Part shown: positions 1-64,000 of the stretch, piece after piece
How the letters are laid out: every line of letters starts with the position of its first letter
Position numbering within the stretch: position 1 is the stretch's first letter
IMG/VR virus record: IMGVR_UViG_3300045988_061744
Span: 107,235-171,234 of that record
Origin: a virus
Strand: one strand, 5' to 3'
Length of the DNA: 64,000 nt
Position numbers and translations under genes: made by a program
Notes under the pieces: model-generated
What the model was told of the DNA's origin: nothing
What the model saw: only the letters and a program-made list of their open reading frames with translations
Database searches by the model: none

Positions 1-827
1 TCAGACCTATACTTGATTATCTCCTTGGCTATTTCTAGCTTCTTAGCATGATTGTATATGAACTTTTTCCTATTCTGCAAAGCTCTCATGAACGCCGTAG
101 CATGAAAAGTAATTTCCTTGAAAACTTCTTTCCTATCCAGCTTGCTGTTTCGGTTACATAGTTCGTCCCTATACTTAGCCCTATTGACAAATCCGTTTGG
201 ACCTAACATACTCATAACTAAGTCAAAATCAAAGTTAAAATATTCAAAATGTTGAACAAACTCCTTGTTATATTTTCTATACAAGTCTATATCGTCCACC
301 GTTATTATAACTTGATATTCTGAAAAGTTTGATACCCAACCATTGGCTTTGGCTACTTCTATAGAGATATTATCAATCTCTGGACAGTATTTTTCTATGA
401 TACTGTGCTTTCCATCGAGTCTCTCTATAGTAGCAGTTAAGCCAAGAATAAGTTTATATTTTACCTTAGTAAATACAGAAGAGAAAGTATCAGCAGGACA
501 TCTGTGAATTTCATCCAGAATTAGAAGGTCACAATCATACCCGTTCTTTGCCATGGAATTAATAATTCCAACTTCGACATTCAATCCATATCCCAAACTG
601 TCTAGGATTCCAGACCATTGTTCTTGCAAAGTAGAATTTGGAACGACTACTAATACCCTGATAGAAGGATACTTAGAAATAAGTTTTCCTATAATAATAG
701 TAGCAACCCTAGTCTTTCCATATCCAGTACAAGCAACTATTGTACCTCTTCCTTTGGACTTAATCCACTTTTTGACGGACTCCTCCTGCCGCTCATCACG
801 AGTGACAGGAGTAAAAAGGTCCTTCAT
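1..827 (-). CDS. SF2 DEAD/DEAH-box helicase, partial (N-terminal part, runs off window start)
   Basis: Minus-strand translation from ATG at 825-827 gives MKDLF...GTIVACTGYGKTRVA (Walker A) and LLILDEIHRCP (DExH), open to position 1. It is absent from the ORF track because it is truncated by the window edge. Confidence 0.7.
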   Translation of the reverse strand, partial: MKDLFTPVTRDERQEESVKKWIKSKGRGTIVACTGYGKTRVATIIIGKLISKYPSIRVLVVVPNSTLQEQWSGILDSLGYGLNVEVGIINSMAKNGYDCDLLILDEIHRCPADTFSSVFTKVKYKLILGLTATIERLDGKHSIIEKYCPEIDNISIEVAKANGWVSNFSEYQVIITVDDIDLYRKYNKEFVQHFEYFNFDFDLVMSMLGPNGFVNRAKYRDELCNRNSKLDRKEVFKEITFHATAFMRALQNRKKFIYNHAKKLEIAKEIIKYRS

Positions 828-1690
828 TAGTCTATATTTCTAGTGATGTCCCAACCTTTAAGTTCAGCAACTTTCTTAATTTCTTCCATTTTGTCCTTCC
901 ACTGTTTGGCTTGACTTTCACATTGATTCTGGAAGCGATAAAGAACCTTGCTCGACAACAGTCTCAACTGATCACTAGTTAAGTTTGCATATTTATCTCG
1001 TTTTAGTCTACACATCGATCTAAACTCAGCATAACTTAATCCAGTATCACAGATTTTAAGAGCAATAGAAGGATTCAAACGAAGTTCCTTACTTACCACC
1101 AAAAGTCTATTGACAGCTTTACCTGTTACAGGGTCTTTACGATACAAGTCCTTTTGCATTTCTTGCTGTGTAAACCAAAGTCCCATCTTGACAATGAAAT
1201 TCAACGTCAAATGAGAGTTATCAAACAATCCCAAAGAATCCAAACAAGCATCCATAACCAAACTTACGGGTACTTCTCTAAACTCTACAGGGATACCATT
1301 AAGAATATTTCCAATAGGATAAACTTTAATAGCCTCATTGGTCAAAATCTCTTTGTTATTCTTGATGGTAATTCTCAGGTCTTCCAAACAGCGAGTGTTT
1401 GTGTATTGTTTCTCAGCTCTAAGCCATCTAATAAGAAGCTCTGCTCGACATCTCTGTATTTGATCGGACACTATATCTAGTAATGTTAAACGACCCGGAT
1501 TCTTGGCATCCGAGTTGTACAACATTTGTTCACAGTGGTTATAGAAGCGTTTCAGCTGGTCATAATCAGCATCTACTAACTTTATTTCCTCCTGGACTCC
1601 GTTTACTTTAGGTCCTTTCCATACATAGCTATTAACATCGTTTGCTTTATCATTCAAAGCCTCTCTCAGCTTATCTCCTAATACAGTCAT
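827..1690 (-). CDS. hypothetical protein
   Basis: 287-aa ORF; its stop overlaps the helicase start (TAATG). Confidence 0.5.
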   Translation of the reverse strand: MTVLGDKLREALNDKANDVNSYVWKGPKVNGVQEEIKLVDADYDQLKRFYNHCEQMLYNSDAKNPGRLTLLDIVSDQIQRCRAELLIRWLRAEKQYTNTRCLEDLRITIKNNKEILTNEAIKVYPIGNILNGIPVEFREVPVSLVMDACLDSLGLFDNSHLTLNFIVKMGLWFTQQEMQKDLYRKDPVTGKAVNRLLVVSKELRLNPSIALKICDTGLSYAEFRSMCRLKRDKYANLTSDQLRLLSSKVLYRFQNQCESQAKQWKDKMEEIKKVAELKGWDITRNID

Positions 1691-1734
1691 AAATTATTCT
1701 TTAAAAATACTTCATAGTTCATCTAATTTTAATG

Positions 1735-2058
1735 TTAATCTAATAATATTTGTCCACATTCTAGAGACGGTTTTTCATGAATAAATTTCAGGAAAATTAT
1801 ATTCGTCTCCTTATATGGAACGAAATCTGTACCATCGTACCATTTATCGATGCCTTCTTCTACATATCTTAGAGATACATATCCAACATCACCTAATTTC
1901 ATAGAACACTGGTTCCAATTCGGAAATCGAACACACATTATGTCTTTGTAATCTAGATTATCATATTCTAGACGTTCAAAGACATAATTTGCATAACCCA
2001 TTCCGTCCTCACATTCAGCTACAAACTTAACATGGTAAGTTACTTCTTTGGTTTCCAC
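1735..2058 (-). CDS. hypothetical protein
   Basis: 107-aa ORF in the minus-strand gene train. Confidence 0.4.
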   Translation of the reverse strand: METKEVTYHVKFVAECEDGMGYANYVFERLEYDNLDYKDIMCVRFPNWNQCSMKLGDVGYVSLRYVEEGIDKWYDGTDFVPYKETNIIFLKFIHEKPSLECGQILLD

Positions 2059-2212
2059 ACCTCAAAGGTATTAATATCCTCGAACTTCCTGCAACCATAA
2101 GAGGCAAAGTCCCCTTGTAGTTTGTCCATATTTGGCAAACAGGGATAGTTCTTACACCTAGTACAGCTACGTTCAGGATGTTTATAGTGAAAACCATCTT
2201 TGTCCTTAAACA

Positions 2213-2587
2213 TTACTTCAGTAATAGGCATAATAATATTAATACACATGAGCCAGCAGCTCCATATTTGATTACGTTCTGCTTTTTCTTTAAAGACTTA
2301 TTAAGACCTTCAATTGATCTATTTTTATCTTCAATTATGTTTCCATAATACAGTAACTGGACTCTGCGAACAGAATCTGTTTTCTCCCAACTTTTGTTTA
2401 TAAGTTCTAAATTAGTTATTTGACTCTTCAATAAAGGAACCGTTTCGGACAACTTCTGATGTTCAGCAAATATCAGATTAGTTGTCTTTAACTGTTCGCT
2501 GGTTATTGTAACGGTCGATGTATTCTGAGAAAAAGCACAAATTGATGCTATCAGAACTAGACATAATAGTAGATACTTTCTCATCAT
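2213..2587 (-). CDS. secreted/exported hypothetical protein
   Basis: N-terminal signal peptide MMRKYLLLCLVLIASICAFSQ. Confidence 0.45.
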   Translation of the reverse strand: MMRKYLLLCLVLIASICAFSQNTSTVTITSEQLKTTNLIFAEHQKLSETVPLLKSQITNLELINKSWEKTDSVRRVQLLYYGNIIEDKNRSIEGLNKSLKKKQNVIKYGAAGSCVLILLCLLLK

Positions 2588-2769
2588 ACTCCTTGTCTAT
2601 ATATTTAATTTTCTCAACAATGGAATCATTAACTATATAAATGCTGTCCCTAACGATAGAATCCTTCACAATCTCTTGCACATTAGGAGTGCTAGGATTA
2701 CTATCTCTCTTAGGGACAGACAAATATATAATTATTAATCCCATTATGATAATTAAAATATAGCAAAAC

Positions 2770-3357
2770 TTAGTCTTGTTCATTTATCTCAATACCTGCA
2801 GCCTTAGCCTCCTCTACGAGCTTAACGCATCCGACTACATCCACACCTTCCTTCATTGCCAGTTTCACAACAAGTTTCTCATTGTCAGAGAGACCTTCCA
2901 CTTTAGCTTTTAGAGCTTGCTTTTTGTCGAAACGAGCTTTCATCTGATTGTAACCCTTGATAATTCTCTCTGGATTCTCTTTAAGGAAATTAACCTCCTG
3001 TTTCAAGAAAGCCTTTACCAAGGTCTTACTAGCTACTCCTCTATTTCTAGTATAGATAGTAGGACATTTAGGGTCGTGCAAAGCTTTATTGTAGGCATTA
3101 GCCTTACCTCTCTCCTTGTCAAATGTATCAGTTGGATGACATACACTGATACCAACAGATATGACTCTACAAACTTCTGCGTAATCTGGATCATCTACAC
3201 AGACTTCGTCTATTTCGTTCACCCAACCTACCGCAAGTTTGCAACCATCCTCACTCTCTTCTGGAGATTGGCTCAAAGCACACGCTACAATTTTGTGTTC
3301 CTCACCCTTAAAGTCTACAAACGAGTCAATCAAATACTCAGCTACATCCTGTTTCAT
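2770..3357 (-). CDS. hypothetical protein
   Basis: 195-aa ORF. Confidence 0.45.
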   Translation of the reverse strand: MKQDVAEYLIDSFVDFKGEEHKIVACALSQSPEESEDGCKLAVGWVNEIDEVCVDDPDYAEVCRVISVGISVCHPTDTFDKERGKANAYNKALHDPKCPTIYTRNRGVASKTLVKAFLKQEVNFLKENPERIIKGYNQMKARFDKKQALKAKVEGLSDNEKLVVKLAMKEGVDVVGCVKLVEEAKAAGIEINEQD

Positions 3358-3590
3358 TTTCTACAATTTTAAAACCGTTATTAATTAAATATTCTTCTGG
3401 AGCAAACTGTAATTCGAAAAATCTATGCAATGAATAGTTTTTTCTCTTTACAGAGATTAAATTTTTCTTTTTAAGTGTAATAGGTTTATCAGAAGCATAA
3501 TACTTCTCTTCCATAAGGGCTGCTCCCCATCCCCACATTTGATAGACCGAACTACAGTAGATAAACTTGTCATGTGTATATACAATCTGT

Positions 3591-4064
3591 TTATCCTTCT
3601 CGTAAGTCTTCCGTAAGATCGTCATAAAATACTTGAATAGTTCTAAAGATAAACTTATTCTTTGCTGAATTGTAACATTCATTCCAGCTACAATTTTTAT
3701 AGTGGTCCAGAATTTCAGAAGCTCTTACATTATAATATATATTTCTGCAAAAGCTTTCGTCCTCATCACATTCAGCAGAATTTATTGTATAATTTCCGAT
3801 GCCAATAGCGTAATGATAGTGACTTTCATAAATTTCACTAAATCTATCTTCTAACTCATAATCTTCGTATATTATTACTCTAAACTTGAATTTGTCCTTA
3901 CTAAGAAGTTTTGCCAGGCAATATGCTACATAGCAACACCCTCCAGTATTAATATCGTACTCTTCATCTAGAAACCTACAAAGTTTATTCAGCCTCTCCG
4001 CTAGAATTTCTTGTACTTCCGTAGATTTGGAGTTCAATCTCCTTCTTTTCTTTTTTAAACTCAT
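3591..4064 (-). CDS. hypothetical protein
   Basis: 157-aa ORF. Confidence 0.4.
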   Translation of the reverse strand: MSLKKKRRRLNSKSTEVQEILAERLNKLCRFLDEEYDINTGGCCYVAYCLAKLLSKDKFKFRVIIYEDYELEDRFSEIYESHYHYAIGIGNYTINSAECDEDESFCRNIYYNVRASEILDHYKNCSWNECYNSAKNKFIFRTIQVFYDDLTEDLREG

Positions 4065-4287
4065 CCAAGTACTTACTTAAAGTTGCAACTTCATCTTTTC
4101 CGAATTTTCTTCTAACTGCATAGTGGATACATCTTTCCACTGCAGATTCTAGCAGGAATCCATATCCTACTACCTTGAACTCTTTTCTCGGATTTTTACC
4201 ACCAATATCACATAACAACTCCAAGTCGAAACGGGGAGATGAATCGTTAATCGGGGTTAACCTGTAAAATGGACCTTCAATTACCAT
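3985..4287 (-). CDS. hypothetical protein
   Basis: 100-aa ORF overlapping the 5' end of the previous one. Confidence 0.3.
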   Translation of the reverse strand: MVIEGPFYRLTPINDSSPRFDLELLCDIGGKNPRKEFKVVGYGFLLESAVERCIHYAVRRKFGKDEVATLSKYLDEFKKEKKEIELQIYGSTRNSSGEAE

Positions 4288-4302
4288 CTCTTTTTTAAAT
4301 TA

Positions 4303-5109
4303 CTATCCGCATACATCTATCATTGTTAAATTATTATTACTAGGCTTATATCCGTAATCACAATATGAATTAGTTATTATAACATGATCAAAATTGTTAC
4401 ACAACTTTACCAAGCCTTCGATATTTACAGCATGACAAACTATAATCTCGAATTTAGAGTCTGGATATCTCTCTTTAAGAACTTTAAGCTCCCCAAGGAA
4501 TGTTCCCCCAGCATCACACAAATCATCAATAAAAGTAAAGGTCGGATAATAACAATTAACCTCTCTTCCAATGGAAAACTCCTTAATCTTACCAGTCTCC
4601 AAATCTCTCACCTTATTGAACACAATATGTCCCCAATTATTAGAGAGATTTTTGTACCTTTTGTAAGCTCCAGCATCTGGGAATACAATATTAGTTTGGG
4701 TGGCAAGATTATGTTTAAATTCAAGCGCTTCGCATCTATCCCCTAGAAGTTGTTCTGTTCTATCAGAGTGAGGTTCCAAAACCGTAACATAACGATAATT
4801 CATAGTGTTTAAAATACTGCAAACTATTTTCAGAGAAAATGGGCGGTTAAAGTCCATTACTCTATCCATACGCATAGACATTAGATAGGTAATAAACAAA
4901 TCCCACTCAATCTCTTGTCTATCAAGAATGTCTCCGACCTGAGTTAGAATAAATAACTCTTCAGCAGAAGTAATTCTGCATATAACCTTTACTGAATCTT
5001 TCCTATCAAATTCGTCAGGAAAACTTATCTGAGGTTCTCCGTCAGGAAATCTAGTGAGGTTATACTTAATCTCACTCTTGTCCAAGTTAATTAAGTTTAA
5101 TAATTTCAT
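4303..5109 (-). CDS. prs: ribose-phosphate pyrophosphokinase (PRPP synthetase)-like
   Basis: PRTase-type motifs: N-terminal RFPDGE...VKVICRI and phosphoribosyl-binding-like FIDDLCDAGGT. It sits next to the NAMPT-like gene. Confidence 0.65.
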   Translation of the reverse strand: MKLLNLINLDKSEIKYNLTRFPDGEPQISFPDEFDRKDSVKVICRITSAEELFILTQVGDILDRQEIEWDLFITYLMSMRMDRVMDFNRPFSLKIVCSILNTMNYRYVTVLEPHSDRTEQLLGDRCEALEFKHNLATQTNIVFPDAGAYKRYKNLSNNWGHIVFNKVRDLETGKIKEFSIGREVNCYYPTFTFIDDLCDAGGTFLGELKVLKERYPDSKFEIIVCHAVNIEGLVKLCNNFDHVIITNSYCDYGYKPSNNNLTMIDVCG

Positions 5110-5575
5110 CTACAACATATTTTAAAATTTCGTAACTTTCTTCTAAGCCTGCTCTATCATCTAATAGGATGTTGTAATAAGGCTTGTAAGATTTAGGTAA
5201 TACAGAGCTTTGATTTATTTGTAGCTCTCCATCCGGAGCTAATCCAAGCATATCATATACTATGGTAGACTTTCTATGTGATTCACTAATATCTTCATCA
5301 CAAGTAAATAATACCAGTTCAAATCCTAGTCTAGCACATCTTTTTAGCAGCTCAATAACACAACTATAGTCTCCTCCATCATTATGGTAGTCAAAAATAG
5401 TGTTGTCATAATCGAAAGCGACTATTAGCTTTCCGTATTTTTTATACTCTTCTAATAGTCGCTTCTTGCAAGCTTCTTTTCCGAACGGATGGTTAAAATT
5501 TTCCATAAAGCCCTTCGTTAATCCGCTGTCTGATTTCTTTGAGAGTGTGTTCCTTCTTAAGAACACCGTCTTCAA
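5087..5575 (-). CDS. HAD-family phosphatase-like protein
   Basis: DxDxT motif (VAFDYDNTIFD) near the N-terminus. Confidence 0.45.
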   Translation of the reverse strand: MKTVFLRRNTLSKKSDSGLTKGFMENFNHPFGKEACKKRLLEEYKKYGKLIVAFDYDNTIFDYHNDGGDYSCVIELLKRCARLGFELVLFTCDEDISESHRKSTIVYDMLGLAPDGELQINQSSVLPKSYKPYYNILLDDRAGLEESYEILKYVVDEIIKLN

Positions 5576-6707
5576 ATACAGTTTCTAGACAACCTCCATC
5601 CTCTACTTCAGGAGTTACTTGGTCTTCAGCATAGTAGACACCATTGACATCCTGATATACTGCAATCAGACCTTTCAAAGAGTTCTTAGTTCCATCATCA
5701 GTCTTAGGATGTTTGAATATTTCTTTCAATTCTCCATTAATTACACAAGCAGTAGCCTTAATTGCAAATCCTAAGCTATCTCTACTTGCATACTGATATG
5801 AAAATGAACCTACTCCTAGAACAAGATTGCAAGCTGCCATATGAGCGTTCTCAAGTCGCATATAGATTTGTTTCTGACGTTCTAGTGTAATAGAATCGCC
5901 ATATAACAAGCCTATTTTTGTACTAGGATAACGATAATCCCTAGAAGTAGTATTCCATCCAAAAATCTTACCAAGCATATAATAAGCACCATAGTATTGA
6001 CCTTCTGAAACTTCTACATACTCAGCATCATCGTTAAATGGAGCATAGCAACAATAATATTTACCCTCTTTCATCCTAGTATGGAAATGAGGATTAGTTC
6101 TCAGCCCACAAATAATATCAACGGGGTCTCCGCTATCTGGACGAATAACTACACGTCCATCACGAGCCATAATATCCTTCTTTAATTTGGGAAGGAAGTT
6201 TTCAATAACATTCCAGAAGTCCCAAGTATCAGAAACTATAGAAACGAACCCAGATGGATACAATTCATTAATTAATCGCTTAAAGGTTTGAAGTTCGTCC
6301 TCTTCTCCACCAGCACACATTACAGAATGTTCTGTAGCTGGAACAGTAGCAGCAATTAATTCATTGTCAGAATTTGCACCATAATATTCTTCTAGAGCAG
6401 CAATAGCTGGAATGGTCTCACTTCCAACAAACGAAGTCATATGTGCCATACCAGAAATGATAGCAGCCTCTAAACCAGCCATTCCTCTCATAGAGAAGTC
6501 ATGACACAAGAAATCCAGATTTACATCTTCTGGAAATCCAGTATGTACTGCGTGTCTTTTAAGTTCCTTCTTATAGAGTCTTGCTCTAGTAGCAGAAGTG
6601 CAAGGCATCCACAGAGTACAACTAATTAAAGTCTCTAAATAATTAGTTAACCAGAAGAACTCTGACTTTGTATTAGTAATAGTCATCACAGGAACCCTAA
6701 TAGGCAT
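5493..6707 (-). pseudogene. nadV: nicotinamide phosphoribosyltransferase (NAMPT/NadV)-like, C-terminal 404-aa portion in a different frame from its N-terminal part
   Basis: Strong NAMPT-like sequence (FFWLTNYLETL..., ...VSIVSDTWDFWN..., RPDSGDP). Its N-terminal ~120 aa are encoded by ORF 6686..7054 in another frame. Confidence 0.6.
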
Positions 6708-7054
6708 ATTGAACCTTCTGGCAACGCTTTAATGCGAATGGGAAGATAACCCAAATCATATAGAGCTTCAATATGTCTGTATCCTACAGACTCAATTCCC
6801 ACGAAATTATGGACTCTTCGATAAAACATTTCTATAGCCTTTTCTTTAGGTAATCCAAAGAAATTCTGATTAAATTCATCAATCAGATACTTCTTAATTA
6901 AATATTGGATTCCGAATACTACAGAACCTTCAGTGGCTTCTGGAAAGTATTTGTTACTTCTAGGAGTCCAATTACTGTAAACTTGTTCAGTACCTTCTGG
7001 ATACATTCTGTGGTGGCCCAATTTATAGCCATCTGTTGCATTAATTATTTCCAT
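6686..7054 (-). pseudogene. nadV: NAMPT-like N-terminal fragment (frameshifted relative to 5493..6707)
   Basis: MEIINATDGYKLGHHRMYPEGTEQVY...IKALPEGS matches the NAMPT N-terminus. A single-nucleotide frame change near 6690-6707 separates it from the rest of the enzyme. Confidence 0.6.
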
Positions 7055-7067
7055 TCTAAAAATTATT

Positions 7068-7592
7068 TTAATAACTAATTGTTAATAAACTTTTCATGCC
7101 TTTACCACTAGCTAAATTCTTAAAACACTGAGTGATAAATTCCTTCGTTTCTGGGTGGATAGCCCTAGGAGAACTTATATACTTAATCCACCAGTTATAT
7201 TCTCCTTGAAAACTATTACCATTATATACTTTACCGGCAGCCAGATAATCGCATACTAGTTCCAGAGCATACTCTTTAGGCATCTTCACTGGAACACCTC
7301 CAATGTCTAGCTTAGTTACCCAGTACTCGTAATGATGTGGATTCCTTCCTCTGTGATGTAAATAAGACCTAGAATATCCTAGAATTTCTTTTTCCCTGTT
7401 TAAGGGAGATGTGTCATCATCGTAAAATTTTACAGAACGAGAGAACTCATACCATCCGAATTTAGATAAGTCGTGCAAGATACCATGTTTGTATAGACCT
7501 AACTGAAAACAGTAATAAGCTACCCAAAACTTATGTTTAAGTATTCGCCTAAGATGTTTCAGTGTTATACACATACATTTAAGAATTTCCAT
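7068..7592 (-). CDS. HD-domain-like phosphohydrolase (tentative)
   Basis: His/Asp-rich motifs LHDLSKF, YLHHRG, NPHHYEYW. Confidence 0.35.
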   Translation of the reverse strand: MEILKCMCITLKHLRRILKHKFWVAYYCFQLGLYKHGILHDLSKFGWYEFSRSVKFYDDDTSPLNREKEILGYSRSYLHHRGRNPHHYEYWVTKLDIGGVPVKMPKEYALELVCDYLAAGKVYNGNSFQGEYNWWIKYISSPRAIHPETKEFITQCFKNLASGKGMKSLLTISY

Positions 7593-7912
7593 ATCTTCTT
7601 CACTATTCTAGTTAGAAAATTATTTCCTCTTAGGTTGAACTTATGTGTATATCCAGACAACCTATCTGGATTCCATACAGCGTGAACTATATAGAATAAA
7701 TATCCTACTGTATATAGCATAATGTTCAGTACTGGGATAAATCCTAGAATTAGTATTACTAAAACTAGCCACACTGGAACTTTAAGGTCATAGTCTTCTT
7801 CTATAAGTGCCACACTTCTGCTATACCCATTGTAGTAAACAGTTACATGGGTATCTTTCAAGATAAGCACCGTGATGATTACCATCACAGTGCATATTAC
7901 TAGATACATCAT
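7565..7912 (-). CDS. small membrane protein
   Basis: Three hydrophobic segments. Confidence 0.4.
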   Translation of the reverse strand: MMYLVICTVMVIITVLILKDTHVTVYYNGYSRSVALIEEDYDLKVPVWLVLVILILGFIPVLNIMLYTVGYLFYIVHAVWNPDRLSGYTHKFNLRGNNFLTRIVKKIWKFLNVCV

Positions 7913-8736
7913 TTGTTATTAGCTACGTCTTTAAATAAGGTGGGAACCTGACCATAAGTAGGAAGTTTTCCATCCCACTTCTTAATCATGTCCTGTTGAA
8001 CTATGAGAACTGACAAAGATGCTGAAATCTTTCTATTATATTCAGCTTCTGCATCACCCTTAATCTTAAGAGCTTCTGCTTCTCCTTGTGCGGCTGCTAC
8101 TTTCTTTTTAGCTTCTGCCTCAATAGTCTTAACTTCATTCTCTGCCTTCAAAGCCTGTTGAATTGCAGCATTCTTAGCATCAATAGAATTGACTAGCGTC
8201 TGTGGATATTGAAGACCAGAAGTCATTTGTTCAAGCTGAAAATTCTCAGCCAAGAGTTCCTTTGACAGTCTATCTTCTATAGACTTCTCAAACTCCTCAC
8301 GTTTACTTACTAGTTCATCAGTAGTATAGTTATTCAGCTGAATACGAAAAGCATTCTTTACGTAGTTATACAAAGTAGTGTTAATTACCTCTACAATATC
8401 TTCCTTTCTATACTTCTTAAATACTTCTGGTGATTTCCCGTCAACAATCTTCAAAGAAATTGTAGGGTCTACAGTAAACGAGGATCCGTCTTTAGCATTA
8501 ATACTGAAAGGAGGATAGTCCACAGTCTGTACGAATGTAGGATATTCATATACAGCCGTAGTAACAGGATTATACCACACCGCGCCAGTAACAAGAGACA
8601 CATCATCTACTCCCTTACCGTCTCCGTATAGATTCACCTTAATGCCTTCGTAACCAGCATCAATTCTCTCGTAGCCACAACTAGACAAGCCAAACACCAA
8701 AGTTAATACACACAAAAGCTTAATAATTGTCTTCAT
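7909..8736 (-). CDS. SPFH/band-7 (stomatin/prohibitin-like) lipoprotein
   Basis: Lipoprotein signal peptide (LVFGLSSC), then an SPFH-like domain and an Ala/Glu/Lys coiled coil. Confidence 0.6.
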   Translation of the reverse strand: MKTIIKLLCVLTLVFGLSSCGYERIDAGYEGIKVNLYGDGKGVDDVSLVTGAVWYNPVTTAVYEYPTFVQTVDYPPFSINAKDGSSFTVDPTISLKIVDGKSPEVFKKYRKEDIVEVINTTLYNYVKNAFRIQLNNYTTDELVSKREEFEKSIEDRLSKELLAENFQLEQMTSGLQYPQTLVNSIDAKNAAIQQALKAENEVKTIEAEAKKKVAAAQGEAEALKIKGDAEAEYNRKISASLSVLIVQQDMIKKWDGKLPTYGQVPTLFKDVANNK

Positions 8737-8932
8737 TTTCCTTATTTAAATAATGTTTCTTAATATATTTGAATATCCTATAAACTAAACTTGGGATTGC
8801 CACTAGTAATAGTAACAACCCCAAGATATTTGCAGCATACAATGATTCGGATAATAACCATAAGCTGACGTTGTAAATTACAACGATTAATAGAACGGCA
8901 ACAAATGCCTTAATTAAGTTTTTCTCGACCAT
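8720..8932 (-). CDS. small membrane protein
   Basis: 70 aa with two transmembrane helices. Confidence 0.35.
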   Translation of the reverse strand: MVEKNLIKAFVAVLLIVVIYNVSLWLLSESLYAANILGLLLLLVAIPSLVYRIFKYIKKHYLNKENEDNY

Positions 8933-9173
8933 AGAATAATATATTCTCTATTGCCGCTTTTATTATACCATAGTAGTACATTATCCTCTGTAATATCTAT
9001 ATACGGATCATAATAAATATACGCGGCAAACATTATGCACACAATTATAAACGCAATCATGATTTATCGAGTTTTAATAGACCCAGGTCTGGTAGTTGCA
9101 GCCTGAAAGTCTTTTCCTTGTTTATCCCACCATGCTTGCTTTGCTTTTAACCAAGCTACTTTTTTCTTATACT

Positions 9174-10190
9174 TCATTGTTCGGAAATTATTACGATACG
9201 ATTAAATTCATTATCTCCAAATTCAGTGGTAATTCCACATCCCTTAATAACCAATTTATCCTCTGGAGCACCATAGCTAATCAGAGCCTTCTTCATAGAT
9301 TCTGCCCTAGCTACAGCAAGGTTATTATTAAACTCTTCTGGACCTTCTTCCGAAGCATATCCCTCAATCACATAAGTTTTTCCACTATTAGAAATATAGG
9401 AAGCTAGTTCTGAGACAGCCACATTGGAAGTTTTAGAAATCTCTGAAGAATTTTGAAGGAATTGAATTTTTGGAGTCAAAAGCTCTACTTTAGTAATTTC
9501 GATTGTGTCCGTCTTAACAATTTCTATTGGTTTACGAGCCATAAGTTCCTCATTCTTGGCTCTCAACTCATTAATAGAAGCGTTTAGGCTTTCAACCTCG
9601 GCATCACTATACAACTTCATAATTGGAAAGTCCCCCTTGCTAGACTTAAAGCGATAGGTAGCACCAATATAGACGTTAAACTCATGATTCAGAGGAGAAG
9701 TCTTGGGAAGTAACATATACTCAGGAGTAACATTTAATGCCCATCTATTAGAGATATTAAAGTTACATCTAACGGCTCCACGGGCGGATACATTATTATA
9801 GACATCTCCATAAGTATGATACCAACCAGCACCAACGATTAGTATAGGCTCAAACAGACGCCTATCTCCGTTATATCCACATATCAGGTTAGTAAGATTG
9901 GTAGTAACGTTAGCTGTCAAATTATGTGAATCAAAGAATGTTTTATTTCCTTGGTTCATTCCAGCCATCATGTCTAACTCCAAGCCAAAGATAGGAGTAA
10001 TCTCCTTACCAATAGCAATGTTTACTAGTACATCATTTGGTTCTGCCCAACTTCTATGGTTATCCCAAATAGTAGTTCCAACATTACCAGAAATATACCA
10101 GTTATCCTTCATACTTCCAGTCTCAACAACTTGTGCGCTAGCAAATGCACACATCAAACACAAACAAATAATACTAAAAATTCTCTTCAT
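9174..10190 (-). CDS. OmpA-family outer-membrane protein
   Basis: Signal peptide, beta-rich N-terminal half, and an OmpA C-terminal peptidoglycan-binding-like domain (NLAVARAESMKKALISYG...). Confidence 0.65.
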   Translation of the reverse strand: MKRIFSIICLCLMCAFASAQVVETGSMKDNWYISGNVGTTIWDNHRSWAEPNDVLVNIAIGKEITPIFGLELDMMAGMNQGNKTFFDSHNLTANVTTNLTNLICGYNGDRRLFEPILIVGAGWYHTYGDVYNNVSARGAVRCNFNISNRWALNVTPEYMLLPKTSPLNHEFNVYIGATYRFKSSKGDFPIMKLYSDAEVESLNASINELRAKNEELMARKPIEIVKTDTIEITKVELLTPKIQFLQNSSEISKTSNVAVSELASYISNSGKTYVIEGYASEEGPEEFNNNLAVARAESMKKALISYGAPEDKLVIKGCGITTEFGDNEFNRIVIISEQ

Positions 10191-10318
10191 AATTAAATTA
10201 GTTAAATTATAGACTATAATATCTAAATAATTTGTTCTTTCGACTTAGTGTAGTCAATGTGTATGATGTTGACATTGTTCTAGAGGCAATATTCGTTTAC
10301 CAAAATATCTCGCTCTTT

Positions 10319-10915
10319 CTAATGTTCAAAATCAAATTTAATAAGATTACCATGTTTAAAGAAAGGTATTTCCTTAAAATGTTGTATGCCGTCATACTCT
10401 ATAAAAGTGTCACCAATCTTAAAGTCAATAAATGCAAATCTTCCATTTTTAAGAGGTATTCTAACTTGCTTCTGATATTCAATCCCATTATCTTCTAACC
10501 ATGATTGTATAAATAATTCTCCTAAAGATTTGGGTTTGCACATAGGGCATCCGGATTGTCGAAGAAAATCTCCCGGTCTAATCACAAAATCCCCATGGAT
10601 AGGACATCCTATTATAACTTTAGAATCATTATTAATATAAATTGTCTTAGAATAATCGAAATTTTTATCAGGAAAGGTTTCCTAGGCTTTCTAAATGAAC
10701 TTTTCCGTATTCCAGGCTTTGTTAGTCCCGCTTTTTATAGAATTAGCCCATATACCTTTCAAGAGATTGCTAGCAACTACCTCCACTTCTCCAAGTATCT
10801 TGGATATAACTATTACTGACTACCTACTGCCTCTATAAATACTCTTACTAAAATCGCAATCCGGATAAAGAGTCTATACCCTTCTTAAAAATTCTTCCTA
10901 AGTTAATTTCTTCAT
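10319..10915 (-). CDS. endonuclease-like protein (Zn-ribbon GCPxC plus a DUF559/PD-(D/E)XK-like C-terminus); amber-recoded (6 in-frame TAG)
   Basis: With TAG read as Gln, ORF 10319..10585 extends upstream to an ATG at 10913-10915, giving MKKLTQEEFLRRVQTLYPDCDFSKSIYRGS...GCPIHGDFVIRPGDFLRQSGCPMCKPKSLGE...IEYDGIQHF. The ORF track shows only the part after the last TAG. Confidence 0.55.
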
Positions 10916-10932
10916 GCTATTATGCTTTTATA

Positions 10933-11367
10933 CTAGTCCCACCAAGTTCTCATACGTTCAAACTTAAGTTTATTGTACAAGTACCAGGCTTTTTCTCTTC
11001 TTAGATAATCTTTGAGAATTGGGGCATTCCAATTAAGGTCAGCAGCTTTAGGACAGAATCGCTTCCAGTTCTTAATGTTTATGTGTCTATCCACGAATCC
11101 TTCAGACCCAGGTCTGAAATCACAATGATAGGCAGAATCTATCTCTAGAACAATATCTAAAAGTTCTAGTGCGAGTTTTAGATTCTTTTCAACAACTTCA
11201 TTACCTTCAGCAATCCTAGATACTTTGAAGTATTCATACATTCTAATTAAAGCTTGTTTCTCTAGGGAGAGAACAAAACCATAATCAAACGGATAGAACT
11301 TCATAGCCTCTTTAATGAGTCTCTTGTTTTTGTTCTTTCTTAGTTTCATATTCTTGACTTGCTTCAA
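10933..11367 (-). CDS. hypothetical protein
   Basis: 144-aa ORF. Confidence 0.4.
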   Translation of the reverse strand: MKQVKNMKLRKNKNKRLIKEAMKFYPFDYGFVLSLEKQALIRMYEYFKVSRIAEGNEVVEKNLKLALELLDIVLEIDSAYHCDFRPGSEGFVDRHINIKNWKRFCPKAADLNWNAPILKDYLRREKAWYLYNKLKFERMRTWWD

Positions 11368-11773
11368 CTGCTAATTTATCTGCTAAATTGTTCATTTCAG
11401 AAAAGAAATCAGAATTTGAAGTATGTCCCTTGACCCAACAAAACTTTATGTCAGAGCAAAACTGGCTTGCTTTAGCAAAAACTTTGTCATATAAGTTCCA
11501 CAACTCTACATTCTTTTTCCTCTTCCATCCTTTCGTAGCACATCCTATGACATACTGAGAATCTGAATAGATGGTAAGAGATTCTATCTTACGACTTACT
11601 GCATTGAGAGCATATATTACAGCTAACAACTCACATTTGTTGTTAGTAGTATTTGGAATCATCTTGCTAAATTCATAGGATTTTTTCCCATCAATTACGA
11701 ATACAACCCCTACTCCTCCTGTGTTTCTAGATGAACTAAAAGCTCCGTCAGTAAAGACCTCTAAATTACTCAT
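11312..11773 (-). CDS. rnhA: ribonuclease H (RNase HI)
   Basis: MSNLEVFTDGAFS...CELLAVIYAL...YSDSQYV...VKGHTS...NLADKLA matches the RNase H catalytic-residue pattern. Confidence 0.7.
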   Translation of the reverse strand: MSNLEVFTDGAFSSSRNTGGVGVVFVIDGKKSYEFSKMIPNTTNNKCELLAVIYALNAVSRKIESLTIYSDSQYVIGCATKGWKRKKNVELWNLYDKVFAKASQFCSDIKFCWVKGHTSNSDFFSEMNNLADKLAVEASQEYETKKEQKQETH

Positions 11774-12161
11774 TCTGAGTATTAGTCCTGAGATTAGTTC
11801 CTAGTAGTATTGCTATCTTTAGCAGGTCGTCTTGGTTATCACAAAATATATTATCTAAAATATAGTTTGCGTAATCACTTATTCTAACTCTCTTTCCTAC
11901 AGCTCCATACTTCTCATTAAGCCACTTAATTTGCGGAATAAAGTCTTCCAAATTATCTCCAAGATGCCTCAAGGCTTTTCTAATAGAGACTGGAAACCAC
12001 ATTTTTTCTTTTATCCAATCTAAGTGGCAATAACCAAAAGCAAAGGCTCTACTCAAATCCTTCTGAATGAATTCATCTAGCTCGAAATTTCTCTCATGCC
12101 TTCCTAATTCCTCAAAATCATCTTTTAAATCTAAACAGAACACTTCATTGAACTCAATCAT
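11766..12161 (-). CDS. hypothetical protein
   Basis: 131-aa ORF. Confidence 0.4.
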   Translation of the reverse strand: MIEFNEVFCLDLKDDFEELGRHERNFELDEFIQKDLSRAFAFGYCHLDWIKEKMWFPVSIRKALRHLGDNLEDFIPQIKWLNEKYGAVGKRVRISDYANYILDNIFCDNQDDLLKIAILLGTNLRTNTQNE

Positions 12162-12588
12162 CGCTCCAAGATTCTATAACACCAATCAACTCTAGCATAC
12201 CATATCTACACATAGCCTTAAATGGCCCAGTAGATATAGAAACAAATGTTGATTTACTGTTTCTATAATTTCTTATTACTTGCGTAAGTAAGTCTCTAGC
12301 TAGTGCTCTTAGGTCAGAAATAGATGGAACTCTATACTCTCCAGGACTTATATACATTCTCCAAGGAGACTTTCCTACACATTTCCCATCATCGTCATAT
12401 GTTCTATGACTCTTGTCCCAACTCATATATTCTAGAACCTTGTCAAAGTCAAAGTTCTCCATGATGTAGTTATACTGAACATCAAGAGGTGGAGCATCAC
12501 TGAAATTTCTTGTCTTCTTTACTTTCATTTTTATAACATTCAACGAGACGTTGCAGATTGGGAAGTTTGTCGGGTCTAACACTGACAA
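12154..12588 (-). CDS. hypothetical protein
   Basis: 144-aa ORF. Confidence 0.4.
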   Translation of the reverse strand: MSVLDPTNFPICNVSLNVIKMKVKKTRNFSDAPPLDVQYNYIMENFDFDKVLEYMSWDKSHRTYDDDGKCVGKSPWRMYISPGEYRVPSISDLRALARDLLTQVIRNYRNSKSTFVSISTGPFKAMCRYGMLELIGVIESWSDD

Positions 12589-12814
12589 TTAAACCTCCTT
12601 TCCGCAGATTGTAACTCAATTTGATTCCGCAATAATTAAGAATTTCAATAAACTCTTTCAATGCGTTACCTTTCAATACATTTCTATAGACTAGCTTCTG
12701 ACCATCTTGATAACCTTCACGGTAGTATTCATTCGCAACATCGGAAATAAGCCATCGTCTAATGGGTGAAACCTTTTCTAGGAGTTCACTAACTCTAGTT
12801 GCGATGAAATCCAT
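12497..12814 (-). CDS. hypothetical protein
   Basis: 105-aa ORF. Confidence 0.35.
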   Translation of the reverse strand: MDFIATRVSELLEKVSPIRRWLISDVANEYYREGYQDGQKLVYRNVLKGNALKEFIEILNYCGIKLSYNLRKGGLIVSVRPDKLPNLQRLVECYKNESKEDKKFQ

Positions 12815-12824
12815 ACTTACTGAA

Positions 12825-12980
12825 TACTATCGTTAGATACTATAGAATCGACAGCAGTTGTGTCTACAACATTCTCAACGACTACAACAGAGTCTTCTGC
12901 AACTACAGTTGCCGGTTGAGTCTTGTGTGTGCAAGCTGACATAGCAGCAACTAACACAAAAAGCAATAGTAACTTCTTCA
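12825..12980 (-). CDS. small lipoprotein
   Basis: Manual translation gives MKKLLLLFVLVAAMSACTHK... (51 aa) with a lipobox. It is below the ORF-track length cutoff. Confidence 0.4.
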
Positions 12981-13016
12981 TTTTCAATAATTTTAATTAG
13001 TTAAACATTTTATCTA

Positions 13017-13071
13017 TCAAAAAAAAAAGAGTGGTTCCAGTATCTGTGCTTCTCAGATACTTTTCCCACTC
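13017..13071 (-). terminator. intrinsic terminator (GC-rich hairpin followed by a U-run on the minus strand)
   Basis: GAGTGG...CAGTATCTG-tgcttct-CAGATACT...CCACTC nested hairpin, flanked by A10 on the plus strand (a T-run on the minus strand). Confidence 0.5.
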
Positions 13072-13461
13072 CTATCACTCCGAAGAGCTTGTACCGTTAT
13101 TAGGTCGGCCAACCTCCCTCTTCATCTTGTTGAGAATTTGGGATAATAGTCACCAAGTTTAAAGATTACTTGTAACTGAAGCAAATGCTGAAACCCTTAA
13201 CAGGGCTTCGTAACTCCTCCAACAACTTGGTTGGTGAGCTATAGTAGGAAGCTAACACGCAGGCAAAGATGAAATCAAAGTCGAAGACCTGGTCACACTA
13301 GCGAAGACTAAGACAAAGACTCTCAATAAGAGAGTAATTTCAAGATTTTTGTGAGACCAGCGAATGTGTAAGTCAGAAATCCTTAGATTTCCAAATAAAG
13401 ATTCATATATTATTCCTAACGTATATATAAATTGTTAGCTTCCTACAGAAAATTCCTCTAA

Positions 13462-14376
13462 TTACTTAGAGGAGGGATCGCCTTGTTTCCTAATCTCTTC
13501 GAAAATTCCTAGAAGATTCGTTGGCAAGGTAATCTTTAGTTGAGAGATTCTCTCCTGTTCAGATGTTCTCCAGTTATTAAACTGACTTCTAAACTCTTGC
13601 ATTTTAGAATTATATCTCTCATAGTCAGCCTTAAATTCTGCCACCCTGTCTTGATATTCCCTTTCTCTAGTCATATCAAGTTTATTTACAGTCTCTTTAA
13701 GTTCTGCCTTCATAGCGTTTAGTTCTTTTTCATAAGAACGATACGTATCTTGAAGAGACATAAACATCGCATCGACGTCCTCTATCTTAATAGTTGGGTC
13801 TTGGTAATAGAGAATTAAGTCTCTACCAGTTCCTTCCTTGTAGATTGGGCAGTTTTCAGCGGCATGAACATCTTTTCTAGCTTTGCTAAAAGCTCCTTTT
13901 GGGTGAATATATTTCCCATAAGTAGAAGCAAACGCTTCAAGTCTTAGGTACTTGTTTCTCTTATTGGCATCCCATGAATCCATTACCTCTTTTTCATCCG
14001 CCTTAATAGGTGAATCTGGATATTGAGGTTGTTCTGGAATCTCAACATTGTTTTCTCTAGCCCATTTTTCGATAGAGCAAGCAGTAGTACAGGAAATCAA
14101 TTCTTCCTTTTTCTTAATAGCCTCCCGCACCCAAGCACAGAAGCTATTCATTTCCGCTGACTTTTCTAAGTCGTCCTTAATAAAGTCTAAGGAAGTTTGA
14201 CCTACCGTCATTAATTGCTTCTCCCCACCTCCTATGGAGGCTACAAACACTTGGTAGAACTTCACACTATTCAGACGCTCAGTAGCAGCCTGAATCATTT
14301 CCTGCGCAACATTAGCATAATAGTTAGCAGATGTAGAAGTCAATCCTTCGTTTCCAAAAAATACACTTTCTTTCAT
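13462..14376 (-). CDS. hypothetical protein
   Basis: 304-aa ORF with a coiled-coil C-terminus. Confidence 0.45.
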   Translation of the reverse strand: MKESVFFGNEGLTSTSANYYANVAQEMIQAATERLNSVKFYQVFVASIGGGEKQLMTVGQTSLDFIKDDLEKSAEMNSFCAWVREAIKKKEELISCTTACSIEKWARENNVEIPEQPQYPDSPIKADEKEVMDSWDANKRNKYLRLEAFASTYGKYIHPKGAFSKARKDVHAAENCPIYKEGTGRDLILYYQDPTIKIEDVDAMFMSLQDTYRSYEKELNAMKAELKETVNKLDMTREREYQDRVAEFKADYERYNSKMQEFRSQFNNWRTSEQERISQLKITLPTNLLGIFEEIRKQGDPSSK

Positions 14377-14555
14377 TTTGTTAACTTATCAATTACATTT
14401 ACTATAGATTCTTCTCCAGCTATGAAACCAGCTCTGTGAGCGTTCATAATAAGTTTCTTCAAACTTTCTAGCTCCTCTTTTGACTTAAGAGTATTGCTAG
14501 TATAAATCTCTACTAGTTCTTTTATGTATCTTTCCATATTAAAACATTTTATAGT

Positions 14556-14639
14556 ACCCGAAGTGGGACTCGAACCCACACGCCCGCAATGGGCATCAGA
14601 GCTTAAATCTGACGTGTCTACCAATTCCACCATTCGGGC
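14556..14639 (-). tRNA. tRNA-Leu(TAA), class II long variable arm
   Basis: Hand-folded: acceptor GCCCGAA/TTCGGGT, anticodon loop TTTAAGC, T arm GGGTTCGAGTCCC. Confidence 0.6.
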
Positions 14640-14755
14640 ATATGGTAGCTATTCTCACGAACCGCTACCGAGAGATAACCCTAAAGTATCATTTTTCTAA
14701 TCTTCTTACTAGATTAGTCTCCGAATTGTTAAATTCAAAGTTAAAAACTGTTAAC

Positions 14756-15067
14756 TTACTTAAATTGCAGACAAGTGTTAATAAACTTATCAACATCAGT
14801 TCCACAATCAATATAGTTTGGAGTAACTTTTTCAAAGTATCTTAGATTAGCTTCTGTACCAATTAACCCAAGCTCTTCAAAATCGTAACCCTCTCCATGA
14901 ACATCAAAGGGCAAGCCAGGTCTAAATACCAACCAGGCTGTCCCTTCAAACTCACAACAAATACAAACTGTTAATCCACTTTCTCTCAGTTTGTCTAAGA
15001 TTTGCGGACTAACAGTCTTTAATACTACACACTCACCCGAGTTCGGCGAGTCTCCGTTTGATTTCAT
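14756..15067 (-). CDS. hypothetical protein
   Basis: 103-aa ORF. Confidence 0.4.
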   Translation of the reverse strand: MKSNGDSPNSGECVVLKTVSPQILDKLRESGLTVCICCEFEGTAWLVFRPGLPFDVHGEGYDFEELGLIGTEANLRYFEKVTPNYIDCGTDVDKFINTCLQFK

Positions 15068-15407
15068 CTTCGGACAAGCTTTCTAACTTCTCAGATTGTT
15101 TCTTAGCTAACAGTTCCGTCAGGCGAGCCTTTTCAGCAGCCTTATTCTTAGCTGTCTCTCTGTCAGCCTTCTCTTTTAGCTTATCCGTTATAATCTCCTT
15201 CACAATATTGAACTTCAATTCAAGTTCGGTATTGCTAGGAGTATCATTAGTTATGAAAGACTTTCTTGGACTTTTAGCTAGTTCCTCATCGTAAGAAACG
15301 GCTAATTTATCCAATACTGGCAGGCTCAAGTCCCACAAATCTTCTACACTCAAATTACCTTTACTAGTTGCGAAACGCAACTTCATTTTTGACGCTTGTT
15401 TAAACAT
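15033..15407 (-). CDS. hypothetical protein
   Basis: 124-aa ORF. Confidence 0.4.
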   Translation of the reverse strand: MFKQASKMKLRFATSKGNLSVEDLWDLSLPVLDKLAVSYDEELAKSPRKSFITNDTPSNTELELKFNIVKEIITDKLKEKADRETAKNKAAEKARLTELLAKKQSEKLESLSEDEIKRRLAELG

Positions 15408-15409
15408 AA

Positions 15410-17425
15410 TTAGAAAATGATTTTAAATGATTTATTATCAACTTTTACAACAACATCATTGTGTGATGTGCTAGAAAATCCCAATCCACTTAACTGGTCA
15501 TCACTGTACTCAGCTTTTGCTCTAGAACCAAGAGCTTCAAACACTCTTCTGTGCTCCTTTTCAAGGTCAGCTCTCAGATATTCGTTAAAGAAGCCCCTAA
15601 CAGGGTCTGGATTCTTGCATCCGTCTATCATAAAGAATAGATGCTTGTTCCCTATAGCGTTGCCTTCCCAATGGTTAGGAGAGAACATAATACAAGAAAC
15701 CTTCTGGAATTTCATTGTATCAATTCCCCACTCGTTAGTAGATTTGAACGATGTAGAACCCTCTTTAATAGTAGGAGTCATGGAAATGTTTCTTTGTCCA
15801 TCAACATGGATACGAGCAACTTCGACATATTCCTTGTTCGGAACTACTTTTCCATACTGGAATTTGTGAAGTTCTCCATTAATCTCGATTTCCATTTCGA
15901 AACCAAAATCAATACTTTCTCTCTTATTGAAGTTATGCACTCTTACCACATAATCCCCTGGTCTTAGTCTGCTAGGGTCTGTCCATATGATGTTCTCAAC
16001 AGCATCTCTAGTTTTTCCAGAACCTGCGTTCATGTCAACATCAAGAGTTCCTCCAGTATAACCGGTCTTGCTTCCATAATAGATTTCTCTTCCTCTAGGC
16101 TCGGTTACATGAAGGTCAAGGTCATCATAGTTAAACCAGTGAAGAGAGCATCTCATGAAGCCATCTACATTTCCACCAGCAGCCTTTACTTTCTCCTTGA
16201 AAGAATCAGCTACAGAACCATTATAAACCCAAGCAAAGTTGTTATTCCACTTAAACAACTGTCCAGCATCCGGATTTTCAGGAGCAGTCAGAGTAACAAA
16301 GTTGGGAATGTGTCTGTTCTCTACCAAGATAGAAACCTCCTTAGCTCCCGGAAGTATATTCTTGACAAAGGCATCAGCAGAAACCTCTTGGGCTTTGGTA
16401 AATTCTTTTGGATTTACTGTAGAAGTTTCAGAGAGCATATCAAACATTCCTCCCTTCATCTTTGCTCTAGTATCCCTATTTACGAATAGAACATCATTCA
16501 CAGAAATATCTTCTACGTGAGCGTGACGACGAGGAAGTGCATCAGTAAGACCTAGCTCTTCTACCTTCTTCTGAGCAGCTTCAATTTGCTTCTTAGTAAT
16601 AAGAGCAGTAGGTCTCTTATAGTTAGTAGGAGCCATGATGTTTTCATATGCCCTTACAGCTCTCTCCAAATCTACACCATTACTTAGATCAATAAGTAAA
16701 GTTCCCATAGCCGTGTTTCTAATCTTAGCTATAGGAGACTTAAAGTTTAACCAGCAATAGTTAGTTCTTACTTCTGGACTCAGAGTTTGAGCAGTAACTA
16801 GTGTTCTTCTAAATTCCTCCAAACTCTTCAAGAACTCTGCACCTCTATAGAGATTATTTCCTTCTATAAGCTCAATAACAGTTTCAACTGCCTCCAGCTT
16901 AAGCTCGCTGATAGAGCGTTCAAATACCCCAGCTCTTGCTCTGACATCTCCCCTGTAACCGGCAGCAGAGTCAAAACCATGAACTCGCCTGTTGAACTTG
17001 AAGTTATTCGGAATAGTTACGTACAGATGTGTCCAAGTTCTAGTTGTTCCATCAGGGAGTAGTTGAACATTATGGTCACAACCATGAAATTCGTTCACAT
17101 CTTGAATAAAGACGTCTCCTATTCCAGCTTCCTTAACCAATTTAGCTAAAGCCTGTGCTGTTTTCTCATATCCAGGAGTATGCACATCGTCCCAGAATGT
17201 TTTAATCTTATAAGTTTGAGGGTCAATCGCTACAACTTTACCATAATGCCGGATAAAAGATTTACAGGCATTGCAGTTATGGTCTTGTCTAACAGTTTCG
17301 TCCTCAAACGACAGAAGGTAGCCCATCCAAAGGAGGTCTTTATCAACATTAGCAACAAACAGGTTTTCTGCAATCATATTATTGAAAGCAGCTTCTACAT
17401 CTTTCTTAAAATTCTTAAATTCCAT
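15410..17425 (-). CDS. large hypothetical protein (671 aa)
   Basis: Long ORF with no internal TAG; no family recognised by eye. Confidence 0.5.
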   Translation of the reverse strand: MEFKNFKKDVEAAFNNMIAENLFVANVDKDLLWMGYLLSFEDETVRQDHNCNACKSFIRHYGKVVAIDPQTYKIKTFWDDVHTPGYEKTAQALAKLVKEAGIGDVFIQDVNEFHGCDHNVQLLPDGTTRTWTHLYVTIPNNFKFNRRVHGFDSAAGYRGDVRARAGVFERSISELKLEAVETVIELIEGNNLYRGAEFLKSLEEFRRTLVTAQTLSPEVRTNYCWLNFKSPIAKIRNTAMGTLLIDLSNGVDLERAVRAYENIMAPTNYKRPTALITKKQIEAAQKKVEELGLTDALPRRHAHVEDISVNDVLFVNRDTRAKMKGGMFDMLSETSTVNPKEFTKAQEVSADAFVKNILPGAKEVSILVENRHIPNFVTLTAPENPDAGQLFKWNNNFAWVYNGSVADSFKEKVKAAGGNVDGFMRCSLHWFNYDDLDLHVTEPRGREIYYGSKTGYTGGTLDVDMNAGSGKTRDAVENIIWTDPSRLRPGDYVVRVHNFNKRESIDFGFEMEIEINGELHKFQYGKVVPNKEYVEVARIHVDGQRNISMTPTIKEGSTSFKSTNEWGIDTMKFQKVSCIMFSPNHWEGNAIGNKHLFFMIDGCKNPDPVRGFFNEYLRADLEKEHRRVFEALGSRAKAEYSDDQLSGLGFSSTSHNDVVVKVDNKSFKIIF

Positions 17426-17435
17426 TTTAAATCTA

Positions 17436-17657
17436 TTAAGTGTTCAACTTTTTGTTCATTTCTCCCTCTAAATTTCTAAGAGTTTCTATACTCTCTTCAT
17501 AGAACTTATCCTTACCTAATTCACAGACTTTGTAATTAGATAATATTTGCTGGAATCGCAAATGTGGACTACATTCTATGATTTGAGCTAGTCTAGTTAA
17601 AATCTTAAAGTTAGCTTTTTCTCTAAGCTCAATAGCCTTTTCAATCTGGGCTTCCAT
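17436..17657 (-). CDS. hypothetical protein
   Basis: 73-aa ORF. Confidence 0.3.
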   Translation of the reverse strand: MEAQIEKAIELREKANFKILTRLAQIIECSPHLRFQQILSNYKVCELGKDKFYEESIETLRNLEGEMNKKLNT

Positions 17658-18138
17658 ACTTGTTGATAATATCTAACTCTAATTCTTTAACCTTACTCTC
17701 ATATAGAGAATCTTCGGCATATCCAATCCTATCTAGGAATCTATAATAGTCCTCTTCTGGATCGTACCTACTTAGAATAAATTGCTTATAAGCAAATACA
17801 CAGCTTATCCAACTGTCAAACTTGAAATAGGACATCGTTCTTGAATTATACAATCCGAACAAATTATTGTTGTCCTTACAAAGTTTAGACTTGAAGTTAC
17901 CAGATTCTAGAATAGCCTGAGCTGTTATGATAGCAGGACTTGGGAAATCATAGTGTTTAAGAGTATTATACAATACTTCCTCATTCACCTCCTCCATCAA
18001 ATAGAATGGATGTTCCGGCATCAGCATAATTTTCTCCTCTGGAAACCTCGCAGAATGTATCCAGTGGTGCAAGGAATAACCAGTTGCAAATCCGAATACA
18101 ATACTAATCATTAAAATAATTAAAACTCTCTTTTTCAT
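17641..18138 (-). CDS. mannosyl-glycoprotein endo-beta-N-acetylglucosaminidase (FlgJ-like) with N-terminal signal/anchor
   Basis: AQAILESGNFKS...NNLFGL matches the glucosaminidase signature; hydrophobic N-terminus MKKRVLIILMISIVFGF. Confidence 0.6.
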   Translation of the reverse strand: MKKRVLIILMISIVFGFATGYSLHHWIHSARFPEEKIMLMPEHPFYLMEEVNEEVLYNTLKHYDFPSPAIITAQAILESGNFKSKLCKDNNNLFGLYNSRTMSYFKFDSWISCVFAYKQFILSRYDPEEDYYRFLDRIGYAEDSLYESKVKELELDIINKYGSPD

Positions 18139-18431
18139 ATCTCAATAGAATTAACAAATTCTGCATCATTACATAGTTGATAAACAACCTTATCAAGTTC
18201 TGGAACGTAGACGATGTAGTAATAATCAAAGAATTGATTGTTATCCTCAAATCCTATAACTATTCCTTTATACTTACCATCTACCACACAGTCCTTAAAT
18301 AAACATTTTGCAATGTCTTGACGAATGTCATCTTGATACTCTTGAAGTGCAGACAATCCATAGTAAGAAGTATTAGTACCTCTTATCTCGTTCCCTAGTA
18401 GGTCTTTATCGTAGGAGGTCTTGATAATCAT
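18135..18431 (-). CDS. hypothetical protein
   Basis: 98-aa ORF. Confidence 0.35.
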   Translation of the reverse strand: MIIKTSYDKDLLGNEIRGTNTSYYGLSALQEYQDDIRQDIAKCLFKDCVVDGKYKGIVIGFEDNNQFFDYYYIVYVPELDKVVYQLCNDAEFVNSIEI

Positions 18432-18705
18432 AATCCCTAACCACTGCCTTTATATCAGAAATAACTCTATTATATAAGGCTATCATGGTATTCATTTTAC
18501 CAGAAACTTCCTTGCAGAGATTGTGATAGTAGTTCTTGTCAGATTCTGCATTTTTTAGTCTTTCAATATTAACTACTATCATAAGCTCAGAATCAGGGCT
18601 TTCACGGTATTTTGCCTTCTTAGCCTCTTCCTCAGTATCGTATTGACCTACAATGAATGGAATGTTATTTTTGCACTTAACTAGGTAATACTCCTTCATT
18701 TTCAA
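18406..18705 (-). CDS. hypothetical protein
   Basis: 99-aa ORF. Confidence 0.35.
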   Translation of the reverse strand: MKMKEYYLVKCKNNIPFIVGQYDTEEEAKKAKYRESPDSELMIVVNIERLKNAESDKNYYHNLCKEVSGKMNTMIALYNRVISDIKAVVRDYDYQDLLR

Positions 18706-18916
18706 TTCCGAAATAACTCTTTAGTAATTCTATATTTCCTTCCTTAAGATGTCTTATAATGGCTTTCCTCTCCTTTTCATAAAGGATAATTCTACTTTCT
18801 AAGATATTTATCTTATGGTTGAAATTATTCTCGTATTCTTCCAGAGCTTCAGTAATGACTTTAATCGCAGTACAATCCTTCATCACACTCTTCGTTATAA
18901 TAATCCTCGCTTCCGC

Positions 18917-19243
18917 TTATAGTTCAGACAAATAAATGTTTTGAGGATATTCGTTAAATACTAGTAGAGTTACTGGACAAATCCAAACCCTATCGTTATA
19001 ATTCTTACTCTTACACAAGTAAGTAGCTCCACTCTCATCTTCTTCAATCTTAGATAGAACAATCTTAGCTACAGAAGGGTCAACCATCTGCAACCTAACA
19101 AATCTATCATCAAGAGAATCAAGAAGATTATCAGCTCCGCCAACCATAGCTAGCTCTCCTGGGTCTCCATCGAAGTCTGGCCACCAATAAAACCAGACTC
19201 CTCCCACTTTTACAAATTCAAATGTTTTTCGCATTAAACACAA
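18917..19243 (-). CDS. hypothetical protein
   Basis: 108-aa ORF. Confidence 0.35.
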   Translation of the reverse strand: MCLMRKTFEFVKVGGVWFYWWPDFDGDPGELAMVGGADNLLDSLDDRFVRLQMVDPSVAKIVLSKIEEDESGATYLCKSKNYNDRVWICPVTLLVFNEYPQNIYLSEL

Positions 19244-19294
19244 ATTAAATTAAACAAAAAATACCCCAACAACTTTCGCTGCTGGGGTACATAG

Positions 19295-19366
19295 TAACGC
19301 CAACGGGATTCGAACCCGTATGCCAAGAATGAAAATCTTGTATCCTAACCCTTAGATGATGGCGCT
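19295..19366 (-). tRNA. tRNA-Glu(TTC)
   Basis: Anticodon arm CAAGA-TTTTCAT-TCTTG; T arm ACGGGTTCGAATCCCGT. Confidence 0.55.
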
Positions 19367-19373
19367 ATCCTGA

Positions 19374-20045
19374 TTACGCAATAAGACTATAAGCCTCTTG
19401 CAGTAATTTAATAGTTGGAGTCTTATGATTATCTACAACAATTATCTTGTAAATGTTCAAAAACTCATTGTAAGTCAATGAAGTACAAGTTAAGAAAATC
19501 TGGACATCCTCATTTATAGAACCATTACTTAACCCTAGGTCTACTTTTACCATGCTAGGTAATGTTCCAATCTGAGAAATATCCCAAGTTGATTTAGCTC
19601 TTCTTAATACTTCTCTCTGCTTTGCAGTAAGATTTTTCTCCTTCAATCTGGATTCAATAATATTTCCATCAAATTCTAAGGAATTTGCATCTGGATTTGT
19701 ATTATTTAAAGCCAGTTGAATCTTTTGTACAGCAGAATCTTTCGGTTTTGGTGCAGAAGTAACAGACTCTTTAAGTCCTTTCATTATTTGCAATGACGGA
19801 ATAAAATCCTTGATTTGGTTAGCGTTCCAAACTAGAAATTTTCCAGGACTGTCTTTAGTAGTTACTATATACTTAGTTCCTCCATTATAAGGAACAAGAA
19901 CGTGCAAATCTGCATCACTATTTTTACTCCAATGGTCTGATACTCGTATTTTTACATTACCTATAACAAAATAACGAGAAACAGTGGTTTCAGCTTCGAT
20001 AATCTCGGAAGCTGTTGCTAATAAATACTTTTCTAATCTAGTCAT
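19374..20045 (-). CDS. hypothetical protein
   Basis: 223-aa ORF. Confidence 0.45.
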   Translation of the reverse strand: MTRLEKYLLATASEIIEAETTVSRYFVIGNVKIRVSDHWSKNSDADLHVLVPYNGGTKYIVTTKDSPGKFLVWNANQIKDFIPSLQIMKGLKESVTSAPKPKDSAVQKIQLALNNTNPDANSLEFDGNIIESRLKEKNLTAKQREVLRRAKSTWDISQIGTLPSMVKVDLGLSNGSINEDVQIFLTCTSLTYNEFLNIYKIIVVDNHKTPTIKLLQEAYSLIA

Positions 20046-20068
20046 ATAATTAATCTAATTAATAATAG

Positions 20069-20138
20069 ATCCCCCACTCGGATTCGAACCGAGGTCACAA
20101 GATTACAAATCTAGTGTTCTGACCAACTAAACTACAGG
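20069..20138 (-). tRNA. tRNA-Thr(TGT)
   Basis: Acceptor TCCCCTG/TGGGGGA, loop TTTGTAA, T arm CTCGGTTCGAATCCGAG. Confidence 0.5.
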
Positions 20139-20281
20139 GGAATATAGTGGAGATTTCCACTATTTACTAATTCTAACCTCTGCGGGAATATACTCATTAG
20201 TAAAAGTTTCTAGGTTTTACTTCGGGAACCATTAACCTTGTGCTTACTGTCGGGGACCGCATCCTTATCCATCCAGAAGCC

Positions 20282-20320
20282 TTGCCGAGACTGGGGGATT
20301 CGAACCCCAACCTTCACAGT
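20282..20320 (-). other. tRNA 3'-half remnant (T arm plus acceptor 3' strand only)
   Basis: GGGGTTCGAATCCCCC followed by AGTCTCGGCA, nearly identical to the 3' end of the neighbouring tRNA at 20322-20393. No D arm or anticodon arm. Confidence 0.4.
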
Positions 20321-20321
20321 G

Positions 20322-20393
20322 CCGAGAGTACCAGACTCGAACTGGTGACCTTCGCATAGACAGTGCACTATTCTACCACTGAACTAACCCTCG
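20322..20393 (-). tRNA. tRNA-Asp(GTC)-like with a non-canonical anticodon loop (CTGTCTA, T37)
   Basis: Acceptor CGAGGGT/ACTCTCG, D arm GTTCAGTGGTAGAAT, T arm CCAGTTCGAGTCTGG. Loop position 37 is T and the anticodon stem has a mismatch. Confidence 0.4.
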
Positions 20394-20404
20394 GTGTAAC
20401 TGGA

Positions 20405-20956
20405 TTACTCCAGACTAATTAAACCCTTCTCTAACATAATATGGTGATTCGGACATAACCATACTAAATTATTCTCATTGTTAATCTCTTTAATAAGAGT
20501 GCCTTCGTCAAATTCTAATATTCCTTTAAGATGATGTACTTCAAGTATTGCATCAAATTCATGATTATGACAATATTGACATACTTTCTCACGTTCGGAA
20601 CTTTCTAATACTCTACGAGCATTAGTCCTTATTTCTTGACATTTAGATGATAAGTACTTCTGCCCAGATGTATAATAACCTAATGTTTTGTTACCAATTC
20701 CATTAAGTTCTTCCCAGCAACTACGACACATTTCTGAATCTTTATGCTTAGGTTTACCACATCTAGGACATATCTTGTTTTCATCGTGCTTTATCCTACC
20801 TCTATTATTGTAAGAAGCAGCACACGAATGACTACAAAACTGTTTCTTCCTCACATCTGCGACCCTCTGATTATCTAGTACTTCGATTACCTTACCACAT
20901 TCCTTACAGTGGTTAGGATTCTCATAATACAATTTAAGAGATTGTTCTCGATTCAC
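20405..20956 (-). mobile_element. HNH homing endonuclease with N-terminal Cys-rich zinc-ribbons
   Basis: C-terminal HNH motif EVHHLKGI...NLVWLCPNHH; lies directly beside a tRNA cluster. Confidence 0.6.
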
Positions 20957-21107
20957 AGATAAGTTTAATTAATTTTAATGACAGTGTGATATGCAAGCCA
21001 TTACACCACAGCCTCGATATTTAATCCCAGTACCATATTTCTCTGAGGATTTTTACTTGTTGTTTGATTTGTTCAGAAATTTTCTACATATTATTTACAG
21101 TGTTAGT

Positions 21108-21178
21108 TGGGAAGGGCAGAGTTGAACTGCCGTCTAGAAATTATCAGTTTCTTGTTCTAACCGTTAAACTACATCCCA
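21108..21178 (-). tRNA. tRNA-Ile(GAT)
   Basis: Anticodon arm AGAAA-CTGATAA-TTTCT; T arm GGCAGTTCAACTCTGCC. Confidence 0.55.
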
Positions 21179-21204
21179 ATCGGTTGAGCTATAGCCCTGT
21201 CATG

Positions 21205-21757
21205 TGGACCTAACGGGAGTCGAACCCGTGTCCAAACAACCCTTATTACAAGGATAACGTGCGTCTCATTTTTATTACATCAGCTAGTGAGTTCTAGCAT
21301 TTAGATAGTTTTACTAGATTTACTCTAAACTACACTATCGAGTTTTAGAAACTGGTTTACAAACCACCAAACTGGGCTGACCGAAGTCAACTCTCCACCA
21401 CCTACTTTTTAACGCTAAAATAGGAAAACGAGTGTTTGTGGTGAGTCAACCACGCAGGCACACATCCCTTCTGTTTAAAGACAACGGAGATTCAGTCTTA
21501 CTAACTCTTAGAGTGTTCTGATTAAAGATATACCACGGATTACCGTCCGCACGCCATTAGCGATATACCTAACCTCTTCTGTTTCTAGGTCTCTCCAGTA
21601 ACCCGACTTGATTAATAGTGTCTATTAATAAGCCAGCAGCTTAGGCTGCCATTCTTACAGGTGCAATTTCTGCAGTTATTTGTTTTTCGTCGTTTAAAGA
21701 GATTGCGCTCTACACGTCCTTATAATTTGTAATCGCCTGTCAAATCCAAGTAGGCCC
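21205..21757 (-). ncRNA. ssrA: tmRNA (ssrA)-like RNA
   Basis: The 3' end TTTGGACACGGGTTCGACTCCCGTTAGGTCCACA closely parallels the E. coli tmRNA 3' end, including the GGAC that precedes the T arm. The 5' end GGGCCTA pairs with TAGGTCC and gives a G3:U70 wobble (alanine identity). The 5' region CTTGGATTTGACAGG resembles ATTCTGGATTCGACGGG. There is a candidate tag ORF ...AACGACGAAAAACAA...GCAGCCTAA. No ORF of 60 aa or more across 20960-21870. Confidence 0.5.
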
Positions 21758-21873
21758 ATATAAATAAAATAATTACTAGGTTCGTGTCTTTTTCACTGAT
21801 TCCGTCACATTGAGACTACCAACGGTGTCCCTGGGCATTACTGTTTTCTTCAGCCAACTATGTAATTATTCTA

Positions 21874-22434
21874 TTAGAGTTTACACTGTTTAAGTATTTC
21901 TTTAGTTATTATTCCATCACTAGCAAGAGAATTTAATTTCTCTAAATCAAACTCACTAGGTTGGAATTTGAATTGAATCCAAGTTGGCTCGCTTGGTCTA
22001 TAATCTAACCAAGATTCGCAGTCATCAGTTCCAAGAACTTCTCGTACCATAGCTAAAATACGTTCTCCAGCAGCTTTAGTTTTTACGAATCCAGATAAAT
22101 CGTAACCAACACCTCTAGAACGCCAACATTCTCCTTCTTCTGGTCTAACGTCTTTAGGCTCCCAATGCCAAGGAGAAATACCTTTTCTAGGATGGCCTAT
22201 TCTTATAGCTTCTTCCTTTACCCATTCAGAGTTTGGGTCAGACGGATTCTCTGGATAAGCTCCATACAAGCACTTCATAGTAGGATTATCGCTCCTTACT
22301 TCAAAATGTATACCACAGTGCCTACAAGTACCAGAAGTTAAACCTCCTCCAGATACATAACTACCTTTAATGGCATCACAACCACAGTTGGGACAACCCC
22401 ATTTTAGGTATTCGTCATAAAGTATTGATAACAT
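21874..22434 (-). CDS. Cys-rich zinc-ribbon hypothetical protein
   Basis: CPNCGC...CRHCG motifs. Confidence 0.4.
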   Translation of the reverse strand: MLSILYDEYLKWGCPNCGCDAIKGSYVSGGGLTSGTCRHCGIHFEVRSDNPTMKCLYGAYPENPSDPNSEWVKEEAIRIGHPRKGISPWHWEPKDVRPEEGECWRSRGVGYDLSGFVKTKAAGERILAMVREVLGTDDCESWLDYRPSEPTWIQFKFQPSEFDLEKLNSLASDGIITKEILKQCKL

Positions 22435-22730
22435 TATTTATTGAGTTTAAATTCCACTTCTTTTAGAACAACATACATTTTACCATCCTCTTCCTGTTCA
22501 ACACAATTATTAGCTTGTAAAAAACTAATTATAAACTCCATAGGAATATGGTAACTATCAGTAACGAGCATACCACCATCAATATGATAGCGTTCTTTTC
22601 TTTCTAATCTAGTGGGATTACCGTTTATAGTAATCTCACCAGAATATTCATTATCCTTATCTGGTTTTATTCCTTTTATATAAATAGAACATCCAGAATC
22701 AGCTAGATAAACTTGTTGTATTACACTCAT
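22434..22730 (-). CDS. hypothetical protein
   Basis: 98-aa ORF. Confidence 0.35.
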   Translation of the reverse strand: MSVIQQVYLADSGCSIYIKGIKPDKDNEYSGEITINGNPTRLERKERYHIDGGMLVTDSYHIPMEFIISFLQANNCVEQEEDGKMYVVLKEVEFKLNK

Positions 22731-23152
22731 AACTTAGGAACATCAGAACGATTATCATGATAACCTTCGTCTCCAACGAGCTGAGCCAAGCATCCGTGCA
22801 TATACGGAACTAATTCCGGTCTTTCTCGATAAGTTCGGAATAAAAGCCAACTCATGCTCATAGAGTTTCCAGTATGTCCGTTATCAAAGAACTGAAGTTT
22901 GTCCTTAATAGCATCAACTAAGTCGTATAAGCTCTCATATTGCTTCAAGAAGTCTTGATACTGTTCATCACCGAAATCTTGGAAAAATTCCGAGAATGAA
23001 AGAGCCTGCTTTATACATAACATTTCATACTCAAACAAGTCATCCTCTTCGAAGGAATGGTCGGTTGCAGCTGAGAATAGACGATTAAATCGTTCGATTC
23101 TGTTTTGAAACTCTACAGGGAGAGTTTCTTTGGTAAGATTTTCGTAATTCAT
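22727..23152 (-). CDS. hypothetical protein
   Basis: 141-aa ORF. Confidence 0.4.
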   Translation of the reverse strand: MNYENLTKETLPVEFQNRIERFNRLFSAATDHSFEEDDLFEYEMLCIKQALSFSEFFQDFGDEQYQDFLKQYESLYDLVDAIKDKLQFFDNGHTGNSMSMSWLLFRTYRERPELVPYMHGCLAQLVGDEGYHDNRSDVPKL

Positions 23153-23185
23153 AATCTAAAAATTAAGTATCTAATTAATTACTAG

Positions 23186-23258
23186 TAGCGGGAGAGGGAC
23201 TCGAACCCTCGACCTTCAGGTTATGAGCCTGACTAGCTACCTCTGCTAACACCCCGCG
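23186..23258 (-). tRNA. tRNA-Met/Ile2-type (anticodon CAT)
   Basis: Anticodon arm TCAGG-CTCATAA-CCTGA; T arm GAGGGTTCGAGTCCCTC. 1:72 is mismatched (C:T). Confidence 0.5.
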
Positions 23259-23261
23259 ATA

Positions 23262-23447
23262 TTACAAATGTTTTTTAAATATTTCACAATGATTGTATTC
23301 ACCTCCCCAACGTATGGGATATTCTTCCTCCTTGGCTTTCTTATAGCCTTCGGCTTCCTTTTTATCCAGAAATATCTGACACTCAGTTTTATAGTTCTGA
23401 GGTGCATTAGCTGGATGATAATTTACTACGACTACGTATACTTTCAT
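23262..23447 (-). CDS. hypothetical small protein
   Basis: 61-aa ORF between tRNAs. Confidence 0.3.
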   Translation of the reverse strand: MKVYVVVVNYHPANAPQNYKTECQIFLDKKEAEGYKKAKEEEYPIRWGGEYNHCEIFKKHL

Positions 23448-23467
23448 AATTTTTTAAATAAAGTTTG

Positions 23468-23540
23468 TGGACACGCAGGGACTCGAACCCTATCTTCCGG
23501 TGTGCAAAACCAGCGCTCTAGCCATTTGAGCTAACGGCCC
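23468..23540 (-). tRNA. tRNA-Ala(TGC)-like (acceptor stem pairs imperfectly)
   Basis: D arm GCTCAAATGGCTAGAGC, anticodon arm CTGGT-TTTGCAC-ACCGG, T arm AGGGTTCGAGTCCCT. Only 4 bp of the acceptor stem pair, though G3:U70 is present. Confidence 0.4.
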
Positions 23541-23792
23541 ATTTTTGGGATTTTCTTTTTAATTGGTGACATACCCATAAATTTCCACTGTTAAGATTCC
23601 ATAACTTAACAACACCAGATAAGTTTTTTTGTTTGAATCATGTTCTAGTAGCATAAGTCCGCAACCATGCTACTCTCTCAGTTCATCGACTATCGGTTCT
23701 CGTGTCAGAAAAGGTCTTTATGATTTCGCAGGGACTGGCTTCAACTTAAACCCCGAATGGATTTTTACCTTGCCAGGTCAGGATTTTAATAG

Positions 23793-23864
23793 CTGGGGCA
23801 CATGGACTCGAACCATGATTCTTTGATTAACAGTCAAAAGTTCTGACCTTTGAACTATACCCCA
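23793..23864 (-). tRNA. tRNA-Asn(GTT)
   Basis: Acceptor TGGGGTA/TGCCCCA, loop CTGTTAA. Confidence 0.55.
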
Positions 23865-24107
23865 ATAGTTAATTTTCTCCATAGGTGTAGATAAGTACCC
23901 CTTTGGTACTTACCTTTTAGTAGTATCTTTACTCTAGACCTCTGTAGGGAGGTGGAATAGTTCCAGAAACTAACCATGTATAGCTCTTAGAACTCTGTTC
24001 AAAATACCACTTAGCAGCTTTCTTCACAACATTAATTACTTTCTTCATAACATCAAAGTTTAAAATTGTTAATAATTAATCTAATTCAGAGCCACAAAAG
24101 GAGTTTC

Positions 24108-24187
24108 GTTGCGGAGGTAGGATTCGAACCGTTTATGACGATTTCTAGGTTATGAGCCTAGCGAGATGACCACTTCTCTACTCCACG
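24108..24187 (-). tRNA. tRNA-like, anticodon CAT, aberrant T stem (possible pseudo-tRNA or initiator-like C1:A72)
   Basis: Good D arm (GAGAAGTGGTCATCTC) and anticodon arm (CTAGG-CTCATAA-CCTAG). The T stem flanking TTCGAAT does not pair canonically. Confidence 0.3.
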
Positions 24188-24324
24188 ATATTGGTAGCCA
24201 CTTTACATCCGCTACCCAGGGATGCCTCTATCACCAGTGAGGCACGGACTATTCTAACCGTATAGCACGACTGGTTGGTAACGTCTCCAGACACGGCATT
24301 TAGACTGAAAATGTCGAAACAGTG

Positions 24325-24398
24325 ACTCGGTGGTCAGATTCGAACTGACGAACTAAGGATTTGCAGTCCTAGCCATTAAACCACTCTGGTACACCGAG
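24325..24398 (-). tRNA. tRNA-Cys(GCA)
   Basis: Acceptor CTCGGTG/CACCGAG, loop CTGCAAA, T arm GTCAGTTCGAATCTGAC. Confidence 0.55.
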
Positions 24399-24403
24399 AT
24401 TTG

Positions 24404-24485
24404 TTCCGATTAAAGGATTTGAACCCCTGACCTCCCACCAATGCCTTATAGTTGTGGGTGCTCTAACCAACTGAGCTAAATCGGA
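24404..24485 (-). tRNA. tRNA-like with an expanded 15-nt anticodon loop (AACTATAAGGCATTG)
   Basis: Perfect 7-bp acceptor TCCGATT/AATCGGA, canonical D arm GCTCAGTTGGTTAGAGC and T arm, but the anticodon stem CCCAC/GTGGG encloses 15 nt. Confidence 0.35.
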
Positions 24486-24491
24486 ATACTG

Positions 24492-24563
24492 AGTAGGTAA
24501 TGAGAATCGAACTCACATCCTCGGCATGGCAAGCCGATGCACTAACCATTGTGCTATACCTAC
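24492..24563 (-). tRNA. tRNA-Gly(GCC)
   Basis: Acceptor GTAGGTA/TACCTAC, loop TTGCCAT. Confidence 0.55.
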
Positions 24564-24568
24564 AAATG

Positions 24569-24643
24569 TGCAGATAGAGAGACTCGAACTCTCCCCTTCA
24601 GATTGGAAGTCTGACGTGCTCAAACCATTAACACCACATCTGC
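24569..24643 (-). tRNA. tRNA-Gly(TCC)
   Basis: Acceptor GCAGATG/TATCTGC, loop CTTCCAA. Confidence 0.5.
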
Positions 24644-24680
24644 ATAAGGAGAGTTATACGATACTCTCCTAAATGCTATC

Positions 24681-25022
24681 TTAAGATAGTAATTCCTGTG
24701 CCTCAATCTCTCCGATTATTTTAGTAACCGCAATCTTGAACGGATTTCCCTTAGTTTTGTCAAACAGATGTACATCACGTACCTCATCAACCTTGTCAGG
24801 AACATTCACCTTTCTTTTCCCTCTCTCTATGGTCTTCCAAGTGATGACTTCGCACCGTTTCACGTCATAAACGCTATCGTTGCGGTCCACATAGACCTTG
24901 AAGAAGTTCTTCTTATGCTTCACAATCTCAACTCTTTTAAAGTTTTTGATGTTAGCATGAAATTTCAAATCGCACTTTCCATTAGGTAAGAAAATCAATT
25001 CTGCCATAATGATACTCCGCAT
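24681..25022 (-). CDS. hypothetical protein
   Basis: 113-aa ORF. Confidence 0.4.
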   Translation of the reverse strand: MRSIIMAELIFLPNGKCDLKFHANIKNFKRVEIVKHKKNFFKVYVDRNDSVYDVKRCEVITWKTIERGKRKVNVPDKVDEVRDVHLFDKTKGNPFKIAVTKIIGEIEAQELLS

Positions 25023-25143
25023 AGTCGGAGATTCAAAGTTAAACTATGTTAATTCCAGTCTTTCGTCTGGCACTCCACCTCGTTTTAACCAATAGCTACT
25101 GTTCTTCACTACTTGAGCTAAGCTCTAAACTGGGATAAAGGTA

Positions 25144-25527
25144 TTATTCTATATAAATAAATGGTTTTCCAAATTCTTGCCTGAAAGACTCAAACCAGCC
25201 TTCCATTTCCTCATCACTATCAAAATAGATAGACTCATCATGTCTCTCAGAGAACTCTAGAATAATATGCGGCTTCTGGTATACTATTCCATCCTTGTAG
25301 AAGGACGTTCTCTTACTAATCGATTCGAGCATCCCTTTCTCAGAGTAAGTCCCAAAGCATGGGTCTAGAAGATACCAATAATCAATATGCCTTTTCCAGA
25401 ATAAAAATTTGGTATCCGCTATTCTATGCTTCCATTCTGGATGTTTTCTAGTTTTAAAAACTAGTATCCTCTTTATTAAATTTCCATTAATATATTTATC
25501 CATAATTAATCCCAATATTCTGGACAA
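25144..25527 (-). CDS. hypothetical protein
   Basis: 127-aa ORF. Confidence 0.4.
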   Translation of the reverse strand: MSRILGLIMDKYINGNLIKRILVFKTRKHPEWKHRIADTKFLFWKRHIDYWYLLDPCFGTYSEKGMLESISKRTSFYKDGIVYQKPHIILEFSERHDESIYFDSDEEMEGWFESFRQEFGKPFIYIE

Positions 25528-25922
25528 TCATCTGTCGTTAATAATCCTTTCTCGCATAGACCTCCATCATAGAATATACATGATGAGCATGAAAGATTGT
25601 CCCTGGACTCATATTCCTGAATACCTTCCTGGATATCTTTCTTAGCCTTATATCTATCTTTTCTATTCTCTTTCTTATATTCGTACTGCATCATCTTACT
25701 TCTGTAGGGAGAAGTGCAATTCTTAAGCATTTTGGCATACTTGGAATCATTAAGAAAATCCGTAATTGATTCACAAACTCTAACCGAACCGAAAGTAAAT
25801 CGTGTTCTATAATCCTTAATTCCTTTTATTGGAACATAAAATTCCTTATAAGAATTGTAGATTTTTTTAGCTCTAGAAATCCACTTTCTTTTAGAAAGCT
25901 CTCTTCTTAATTTTCTGTCCAT
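25506..25922 (-). CDS. hypothetical Cys-rich protein (start trimmed to the internal Met to avoid the tRNA overlap)
   Basis: Track ORF 25506..26153 runs through a tRNA; the likely start is MDRKLRRELSK near 25922. Confidence 0.35.
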   Translation of the reverse strand: MDRKLRRELSKRKWISRAKKIYNSYKEFYVPIKGIKDYRTRFTFGSVRVCESITDFLNDSKYAKMLKNCTSPYRSKMMQYEYKKENRKDRYKAKKDIQEGIQEYESRDNLSCSSCIFYDGGLCEKGLLTTDDCPEYWD

Positions 25923-25942
25923 AGGCAAATAAATTGGTGTAG

Positions 25943-26016
25943 AATCTGGAGTGGGATTCGAACCCACGAAACACGGTTTTGCGGACCGTTCCCTTAGACC
26001 ACTCAGGCATCCAGAC
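25943..26016 (-). tRNA. tRNA, anticodon loop CCGCAAA (GCA, Cys-like, with C33)
   Basis: Acceptor GTCTGGA/TCCAGAT and T arm GTGGGTTCGAATCCCAC. The anticodon stem ACGGT/ACCGT has C at position 33. Confidence 0.35.
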
Positions 26017-26043
26017 ATAAAGGGGAGACTAGCTCCCCAGTTT

Positions 26044-27228
26044 TTAAAGTACCAAAGAATCGTATCTTCCTGTACGATACAGAGATGGTTTACTGTTAGG
26101 ATCTTTAATCCACCAGTAGTTAATTTCGCCACCGTCCTTAGTAACAATAACATTCAACTTCTTGTCAATAGCGATAATCTCGTCATTGTAGAAGTCGTCT
26201 CCTACCTTAAGATTGCTGAACTTGGTAGAAGAATAGATAAAGTTATACGACAGGCTGTGGAAGTTATGACGACGATACTCATAGTATTCGTTGAGGGCTT
26301 TTCTTTCCTCTATAGTACAGTTATCCTCGTCATCAACAATAGGCTTAGGTATAGGATTATTAAATCTCTCAACAGCCTTGGAGAAGTTTTCAATAGAGAA
26401 CTTATTCTTGTCTTGTTCAATTTCTCCAGTGTAAGCGTAACCTCTGATACAAGAATACTCATACTCATTAGTTACTACGTTGAAGAAACTCTTAGCCTTT
26501 TTCAAACCTTCAATTCCATGAATGTTAACTTCATTAACTATAGTTTTGAGAATATCAATAGTTGATATAGTCAAAGAATCAATGAAGTCAAGTAAATCTT
26601 GACGTGCTTCTGGAACCTCCAGGGCATCGTCTAGATATTCGTTTACAACCTTCAAATCAAGATTTTCAAACTTCTTGACGTAGCGGATTCTAGACGGACG
26701 TCCTACCATATTCTCGTTGATAGACATTGCATTGGTAGTCAACAAGAATACCTTACGATACTTAGAGTTATAAACTCCATCCATAATTTGGAGGATTGTA
26801 GAATCCGACTCGCTGAAGTTCTTTTCAAACTCGTCTAGGAAGAGAACACAGTCTCCCTCAATGCCAGAGAGAAACTCAATCATAGATTGATTATGGTCTC
26901 CCATATCCTTTACTATAATAACAGGAAGGTTCAATTTGTTAGCTAATTCTTTAGCTGTGACAGTCTTTCCAGTACCTTTTGTACCAGTAAGCATGATTCC
27001 CAAGTTTCCTTCTGTGTTACTATAAGTTTTGATTACATGGTCTATGAAATCTTCCTGCAGTCCATACATCTTGTACGGAAACACGAACTTGTCTGCATAC
27101 TTATCCAGGTGATAACCTGTCATTGTCAGACTAATACTGTAAATACCAACCGGAAGAGATTCCGAAACCTTGTAACCTGAGCCTACTTGGGTGTATGTAG
27201 ACCCGGAACACATCCAAACTTTGTTCAT
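26044..27228 (-). CDS. AAA+ ATPase
   Basis: Walker A GTKGTGKT, Walker B VLFLDEF. Confidence 0.6.
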   Translation of the reverse strand: MNKVWMCSGSTYTQVGSGYKVSESLPVGIYSISLTMTGYHLDKYADKFVFPYKMYGLQEDFIDHVIKTYSNTEGNLGIMLTGTKGTGKTVTAKELANKLNLPVIIVKDMGDHNQSMIEFLSGIEGDCVLFLDEFEKNFSESDSTILQIMDGVYNSKYRKVFLLTTNAMSINENMVGRPSRIRYVKKFENLDLKVVNEYLDDALEVPEARQDLLDFIDSLTISTIDILKTIVNEVNIHGIEGLKKAKSFFNVVTNEYEYSCIRGYAYTGEIEQDKNKFSIENFSKAVERFNNPIPKPIVDDEDNCTIEERKALNEYYEYRRHNFHSLSYNFIYSSTKFSNLKVGDDFYNDEIIAIDKKLNVIVTKDGGEINYWWIKDPNSKPSLYRTGRYDSLVL

Positions 27229-27282
27229 TTCTTTATTTTTAATTGTTATTTAATATGAATGTCTGAAACATTCAGTTAATTA

Positions 27283-27438
27283 AAGTTCTCCACTGTCTTT
27301 GATAAGTTCTTTAGCCTTATCCATTCCAGCTTCATAAGCCTCCACAACATACTGTATAGCAGTTTTTGAATCAATTTGATTCATGGAATTGCTATTGTCT
27401 ACCAATTCTTGAATAATTTCACTTAACTCTTTCATAAT
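27283..27438 (-). CDS. small hypothetical protein
   Basis: Manual 51-aa ORF MKELSEIIQELV... Confidence 0.25.
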
Positions 27439-27588
27439 CTATAATTGAATAAAAAATCTTACATATTAACTGGGTTCTGGTAAATATTCCCACTTATATT
27501 TATATGCGGTAACACTCTTGTGCTTACAGCATTGAGTTATTTTACTACTAGCTTGCTCGGAATTAGTAGCCTTACATACTCCAATATC

Positions 27589-28110
27589 CTATAAATGTCT
27601 TATAGCGTCCTGGGCAGAGAAAAACGTCTGTATATAGTTTCCAGCCAAATCATATTGTGCTATCAATTTACAGTTAGATTTGCGCAACTTACAATTATGC
27701 GACTTTAATACTTTATATATAGTACTTTTACAGCATCCTATCTTGCGTTCAATCTGGTCACTAGTATATCCTAAATTAGCTAACTGAATAATTTCTTTAT
27801 AATCATAGAGAATAGTGCCATCTCCTCCTTTAGAGGCATTGTACCCATTAGAACCATAAGTTCCTAGCTCTTTTATCCAATAGATTTCTCTTTCAGATAG
27901 AAGATTCTCATCTTTAACTTGTTCTAATTCCTCTATTATAAAGTTTTCAATACCATACTTATTCATAGCATCGTATAAAGGACGCCTCCCACATCTTTCT
28001 TTCTGAGAATCTTTACAGTGCTCTTGAAACCGCTCCTAAATGGACTATGTAGTCTTTCCTACATAGCGTTTGTTATTAATTAAATTTGTAATACAATAAA
28101 TATAACTCAT
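27589..28110 (-). mobile_element. GIY-YIG homing endonuclease; amber-recoded (2 in-frame TAG in the catalytic domain)
   Basis: With TAG read as Gln the ORF extends to an ATG at 28108-28110: MSYIYCITNLINNKRYVGKTTQSIQERFQEHCKDSQKE...EREIYWIKELGTYGSNGYNAS. This aligns motif for motif with I-TevI (GIY...YVG...R..H...E..W...GYN). Confidence 0.6.
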
Positions 28111-28189
28111 AATTTTATTAGTTTATTAATATTTGTAGTAATTTGCGTTACCCAGAACTAACCACGTGGAGGTTTACTACTTTAGTTCC

Positions 28190-28271
28190 TAGGGTAGGAG
28201 GGACTCGAACCCTCACGCCTTGCGGCACATGGGCCTAAACCATGCCTGTCTACCAATTCCAGCACTACCCC
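28190..28271 (-). tRNA. tRNA-Leu(TAG), class II
   Basis: Acceptor GGGGTAG/CTACCCT, loop TTTAGGC, long variable arm. Confidence 0.5.
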
Positions 28272-28280
28272 TTGCTCTAG

Positions 28281-28718
28281 TTAATTGTTATTATAATTGT
28301 GAAGTTGCATATGACAGTTAGAGCAAACTATCATTAGATTATCCAACTTATTATTATAATGGTTATTATCCTTGTGATGTAATTCTAAAGGAATTTTCAT
28401 TCCCATCCACTCTGATAATCCACAACGCTCACACTTATCTTCTTTATATCCATCCTCTATTAATCTTATCCTCTTTCTAGAATTAGAAACATTAGGATTT
28501 TCTATCAGGTCTAAAGCATCTTTCCTCTTTGGGTCTAGTCTTTTTCCCTTAGAACCTTGATTCCCCTTATACTCTATTCCCATCTTAATATAATAGGATT
28601 TTAAAGTATCAACCTTGCAATTTAGTCTTCTAGCTATTTCAGCATTAGACTCATTTTCTGAAATCCATTGTCGGATTTCCTATTCTCTTTCTAAAATGTC
28701 GATTCTTGCCTTTGCCAT
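28281..28718 (-). mobile_element. HNH endonuclease with N-terminal HTH-like extension; amber-recoded (1 in-frame TAG)
   Basis: HNH motif LELHHKD...MIVCSNCH. With TAG read as Gln the ORF extends to MAKARIDILEREQEIRQWISENESNAEIARRL..., an HTH-like domain. Confidence 0.5.
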
Positions 28719-28753
28719 ATTAAATACTATAAATTCCGCCACTACCCCAACTG

Positions 28754-29215
28754 TTAGGTTGCTTTTATTTCTTTAGCAACCTTAACCATTTCGTTATATT
28801 TCTCTACTACCTTATTAAAGTCTTCTTCAGATATTTGAAAAACTTTGTGAGAGTTTCCATACCACTCTTCTTGACCAGGAAGCCACATTATATTAATATA
28901 CCTCTTCTTTTCTAATTCCATATGTACCTTAGATGAATCAATATAAACTGAATAGGCATCCTCTTCGATTCTACTACTTCGTGGATCTGTTGGGTCGGAT
29001 GTAAGTCTGAAATACATTGTTGACATGCCATTAAAGTCTATCTTGAAACACTTTCCTATATAGCTTTTAAGTAGTGCTTTATGTCTATTGTCGCTGTCTA
29101 CCTTCTCTTGGTGTCTCTTCCGTTCTTCTTCCTTAACATATTCATTATACTCTCTTAGAGAGCTATCTGGATACTTGTCCAGATATTCTTCTATAGGACT
29201 CTTTCTTCCCCACAT
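28754..29215 (-). CDS. hypothetical protein
   Basis: 153-aa ORF. Confidence 0.4.
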   Translation of the reverse strand: MWGRKSPIEEYLDKYPDSSLREYNEYVKEEERKRHQEKVDSDNRHKALLKSYIGKCFKIDFNGMSTMYFRLTSDPTDPRSSRIEEDAYSVYIDSSKVHMELEKKRYINIMWLPGQEEWYGNSHKVFQISEEDFNKVVEKYNEMVKVAKEIKAT

Positions 29216-29216
29216 A

Positions 29217-29633
29217 TTATACTACTTTAAGATGGCAATAAATACTAAATTCTGGAATTGGAATCCAAGTTGCAATACCATTGCTATCTACTGGTTTACC
29301 CTTGTTGATTGTACAAATAGTGATATGAGGTTTAGCATTTGCACAAGGCAGATATTGGTCTCCCAATTCTACTCCAAAAGCTATTGCTTTCTCAGAAATC
29401 CCTATTTTGTTTACAATTAATCGAAAATTACCATCTATACGATATTGTAGGTCATTAGCCATCTTTTCTTCATGTTGATTTTTATGGAGAAGAGTGCAAT
29501 GATCTAAATAAATAGTACTTCCTCTTTGGAACACCAGATTGCAAATGATGGGATTTCCAATGATAACTTGCATAAGTTTGTTTCTAGTTGGTTCATCTAA
29601 GAACAATCCAAAATACTGATAATTCATACTCAA
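29217..29633 (-). CDS. 2H phosphoesterase (LigT-like 2'-5' RNA ligase/cyclic phosphodiesterase family)
   Basis: Two H-x-T/S-x motifs (HCTLLH and HITICT) spaced as in the 2H superfamily. Confidence 0.5.
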   Translation of the reverse strand: MSMNYQYFGLFLDEPTRNKLMQVIIGNPIICNLVFQRGSTIYLDHCTLLHKNQHEEKMANDLQYRIDGNFRLIVNKIGISEKAIAFGVELGDQYLPCANAKPHITICTINKGKPVDSNGIATWIPIPEFSIYCHLKVV

Positions 29634-29648
29634 AAATTTAAATATTTG

Positions 29649-29721
29649 TTGGGGGTGCCAGATTCGAACTGACGACCTCTGGGCTATGCACCCAGCGAGC
29701 TGACCACTGCTCTAACTCCCA
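29649..29721 (-). tRNA. tRNA with anticodon CAT (loop TGCATAG, G33 unusual)
   Basis: T arm GTCAGTTCGAATCTGGC, anticodon stem CTGGG/CCCAG. Confidence 0.4.
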
Positions 29722-29783
29722 TAGATTAATACATTGTCCTAGGCTGCACCAATCTATACTATCTATCTTCCGATAAACAGATG

Positions 29784-47545: not shown

Positions 47546-48460
47546 ATGGACAAAAGTAAAATTACAAAACAAAATGGGAACATAGCTTTTGAGGAAGAAG
47601 CTCATATTTATTATGATGTTACAAAGCCAGAACAGAAGTTTATATCTGTAACGACTTTAATTCATTCTTTCACCCAACCATTTGATAAGGAGTTCTGGTC
47701 AGCATATAAAGCACTAGAGAAACTCTTACCTAAAGAAGATTGGGCTATAGAAAAAAAGTCTTTGTTGAACACTAAGAAATTTGATAAAGTTCTACTTGAA
47801 CTTCATAACATTACAGAAGACGAGTTTAATAAAGAGCAACAAGCTATCTTAGATGCTTGGGATTTAGAGAATAGAAACTCATGCGAGAGGGGAACTAAAA
47901 TCCATGCAGATTTGGAAAACTCTTTCTATAAAAAGAAACAGAACATAGACCTTAGTAAATATCAAATAGGTGGCAAGTTCGAGTGTATAAAAGACCACAA
48001 TGAATTAGACTTAGAGAATGGTGTATATCCTGAGTATTTAATATCTAGAGTATCGGATGATGGAAAGCTCAGAATAGCAGGACAGATTGACCTATTAGTT
48101 AAAAGGGGAAATAAGATAATTATAGGAGACTGGAAGACCAATAAGAAAATAGAAACTAAGAGTTTCTTCAATTCCAAAACCAAGACTTCTGTTAAGATGA
48201 AATATCCTCTAAATAATTTAGATGATGTTAATTACTGGCACTATACTTTACAATTAAGTACTTATGCTTGGATGATTCAAAAGAAAAATCCAGAGTTTGA
48301 AATAGAGGATTTGGTTTTGGTACATTTCGACCATAATGACAATATGACAGTATATCATTTGCCATATCTAAAAGATGAGGTTATAAAAATGCTAGCCTTC
48401 TATAAGAAGGAATCTATATTGGCAGAAAATAAAAGAAAACGTCAACGTATTGAATATTAA
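47546..48460 (+). CDS. PD-(D/E)XK family nuclease (RecB/Cas4/lambda-exo-like)
   Basis: GQIDLLVKRGNKIIIGDWKTNKK motif (D...E/D-x-K). Confidence 0.5.
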   Translation: MDKSKITKQNGNIAFEEEAHIYYDVTKPEQKFISVTTLIHSFTQPFDKEFWSAYKALEKLLPKEDWAIEKKSLLNTKKFDKVLLELHNITEDEFNKEQQAILDAWDLENRNSCERGTKIHADLENSFYKKKQNIDLSKYQIGGKFECIKDHNELDLENGVYPEYLISRVSDDGKLRIAGQIDLLVKRGNKIIIGDWKTNKKIETKSFFNSKTKTSVKMKYPLNNLDDVNYWHYTLQLSTYAWMIQKKNPEFEIEDLVLVHFDHNDNMTVYHLPYLKDEVIKMLAFYKKESILAENKRKRQRIEY

Positions 48461-48462
48461 TT

Positions 48463-48678
48463 ATGACACTAGAGGAAATAGAAGAAAGATTTGAGATATG
48501 TAGACGCTGCCCAATATGTGACCAAGATAATGGATTATGTAATGGGCATTTGTATCTAAATCCAAAGAACAATGATATAAGTATAAGCCCTAAAGAAGGG
48601 TATATAAAGGGATGTGGATGTTTACTAGAGAAGAAGATTCCAAACGAAAAGAAACATTGTCCAGCAGGGAAATGGTAA
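48463..48678 (+). CDS. Zn-finger small protein
   Basis: CRRCPICD...C...C motifs. Confidence 0.35.
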   Translation: MTLEEIEERFEICRRCPICDQDNGLCNGHLYLNPKNNDISISPKEGYIKGCGCLLEKKIPNEKKHCPAGKW

Positions 48679-49001
48679 TTTATGGAACTCCTATATTATA
48701 TAAACCAGATAAGCATTATATACTTACTGTCCAAAATATAAATAGGGAAACAAAGGAGGAAAAAGATATGATATGGAAGTGGATTAAAGCAATATTTACT
48801 AAACCTTTGACAATATTGAAAAGTATATATTTCAATATATTCGGAATAAATCAAGATTTGGCAACCAAAAGATTAAAAATTTGTGACACTTGTTCCCATA
48901 AATTACAAACATCTGTTGGGGAAGTGTGCGATGAATGTGGTTGTATATTAGAGAATAAAACAAGAATTGAAGATGAACATTGTGATTTATGTAAATGGTA
49001 A
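48612..49001 (+). CDS. Zn-finger protein
   Basis: CDTCSH...CDECGC...CDLCKW. Confidence 0.35.
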   Translation: MWMFTREEDSKRKETLSSREMVIYGTPILYKPDKHYILTVQNINRETKEEKDMIWKWIKAIFTKPLTILKSIYFNIFGINQDLATKRLKICDTCSHKLQTSVGEVCDECGCILENKTRIEDEHCDLCKW

Positions 49002-49009
49002 AATGAATT

Positions 49010-49612
49010 ATGGAAACTTTAAGAACAGAATTAAACAGTAACGAAAAACTAGCACTATCATTAACTGGAATGGAAGGTACGGGAGAACATTTTATTTTAA
49101 ATGGAGAAGCTGCAGACCAAATATTGTTAAGAGAAAAACAAGAGAAGTTTAATACCGCAGTAGATGAGTTAGAGGATAAATTCTCTAAACATAATCAGGC
49201 ACTAGAGGATTACGCTAAGTCATTATCTAACGATATGAATGGAGTTGAAATTATGCCGATGTATGGGTATGCATTAATTAAACCTTTTGAACAAAACCCA
49301 TTCCAAAAAATAAAAACTACTAAAAGTGGTCTTATTACTGATTTAGGTGGATTTACTCCTACTTATAAATCTAACGAGACTGGAGAAATTGAAGAAGAAC
49401 AACAATTTATTAAAGTAGGAACTGTGATAGAAGTAGGACACAAGTGTGAGTTCTTGAAGCCTGGAGATATTGTATTTTATACAATAGCTAGTGAATGTAT
49501 GGTTCCATTCTATAAACTAGGATTTGTAGTAGTTAATGAGAATAGAATCATGGCTGTAGTTAATGAGAAACTAACTGAAAGAAGAGACGAATTGAAGCAT
49601 GGAAACAATTGA
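49010..49612 (+). CDS. GroES/Gp31-like co-chaperonin with N-terminal extension
   Basis: C-terminal half IMPMYGYALIKP...KTTKSGLI...GTVIEVG...LKPGDIVFY...ENRIMAVVNE parallels GroES (IRPLHDRVIVK...ETKSAGGIV...GEVLAVG...VKVGDIVIF...ILAIVE). Confidence 0.45.
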   Translation: METLRTELNSNEKLALSLTGMEGTGEHFILNGEAADQILLREKQEKFNTAVDELEDKFSKHNQALEDYAKSLSNDMNGVEIMPMYGYALIKPFEQNPFQKIKTTKSGLITDLGGFTPTYKSNETGEIEEEQQFIKVGTVIEVGHKCEFLKPGDIVFYTIASECMVPFYKLGFVVVNENRIMAVVNEKLTERRDELKHGNN

Positions 49613-49822
49613 TGAAAAAGTTTATTTTAAGCCTGGGGATTGTGTTACTTTACGGTAGTGTAAAGTAATGCATTCTCCAGTTATGCTTGTTCTAAGAAGA
49701 GAAGCAGCTTTATTTAAAGATAACCAAGGATTACGAGGACTAAGATGTAGATGGTTTACTGATTCTGGATTAATGCAGGAAGCAGTATTTAATACAAAGG
49801 ATTTAATTAAAGTAGAAGAGTA

Positions 49823-50395
49823 ATGGCTAATTAGGAAGAATTACAGAAGGCATTCATGGCATACTTGATACAAGATGCCCAAGCGCAAGGAATACAATTA
49901 CAATCAGAGCAAGATTTATAGGCTTACGCTGAATAGCTTGGAGAAGATGGAATTAAAGCCAAGTATCAGGAATTTATGTAGAAGATGCAAGGCGGAGTTA
50001 TGGCTAGACTTGGAGCTAAACTAGAATACTATAAAAAATTAAAAGGAGTATGCCCAGAAGGAGAGGAACTTGCTTATTTTAAACAGGGAGGAAGAATCTG
50101 CAAAGCTTGCCAAAAAGCATAGAAAGGAACTAAGGTTACTAAGAAAGCTAATGAAGTTGACAAGTTCAAGGCTGGAAGAGCTTAGTATAAAAAGGATATG
50201 AAATCTGCAAAGGATGAAGCATCTAGAGATTCTGTATCCATTAACAAATATAATGACTAGGAGGTCATGGCAAATAAGGGACACAAAGGAAACTTTAAAA
50301 ATGGAAAATGGGTCCCAGATAGAACAAAGTATGCTAAGAAAGATGCTTGTGGTTCTAAAATGAAAGTAAGTAAATGCGGTTCTAAAATGAAATAA
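49823..50395 (+). CDS. hypothetical Zn-ribbon protein, heavily amber-recoded (about 12 TAG)
   Basis: MANQEELQKAFMAYLIQDAQAQGIQLQSEQDLQAYAEQLGEDG...GVCPEGEELAYFKQGGRICKACQKAQKG... Confidence 0.45.
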
Positions 50396-50425
50396 AAAGA
50401 TTAAAGATGTTAATGTTAATGATTG

Positions 50426-50992
50426 ATGAGTATGAATGTATTTAATTATAACACTTTAACTAAATAGTTAGAAATAAATGAACCAGAGCTTCTTCTAGTT
50501 AAAGAGTTTAAGGCTTTGATACAGAGAGATAAATCTGTTGACAAGGAACGAGTAACTAGAGAATTATCTTACATTTATCTAGCTATTGATTGGAAGAGTC
50601 CCTATAGCCAATATTCAGAACATGAAAGACATGATGAAGCTATTAGTGACTCTGGACTATCTGAATCCGAATTTAATGACCCATTATTCAGGGAAGCCTG
50701 TAGAAAATACCGAGCATTGTAGGATTCTAACAAATCAATAAAACTTCTAGAAGCAGCTAAAAGAGCGGCTGACTAGTTTATTGATTATTTTGATACTATA
50801 GTAGATTTAAATGAACGTGATAATAATGGCAAACCCGTCTTTCAAGCTGAAAAGGTAATGAAAGAAATGGCTACTCTTCATAAAGTTCATGAAGAATTAG
50901 TAACACTAGAAGAGCAGGTTAAGAAAGAGCTTACAGAGCAATCTACTGTAAGAGGTGGAGCTACAGACGGCTTTGACCCAGGAGACTTTTAA
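50426..50992 (+). CDS. terminase small subunit-like protein (positional), amber-recoded
   Basis: 188-aa ORF once TAG is read as Gln, immediately upstream of and abutting terminase large subunit. Confidence 0.35.
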
Positions 50993-50994
50993 TT

Positions 50995-53355
50995 ATGCCT
51001 AGAAAGAAAAAAATATTACCTGAAGAAATCTAGAATATAGTAGATTAGGTAAGAGAGAAAGAACAAAAAGAGGATGCCAAAGAAGCTAGAGAACTAGTAT
51101 AGAAGATAAGAGAGGAAAGGGGCAAAAATGCTGATTATTGGGATGTAAAGAGAGGAGATAAGATAGAGGTATTTGACCCTACTTTATCTTATGAAATAAC
51201 TGGATATAGACCAATAGATGAAACACACGGTCTTGACTTCGACCCAGATTGGTTTACTGAGACCAGAGAAGTGTATAGAAAAACTGGGAAGTATTGTCCA
51301 TATCTAAAAGATAGTAAGAGATATAATGAGTTTTGGAAGGAATAGTATAGAAGATGTAAATATGGAATGACTGTTAATGGTTATACAATTACTGGAGATA
51401 ACTATTTCTTCCTAAACTTCTATTAGCTTCCTATCATTGATGATAACAAGGCATCTGGAGAAGGAACAAGTAGTGACTTTCCTATATTTTTCGCATCTCA
51501 TTATATGTTCTTTCATTATCTGTAGATGGCTAGAGTTCTGCATAAGCACGCAGCTCTTATGAAAGCCCGTTCTATTGGATTCTCTGAAATAAATGCATCC
51601 TTATCTGCAAGAATGTATTCAGTAATCAGAAGAAGCAGAGTAATGATTACTTGTTTTAATGATACCTTCCTTAAAGGTACTTTTAGTAAGTTTGATAATG
51701 CTTTAACATTCTTGAATACTTGTACAGGAGGAGGATTCTTCAAACTACGTTTGATTGACCAAGACTTAAGAAAGAAGTCTGGTAAACAGATTAAGGTAAA
51801 CGGACAGTTTGAGGATGTTGGATTTAAATCAGAAGTAGTTGGAATAAACGGAGCTAAGGCATCTAATATTCGTGGAGACCGTGTTGACCTATTAATATAT
51901 GATGAAGCAGGGTCTTGGCCCGGACTAGATACTGCTGTAGTGCAGGGACAAGAGCTTTGTGAAGTTCAGGGTAAACCTCGTGGAACAATGTTATTTGGGG
52001 GTACTGGTGGTGATATGGGTGCTCCATTAGCAGGTCTTAAGAAGATATATTACAATCCAAAAGCTTACAAAGTTCTTCCATTTAGACATAATTATACACA
52101 GGATGGGACTACTATTGAAAGTGGGTTCTTCATTCCATATTTTGTCTAGTCTCTAAATTCAGAATACATGGACCATAGAGGTGTATGTAATACAGTAGAA
52201 TATAAGAAGTATCTATAGGAAGAGCGCGATAATTTATTAGCAGTTCCAGATGATTATCTAAAGAAGTGTGCCGAACGATGTTGGAATGCAGAAGAAGCAT
52301 TTAATCTTGAAGGTGTTAACAAATTCAACAAGATTCTTATTGCGGACCAGTTAGCTAATATAAGACTTAAGAAAATAGGACCAAGACCAGAATCTGGATA
52401 CATAGACTACTTCTATAAAAACAATAAACACACCTAGGATAATATAGATGGTTTTAAATGGATTCCTAATATTAACGGAAAAGTAAAAATACTTGAACAT
52501 CCTGTATGGTCTGATTTGTATAAAGAGTAGATGGATAAACTTAGATAGGAAGCTGAAGAAAGGGGAGAAGAATTTGAATCTCCAGCGTACAAAGAAATGC
52601 ATGATTTATATGTTGCAGGAATAGACGGTATTGATATAGGAGCTAGTCAAACTTCGAAAGAAACAAGAGATCCTTCTGATTTCTGTATAACTATAAAAAG
52701 AAGAGCATTTGGTCTAAACGAACCGTAGTATGTTGCTATGTATAAAGACAGACCTAATGACATTAGAGAAGCCTATAAAATAGCTATGTGTTTAGCTAGA
52801 TACTATAATTGTAGAATAAACATAGAAGCTACCCGTGTAGGTATGATTACCTGGGCTAGAGAAAAGGGTTGTTTAAACTACTTTATGAAAAGACCTAGAG
52901 CTACTCTAACAGACGTTAAGAATGGAACTACTAAATAGTACGGAACACCCGCTACCAAAACTATTATAGAACAACATACTGACTTGACAGCAGCCTTTAT
53001 TGAGGATTTCTGTCATACTATATGGTTTGAAGAAATGTTAGACCAATTTACTGGATATAATGATGAGAATAAAGGTAAATTCGATATTGTAGCCGCTGTG
53101 GGAATGACAGAATTGGCAGACTAGGAATTGTCAGGAAGATAGCCAGTGCTTGTTGAAAAAGAAGTTGAACAATTCCAAGATTATGGTTATTATTACGACG
53201 AGAGAGGAATCAAAAGATTTGGGGTTATACCAACTTCTAAGACTTTTGAAACTAACATACAAAAAAATGAATACGATGACCCATACAGAATTGAAACAAG
53301 TGATCCTAGGTTATATGAGAGACTTGTACAAAATGGAATACGTAGGTGGGCTTGA
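50995..53355 (+). CDS. terL: terminase large subunit, amber-recoded (more than 10 TAG)
   Basis: Continuous 786-aa ORF only with TAG read as Gln. N-terminal ATPase region ...GMTVNGYTITGDNYFFLNFYQLPII...FPIFFASHYMFFHYLQ...; ...VDLLIYDEAGSW... (Walker B-like); nuclease domain YVAGIDGIDIGASQ...DPSDFCITIK...IVAAVGMTELADQ. Ends at TGA. Confidence 0.75.
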
Positions 53356-53611
53356 AATTCAGAACCTAGATCCAGTTGGTTATAAGGTATCGTTTAACTT
53401 TGATAGGTCAGAGATGCCTTTAGTCATTATAGCTGATTTACCTGATGAAGAATTTCTCCCATTTATAAAGGAAGAATTAAGAAGTAGGAAGTTACAAAGA
53501 GTTAAATACTATAATGCAACTAAACTTCCTCCAGAACAGCATAATTTATGTTATGAAAGAAAAAGAACTGATAGACAAGACGAACGAGGCTATTGCGGAG
53601 CTTGTATATGA
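53333..53611 (+). CDS. hypothetical protein overlapping the terminase large subunit 3' end
   Basis: 92-aa ORF in another frame with Cys cluster C...CGAC. Confidence 0.25.
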   Translation: MEYVGGLEIQNLDPVGYKVSFNFDRSEMPLVIIADLPDEEFLPFIKEELRSRKLQRVKYYNATKLPPEQHNLCYERKRTDRQDERGYCGACI

Positions 53612-55724
53612 TAAGTACGAATTATAGAAAGCCTATAATTACTATAACGGAAAAAGAGACCCAGAATAGTTTCGTTACCTGGAAGAAAACTTCGGAATAG
53701 GTAGTCCTACTTCTGTAGAATTTACACCACTACTAAAGAAGCACGTAGATGCTCTAGTAGGGGAATATCTAGGAACCCCTATCCTTCCGAAGATTTCTTG
53801 TAAGGATTCAGATACCATTAGTAATATCACTAGAGAAAAATAGTTAGAAATAACTAAAGGGATAGTTAAATTTCTTAGAGACCATTTAAGTAATTCTATT
53901 CTGAAATTTATCGACGGAAAAGATATTACAGATAAAGCCGTGAAGACTTAGTTAGATAAAATTATTCAAGACATTGATTAGTCTTTTATTTCTCAATATG
54001 AGATAGCTGCATAGAATATTATTCATTATATCATGCAGTCTAGAGAAACCGATTTAATAACTAAACTCCGATAGTTACTTACAGATTTATTAATTACTGG
54101 CTATACATTTTTCAGAGTAAAATCATCATCTTCTGGAACTAACATAGAAATAGAAGTTCTGAATCCTTTAAATACTTTCGTAGATAGGAATCCAGAATCT
54201 CCATATGTTAGAAATTCGTATAGAGTTGTGGTTAGAAAATGGATGAGTAAAAGCTAGATATTAGCTAAATACGGAAAAGAAATCTCTAGAGAAGATTTGA
54301 AAAGACTAAAAGATGAATGGAGAGCTGATGATTCAGCTGCAGTTTATAGAAGAGTTTATGGTGACACTTGTACTATAGTAAACGAAGATTAGAATCATGA
54401 AACTATTCCTGGATATCCAGATAATGAATATAGTGCTCATAGATTTTAGTTAATTCCTGTTTATGATGTAGAGTGGATAGAAACTGATGACGATTTTGTA
54501 ATGTAGAGATACAATACCATTAGAATTGGAGAAGAAATATATATTCTGAGAGGTCTAGACAAGACTGTTATGAGGTCGAAAGATAATCCTAATTTCTGCT
54601 CTTTGTCTGTGAATGGGGTATATTTCTTAAATCGTTCCCAACAACCGTACTCTCTGATATTAAAGTGCGCACATCTATAGGATAGATATGACTTGTTAAA
54701 TTATTATAGGGATAACCTGATAGCTAACAGCGGTACTGCTGGAGTAATCATGGATATGTCATTGCTTCCTACTAACCTAGGCGTAAAATGGCCAGAAAGA
54801 GTGTAGAAATGGTTAGCATACAAGAAGGGTGGTATCATGTGGATTGATTCCACTTAGGAGGGAAGAAATGATGGAGCGCAAGCACCTAACTAGATATACA
54901 ATGGATTTGATGATACCTTAAAAGCTTAGGCTGTATAGGCTATTGAATTAGCAATTCAATCAGTAGAACAAACTACATCATCTATAACTGGAGTATTTAG
55001 AGAAAGATTAAATGGAATAGAAACTCACGATGCTGTAACTAATATTAAGCAAGGTGTTACTAACTCTTACATAGTAACCAAGCATTATTTCTAGTAGATG
55101 GACCTAATCACTTGTGAGATATTATTGGATAGTCTAAACTAGGCTAAAATAACATATAAGAAAGGATTGACTGGTACTATTATACTTGGAGATAAATACT
55201 AGCAGATATTTACAGCGCTTCCAGAGTATTTTACGGTTACTGATTATGACATCCATATAACTTCTAGCTCTGAAGTAATGGAAGATTTACAAACTATTAA
55301 AGCTATTATTCCAGAGTTTGTTAAAAGTCAGCAAATGGATCCTGACATCATATTTGAAGCACTAACTGCTAAGAGTCTTACAGACCTTAAATACAAGGTT
55401 AAGAAAGCAGTATAGATTCGTAAAGAAGAAAACAATTAGCTATAGTAGCTATAGGAAAAATTGGAAGAAACTTCACAATAGGCATAGCAGTTACAGCAAG
55501 AACTATAGAAAGCTTAGTAGAAGATAGAAAGTTTGGATGAGTAGAGATTAGGATTAGAATAGCAGAAAATGTAGTTAGAATATAAGGTTAACTGGCTCAA
55601 AGCTCAATCTGATTCTACATATAAAGATAGACAAATGGATATAGAAGAAAAGAGAACTGAAATAGAGTTGGCTTAGCTTCATGATGGAAATCCATATAAT
55701 GACAAAATAAGACAAATACATTAA
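53514..55724 (+). CDS. portal protein, amber-recoded (more than 25 TAG)
   Basis: With TAG read as Gln a continuous ORF of about 735 aa: ...ELVYDKYELQKAYNYYNGKRDPEQFRYLEENFGIGSPTSVEF... with a Gln-rich C-terminal coiled coil LQQLQEKLEETSQQAQQLQQELQKAQQKIESLDEQ. Start could instead be the ATG at 53553. Confidence 0.6.
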
Positions 55725-55725
55725 T

Positions 55726-56460
55726 ATGGCAACTGGAACAATTGTATATAATAAGGATTAGCAATAGATTTATCCTATTTCAGATGGTTCAGTAATTATT
55801 AGTAATGCTTCTGGTTCTAAATCAAATGTGGAAGAAGATTTAAAGAAACTATTTAAATAGGTGTCAGACCTTTCTGGTTCTAGTGAGGCGGTAAATAATA
55901 TTATTATTAAGATTCATTACTTACCTGCTGATACTGCTGAAGAATCTGAGATAAAATTATCTACTAAATAGTGGACTGATACTTTTGAACTTCCAACTGA
56001 AGAGAATCCATACATCTGGAAAAGAACTAAATTTACTTTCTAGGGAGCTGACGAATCTCAGGGAACTACTATTTATGAGATTGTGGCAAGCGATGTTTCT
56101 ACTATTATCTAGAATATATACACTAGAACTGAGGGAATAACTCCAGTTATTGAGTATAAGCAGAAAACAGATGAGGATGGAAATCCTCTATATGTAGATT
56201 CAGAAGGACATGAAACAACGACTGTTACTCCAACTAAGGCATATGACTATAATTATTATTGGAATGGGAAACCAGCTGGTAAATTAAATAGTCTACCACC
56301 GACTCCTGAAGGTTAGTCATATACATGGACAGACTATCCTCAAGATATTAGTTTATCATTTAGTTCAGTTTTTATGTCTAGACGTATACGACAAGAAGGT
56401 AAGTGGAAACCATTTTCTACTCCTGCTCAATATGGTCAATGGCCTACTACTGAGTCTTAA
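55726..56460 (+). CDS. virion-associated hypothetical protein, amber-recoded
   Basis: MATGTIVYNKDQQQIYPISDGSVIISNASGSKSNVEED... Confidence 0.45.
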
Positions 56461-56470
56461 TTATTATAAT

Positions 56471-57199
56471 ATGGAATTTAGTATTGATATACATACCCAG
56501 ATTAACGGGGAAATAACTATTGAAGACTTTTCAAAGGAATATGGATAGTATATTGATGAAGATTTAGAGGTAGTAACTTCCTATGATTCTTATAAGTATA
56601 GTGAAAGTGCTACCCTAAATACTATCATAAAAGTTAGTATAGGAGATGCTACTTTGATAGACGTACTTCTCAATGACCATACAGAGGATTTAGACTCTTG
56701 TACATTTAAGGTGAAAGAAGATGGATATTATGTAGTAGACCACATAATTCTTCCTAATATGAAATGGTATGAAAATTCATCTGATGAATACAAGGAGTAT
56801 TATGAAACTATCTATATAACTGATGGAGAGAAACTATATAAAGAAGTAGATGGAGAGCTAGAGGAATGTACTGTAAAAGAAATCCTTGAGAGAAATATAG
56901 AAGGAACTACTATCAAAAAATGTAAGGTAGATGTATTCTTTACAGGAAATCTGCAATAGTGTTATATTAACTACTGTAAGAAACTCTTTGACTCTTTATT
57001 AAATAAGTGTCTAACTAGAGAACATGATGCAGATATATTTGCAAGAGATTTTATCTGGATGACACTTAATATTATAGATTATTTAATAGGCTTTAAACAA
57101 TTCATGGAAGCTGAAAGATTGTTAGCAATGTTCCGCACTTGCGGTGGATTCTGTGACAATCACCATGAACATAAACGTATAGGTTGTGGATGCTCTTAA
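56471..57199 (+). CDS. hypothetical protein, amber-recoded
   Basis: Track ORF 56654..56959 extends in both directions when TAG is read as Gln. Confidence 0.4.
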
Positions 57200-57354
57200 A
57201 AGAAAGGCTATTAAAAGGTATGAGGATTTCCTTAAAAGGGTTAGAAAGGGATATAGACCAGATTATTAGGATATTTTGAATCTAATTTGTTTTATTAACC
57301 TACCCGTAAAATTAGATAATCACGAATTTATTAAATAGCAATTATTGAATCATA

Positions 57355-58944
57355 ATGATACAGCCTATTTATACTTCGGTAAGCAATGCTGATATAAAGC
57401 CTTGTGGAAAGAAAGGACATTTAATAAAAAGTGAACCTATACCTCTCCTAAGAAACAACTATCTTGGAGAATATAGAACTGAATTAGAAAGAGCTAAGGT
57501 TAGAAAGAATCTAGGTATCGCTGATGAGTAGAGTCTTCTTTGGGGAAATATAGAAGGAACTATAGAAGCCTAGAAAGATTTAGTATAGTACATAGAATAG
57601 AAATGGACTTATACTAGTGATGTTGCAGAGAATATCAATACTGTAAAAGATGCCTTAGATTATGCTTTATTCTTTATAAGTTAGTACAAAGCTAATACAG
57701 AAGAAATAGAGGAAATAAAAGTTGATATAAGTAATATCAGAACTTCTATTACTGTACTTAAGGAAGAACTTGAAGAAGAAATTGAATCTAACAGAACTGG
57801 CATAAACAATCTTTCTGAGAAAATAACCTAGATTAATGAGGCAATAGAGGATATTAATGAGTCTATCAAAAATATAGATGTTGACAAAAACATCTAGAAT
57901 TGGATAACTAATAGTCTAAGAAACTCCAAAACCATAGAAATAAAGGATGATAATACTCTAGAAGTAATTCTATCTTAGTAGGAGGATAATGCAATACATC
58001 TGATTCAGTAGGAAATTCCTCCAGTAGAGGAGGAAGGAGAACCTTCCACAGTAGTTCTACCTGGAATATATGTAAAAGACCTGGAACCATCTCTAACAGA
58101 GGTAAAGGAAGAAGTTAAGGGAGTATAGGAAGCTTAGAAGAACACTGATTCTAAAGTAGATTCTAATACTGAGAATATCACAAATATATAGACAAGTTTA
58201 GAAACTATAGCTACTTATCAAACTGAACTTCCAGATGATACTACTTCTACTGTTATTCAAGGAACTACAGTTGAAAAATTGAAAGGAAAGCCGTTTAATG
58301 AGATTATAGACACTCTATTATTTCCTACTGTTGTTAGAGATTTGGTTTATCCTTAGTTGTATTATAGCTTCACCTCTTAGATTGTGGAGGTAGGATCCGC
58401 TTTACTTACCCCTACTTTAACATTTATAAAAAATGATGCTGGAGAGGAAACTGGTAGAGAAGAAACTATTACCTATAATGATTCTCCTGTAGAATCTGAA
58501 ACATATGATTCTATCGGTGTTTATGTGCATTCTGGTACCGTAAATTATGCTGCTGGAGAATATCTTATTAACAACAAGGGAGAGGTTACAGACAAGAGGG
58601 TGGAGGCTGGTTCAATATCAACTACAGCATAGGTGACTGCTACCTACCCTTGGTATTCTGGTAATACAGATAGTTTAATCAAATAGAGTCTTGTTCCATT
58701 TGGACAATCTTCTGGAATTATTACATTTTCATTAAGTGGAAAGGCTATTATAAAATTACCTGGAAGTAATACTTAGCTAAATTCATTTACAGTAGATGGA
58801 GGACTAGGATACCTAAATGTTGATTTAAGTGGCTGGGAAACTTCTACTGAATAGATAAATGGATTTCCTTATAAAGTATGGACTAAGAAGGATACTTATT
58901 CTTCAGCATTGCCTCATCAAATTAACTTTACTTTATCACAATAA
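57355..58944 (+). CDS. structural/fibre-like protein with coiled coil, amber-recoded (about 20 TAG)
   Basis: About 529 aa with TAG read as Gln; includes track ORF 58384..58632. Confidence 0.45.
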
Positions 58945-60812
58945 TGGCATTTAAATATACAGGTGATGCTACATTAGGCGTTGCTTTAACCGTAGAAACT
59001 CCTAAACCTCTTGATAATAGAACAGTAGTCGATAATTTAGACGAATTATATTCTATTCCGGAGAAATATGCTTATCAAGGCATGACCGTTTCAAATATAG
59101 ATAACGGAAATATTTATATGCTAGTAGATAAGTCTAAGATTAAATACAAAGAAGGTTGGAAAGCTTCTTATGAATCTATTTAGATAATCACCTGTACAGA
59201 GGCTGAATATAAGGAATGGTCTGAAAATACCACAGAAGATTTTAAACCTATAGACGAAAATAAAACATATCTTCATGCAGAAACATATTATTATATATAT
59301 GAAGACAGCCTAGATGATGATTAGTTTTATTTATCAGCAGAATGGGGTAAAAAGATAGAGGAATAGTTGAAATAGAAAGCTCTAAATACTACTGTCGTAC
59401 AGATTAGAACGGATTTAGACTAGACAATCTCTAACCTTTCCAAGTATGCTACTCTTGAAGAGTTAACTGAGAATTATGCCCCTAAAACTGATCTAGATTT
59501 AGAGGACCCAGAATCCTTGTTATCTAAAGCCTTATCTAACCATTATACTAAGGAAGAAACTGATGACATATTTGTTACCAAAGAAAGTCTTAGAGGAGAA
59601 GGAATGGAAGGAGATGATTTTGTCTTTGTTACAAAGAAATAGTATGACGAAGACCAATAGGCTATTCAAGATGAGCTAGATAAGACTTTAAAGGTAGATG
59701 GAGATGGTTCCCTAGAAAGTATTACTGTAGGATAGATAAAGTCTCCAGTAGTAGAAGGGAAGGATTAGCTAGTAGTAGATGTTAAATCTGATGGATTGTT
59801 TGTTGGAGAAGACCAATTCGCCATGATGTCAGATGTTCCTAATCTGGTTACATTAACTGAAGAGGAATATTTAAAACTGGTAGAAGATGAGGCTATAGAA
59901 CCTGACACATATTACTATGTGTATGATGTAACAAATGATGCTAAAGTCTATATTACTAAGGAGTACTTAGATCAAAATTACCATACTACACATCAGTATT
60001 AGTCCTGGGTTGCTACTAATTATTACTCAAAGACATAGATTGATGAAATTGTTTCTGGTTTATAGAAACTAGGAAGCTACGTTACTACAGAAGATATTAA
60101 AGCATACTACACTAGCTCGTAGGTAGATGAAAAGTTTCTTACAAAAGAAAATGCTCAATCTACATACGCCACTCAATAGTCATTAACCGACCTTTCCGAT
60201 TAGATAGCAGAGGAGTATGTGACAAAAGAAAGTTTAAGAGGAGATTCTCCCGAAACTGGTGATGACGATTTTATATTTGTTACCTAGAAGAAATATTAGG
60301 AAGATTAGGATGCCGCTTCTAAGGAATTTAGCACAGAGCTTCTAAAATCAACCTCTATAGAAACTTCTGATATTACTATTTAGAAAATTGTCGAAAAAGA
60401 AGTACAATAGGGAACAACTGGAGAAAGTTCAGAAGATGAAACAACTGAACAGACTATTGAAAGTTCTGTTAAACTTACTACAGAAGACAATAGATTATTA
60501 GCATCTGGAAAGCAAGTTGCTCTTACAGAAGAGGTTCCTAAATTGGTATGTCTTCCACAAACAGATTATGATGACTTAGTTGAAAATAATAAGACAGAGA
60601 ACGATACGTACTATTGTACTTATGGAGAAAAAGATATATAGGATACAGGATATGTCAGAAGTGAATATCTGACAGAACGCTACTATACAAAAGCTGAGGT
60701 GGAAGAATTAATAAAGGCTGCTGTAGACGAATTGTAGAAGAAAATAGATGCAATATAGCCTGGTTCTGGTAACGTACAGGTAGATGGAGAAAATGAACAA
60801 TTAATATTTTAA
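58944..60812 (+). CDS. tail fibre-like protein with internal tandem module repeat, amber-recoded
   Basis: About 622 aa; the repeated module VTKESLRGEGMEGDDFVFVTKKQYDEDQ / VTKESLRGDSPETGDDDFIFVTQKKYQEDQ. Confidence 0.45.
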
Positions 60813-60817
60813 ATAGT

Positions 60818-61027
60818 ATGGGAACAATTTGGGTTGAAGGGTAGTTTAAGAACTCAGCAAAACCAGTAAAAGTTGTTGGAGGAAATATAGGAGGATCTGG
60901 AATAGACCCAGATACATTAAAGAACTACGCTACCAAGGCTGAACTGTAGAAAGCTGTTGAAGACTTAACTGCCTCCATAGAAGGAATAGATCATAATGTA
61001 GAAGAAGAAACTTTAATAATACAATAA
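60818..61027 (+). CDS. small protein, amber-recoded
   Basis: MGTIWVEGQFKNSAKPVKVVGGNIGGSGIDPDTLKNYATKAELQKAVEDL... Confidence 0.3.
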
Positions 61028-61028
61028 T

Positions 61029-64000: not shown

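What the first reader, a model, noticed from the sequence alone, without database searches (positions are those of the whole stretch)
4303..7054. NAD+-salvage / NAD-reconstitution-like module (PRPP-synthetase-like plus NAMPT-like) with an internal frame break in the NAMPT gene
A Prs-like gene sits beside a NAMPT/NadV-like gene. This is the pairing described for phage NAD+ reconstitution (Adps plus Namat, NARP1-type), which counters NAD+-depleting defence systems. A HAD phosphatase overlaps the pair. The NAMPT gene is split into an N-terminal 122-aa ORF and a C-terminal 404-aa ORF by a single-nucleotide frame change at about 6690-6707, within the conserved ALPEGS-[V/I]-IP segment. This could be a programmed -1 shift, a recent inactivation, or an assembly error.
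Basis: partly seen in the sequence, partly recalled or inferred. Interest (0 to 1): 0.55.

Follow-up and report, generated by a model that had tools for sequence, protein, structure and literature searches.

The report
Phage NAD-rebuilding operon, one gene broken
This gut crAss-like phage carries the known NAD+-rebuilding counter-defence operon (NARP1: Adps plus Namat); its Namat gene is knocked out by a real one-base deletion, and a small, undescribed HAD-type phosphatase gene sits between the two core genes.

Summary
On the minus strand, three overlapping genes run Namat (7054..5493), HAD-like (5506..5087) and Adps-like (5109..4303).

Namat is split by the loss of one C from a CCC run at 6703-6704. 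Nine related loci from other assemblies read CCC and seven encode an intact 520-aa protein. Three of them are otherwise identical to the window across the gene. There is no slippery site, so this is not a programmed frameshift. The broken allele recurs on 8 contigs from at least two assemblies, and it is the only indel in 10.1 kb. It is therefore most likely a real, very recent null allele. Other strains carry different lesions in the same gene.

The pair is NARP1, not Prs plus NadV. The repaired protein matches solved Namat far better than human NAMPT and carries the Namat clamp motif (GSFSYQYASRD). The Prs-like protein scores below the Prs cut-off, lacks the Prs C-terminal helices and groups with validated Adps. 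Crass-like relatives are already listed as NARP1.

The newer lead is the middle gene. It is a cap-less HAD phosphatase that lies beside NARP1 genes in eight phage lineages. In related Vibrio phages it occupies the slot of the Macro-domain phosphatase Adpp. Its substrate is only inferred.

The parts
5493..7054 (-). Namat (nicotinamide ADP-ribose transferase) gene, here a frameshifted pseudogene. The intact allele encodes 520 aa.
   Evidence: Pfam finds NAMPT_N and NAPRTase, and phrog_448 is matched collinearly across both parts. The repaired protein hits solved Namat 9w5x at E 7e-150. The gene differs from the intact 520-aa genes of L002, L005 and L009 by a single missing base.
6686..7054 (-). 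N-terminal ORF left by the frame break: 122 aa, made of native residues 1-118 followed by LLGF L.
   Evidence: This exact product is on record on 8 contigs.
6703..6704 (-). Site of the lesion. The window has CC where all relatives have CCC, a one-base deletion in the Cys-Pro codons TGC CCT.
   Evidence: Alignment of the window with 10 loci and coordinates. No X XXY YYZ heptamer lies in the 43-nt overlap of the two frames.
5493..6707 (-). C-terminal ORF: 404 aa from the ATG at 6707, equal to Met plus native residues 119-520. It carries the catalytic core and the Namat clamp helix GSFSYQYASRD.
   Evidence: Gene callers elsewhere start it at the downstream ATG, giving 397 aa.
5087..5506 (-). Cap-less HAD-superfamily phosphatase-like gene (139 aa), a conserved third gene of this operon. 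It overlaps Namat by 14 nt and Adps by 23 nt.
4303..5109 (-). Adps-like gene (ADP-ribose pyrophosphokinase of the PRPS fold), 268 aa and intact.
   Evidence: phrog_619 at E 2e-53 with no Pfam hit. TIGR01251 gives 62.7 bits against a cut-off of 113. Equivalents of R87, H121, D161, K185, D212, D213 and D216 are conserved, the PP loop is DDLCDAGGTF, and the C-terminus is truncated. The identical protein is on record in 81 blocks of the collection.

Best explanation
The region is a three-gene NARP1-type operon (Namat, a HAD-like phosphatase, Adps) in a crAss-like phage of Bacteroidales (family Steigviridae).

**How the intact operon most likely works.**
- Adps uses ATP to pyrophosphorylate ADP-ribose, the product of host NAD+-cleaving defence effectors, giving ADPR-PP.
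- Namat joins ADPR-PP to nicotinamide to regenerate NAD+.
- Both functions are inferred from homology to enzymes tested in other phages.

**State of the operon in this genome.** Namat has lost one C from a CCC run. Translation ends after residue 118 plus five wrong residues. The rest of the gene is identical to intact alleles in other samples. This is a very recent loss-of-function allele circulating in a phage population, not a recoding device. This strain is therefore predicted to be unable to complete NAD+ reconstitution.

**The middle gene.** It encodes an active-looking, cap-less HAD phosphatase. My best inference is that it feeds the pathway by dephosphorylating a phosphorylated ADP-ribose, most plausibly ADPR-1''-phosphate made by RES-type NAD+ phosphorolysis. 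That would make it a non-homologous counterpart of the Macro-domain phosphatase Adpp of 'NARP1-AP'.

**Confidence by step.**
- NARP1 identity: about 0.9.
- Real, non-programmed null allele: about 0.85.
- HAD protein as an ADPR-phosphate phosphatase: about 0.35-0.4.
For: **Namat identity.**
- Best solved-structure hits are 9w5x/9w5w at 7e-150, against 1e-63 for human NAMPT, with a gap-free alignment across the break.
- Chain numbering identifies 9w5x as the SpbetaL1 Namat of PMC12774641 (D13, Y15, R40, F392, Y396, T398-D400).
- The published Namat signature GSx-phi-x-phi-x-phi-TRD, with aromatics at positions 3 and 7, is present as GSFSYQYASRD. The clamp loop has Lys followed by Tyr, as in the Bas63 type.

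**Adps identity.**
- TIGR01251 scores: E. coli Prs 423, Bas63-like 139, ICP1 Adps 98, window 63; the cut-off is 113.
- BLASTP gives 74-93 bits to validated Adps types, against 28-39 bits to Prs. A neighbour-joining tree groups the window with Adps.
- The acceptor and catalytic residues and the DD[IL]CD PP loop are conserved, and the alpha11-alpha12 helices are absent.
- The DAC15 and cr126_1 homologues are already listed as Namat-associated Adps in the supplement of Osterman et al..

**Frame break.**
- It is a single C deletion. The gene is otherwise 100% identical to L002, L005 and L009.
- All nine other loci that cover the site have CCC.
- There is no slippery heptamer in the overlap.
- It is the only indel in 10.1 kb against seven relatives, although that stretch holds 523 homopolymer runs of 3 nt or more.
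- The frameshift product is on 8 contigs, including a second assembly that differs by one SNP.

**HAD protein.**
- Invariant catalytic motifs, a confident model and HAD-fold hits.
- It is adjacent to Namat and/or Adps, in varied gene orders, in crAss-like phages, Bacillus Bastillevirinae, Phass-1, Aeromonas PhAER-3, Vibrio VPT02, Tenacibaculum PTm1 and Lak megaphages. The same holds in 6 of 6 metagenomic contexts.
- In Vibrio phages VPT02 and GRLPWR the flanking Adps and Namat are 82% and 87% identical, yet the middle gene is the HAD in one and a Macro-domain protein in the other.
- A Macro-domain Adpp in that slot has been shown to convert ADPR-1''P to ADPR.
Against: - No reads were available, so a systematic error shared by assemblies from one study cannot be formally excluded. 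The two assembly accessions (ERZ27260412 and ERZ27260418) are close and may come from one cohort.
- Both Namat halves remain open, and together they contain every native residue. A TGATG stop-start overlap and an in-frame ATG at 6707 exist, so residual activity by fragment complementation is not excluded.
- The canonical side of my Adps/Prs tree contains only gammaproteobacterial Prs, so placement against archaeal class III Prs was not tested by tree. The best PDB Prs hit was Sulfolobus, at 2.5e-7.
- The ICP1 adenine-contacting residue Phe92 is Met here, as in the Bas63-like protein. Namat D215 is Glu.
- The HAD substrate is inferred from gene position only. The closest structure (BT_0820) has no known function.
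- One 735-kb megaphage has the HAD with no NARP1 gene within 5 kb. Phage cr85_1 has Namat and Adps without the HAD.
Confidence: 0.75

Rival explanations
1. The frame break is a sequencing or assembly error. The phage really carries the intact 520-aa Namat found in its relatives.
For: The difference is a single base in a homopolymer (CCC to CC), and the rest of the gene is identical to intact alleles. No reads could be inspected. The contigs that carry the allele may come from one study.
Against: The allele was assembled independently at least twice, in L109 and in L110, which differs by one SNP. It is on 8 contigs. It is the only indel in 10.1 kb against seven relatives, despite 33 homopolymer runs of 5 nt or more. 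Other strains show larger, unambiguous lesions of the same gene: a 13-nt deletion in L006, a 1.7-kb deletion in L007, and deletions in L015.
Confidence: 0.1
2. The break is functional. Either a programmed -1 ribosomal frameshift restores full-length Namat, or the two ORFs are made separately and assemble into an active split enzyme.
For: The two frames overlap by 43 nt. An ATG at 6707 would give Met plus residues 119-520. The N-ORF stop overlaps another in-frame ATG (TGATG). Together the halves contain all native residues.
Against: There is no X XXY YYZ slippery heptamer and no homopolymer suitable for slippage in the overlap. The frame change is absent from all nine other loci that cover the site, and from DAC15, cr126_1, the Lak phages and the rest. 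The cut falls inside a beta-strand region that aligns without gaps to solved Namat. Different lesions elsewhere in the gene in other strains point to decay rather than design.
Confidence: 0.04
3. The pair is an ordinary salvage module. A true PRPP synthetase supplies PRPP to a NadV-type NAMPT, which makes NMN that host enzymes finish. It is not NARP1.
For: Database labels say ribose-phosphate pyrophosphokinase and nicotinamide phosphoribosyltransferase. NCBIfam PRK09198 matches the repaired protein above its cut-off. Namat retains some PRPP-to-NMN activity in vitro.
Against: The Namat-specific clamp motif is present and the protein is much closer to solved Namat than to NAMPT. The Prs-like protein fails every curated Prs cut-off, lacks the alpha11-alpha12 helices and groups with validated Adps. 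In Osterman et al., 97% of Adps-clade genes sit next to a Namat and bacterial prs genes rarely do. The crAss-like homologues are listed there as NARP1.
Confidence: 0.05
4. The HAD-like protein does something other than dephosphorylate ADPR-1''P. It could remove pyrophosphate to pull the Namat reaction forward. It could recycle ADPR monophosphates that arise from ADPR-PP breakdown. It could be a nucleotidase acting on NMN or dNMPs. Or it could be an unrelated passenger gene.
For: The substrate cannot be read from the sequence. Structural neighbours include 5'(3')-deoxyribonucleotidase-like proteins, the T4 Pnk 3'-phosphatase and sugar-bisphosphate phosphatases. ADPR-PP decays to ADPR-cyclic-phosphate, and apyrase yields ADPR-P. 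In Phass-1 the gene sits in a wider cluster with a nicotinamidase and an NAD synthase. One megaphage has it without nearby NARP1 genes.
Against: The gene stays with NARP1 genes in eight lineages and several gene orders, which argues against a passenger. In Lak phages it stays with Adps, while Namat lies about 225 kb away. That fits a role upstream of Adps better than pyrophosphate removal for Namat. It replaces the Macro-domain gene in an otherwise 82-87% identical Vibrio-phage operon.
Confidence: 0.5

Closest known systems
NARP1 (Adps + Namat) of phages Bas63, SpbetaL1, Fado and ICP1 (Osterman et al., bioRxiv 10.1101/2024.02.11.579819; Namat structure PMC12774641; Adps structure PMC13586617)
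   Same: The same two enzyme families sit in one tight operon. The Namat clamp motif, the Adps PP loop, the catalytic lysine and acceptor residues, and the truncated C-terminus are all present. CrAss-like homologues (DAC15, cr126_1) are already in the published NARP1 tables.
   Different: The gene order is Namat first and Adps last, with a third gene between them. Namat has a lineage-specific insertion of about 38 aa (residues 318-355) relative to SpbetaL1. Namat D215 is Glu, and Adps Phe92 is Met. In this genome Namat is frameshifted.
NARP1-AP (Adps - Adpp - Namat) of Vibrio phage Gary (bioRxiv 10.64898/2026.01.28.702374)
   Same: It is a three-gene NARP1 operon with a predicted phosphatase embedded between or beside the core genes. 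In the related Vibrio phages VPT02 and GRLPWR, the HAD-like gene and a Macro-domain gene occupy the same slot.
   Different: Adpp is a Macro-domain protein (Poa1p-like). The protein here has a HAD fold and shares no sequence similarity with it. Its activity on ADPR-1''P is untested.
Human and bacterial NAMPT/NadV with PRPP synthetase (classical nicotinamide salvage; phage NARP2 uses NadV plus an NMN adenylyltransferase)
   Same: Both proteins share the fold and catalytic core of these enzymes, and they are annotated as such in databases.
   Different: The clamp helix carries the adenine-stacking aromatics that NAMPT lacks. The Prs-like protein fails the Prs family cut-offs and lacks the regulatory and filament helices. 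I did not scan the window for an NMN adenylyltransferase gene.
BT_0820 of Bacteroides thetaiotaomicron (PDB 2obb) and small cap-less HAD phosphatases (T4 Pnk 3'-phosphatase domain, 5'(3')-deoxyribonucleotidase-like proteins)
   Different: Sequence identity is only about 20%. BT_0820 has no assigned function. None of these proteins is known to be linked to NAD+ or ADP-ribose metabolism.

Membership tests
Namat (nicotinamide ADP-ribose transferase) | Nampt-like two-domain architecture (NAMPT_N plus the NAPRTase catalytic domain) | tested here: met
   PF18127 is found in the N-part and PF04095 in the C-part. phrog_448 is matched collinearly.
Namat (nicotinamide ADP-ribose transferase) | [quoted passage not shown] | tested here: met
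   The window has GSFSYQYASRD: Phe at position 3, Tyr at position 7, and Thr replaced by Ser. It aligns to GSFTYQYNTRD of 9w5x.
Namat (nicotinamide ADP-ribose transferase) | Selectivity-clamp loop with Arg, Lys or Tyr at the third position, and a stacking residue next to it when that position is Lys or Tyr | tested here: met
   In WTPRSNKY, Lys aligns to R40 of SpbetaL1 and is followed by Tyr, as in the Bas63 type.
Namat (nicotinamide ADP-ribose transferase) | Conserved catalytic core residues (D13, Y15, F189, R192, D215, the catalytic His, R306, D308, G360-D361) | tested here: met
   All are conserved in the alignment to 9w5x, except D215, which is Glu, and A362, which is Ser.
Namat (nicotinamide ADP-ribose transferase) | Closer to experimentally defined Namat than to NAMPT | tested here: met
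   503 bits to 9w5x against 218 bits to rat or human NAMPT.
Namat (nicotinamide ADP-ribose transferase) | Encoded next to an Adps gene | tested here: met
   Adps lies 384 nt downstream of the Namat stop codon in the same overlapping operon.
Namat (nicotinamide ADP-ribose transferase) | Intact reading frame and the enzymatic activity ADPR-PP + nicotinamide -> NAD+ | tested here: not met
   The frame is broken in the window by a 1-nt deletion. Activity cannot be tested with these tools. The intact allele exists in other samples.
Adps (ADP-ribose pyrophosphokinase, PRPS-like) | PRPS-like fold but outside bona fide Prs families | tested here: met
   TIGR01251 gives 62.7 bits against a cut-off of 113. 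All equivalog Prs models score far below their cut-offs. Validated Adps behave the same way (ICP1 98 bits), while E. coli Prs scores 423.
Adps (ADP-ribose pyrophosphokinase, PRPS-like) | Loss of the C-terminal alpha11-alpha12 module (PMC13586617) | tested here: met
   The protein has 268 aa against 315 aa for Prs. In the alignment it ends before the Prs C-terminal segment, as ICP1 and Bas63-like Adps do.
Adps (ADP-ribose pyrophosphokinase, PRPS-like) | Remodelled PP loop and donor site (ICP1 C215-S220, F221) | tested here: met
   The window has DDLCDAGGTF, ICP1 has DDICDGAASF and E. coli Prs has DDMIDTGGTL. The Cys and the Phe are shared with Adps and not with Prs. The AAS of ICP1 is GGT here.
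Adps (ADP-ribose pyrophosphokinase, PRPS-like) | Catalytic Lys185 and acceptor residues R87, H121, D161, D212, D213 and D216 | tested here: met
   All are conserved in the alignment. The adenine contact F92 is Met, as in the Bas63-like protein. F18 could not be placed reliably.
Adps (ADP-ribose pyrophosphokinase, PRPS-like) | Falls in the phage Adps clade rather than with cellular Prs | tested here: met
   A neighbour-joining tree and bit scores place it with Adps. The DAC15 and cr126_1 homologues (43-44% identical) are listed by Osterman et al. as Namat-associated. Caveat: the cellular Prs set used was gammaproteobacterial only.
Adps (ADP-ribose pyrophosphokinase, PRPS-like) | Converts ADPR + ATP to ADPR-PP and does not act on ribose-5-phosphate | not testable with these tools
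   This needs a biochemical assay.
NARP1-AP (NARP1 with the associated phosphatase Adpp) | The associated phosphatase is a Macro-domain protein (PF01661, PF14519 or PF20016) | tested here: not met
   The middle gene has no Pfam hit even at E 10 and its model has a HAD fold. GRLPWR gp179, in the same slot of a related operon, does hit PF01661.
NARP1-AP (NARP1 with the associated phosphatase Adpp) | Dephosphorylates ADPR-1''P to ADPR and lets NARP1 overcome aRES | not testable with these tools
   This is inferred only from operon position and from the swap with the Macro-domain gene.
HAD superfamily phosphatase | Four catalytic motifs: DxDxT, Thr/Ser, Lys and DD | tested here: met
   D32, D34, T36, K108, D116 and D117 are invariant in 36-49 homologues, and Thr/Ser ends the second strand.
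HAD superfamily phosphatase | Rossmann-like HAD core fold | tested here: met
Programmed -1 ribosomal frameshift | A slippery heptamer in the overlap, and conservation of the two-frame arrangement in relatives | tested here: not met
   There is no X XXY YYZ motif in 6728..6686. All nine other loci that cover the site, and the more distant phages, have one continuous frame at this position.

The most novel reading that the evidence does not exclude
The 139-aa HAD-like protein defines a second, structurally unrelated class of NARP1-associated phosphatase. It would be an analogue of the Macro-domain Adpp that converts a phosphorylated ADP-ribose, such as ADPR-1''P from RES-type NAD+ phosphorolysis, into the Adps substrate. 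If so, phages as different as crAss-like viruses, Lak megaphages, Bacillus Bastillevirinae and T5-like vibriophages have independently extended NARP1 by non-orthologous gene displacement. Abundant human-gut phages would then be equipped against non-canonical NAD+ depletion. A further implication is that repeated natural knock-outs of Namat (this window, L006, L007, L015) mark the pathway as costly or dispensable in some hosts.
Probability: 0.35. Interest if true: 0.65.

Novelty: new variant of a known kind. Interest (0 to 1): 0.5.

Why it matters
NAD+ depletion is one of the commonest bacterial anti-phage strategies, and NARP1 is the main known phage answer to it.

The core result here is ordinary. 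This crAss-like phage is another carrier of NARP1, and in this strain one gene is dead.

Two points have wider value:
- **A conserved, undescribed third gene.** It takes the place of the known Macro-domain phosphatase in sister operons. That gives a directly testable candidate for a new accessory enzyme, and possibly a new substrate entry point into NAD+ reconstitution, in phages that dominate the human gut virome.
- **Several independent natural lesions of Namat in one phage species.** These provide ready-made isogenic-like variants for asking when this counter-defence is maintained or lost in the gut.

Tried and rejected
**Rejected on evidence**
- Programmed frameshift or transcriptional slippage. 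There is no slippery heptamer and no long homopolymer, and relatives are in frame.
- Error-prone assembly. There is only one indel in 10.1 kb.
- Canonical Prs. Curated Prs models score far below their cut-offs, with validated Adps and E. coli Prs as controls.

**Searches that gave little or nothing**
- Pfam gave nothing for the HAD-like protein, even at E 10. NCBIfam gave only weak HAD-IIIA and HAD-IIIC hits.
- The PHROG label 'phosphoheptose isomerase' for this family (phrog_1238) is not supported by the fold or the motifs.
- The genome-contig scan with E. coli Prs returned only gammaproteobacterial Prs at 80-99% identity. The cellular side of my tree is therefore narrow, and I could not add Bacteroides or archaeal Prs.
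- The exact 404-aa C-terminal product is not on record, because gene callers start it at a later ATG, giving 397 aa.
- The afdb50 fold library was unavailable.
- Full-text searches found no paper that links NARP1 with a HAD phosphatase. None of the phage names or accessions I searched for appears in the supplements of the NARP1-AP preprint. This is absence from a limited library, not proof of novelty.

**Not done**
- I did not model Adps or Namat structures, because the sequence evidence was sufficient.


Full report
**1. What is in the sequence**

All relevant genes lie on the minus strand:
- A NAMPT-like N-terminal ORF, 7054..6686 (122 aa).
- A NAMPT-like C-terminal ORF, 6707..5493 (404 aa).
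- A small ORF whose realistic ATG start is at 5506 (5506..5087, 139 aa).
- A Prs-like ORF, 5109..4303 (268 aa).

The three genes overlap. Namat and the middle gene share 14 nt. The middle gene and the Prs-like gene share 23 nt.

Pfam finds NAMPT_N in the N-part and NAPRTase in the C-part. The PHROG profile phrog_448 is matched at positions 15-128 by the N-part and 128-497 by the C-part. This is therefore one gene cut once.

**2. Where the window comes from**

The nearest isolates are Bacteroides phages DAC15 and DAC17 (Crassvirales, Steigviridae), at about 72% nucleotide identity. DAC15 has the same three genes in the same order, with an intact 507-aa NAMPT-like gene.

A look-up of the exact Prs-like protein lists it in 81 blocks of the metagenome collection. 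Of the 22 contigs read, ten loci were retrieved. In the 10.1 kb that overlaps the window, nine of these loci are 98.6-99.96% identical to it. The tenth, L004, is 92.8% identical.

**3. The frame break**

The window was aligned with these ten loci.
- Its NAMPT-like gene differs from L002, L005 and L009 by one thing only. One C is missing from a CCC run: ATGCCCTATT in relatives, ATGCCTATT in the window, at window 6703-6704.
- The intact reading is ...ALPEGSICPIRVPVMTITNT....
- All nine other loci that cover the site have CCC.
- The two frames are both open over only 43 nt. That stretch holds no X XXY YYZ heptamer and no long homopolymer.
- A programmed frameshift or slippage is therefore rejected.

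Is it an assembly error?
- Over 10.1 kb the window shows exactly one indel against each of seven relatives, namely this deletion. That stretch holds 523 homopolymer runs of 3 nt or more, and 33 runs of 5 nt or more. The assembly is not indel-prone.
- The exact 122-aa frameshift product is on record on 8 contigs.
- One of them, L109 (ERZ27260412), is 100% identical to the window over 6.4 kb and may be its source.
- Another, L110 (ERZ27260418), differs by one SNP and has the same CC.

I conclude that this is a real allele. Because the rest of the gene is identical to intact alleles, it is also a very recent one. Reads were not available, so a residual doubt of about 0.1 remains.

**4. Other lesions of the same gene**

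- L006 has a 13-nt deletion near codon 30.
- L007 lacks about 1.7 kb, which removes the DUF5662 gene and about 390 codons of the NAMPT-like gene. It also lacks a separate segment containing the Band_7 gene.
- L015 (MT836666.1, 93% protein identity) has deletions in the C-terminus of the NAMPT-like gene and inside the middle gene.

There is an ascertainment bias: the loci were found through an identical Prs-like protein. Even so, at least three independent disruptions in one phage species point to relaxed or negative selection on this gene in some populations.

**5. NAMPT or Namat?**

The repaired protein's best solved-structure matches are 9w5x and 9w5w (E 7e-150, 503 bits). Mammalian NAMPT scores 1e-63 (218 bits). 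The alignment runs across the break without a gap. The chain numbering of 9w5x fits the residues reported for SpbetaL1 Namat (D13, Y15, R40, F392, Y396, T398-D400).

The structure paper defines a Namat-only motif, GSx-phi-x-phi-x-phi-TRD, with adenine-stacking aromatics at positions 3 and 7. It also defines a clamp loop whose third residue is Arg, Lys or Tyr. The window has GSFSYQYASRD. Its loop reads WTPRSNKY, with Lys at the R40 position followed by Tyr, as in the Bas63 type.

The catalytic residues are conserved, apart from D215 replaced by Glu and A362 replaced by Ser. The protein is therefore a Namat, frameshifted in this genome.

**6. Prs or Adps?**

The Prs-like protein has no Pfam hit at E 0.01. 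The table gives TIGR01251 scores (cut-off 113 bits).

| Protein | TIGR01251 bits |
|---|---|
| E. coli Prs | 423 |
| Bas63-like Adps (phage garuso) | 139 |
| ICP1 Adps (structure and activity shown) | 98 |
| Window | 62.7 |

The ICP1 Adps paper names the following features:
- Conserved acceptor residues R87, H121, D161, D212, D213 and D216.
- A catalytic Lys185.
- A remodelled PP loop.
- Loss of the C-terminal alpha11-alpha12 helices, described there as a defining signature.

All of these are seen in the window protein. Its PP loop is DDLCDAGGTF, against DDICDGAASF in ICP1 and DDMIDTGGTL in E. coli Prs. It has 268 aa against 315 aa for Prs.

BLASTP gives 74-93 bits to validated Adps types and 28-39 bits to Prs. 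A neighbour-joining tree groups the window protein with Adps. The cellular Prs set was narrow, gammaproteobacteria only.

The supplement of Osterman et al. already lists the DAC15 and cr126_1 homologues as Namat-associated Adps, and cr126_1 Namat as 'Adps-associated'. The core module is therefore NARP1, already catalogued in this phage group. The 'Prs plus NadV salvage' alternative is not supported.

**7. The middle gene**

It has no Pfam match, even at E 10. The evidence that it is a HAD phosphatase:
- 522 homologues exist in the large protein collection, none of the 120 listed with a functional name.
- Alignments of 36 and 49 of them keep all four HAD motifs invariant or nearly so: DxDxT (D32, D34, T36), Thr/Ser, K108, and D116-D117.
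- The AlphaFold model is confident (pLDDT 92).
- Foldseek against viral models finds a 'HAD-like domain containing protein' at 4e-9.

It is a minimal, cap-less HAD phosphatase. The PHROG name 'phosphoheptose isomerase' is wrong for it.

**8. Its genomic company**

In the phage collection the family occurs in 85 records. The table lists the lineages I inspected.

| Lineage | Arrangement |
|---|---|
| crAss-like phages (DAC15, cr126_1, five further metagenomic loci) | Namat - HAD - Adps |
| JGI contig L112 | Namat - AAA_33/NT5C gene - HAD - Adps |
| Bacillus Bastillevirinae (SalinJah) | Adps - Namat - HAD |
| Gut phage Phass-1 | nicotinamidase - Adps-like - Namat-like - HAD - NAD synthase |
| Aeromonas PhAER-3 and Vibrio VPT02 | Adps - HAD - Namat |
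| Tenacibaculum PTm1 | HAD - Namat |
| Lak megaphages | HAD - Adps, with Namat about 225 kb away |
| A 735-kb megaphage | HAD with no NARP1 gene within 5 kb |

One crAss-like genome, cr85_1, has Namat and Adps without the HAD.

**9. The most informative comparison**

Vibrio phages VPT02 and GRLPWR belong to the same subfamily. Their Adps proteins are 82% identical, their Namat proteins 87%, and five upstream genes 38-87%. The gene between Adps and Namat differs completely. It is the HAD-like protein in VPT02 and a Macro-domain protein in GRLPWR (PF01661, 31 bits, cut-off 22), with no similarity between the two.

A Macro-domain phosphatase in exactly this slot (Adpp, in phage Gary) has been shown to convert ADPR-1''-phosphate to ADPR. 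ADPR-1''-phosphate is the product of RES-type NAD+ phosphorolysis. That conversion lets NARP1 defeat the aRES defence.

The swap suggests non-orthologous displacement. In the Lak phages the HAD gene stays with Adps rather than with Namat, which fits a role in supplying the Adps substrate. I therefore propose that the HAD protein dephosphorylates a phosphorylated ADP-ribose. This is inference from gene context only, and I put it at about 0.35-0.4. The alternatives are listed among the rival explanations: pyrophosphate removal, recycling of ADPR-PP breakdown products, or a nucleotidase. I found no paper that links NARP1 to a HAD enzyme, within a limited library.

**10. Mechanism: shown and inferred**

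Shown here:
- Gene content and order.
- The exact lesion and its absence from relatives.
- Recurrence of the lesion in independent assemblies.
- The family signatures of Namat and Adps.
- The HAD fold and motifs, and the conserved association of the HAD gene with NARP1 genes.

Taken from the literature on homologues:
- Adps makes ADPR-PP from ADPR and ATP.
- Namat makes NAD+ from ADPR-PP and nicotinamide.
- NARP1 rescues phages from SIR2, TIR, DSR and SEFIR-type NAD+ depletion.

Inferred:
- These activities hold for the crAss-like proteins.
- The window strain cannot complete the pathway.
- The HAD substrate.

**11. Verdict**

The frame break is a recent natural knock-out rather than a recoding signal.

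The core system is known and already listed for this phage group. The HAD-type accessory gene is a plausible new variant of the 'NARP1 plus phosphatase' theme, and it is the part worth testing at the bench.

Noticed in passing
L006:3068-4617 (Logan ERR12356706); L007 (SRR34061331), which lacks window 5887-7605 and 7959-8856; L015 (MT836666.1) 2422-4011: There are independent lesions of the same Namat gene in other strains. L006 has a 13-nt deletion (gtaattggactcc) near codon 30. L007 has a 1.7-kb deletion that removes DUF5662 and most of Namat, plus a second deletion of the Band_7 gene. L015 has deletions in the Namat C-terminus and inside the HAD gene. Together they suggest recurrent loss of this counter-defence gene.
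   Followed up: partly
L105 (Vibrio phage VPT02) 4986-5378 compared with L108 (Vibrio phage GRLPWR) 4328-4804: In two related T5-like vibriophages the Adps and Namat proteins are 82-87% identical. The gene between them is the HAD-like protein in one phage and a Macro-domain protein in the other. This looks like an in-place swap of unrelated putative phosphatases.
   Followed up: yes
L103 (Phage Phass-1, genetic code 15 clade) 1881-6319: A five-gene NAD cluster runs nicotinamidase (isochorismatase family), Adps-like, Namat-like, HAD-like and NAD synthase (NadE). The flanking deamidase and amidase hint at a deamido (nicotinate) version of the reconstitution route.
   Followed up: no
L112 (JGI 3300035520) 2973-4004: An extra 343-aa gene with AAA_33 (kinase-like, weak) and NT5C (5'(3')-deoxyribonucleotidase) domains is inserted between Namat and the HAD-like gene. 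It is another accessory gene in a NARP1 operon.
   Followed up: no
L018 (Prevotella phage Lak-B2) 5001-6301; Namat at record positions 195682-197172: In Lak megaphages the HAD-like and Adps-like genes are adjacent, while the Namat homologue lies about 225 kb away. The HAD gene therefore travels with Adps rather than with Namat.
   Followed up: partly
L022 (crAss-like phage cr85_1) 2495-4015, codon 51: The Namat gene of cr85_1 is annotated as two CDS because of an in-frame TAG at the position of a conserved Gln (GIQY). This could be TAG-to-Gln recoding, as reported for some crAss-like phages, or a nonsense mutation. This genome also has no HAD gene between Namat and Adps.
   Followed up: partly
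window 7068-7592 (- strand): A DUF5662 gene (PF18907, E 1.6e-27) with an HD-like 'HDLSKF' motif sits 13 nt upstream of Namat. A DUF5662 gene also lies one gene away from Namat in the more distant locus L113, and it is deleted together with Namat in L007. It may be a further member of the module.
   Followed up: no
window 6686-6707 (- strand): After the deletion, an ATG at 6707 is in frame with the C-part and would give Met plus native residues 119-520. In addition, the N-ORF stop overlaps another in-frame ATG (TGATG). Both halves could therefore be translated. Whether they complement each other is unknown.
   Followed up: no
L109 (ENA ERZ27260412, contig k99_136474): The contig that matches the window exactly is 191,994 bp long, although related crAss-like genomes are about 100 kb. 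It may be a concatemeric assembly or a larger genome.
   Followed up: no
window 5493-7054, residues 318-355 of the repaired protein: This Namat has an insertion of about 38 residues (LRTNPHFHTRMKEGKYYCCYAPFNDDAEYVEVSEGQYY) relative to SpbetaL1 Namat. The cr85_1 protein is shorter in this region.
   Followed up: no

Follow-up and report, generated by a model that had tools for sequence, protein, structure and literature searches.

Does a phage that reads TAG as an amino acid carry a ribosome-rescue RNA of its own among its tRNAs? The question is raised by a stretch without ORFs at positions 20957-21873 of the window (the whole 64-kb stretch of phage DNA analysed, to which all coordinates refer). 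The initial annotation had noted this region of about 900 bp and proposed that it holds a phage tmRNA of about 550 nt inside a tRNA array. The ORF-free region is present as described, and its sole contents are the tmRNA gene and a tRNA-Ile gene. In bacteria, tmRNA releases ribosomes that have stalled and labels the incomplete protein for degradation. Phage tmRNAs are known, and rare. The phage in question is a crAss-like phage of the human gut with a genome of ~190 kb, and TAG recoding and suppressor tRNAs are found within the same window.

The gene is a one-piece gene of 553 nt on the minus strand (21205-21757), running from G1 to the discriminator A; RNA position p corresponds to window position 21758 - p, and all features given below lie on this strand. 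The tRNA-Ile(GAU) gene (21106-21178), called by both ARAGORN and Rfam, follows in the same orientation after 26 nt, in line with the proposed position inside a tRNA array. At related loci the tmRNA was likewise found among tRNAs in 12 out of 12 cases examined and, by analogy, it probably matures like the neighbouring tRNAs of the array. A scan for sigma-70 promoters and terminators returned counts at chance level, the sigma-70 model being ill-suited to a Bacteroidota host.

Searched against 21202-21757, the Rfam tmRNA model RF00023 gives 74.2 bits (gathering score 47, E = 6e-27, model positions 1-374), and the same model scored 56-99 bits on all 12 divergent homologues to which it was applied. 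Permuted tmRNA models (RF04321 and relatives) returned sub-threshold fragments only (22.1 and 16.8 bits vs 47), and the 5′ and 3′ ends stand in the standard order, not circularly permuted. The initial annotation had named a group I intron or another RNA family as the alternative; no such family matched above threshold. Judging from the sequence, 21205-21757 very probably encodes a functional-type one-piece tmRNA of a TAG-recoding crAss-like gut phage.

ARAGORN called a tmRNA in 3 of the 63 family copies, and the tag was wrong every time. A length cut-off of the program was considered as the cause of the misses and rejected, since homologues of 497 and 513 nt were missed too; ARAGORN was still blind after deletions of up to 46 nt, and a 452-nt deletion mutant was called with a wrong tag. 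Because the usual detection program misses the gene, the oversized phage tmRNA seems to have gone unreported hitherto.

Covariation in the homologue family and the tRNA-like domain

More than 63 distinct homologues, 497-601 nt long, come from IMG/VR phage contigs that number more than 110 and mostly measure 95-190 kb. Family counts refer to 63 unique homologues, 62 of them intact for the acceptor-stem and identity counts, and pair statistics to 25 diverse homologues (set A2), for which slid partners and 500 shuffles served as controls. In these 25 sequences 92.3% of the cells are paired, vs 49.5% or less with slid partners, and 38 pairs are changed on both sides vs 7-14 in the controls; none of the 500 shuffles reached the observed pairing values. 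The covariance match thus comes with pairing far beyond chance, and compensatory changes occur in the acceptor stem, the T arm, helix 2 and the stop-codon hairpin. One copy (L083), considered as possibly split by an intron, lacks the 3′ acceptor strand within 2 kb and was classed as truncated. In a clade of 14 contigs with 74% terminase identity, none of three tmRNA motifs retrieved a homologue, and the gene may be absent from it.

The tRNA-like domain is formed by both ends of the RNA. At the 5′ end stand the acceptor strand GGGCCUA (RNA 1-7, 21751-21757) and the D-loop analogue CUUGGAUUUGA (RNA 8-18, 21740-21750); at the 3′ end, the T arm (RNA 529-545), the acceptor strand UAGGUCC (546-552) and the discriminator A (553) together occupy 21205-21229. 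Acceptor pairing is complete (G1-C, G2-C, G3.U, C4-G, C5-G, U6-A and A7-U, with the discriminator A at 21205). All seven positions pair in 62 of the 63 homologues and three of the pairs covary, as in the compensatory variants GGGCCUG/CAGGUCC, GGGCUUG/CAAGUCC and GGGGAUG/CAUCUCC. The G3:U70 wobble, which the initial annotation had deduced from the GGGCCTA strand, is invariant across the family while the neighbouring pairs vary: G3:U70 and the discriminator A are found in 62 of 62 intact unique homologues, and G3:U70 in 25 of 25 sequences of set A2.

The likeness of the T arm and the preceding GGAC (GGACACGGGUUCGACUCCCGU) to the tmRNA 3′ end, also claimed beforehand, is near-complete: the segment follows the Rfam consensus almost base for base. 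Four of the five T-stem pairs are changed on both sides, with 100% of the cells paired, and the family has six T-stem variants. The Rfam alignment also bears out the D-loop analogue claimed for the 5′ region, placing it with high posterior probability on the consensus cuGGaUUCGAC; its G11 and U14-A18 are invariant in set A2.

Helix 2 joins RNA 19-46 (21712-21739) to RNA 496-525 (21233-21262) through the pairings 19-27:517-525, 33-41:504-512 and 42-46:496-500. Double-sided changes affect seven of nine pairs in the first of these and five of nine in the second, with 98-100% of the cells paired, and in one homologue (L294) the pair G43:C499 is replaced by A:U. At the PK1 position lies a hairpin, AGAG-CGCAAU-CUCU (RNA 47-60, 21698-21711), whose first stem (47-50:57-60) is invariant in 25 of 25 sequences and takes a 6-bp form, AGAGUU/AACUCU, in other clades. 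No clear canonical second stem is seen, and any such stem is weak or missing: the candidate is a 3-bp pairing of the loop with downstream bases (GUA/UAC vs GCA/UGC) with a single covariation, and Rfam flags these pairs as non-canonical. Cellular Bacteroidota tmRNA differs from the phage RNAs in this respect.

CCA is not encoded. The bases after the discriminator A are CAU here and CAU, CUA, CAA, CUU or GGA among the homologues, none of which encodes CCA, nor does any tRNA gene of the window; a CCA-adding enzyme is therefore needed, and one is encoded by a related Zeta phage (PMC12386605). SmpB was not found in 1.04 Mb of phage sequence (the 64-kb window plus ~7 kb on each side of the gene in relatives) by single-sequence phmmer with enterobacterial queries, a search that detected a mutated positive control, nor among 30 ORFs scanned against Pfam. 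By analogy, the RNA would be excised from the tRNA-array transcript, receive its CCA from a CCA-adding enzyme and be charged with alanine by the host AlaRS, and it probably relies on the host for SmpB, AlaRS and the CCA-adding enzyme. Such dependence fits, because the tRNA-like ends are near the Bacteroidaceae type and SmpB was not found in the phage sequence searched.

The tag reading frame

The predicted tag frame, GCA GAA AUU GCA CCU GUA AGA AUG GCA GCC UAA (RNA 85-117, 21641-21673), encodes AEIAPVRMAA followed by a UAA stop. Its first codon, GCA at RNA 85 (21671-21673), falls on the consensus resume codon in the Rfam alignment. The context, AAUAACU before GCA (AAUAAnU-GCN), agrees with the consensus. 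A resume codon and a tag ending in ...AA plus stop, which had been left for verification, can thus be assigned. The frame originally put forward, AAC GAC GAA AAA...GCA GCC TAA, does exist; the tag start placed at AAC GAC GAA was rejected, since indels of 1 nt, located upstream of GCA(85) in close relatives, break the frame.

Relatives have the tags ATYSEVRMAA, AERSDVRMAA, GNTEVRMAA, ANNSVRLAA and others. The N-terminal half is freely variable and the four C-terminal residues are held as (R/K)(M/L)(A/V)A, with conservative R/K and M/L replacements. Variation is of the coding type: the last Ala codon is GCC, GCG or GCU, the stop is UAA or UGA, and tag lengths differ by whole codons, 1-nt indels being confined to the region upstream of the resume codon. 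By this pattern of substitutions, the tag is under coding-type constraint. The stop is never UAG, which is also typical of cellular tmRNAs and has no evidential value.

Part of the C-terminal conservation has another source, because helix 5 (GGCAGC-CUAA-GCUGCU, RNA 108-123, 21635-21650), whose loop contains the stop codon, shares bases with the codons AUG GCA GC. In this helix 96.5% of the cells are paired and two pairs show double changes; L090 (GGUAGC/GCUACU) keeps the helix and changes Ala to Val. The AGA/AAR codon lies outside helix 5, so the basic residue at -4 is not accounted for by the helix.

The enlarged central domain and its cellular counterparts

Immediately after helix 5 comes a hairpin (RNA 124-153, 21605-21634) in which six of 11 pairs change on both sides, A129:U147 becoming G:C in 10 of 22 sequences. 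The excess length of the gene resides in what follows, a central domain (RNA 154-459, 21299-21604) that stands in place of the PK2-PK4 region and of which the Rfam model leaves 269 nt unaligned. The number and form of pseudoknots vary among tmRNAs. The conservation profile and per-clade RNAalifold predictions describe the domain as conserved islands with variable hairpins between them, a fold that is partly resolved; all-against-all scans for helices in the variable region gave too much noise to settle it. A tandem hairpin module of ~36 nt is found in L061 and other homologues.

One island is a purine-rich element, GACCUAGAAACAGAAGAGGU (RNA 167-186, 21572-21591). It is invariant in 22 homologues fetched by their 3′ end, and variants fetched with an unrelated motif carry single substitutions only; the element may fold, in our model, as an ACCU/AGGU hairpin with an 11-nt purine loop. 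It is enclosed, together with the variable hairpin V1, by a long-range helix between UGGAGA (RNA 161-166) and UCUCCG (268-273), spanning 21485-21597. Two double changes support this helix in L302 (GGAAGG/CCUUCC), as does a matched insertion in the L003 and L048 clades (GGAGAA/UUCUCC); its column-based pairing reaches only 72.7% because indels are misaligned. Pairing of UCUCC with the downstream GGUGGAGA instead was considered, and that partner is absent in some clades.

Towards the 3′ side, a closing helix GGGUU:AGCCC (154-158 with 380-384) is tentatively proposed; it overlaps another hairpin. The last sub-domain (21304-21368) is closed by GGUGG (390-394):CUAUC (450-454); its second pair is GU in 27, GC in 19 and AU in 15 among the 63 sequences, and 96% of its cells are paired. 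A hairpin GCUAG-AACUCA-CUAGC (RNA 460-475, 21283-21298) follows, with two pairs changed on both sides and 91% of the cells paired.

For comparison with cellular tmRNAs we used 34 Bacteroidota loci with an ARAGORN tmRNA, kept from a 14-mer genome scan rich in chance matches. These share with the phage RNA the one-piece architecture, G3:U70 and the discriminator A, and the Bacteroidaceae tmRNA is nearly identical to the phage variant L093 at its 5′ (UGGUUUUGACAGCG) and 3′ (GUUUGGACGAGGGUUCGACUCCCUCCAnCUCCA) ends, a hint at the likely origin of the gene. The bodies differ. Cellular copies measure 371-400 nt (394 nt, with the tag GNNNFALAA, in the Bacteroidaceae MAG copies L174 and L176), whereas the phage RNAs exceed every one of the 34 by 100-200 nt, and between helix 5 and helix 2 the two cannot be aligned. 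The conserved element CCUAGAAACAGAAGAGG and the long-range helix occur in the phage RNAs and are absent from the cellular RNAs compared. All 34 cellular tags have Y-A/Q at -5 and -4; in the phage tag, position -4 is basic. Cellular tags include ...YAMAA, so that an MAA C-terminus is natural, and one phage clade resumes on GGC (G-N... tags), as does the Bacteroidaceae GNNN tag. The family offers a natural case in which a host-like tRNA domain is combined with a tmRNA body one-third larger.

Other phages are known to encode tmRNA. Cluster C mycobacteriophages (Bxz1, Catera and others) and Bacillus phage G, all large lytic phages, have a complete tmRNA gene with a big tRNA set (PMC4131195, PMC1475703). 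Compared by description only, they infect hosts of other phyla, stop-codon recoding has not been reported for them, and their tmRNAs were found by standard tools, whereas ARAGORN mostly misses the crAss-like family. For huge phages of >200 kb, SmpB is reported alongside tmRNA within a wider set of translation genes, the tmRNA calls having been made with ARAGORN (Al-Shayeb et al. 2020, PMC7162821); here, in contrast, the RNA is oversized, the crAss-like genome measures ~190 kb and SmpB was not found in the sequence searched.

Possible roles in a TAG-recoding phage

An action of the RNA early in infection, on ribosomes that stall at unsuppressed UAG, had been suggested in the initial annotation. 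tmRNA is active at UAG codons left unassigned and also on messages that end in UAG; while host RF1 is active, however, an unsuppressed UAG terminates, and stalls are expected after suppressor read-through or RF1 inactivation (PMC6207430). Because RF1 terminates at unsuppressed UAG, we consider action on early UAG stalls less likely than rescue of non-stop complexes. It is possible, if speculative, that the gene is carried because read-through by the suppressor tRNA(CUA) raises the non-stop load: the suppressor would read through UAG stops and produce more non-stop complexes, and the extra rescue capacity would keep ribosomes available for late-gene translation. The basis of this recoding link is co-occurrence in a single lineage, which carries no statistical weight.

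A more elaborate version, in which the tmRNA is a recoding accessory that clears non-stop complexes, appends a phage-specific degron with a basic residue at -4 and uses its extra domain to recruit a factor such as S1, we regard as doubtful. Once the suppressor tRNA(CUA) is on, UAG stops of host and early genes would be read through to mRNA 3′ ends; ribosomes would be recycled for late genes and the destruction of host proteins sped up, and the purine-rich domain might recruit a phage or ribosomal factor (e.g., S1) that gives the RNA priority over host tmRNA.

The phage RNA could instead outcompete host tmRNA and hand tagged proteins, through its different tag, to another protease or adaptor, changing their fate. 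The basic residue at -4 that is universal in the phage family (...R/K-M-A-A), set against ...A-L/F/M-A-A in the host, speaks for such tag swapping, as do the four C-terminal residues held behind a varying N-terminal half; yet helix 5 forces part of that conservation, as the Ala-to-Val change in L090 illustrates, and this explanation is unlikely. A decoy that tags nothing and sequesters host SmpB, AlaRS or EF-Tu, shutting down host trans-translation, would suit a tRNA-like domain that mimics the host type and phage sequence in which SmpB was not found on searching. Inhibition of tmRNA by TLD-only molecules is described in PMC4131195, which cites Mao et al. 2009. Just such a role was suggested for a tmRNA remnant in mycobacteriophage DS6A that consists of the TLD only. 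Conservation of the tag frame would, however, be superfluous in a decoy, and here synonymous changes, stop switches, whole-codon length changes, a hairpin with the stop in its loop and the consensus-like AAUAAnU-GCN resume context are all found, which makes this role very unlikely.

That the extra 150-200 nt come from an insertion (a group I intron, say, or some other structured RNA) into an otherwise ordinary tmRNA is extremely unlikely. The lineage is reported to abound in self-splicing introns, with a high intron density in Zeta crAss-like phages (PMC7886860), the 269 nt left unaligned by Rfam could be seen as a block, and a weak wcaG match lies at 21337-21432 (24 bits vs a threshold of 42). 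Against insertion, a permissive Rfam scan (E up to 10) matched no intron or ribozyme family in the region, the surplus sits in a number of variable hairpins, set between conserved islands, instead of one block, compensatory changes in the long-range helix 161-166:268-273 tie the region into the fold, and 63 of 63 homologues are long (497-601 nt), with no short intron-less allele among them.

The ssrA gene is a common prophage integration site, so that host fragments account for many of the tmRNAs called in viral contigs. The chance that a captured bacterial ssrA, an attachment-site fragment or an assembly chimera is at hand here is nonetheless next to nil, given a complete gene flanked by same-strand phage ORFs and tRNAs, its recurrence in more than 110 independent contigs of ~95-190 kb, and a body that matches no Bacteroidota tmRNA and exceeds all 34 cellular copies in length by 100-200 nt.

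For annotation, the gene marks a routine blind spot: ARAGORN-based phage pipelines miss it or assign it a wrong tag. The tag ending ...VRMAA offers a searchable handle in gut metaproteomes. crAss-like phages rank among the most abundant human-gut viruses, and work on their large TAG- or TGA-recoding branch has centred mainly on suppressor tRNAs. With a conserved tmRNA present in more than 110 contigs, ribosome rescue joins the translation functions of this lineage; if the recoding link is true, code switching by suppressor tRNAs would impose a cost in stalled ribosomes for which the phage must compensate.

A tmRNA gene inside the tRNA array

The Rfam tmRNA model RF00023 aligns over its full length with window positions 21202-21757 (-) at 74.2 bits (E = 6e-27), against a gathering score of 47 bits, which bears out the phage tmRNA that the initial annotation had proposed at 21205-21757. 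A permissive Rfam scan of window 21000-22000 found no competing RNA family, a wcaG hit and fragments of the permuted-tmRNA model scoring there only below threshold. In the RNA, 5′ GGGCCUA and 3′ UAGGUCC-A form a 7-bp acceptor stem with the discriminator A at window 21205, and the G3:U70 wobble first read from GGGCCUA is confirmed, with coordinates exactly as then given. CAU follows the discriminator, which means that the gene does not encode CCA, nor do any of the tRNA genes of the window.

Three independent exact-motif scans of IMG/VR (a 3′ 29-mer, an internal 19-mer and a block at RNA positions 446-468) together place the gene in >110 viral contigs, mostly of 95-190 kb; these yielded 63 unique sequences covering the full length of the gene (497-601 nt), plus five more variants. 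Twelve length variants all score above the Rfam threshold (56-99 bits) and each lies inside a tRNA array, as already recognized for the window gene. G3:U70 and the discriminator A are kept in 62/62 intact sequences while other acceptor positions vary by compensation (GGGCCUA/UAGGUCC, GGGCCUG/CAGGUCC, GGGCUUG/CAAGUCC, GGGGAUG/CAUCUCC), and six versions of the T stem, again compensatory, are seen. Using an alignment of 25 diverse homologues and a structure that we specified, standard pairs fill 92.3% of cells vs 38.7-49.5% in controls whose 3′ partners were slid by 1-3 columns, and 38 pairs changed on both sides vs 7-14; shuffles matched the observed values in 0/500 cases. Such both-side changes affect 3/7 pairs of the acceptor stem, 7/9 and 5/9 in the two segments of helix 2, 4/5 in the T stem, 2/6 in helix 5 and 6/11 in the hairpin that follows it. 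One homologous locus, L083 (7390-7955, +), is missing the 3′ acceptor strand right after the T stem and has a terminator-like hairpin instead; no acceptor strand is present within 2 kb, so truncation or recombination probably produced this copy.

ARAGORN makes no call at the window gene. In the family it recognizes just three copies, those of 515 nt, and assigns them an implausible tag that lies in the variable region. The misses are not explained by a simple length limit, as 497- and 513-nt copies are missed too; a 452-nt deletion mutant was called, but with yet another wrong tag.

Tag peptide and enlarged body

The Rfam alignment puts GCA at RNA 85-87 (window 21671-21673), preceded by AAUAACU, at the consensus resume codon. 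The frame GCA GAA AUU GCA CCU GUA AGA AUG GCA GCC UAA encodes AEIAPVRMAA, and its UAA lies within the hairpin loop of GGCAGC-CUAA-GCUGCU. A tag start at AAC GAC GAA AAA CAA AUA ACU had been suggested initially; this longer frame is indeed open in the window but is not conserved, because relatives 98% identical carry 1-nt deletions that break it. Tags elsewhere in the family include ATYSEVRMAA, AAYSEVRMAA, AEIDYNRMAA, ATTSVRMAA, AERSD(V/Y)RMAA, AERSEYRMAA, ANYSEVRMAA, ANTSVRMAA and ANNSVRLAA, along with GNTEVRMAA, GNTRVKMAA and GNTVYRMVA in a clade resuming on GGC. They vary as coding sequence does: GCC, GCG and GCU all serve as the final Ala codon, either UAA or UGA ends the frame, exchanges are R/K and M/L, and length changes in whole codons. 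The tag codons AUG GCA GC double as the 5′ strand of helix 5, and in locus L090 GGUAGC/GCUACU retains the helix at the price of an Ala-to-Val change, so RNA structure adds to the conservation of this overlapping portion of the peptide. The basic codon preceding AUG GCA GC lies outside helix 5, and a basic residue stands at position -4 family-wide, whereas the cellular Bacteroidota tags recovered all end in ...Y-A/Q-(L/F/M)-A-A.

The family (497-601 nt) is also longer than 34 cellular Bacteroidota tmRNAs (371-400 nt). The Rfam consensus has 374 positions; in the alignment to it, 269 nt at the expected site of PK2 and PK3 remain unaligned. This excess is not one insert but consists of variable hairpins between conserved islands. 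A hairpin module of ~36 nt (GGAAGCGUCAGCUUCUGAACCUUUAAGUUUGG) just before the conserved AGUUUGGUAG occurs twice in tandem in L061 (13202-13797, -) and also in L055, L072, L090, L097 and L102; its single and tandem forms indicate that the RNA grows by module duplication. A long-range helix pairs UGGAGA (161-166) with UCUCCG (268-273); in its support, L302 has GGAAGG/CCUUCC at these positions and two clades carry matched A and U insertions. Inside the helix lies a purine-rich element, GACCUAGAAACAGAAGAGGU, which does not vary in the first set of homologues, itself fetched independently, and has no more than single substitutions in variants fetched with an unrelated motif. The first stem of PK1 is present, and the candidate second stem has 3 bp with one covariation. 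Apart from canonical PK2-PK4 and a clear second stem for PK1, the gene shows every sequence feature that a working tmRNA needs.

Partners, origin and genomic setting

No SmpB was found by Pfam scans among the 30 largest TAG-free ORFs of the window, nor by phmmer with a verified E. coli SmpB query in 1.04 Mb of phage sequence; as a positive control, SmpB with 60% of its residues randomised was detected at E = 4e-23. The phage tmRNA of L093 and a Bacteroidaceae MAG tmRNA have almost identical ends (5′ GGGGnUG..UGGUUUUGACAGCG, 3′ GUUUGGACGAGGGUUCGACUCCCUCCAnCUCCA) around a body that cannot be aligned. The ends of tmRNA are the contact parts for AlaRS, SmpB and EF-Tu. Because they are preserved and the sequence examined holds no phage SmpB, the gene fits a captured host gene that would still rely on host partners.

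Genes of the plus-strand block from ~49.8 kb (49800-63000) carry 7-35 in-frame TAG codons each, among them the large terminase (50995-53352, +) with 15 and the portal gene (53514-55721, +) with 35; TAG is read as sense in these late genes. In-frame TAG is absent from most of the minus-strand genes that surround the tRNA array; the ORFs 10202-10912, 24681-25289 and 40439-41626 have 5-9 inside this otherwise TAG-free early block. The window has two amber-suppressor tRNA(CUA) genes, one at 43081-43151 (-) and one at 45551-45623 (+). A full-length RAGATH-14 (43181-43374, -; 181 bits, threshold 149), an RNA for which we know of no function, lies ~30 nt upstream of the first on the same strand, an adjacency that may be meaningful. 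A Pistol self-cleaving ribozyme (41691-41759, -; 63 bits, threshold 34.5) sits between ORFs near the early/late boundary. Several related contigs (L054 3252-3359, L055 6732-6831, L048 6283-6387, L090 4815-4912) have a RAGATH-34 RNA (72-121 bits, threshold 60.7) at a distance of 1-2 kb from their tmRNA gene, none being reported in the window. Genes at 23468-23540 (-) and 24404-24485 (-), scored as tRNA by Rfam (39.5 and 53.1 bits) and not by ARAGORN, may encode tRNAs of an atypical form; nowhere in the window was a tRNA-Ala called. Inside the array, ORF 20405-20956 (-) follows the tmRNA and tRNA-Ile immediately downstream; it encodes an HNH endonuclease with zinc-ribbon motifs, likely a homing endonuclease.

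The terminase shares 26-29% identity with its crAss-like phage counterparts and relatives' genomes measure ~185-192 kb, which suggests a place in the Zeta crAss-like group, for which genomes of 145-192 kb, reassignment of TAG or TGA and many tRNAs have been described (PMC7886860, PMC12386605). Auxiliary genes at 5493-7051 (-), 9174-10187 (-), 7909-8733 (-) and 31011-32981 (-) comprise a NAMPT_N plus NAPRTase pair (NAD salvage), an OmpA-like outer-membrane beta-barrel and two SPFH/Band_7 proteins; the beta-barrel protein points to a Gram-negative host.

Possible roles and significance

The tmRNA would be matured out of the tRNA-array transcript, receive CCA, be alanylated and enter stalled ribosomes with SmpB, tagging the product with ...RMAA before ribosome release. 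The most economical idea is that the gene is kept as extra rescue capacity during infection, as read-through of UAG stops by suppressor tRNAs would yield more non-stop complexes. Tag swapping, an inserted element, a host-DNA artefact and a decoy are the alternatives considered; that the tag varies like conserved coding sequence speaks against a pure decoy. A special link between the tmRNA and recoding is a hypothesis. In recoded E. coli, tmRNA acts at unassigned UAG and on UAG-ending messages (PMC6207430); stalling at unsuppressed UAG early in infection, as first envisaged, would require a disabled RF1. A sister clade with 74% terminase identity (14 contigs of ~106-225 kb, most 160-190 kb, e.g., IMGVR_UViG_3300045988_080621 and _075357) yielded no tmRNA with the three motifs; the gene is either absent or more divergent there, making this clade a useful contrast for the recoding link.

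The literature searched holds no report of tmRNA in crAss-like phages or Crassvirales: the words tmRNA and SmpB are absent from PMC7886860 and PMC12386605, and papers with both tmRNA and crAss-like terms have them only through ARAGORN in a pipeline. Cluster C mycobacteriophages and Bacillus phage G have documented tmRNAs (PMC4131195), as do huge phages, there together with SmpB (PMC7162821), so the kind is already known; this gene adds a member with an atypically enlarged body. The gene is solid, conserved and apparently overlooked, in a very abundant lineage of gut phages.

Follow-up and report, generated by a model that had tools for sequence, protein, structure and literature searches.

TAG-bearing homing endonuclease genes within a standard-code block of a recoded gut phage

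Four free-standing homing endonuclease genes in the window (the 64,000-nucleotide stretch of phage DNA analysed here) carry TAG in frame inside a block whose other genes are written in the standard code. Together they hold 15 TAGs in 724 codons compared with none in the 10,304 codons of their neighbours (Fisher p=1.6e-18), and this pattern of TAG-bearing endonucleases holds up and is shared widely within the phage group. We consider it probable, taking the explanation as a whole, that these are homing endonucleases whose full-length products depend on suppression of TAG and whose output is delayed or scaled down. That the genes are functional, mobile, and dependent on suppression is very likely. 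That the TAGs are maintained because expression is thereby delayed or limited is a credible idea to which we give slightly less than an even chance.

The source of the window is a gut phage of ~187 kb that is distantly crAss-like. The features discussed below are collected in Table 1.

Table 1. Positions of the features in the window
Feature	Position	Strand	Details
GIY-YIG homing endonuclease gene, free-standing	27466..28110	-	214 codons; TAA stop; 3 TAGs: 28045-28047 (codon 22), 28036-28038 (codon 25), 27589-27591
HNH1, HNH endonuclease gene, free-standing	28281..28718	-	145 codons; N-terminal HTH; single TAG 28680-28682 (codon 13), at the beginning of the HTH module
HNH2, HNH gene, free-standing	37436..37822	-	128 codons; N-terminal zinc ribbon; between tRNA-Arg and tRNA-Lys; TAGs 37814-37816 (codon 3), 37754-37756 (codon 23)
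I-Bth0305I/Vsr-like (PD-(D/E)XK superfamily) homing-endonuclease-like gene, free-standing	10202..10915	-	237 codons; 9 TAGs (codons 6, 14, 32, 75, 78, 199, 212, 231, 234)
Accessory gene, function not assigned (exception)	40439..41629	-	396 codons; six in-frame TAGs; within variable cassette 39963-42405
Inserted segment with GIY-YIG gene	27455..28189		Directly 3' of tRNA-Leu; missing from most relatives
tRNA-Leu (anticodon UAG)	28190..28271	-	Between GIY-YIG and HNH1 genes; ARAGORN; Rfam 51.6 bits
Suppressor tRNA (anticodon CUA)	43081..43151	-	Upstream end of minus-strand block; ARAGORN and Rfam
Suppressor tRNA (anticodon CUA)	45551..45623	+	Head of plus-strand block; ARAGORN
Late structural block (terminase, portal, tail genes)	49823..62849	+	TAG=sense dialect; comparison reference

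Coding dialects of the window

The terms early and late are used here as labels inferred from gene content alone. The phage decodes TAG as an amino acid in its late genes, with Gln as the most likely residue. The nine late genes contain 119 TAGs in 4,156 codons (28.6 per 1000 codons), none of them ends in TAG, and PHROG matches to terminase, portal, and tail proteins emerge in the late block with TAG read as Q. The other minus-strand genes (n=65, tiled) have no TAG in frame and two of them use it as a stop. In the tRNA-rich accessory block TAG is excluded as a sense codon and hardly ever serves as a stop. Expressed as a share of Gln-type codons, TAG makes up 55% in the late genes, 39% in the endonuclease genes (~41% when pooled over endonuclease lineages), and 0% in neighbouring genes. 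The census over endonuclease lineages was confined to coding regions supported by homology, and N-terminal run-ons through tRNA genes were left out.

A preliminary description of this DNA proposed that the mobile genes share the coding dialect of the late genes and that large housekeeping or accessory early genes lack TAG. The first proposal is in line with the TAG shares given above but does not extend to three HNH lineages in close relatives that have no TAG (0/6, 0/2, and 0/4 Gln codons), so gating by suppression is not obligatory. The second is correct for 65 genes and fails for the accessory gene listed in Table 1.

Two suppressor tRNA genes are present in the window. The one on the minus strand has the acceptor end U1...A72. 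The best match of the other among the 27 tRNAs in the window is tRNA-Gln(UUG) at 30393-30465 (71% identity). When the GIY-YIG lineages are compared, the codons found most often opposite TAG are CAG and CAA, but they account for just 9/42; Gln is therefore supported, short of proven, as the residue inserted. The suppressor tRNA genes head two divergent blocks, so suppression might start early and any delay would then shrink. Genome length in this clade is 186-193 kb, with about 28 tRNAs and a tmRNA, and the terminase is 26-29% identical to those of the Crassvirales, a distant relationship.

Reading frames and domains across the TAG codons

The GIY-YIG gene was originally placed at 27589-28110 with two TAGs in its catalytic region. 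Both TAGs are there, but the end was misplaced: position 27589 belongs to a third TAG. The translation from 28110 to 27589 reads MSYIYCITNLINNKRYVGKTT*SI*ERFQEH..., and beyond the third TAG the frame stays open for 41 more codons as far as TAA at 27466. These extra codons are kept in homologues (...YKWEYLPEPS), are included in the match to PHROG 314 'homing endonuclease' (residues 1-209), and lie inside the segment that is missing from endonuclease-free relatives, which argues that they are real coding sequence. The I-Bth0305I/Vsr-like gene had likewise been given as 10319-10915 with six TAGs. It is endonuclease-like and rich in TAG as claimed, but the count of six combined five internal TAGs with a terminal one at 10319, and the gene is longer and has nine. 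In both cases the ends were wrong because TAG had been taken as a stop at the 3' end yet as sense inside the gene.

Pfam GIY-YIG (PF01541) matches residues 1-91 of the GIY-YIG protein over the full model (E=1.2e-11), and TIGR01453 'group I intron endonuclease' matches with 76.9 bits (cutoff 56). The N-terminal 93 residues align with residues 3-92 of I-TevI (PDB 1MK0, E=4e-10), and in the 1MK0/1LN0 alignment the two proteins share the GIY Tyr, the YVG Tyr, Arg, His, Glu (RE), and Asn (GYN). TAG codons 22 and 25 come after the YVG motif and before the conserved Arg and His, so the set of catalytic residues is complete only if both are translated. It had been claimed that the alignment with I-TevI depends on reading these codons as Gln. 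The alignment itself is sound, but the two TAGs are opposite Lys and Glu in I-TevI; in sister lineage D both face CAA Gln codons. In the C-terminal part, where I-TevI/Seg-type enzymes have a distinct DNA-binding region, there are matches to NUMOD1 at residues 150-173 (22.5 bits versus a cutoff of 22.8) and, also under the cutoff, to HTH_7 at residues 103-136. Public protein sets include a full-length TAG=Q translation of this gene (P0001, 99% identical).

The description of HNH1 as having one TAG within an N-terminal HTH is borne out by a Pfam GerE/HTH_38 match at residues 10-43 (GerE E=1.6e-5, above cutoff), which includes codon 13. The Pfam HNH match at residues 96-141 is slightly below the cutoff (19.8 versus 21.4 bits), the protein has the pattern CxxC...HH...N...CxxCH, and PHROG 10822 covers residues 12-143 (E=7e-21). 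HNH2 is a fourth endonuclease gene that the preliminary description did not include. It matches Pfam HNH_3 (27.0 bits, cutoff 24.8), the DUF2116 treble clef of Pfam at residues 2-32, and PHROG 1271 at residues 2-120. The product of the third gene has an I-Bth0305I/Vsr-like nuclease fold in which the acidic and His residues of the catalytic site are conserved. Structure predictions were made on database homologues of the TAG->Q proteins.

If the TAGs were genuine stops, the products would be ORFs that begin at internal Met codons at 27589-27966 (125 aa), 28281-28583 (100 aa), and 37436-37696 (86 aa), and the sequence upstream of each would be non-coding. In both HNH genes this longest standard-code ORF still holds the whole HNH core, so a truncated HNH nuclease is possible. 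By contrast, the 125-aa GIY-YIG fragment is without both Tyr motifs and the Arg. Moreover, the N-terminal extensions, whose lack of conserved motifs had been named as grounds for doubt, carry the catalytic GIY/YVG/Arg/His half, the HTH, and the zinc ribbon; domains and family profiles continue across the TAG positions; where these genes have TAG, sister lineages have a sense codon, and their own TAGs are at other sites; and the inserted segments fit the long ORFs rather than the short ones. We also calculated the probability that the region outside the longest standard-code ORF is free of TAA and TGA by chance. This was 6e-4 for the GIY-YIG gene, 0.024 for HNH1, 0.031 for HNH2, and 1e-6 for the third gene. 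With these results, the idea that the TAGs end translation is very improbable.

It is even more improbable that the genes are decaying pseudogenes, late in the life cycle of homing endonucleases, with TAGs as inactivating nonsense mutations. Decay does occur in this family, with a split GIY-YIG gene (L014), a fusion (L016), a split PDDEXK_5 gene (L048), and a copy of the I-Bth-like gene that has a frameshift (P0121). In the window, however, TAG accounts for all 15 interruptions of the 724 codons, TAA, TGA, and frameshifts being absent, and out of frame the same genes contain 86 TAA, 45 TAG, and 33 TGA. The dN/dS of the GIY-YIG gene is 0.16-0.23 relative to sister lineages. The phage has genes for two amber suppressors, and 119 TAGs are read as sense in its late genes. 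Identical proteins are found in genomes whose flanks are ~80% identical, as with HNH1 (100% identical among such relatives), which points to recent spread. The endonuclease genes have moved recently, their frames are intact, and purifying selection acts on them (dN/dS about 0.2).

Insertion and spread among relatives

Presence and absence were scored in about 100 related contigs. All four endonuclease genes are precisely present or absent at fixed sites among syntenic relatives, in agreement with the original view that they are mobile. Most of these sites are spacers between tRNA genes, and two of the four genes abut tRNA genes. In five relatives without the GIY-YIG segment (L001, L012, L016, L019, L020), window position 28190 is joined to 27454 through 4 nt; L022, L024, and L035 have the segment. 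Identity to L022 and L024 is 98.5% over a 2.3-kb tract containing both the GIY-YIG and HNH1 genes and ~80% in the adjacent sequence. HNH1 and the tRNA-Leu are both missing from seven relatives (L018, L025, L027, L028, L031, L032, L034). Among ~30 close relatives HNH2 occurs only in L046, L053, L060, and L090; L040 and L069 have an unoccupied site. The insertion point of the I-Bth-like gene coincides exactly with the stop codon of the gene upstream of it. A correspondence between its 3' end and locus L155 was coincidental; the gene at L155 is a different one (RNase H-like). In the Arg-Lys-Pro-Tyr tRNA array of relatives, differing spacers carry HNH, PDDEXK_5, or GIY-YIG genes, or none.

An intron- or intein-like context had been suggested as something to look for, and there is none in the window. 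Each of the four lies between other genes and has its own start and stop codon. At Rfam gathering scores the window contains no group I or II intron, and a permissive search found none in the split tRNA-Met of relative L020.

To survey TAG use without bias, we analysed 111 related loci (1.24 Mb). The bona fide TAG-bearing families on this strand are the endonucleases and one gene without known function. The contrast between endonucleases and their neighbours is repeated in seven more distant contigs (L166, L169, L174-L176, L184, L196). A broader survey of GIY-YIG genes was restricted to lineages with at least two internal TAGs, since many single TAGs are ordinary stops.

These distributions bear on a neutral account in which TAG-recoded phages pass endonuclease genes among themselves and the TAGs reflect ancestry and relaxed constraint rather than a means of timing. 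CAG-to-TAG changes would not be purged, in contrast to genes required before the onset of suppression, because the endonucleases matter only in rare co-infections. We regard this as possible but unlikely to be the explanation. It fits the abundance of the GIY-YIG family in large gut-phage contigs, the TAG-free endonuclease lineages within the same clade, and the scattered look of the TAG positions, which differ among lineages (the TAGs of four GIY-YIG lineages are in different alignment columns). A TAG share in the endonucleases that is lower than in the late genes is also expected of drift toward equilibrium. However, 39961-40446 and 41759-42094 of the variable cassette and the NAD-salvage genes are dispensable, variably present members of the same block with no TAG, so dispensability alone does not bring TAGs. 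Neutral sharing is also at odds with the strong purifying selection on these proteins and with where the TAGs lie. As a hint of selection, TAG comes first among the Gln-type codons in 7/8 lineages (P=0.013; rank test P=0.005). This N-terminal bias was discovered post hoc and was weakly replicated in eight further GIY-YIG lineages (P=0.09, P=0.32), a result that neutral sharing would accommodate. In the combined set TAG precedes the other Gln-type codons in 12/16 lineages, compared with 7.4 expected (P=0.017; rank P=0.002).

Proposed expression timing and known systems

The explanation we favour, suppression-dependent expression, would work as follows. The four genes have invaded intergenic spacers of a TAG-poor block, where they are co-oriented with standard-code neighbours. 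Each has one to nine in-frame TAGs, so full-length enzyme is possible only with decoding by suppressor tRNA(CUA). Under standard decoding, ribosomes would be predicted to halt after 21 codons in the GIY-YIG gene, 12 in HNH1, 2 in HNH2, and 5 in the third gene, and these early halts would fall before or within the catalytic or DNA-targeting modules. Output of the endonucleases would thus be tied to the code switch of the phage. It would be delayed and scaled down, with each TAG multiplying it by roughly the suppression efficiency. Cutting would then be confined to a stage with many genome copies and recombination functions.

A more specific and tentative version, which we think less likely to be right than wrong by a clear distance, is a code lock in which 5' ambers are positively selected so that the code switch sets the timing and the number of TAGs sets the amount. 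Mobile elements would gain TAGs after landing in standard-code operons and would need no RNA structure or promoter of their own. Equally tentatively, the HNH genes may give two products, with an untargeted core made under the standard code from the internal Met and then, after the switch, the full targeting enzyme. No Shine-Dalgarno sequence was found upstream of endonuclease, late, or early genes, nor was a shared motif seen by eye.

These observations indicate that stop recoding in phages is more than a split between an early and a late block, with selfish genes that cut DNA using the suppressor-dependent dialect within a dual-code block. Standard-code annotation truncates or splits such genes and hides very active endonuclease traffic through phage tRNA arrays; in the preliminary description, TAGs had set a start or an end of all three genes. 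If gating is adaptive, TAGs would provide a simple sequence signature of genes that a recoded phage must not express early. With one to nine TAGs each, the genes are natural test constructs for the onset and efficiency of phage amber suppression.

The genes and their phage have likenesses to known systems. I-Bth0305I (PDB 3R3P), a Vsr-like enzyme of a Bacillus phage, is 13% identical to the product of the third gene and is intron-encoded, whereas the gene here is free-standing with nine TAGs. SegB of T4 (PMC2330249) is, like the present GIY-YIG gene, a free-standing GIY-YIG gene between phage tRNA genes, variably present among relatives and co-inherited with flanking markers. For SegB, which uses the standard code, cleavage sites and homing were demonstrated experimentally; the homing role of the TAG-bearing gene is predicted from sequence. 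The code-15 (TAG->Gln) crAss-like phages resemble this phage in having suppressor tRNA(CUA) genes, structural genes rich in TAG, and an early part free of it. Their recoding has metaproteomic validation (PMC9523058), and what links the present phage to the Crassvirales is the similarity of its terminase.

Delayed endonuclease expression is known from T4. According to a review (PMC2988022), I-TevI, I-TevII, I-TevIII, SegB, and MobE of Aeh1 are genes of early or middle units whose translation is held until late, and in T4 an RNA hairpin hides the ribosome-binding site on early transcripts and a late promoter is used. Control in both cases would act after transcription, but the block proposed here is amber termination relieved by a suppressor tRNA; in the upstream regions that we examined, neither a hairpin nor a late promoter was identified at these endonuclease genes, and there was no Shine-Dalgarno sequence. 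If adaptive, gating by TAG would be a second, independent answer to the problem that T4 solves by RNA hairpins.

The closest parallel is in the 'Agate' phages, which reassign TGA to Trp. According to Borges et al. (bioRxiv 10.1101/2021.08.26.457843), a group I intron endonuclease is recoded within standard-code early territory, and in-frame stops are proposed to hold back the endonuclease until late infection. In both systems an endonuclease gene is preferentially written with the reassigned stop inside standard-code territory. The Agate case involves one intron-encoded family and TGA; ours involves TAG, probably read as Gln, and free-standing genes of four nuclease families (five with relatives), located mostly in spacers between tRNA genes, in many lineages of the clade and in distant contigs, and with documented TAG-free exceptions. 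The logic of a suppression-gated endonuclease was thus already proposed by Borges et al., and the present case adds another example.

The phage and its two coding blocks

The window has a G+C content of 35.6% and contains two blocks of opposite orientation. On the minus strand, positions 1 to about 44,700 are almost completely tiled by standard-code ORFs and hold 26 tRNA genes, a tmRNA, NAD-salvage genes, an ATPase, lipoproteins and numerous small genes. On the plus strand, the terminase, portal and tail genes from 49,823 onward can be read only with TAG as a sense codon; the portal gene has 35 TAGs in 736 codons. Two suppressor tRNA genes lie between the blocks, and the plus-strand one is closest to the phage's own tRNA-Gln(UUG) (71% identity). 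The terminase is 26–29% identical to Crassvirales terminases and the close relatives are viral contigs of 186–193 kb from the human gut. On these features, the phage is large and distantly crAss-like, and amber is reassigned in its late genes. The literature, including PMC9523058, already covers this situation well.

Features of the window discussed in this section
Feature	Position	Strand	TAGs	Residues that standard decoding would give	Remarks
PRPP synthetase-like (ribose-phosphate pyrophosphokinase-like) gene	4303-5109	-			NAD-salvage pair 4303-6707
Nicotinamide phosphoribosyltransferase	5493-6707	-			PHROG 448, E=1e-137
Third endonuclease gene, I-Bth0305I/Vsr-like	10202-10915	-	9	5	
tmRNA	21202-21757	-			Rfam, 74 bits; in tRNA-rich block
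tRNA	23468-23540	-			Rfam, 39.5 bits; no ARAGORN call
tRNA	24404-24485	-			Rfam, 53 bits; no ARAGORN call
GIY-YIG gene	27466-28110	-	3	21	
HNH1	28281-28718	-	1	12	
HNH2	37436-37822	-	2	2	
396-codon gene	40439-41629	-	6		Not a recognisable endonuclease
Pistol self-cleaving ribozyme	41691-41759	-			63 bits; gathering score 34.5
tRNA, anticodon CUA (suppressor)	43081-43151	-			Between blocks, at head of minus-strand block
RAGATH-14 RNA	43181-43374	-			181 bits; gathering score 149
tRNA, anticodon CUA (suppressor)	45551-45623	+			Between blocks, at head of plus-strand block

The minus-strand suppressor tRNA is immediately preceded by the RAGATH-14 RNA, which may have a role in the processing or control of this tRNA; the pairing is kept in a related locus (L041, 3346–3539, beside a tRNA at 3569–3638). 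Parts of the tmRNA are 96–99% identical in relative L002. The NAD-salvage pair lies within the TAG-free block. In a related faecal phage contig (GenBank MT835539.1, 29955–34319), the homologue of the 2.4-kb terminase gene is matched as three pieces over 4.3 kb, which suggests that the gene is interrupted by an intron, intein or insertion.

TAG codons and boundaries of the endonuclease genes

It had been proposed in the preliminary description that endonuclease genes of the early block are recoded and their early neighbours are not, and the counts bear this out. Across the remaining 65 tiled genes of the block there are 0 TAGs in 10,304 codons, as compared with 15 in 724 codons for the four endonuclease genes (Fisher's test, p=1.6e-18); nine late genes have 119 in 4,156. 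Of the Gln-type codons (TAG+CAA+CAG), TAG accounts for 39% in endonuclease genes, 55% in the late genes and 0% in the neighbours. Out-of-frame stop triplets in the endonuclease genes number 86 TAA, 45 TAG and 33 TGA, with TAA the most frequent, and in frame only TAG occurs. The probability of finding no TAA or TGA by chance in the stretches outside the longest standard-code ORFs ranges from 0.03 down to 1e-6. As a stop, TAG is used by 2/65 genes of the block; one case is a TAG-TAA tandem and the other arose when an endonuclease gene inserted. The tandem (4300–4305, minus strand) ends the PRPP synthetase-like gene, and relatives have no TAG at this gene end.

All endonuclease genes of this finding are on the minus strand. 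Read from 28110, the GIY-YIG gene starts MSYIYCITNLINNKRYVGKTT-TAG-SI-TAG-ERFQEH. With TAG read as Gln, it matches the full Pfam GIY-YIG model (E=1.2e-11) and scores above the cutoff for TIGR01453 ('group I intron endonuclease'). Against the solved catalytic domain of I-TevI, residues 2–93 align at E=4e-10, and the catalytic Tyr, Tyr, Arg, His, Glu and Asn are all in place. The TAGs earlier noted in its catalytic region stand, but the 3' end had been set at 27589, and 27589–27591 proves to be a third TAG, beyond which the frame runs on for 41 codons, up to a TAA at 27466. This tail is kept in homologues, falls within the coverage of PHROG 314 and is inside the mobile insert. HNH1 has a single TAG, as described before, at codon 13, in the first part of an HTH that scores above the Pfam cutoff. 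The third gene does carry TAGs, but its supposed end at 10319 is another of them, and there are nine from 10915 to 10202 rather than six. Pfam, NCBIfam and PDB sequence searches gave no match for it; the whole protein is covered by PHROGs 559, 9084 and 7140 (HNH, homing, intron-encoded nuclease). HNH2, which had not been listed, has an N-terminal zinc ribbon and TAGs at codons 3 and 23.

Mobility and distribution in relatives

A comparison of 34 + 80 + 49 related loci gave exact presence or absence for each of the four genes. The GIY-YIG insert (27455–28189) is present in L022, L024 and L035 and absent from L001, L012, L016, L019 and L020, where tRNA-Leu is followed by 4 nt and then by the equivalent of 27454. 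The HNH1 protein is 100% identical in genomes with neighbouring sequence that is about 80% identical, and L022 and L024 share, at 98.5% identity, the 2.3-kb tract with the GIY-YIG and HNH1 genes, a pattern that fits recent transfer with co-conversion of flanks. The third-gene insert (about 10210–10927), with eight bases common to both junctions, is absent from 47/47 relatives. Where the insert is missing, the upstream gene finishes in TWWD-TAA (L117, 3982–3989). Where it is present, an insert-supplied TAG replaces this TAA (10928–10933 and 10202–10215, compared with L117), and six codons further on an in-frame TGA shares bases with the endonuclease ATG (GCATGA); the upstream protein would gain six residues under suppression. 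HNH2 was found in four relatives only. In an Arg-Lys-Pro-Tyr tRNA array, some genomes have HNH2 in the Arg-Lys spacer; others have a PDDEXK_5 endonuclease (Pfam E=2e-23) in the Lys-Pro spacer or a GIY-YIG gene in the Pro-Tyr spacer, or are empty.

The four GIY-YIG lineages of the clade have 3, 6, 3 and 4 TAGs in mostly different columns. Among 42 codons that stand opposite a TAG of another of these lineages, Gln codons form the largest group (6 CAG, 3 CAA), and both TAGs in the catalytic half of the window gene face CAA in sister lineage D. The dN/dS between GIY-YIG lineages is 0.16–0.23. Decayed copies occur elsewhere (a split gene in L014, a fusion in L016, a frameshift in P0121, a homologue of the third gene) and look quite unlike the window genes. 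The latter appear to be working mobile genes and not wrecks, and very probably they are functional, mobile and suppression-dependent.

Other arrangements were seen in relatives. Two different GIY-YIG lineages stand in tandem between tRNA genes in L002 (3387–4970) and L012 (9003–10754), and L013 has a chimera, with its N-terminus from one and its C-terminus from the other, which indicates recombination between endonuclease genes. In L020 (3212–3992), and also in L015, L025, L030 and L033, the homologue of tRNA-Met 29783–29858 is interrupted immediately 5' of its anticodon loop. The interruption is about 705 bp long and carries a TAG-free HNH gene along with a weak tRNA-like element; even at a permissive threshold, a search of the L020 copy gave no group I intron.

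For the wider survey, the equivalent strand in 111 close-relative loci (1.24 Mb) was tiled with TAG-as-sense ORFs, and all TAG-containing ORFs were clustered. Most clusters were rejected as artefacts, being spurious N-terminal extensions or having a TAG a few codons before the end. The real families are GIY-YIG, PDDEXK_5, several HNH lineages and a 396-aa protein also encoded in the window. In a census of homology-supported coding regions, about 14 endonuclease lineages have 1–9 TAGs. Because three HNH lineages have none (0/6, 0/2 and 0/4 Gln codons), the rule is strong but not absolute. On a 180-kb contig from outside the clade, a GIY-YIG gene of 66% identity carries 2 TAGs, with 10/11 neighbours lacking TAG, and on a 165-kb contig a 55%-identical I-Bth-like gene has 3. 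The GIY-YIG genes of L174–L176, L184 and L196 (41–58% identity) have 3–5 TAGs and TAG-free neighbours. Still more distant homologues, presumably in standard-code phages, have none. The 396-codon gene lies in a variable cassette (39963–42405) present in three relatives only, directly downstream of the pistol ribozyme. If it encoded a toxin, it would suit the idea that dangerous proteins are placed behind the code switch.

Suppression, expression and known systems

Full-length translation of all four genes needs TAG decoding, for which the genome supplies two tRNA(CUA) genes. The endonuclease genes run in one direction with the TAG-free genes and tRNAs among which they are closely packed, so co-transcription with these is probable. 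Translation of the endonucleases would nevertheless depend on suppressor activity, and production would be delayed and damped, more strongly with more TAGs. Some observations weigh against a strict timing device: the clade includes TAG-free HNH lineages, suppressor tRNA genes stand at the heads of both blocks, and the internal-Met ORFs of HNH1 and HNH2 still encode the nuclease core.

Dispensability alone does not explain the TAGs, because other dispensable or variable genes of the block are TAG-free. TAG tends to be the first Gln-type codon (all four window genes, 7/8 clade lineages; P=0.013), a trend spotted post hoc after data inspection, and a rank permutation on clade lineages supports 5' placement (P=0.005). 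Eight further GIY-YIG lineages from other contigs gave a weak trend of the same sign (P=0.32 and P=0.09), and pooling gave P=0.017 and P=0.002, the lineages being partly non-independent. Late genes (49823–62849, plus strand) also mildly prefer TAG at earlier Gln-type codons (permutation P=0.03), so the bias may characterise recoded genes as a whole rather than endonucleases in particular. A tentative reading, to which we give slightly less than an even chance, is that the TAGs are kept for the delay or limit that they put on expression.

The endonuclease families are known and the phage is of a known recoded kind. Published work has also already proposed, for one family, that recoded stops restrain a homing endonuclease. 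The present analysis extends the pattern to four to five families of free-standing nuclease genes in a clade that recodes amber, and finds endonucleases to be nearly the sole gene class in the suppressor-dependent dialect within a dual-compatible block. It also corrects gene boundaries, identifies a fourth gene and gives a weak hint of TAG placement toward the 5' end. Overall this is a solid yet unsurprising extension of a known pattern. In a passage on Agate phages, Borges et al. (10.1101/2021.08.26.457843) propose the same logic for a TGA-recoded endonuclease encoded by an intron that lies in an early gene. The T4-type endonucleases I-TevI, I-TevII, I-TevIII, SegB and MobE, as portrayed in part of PMC2988022, have hairpins over the ribosome-binding site that block translation on early/middle transcripts, with the same outcome as that proposed for the window genes. 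T4 SegB is likewise a GIY-YIG enzyme in a tRNA cluster (PMC2330249).
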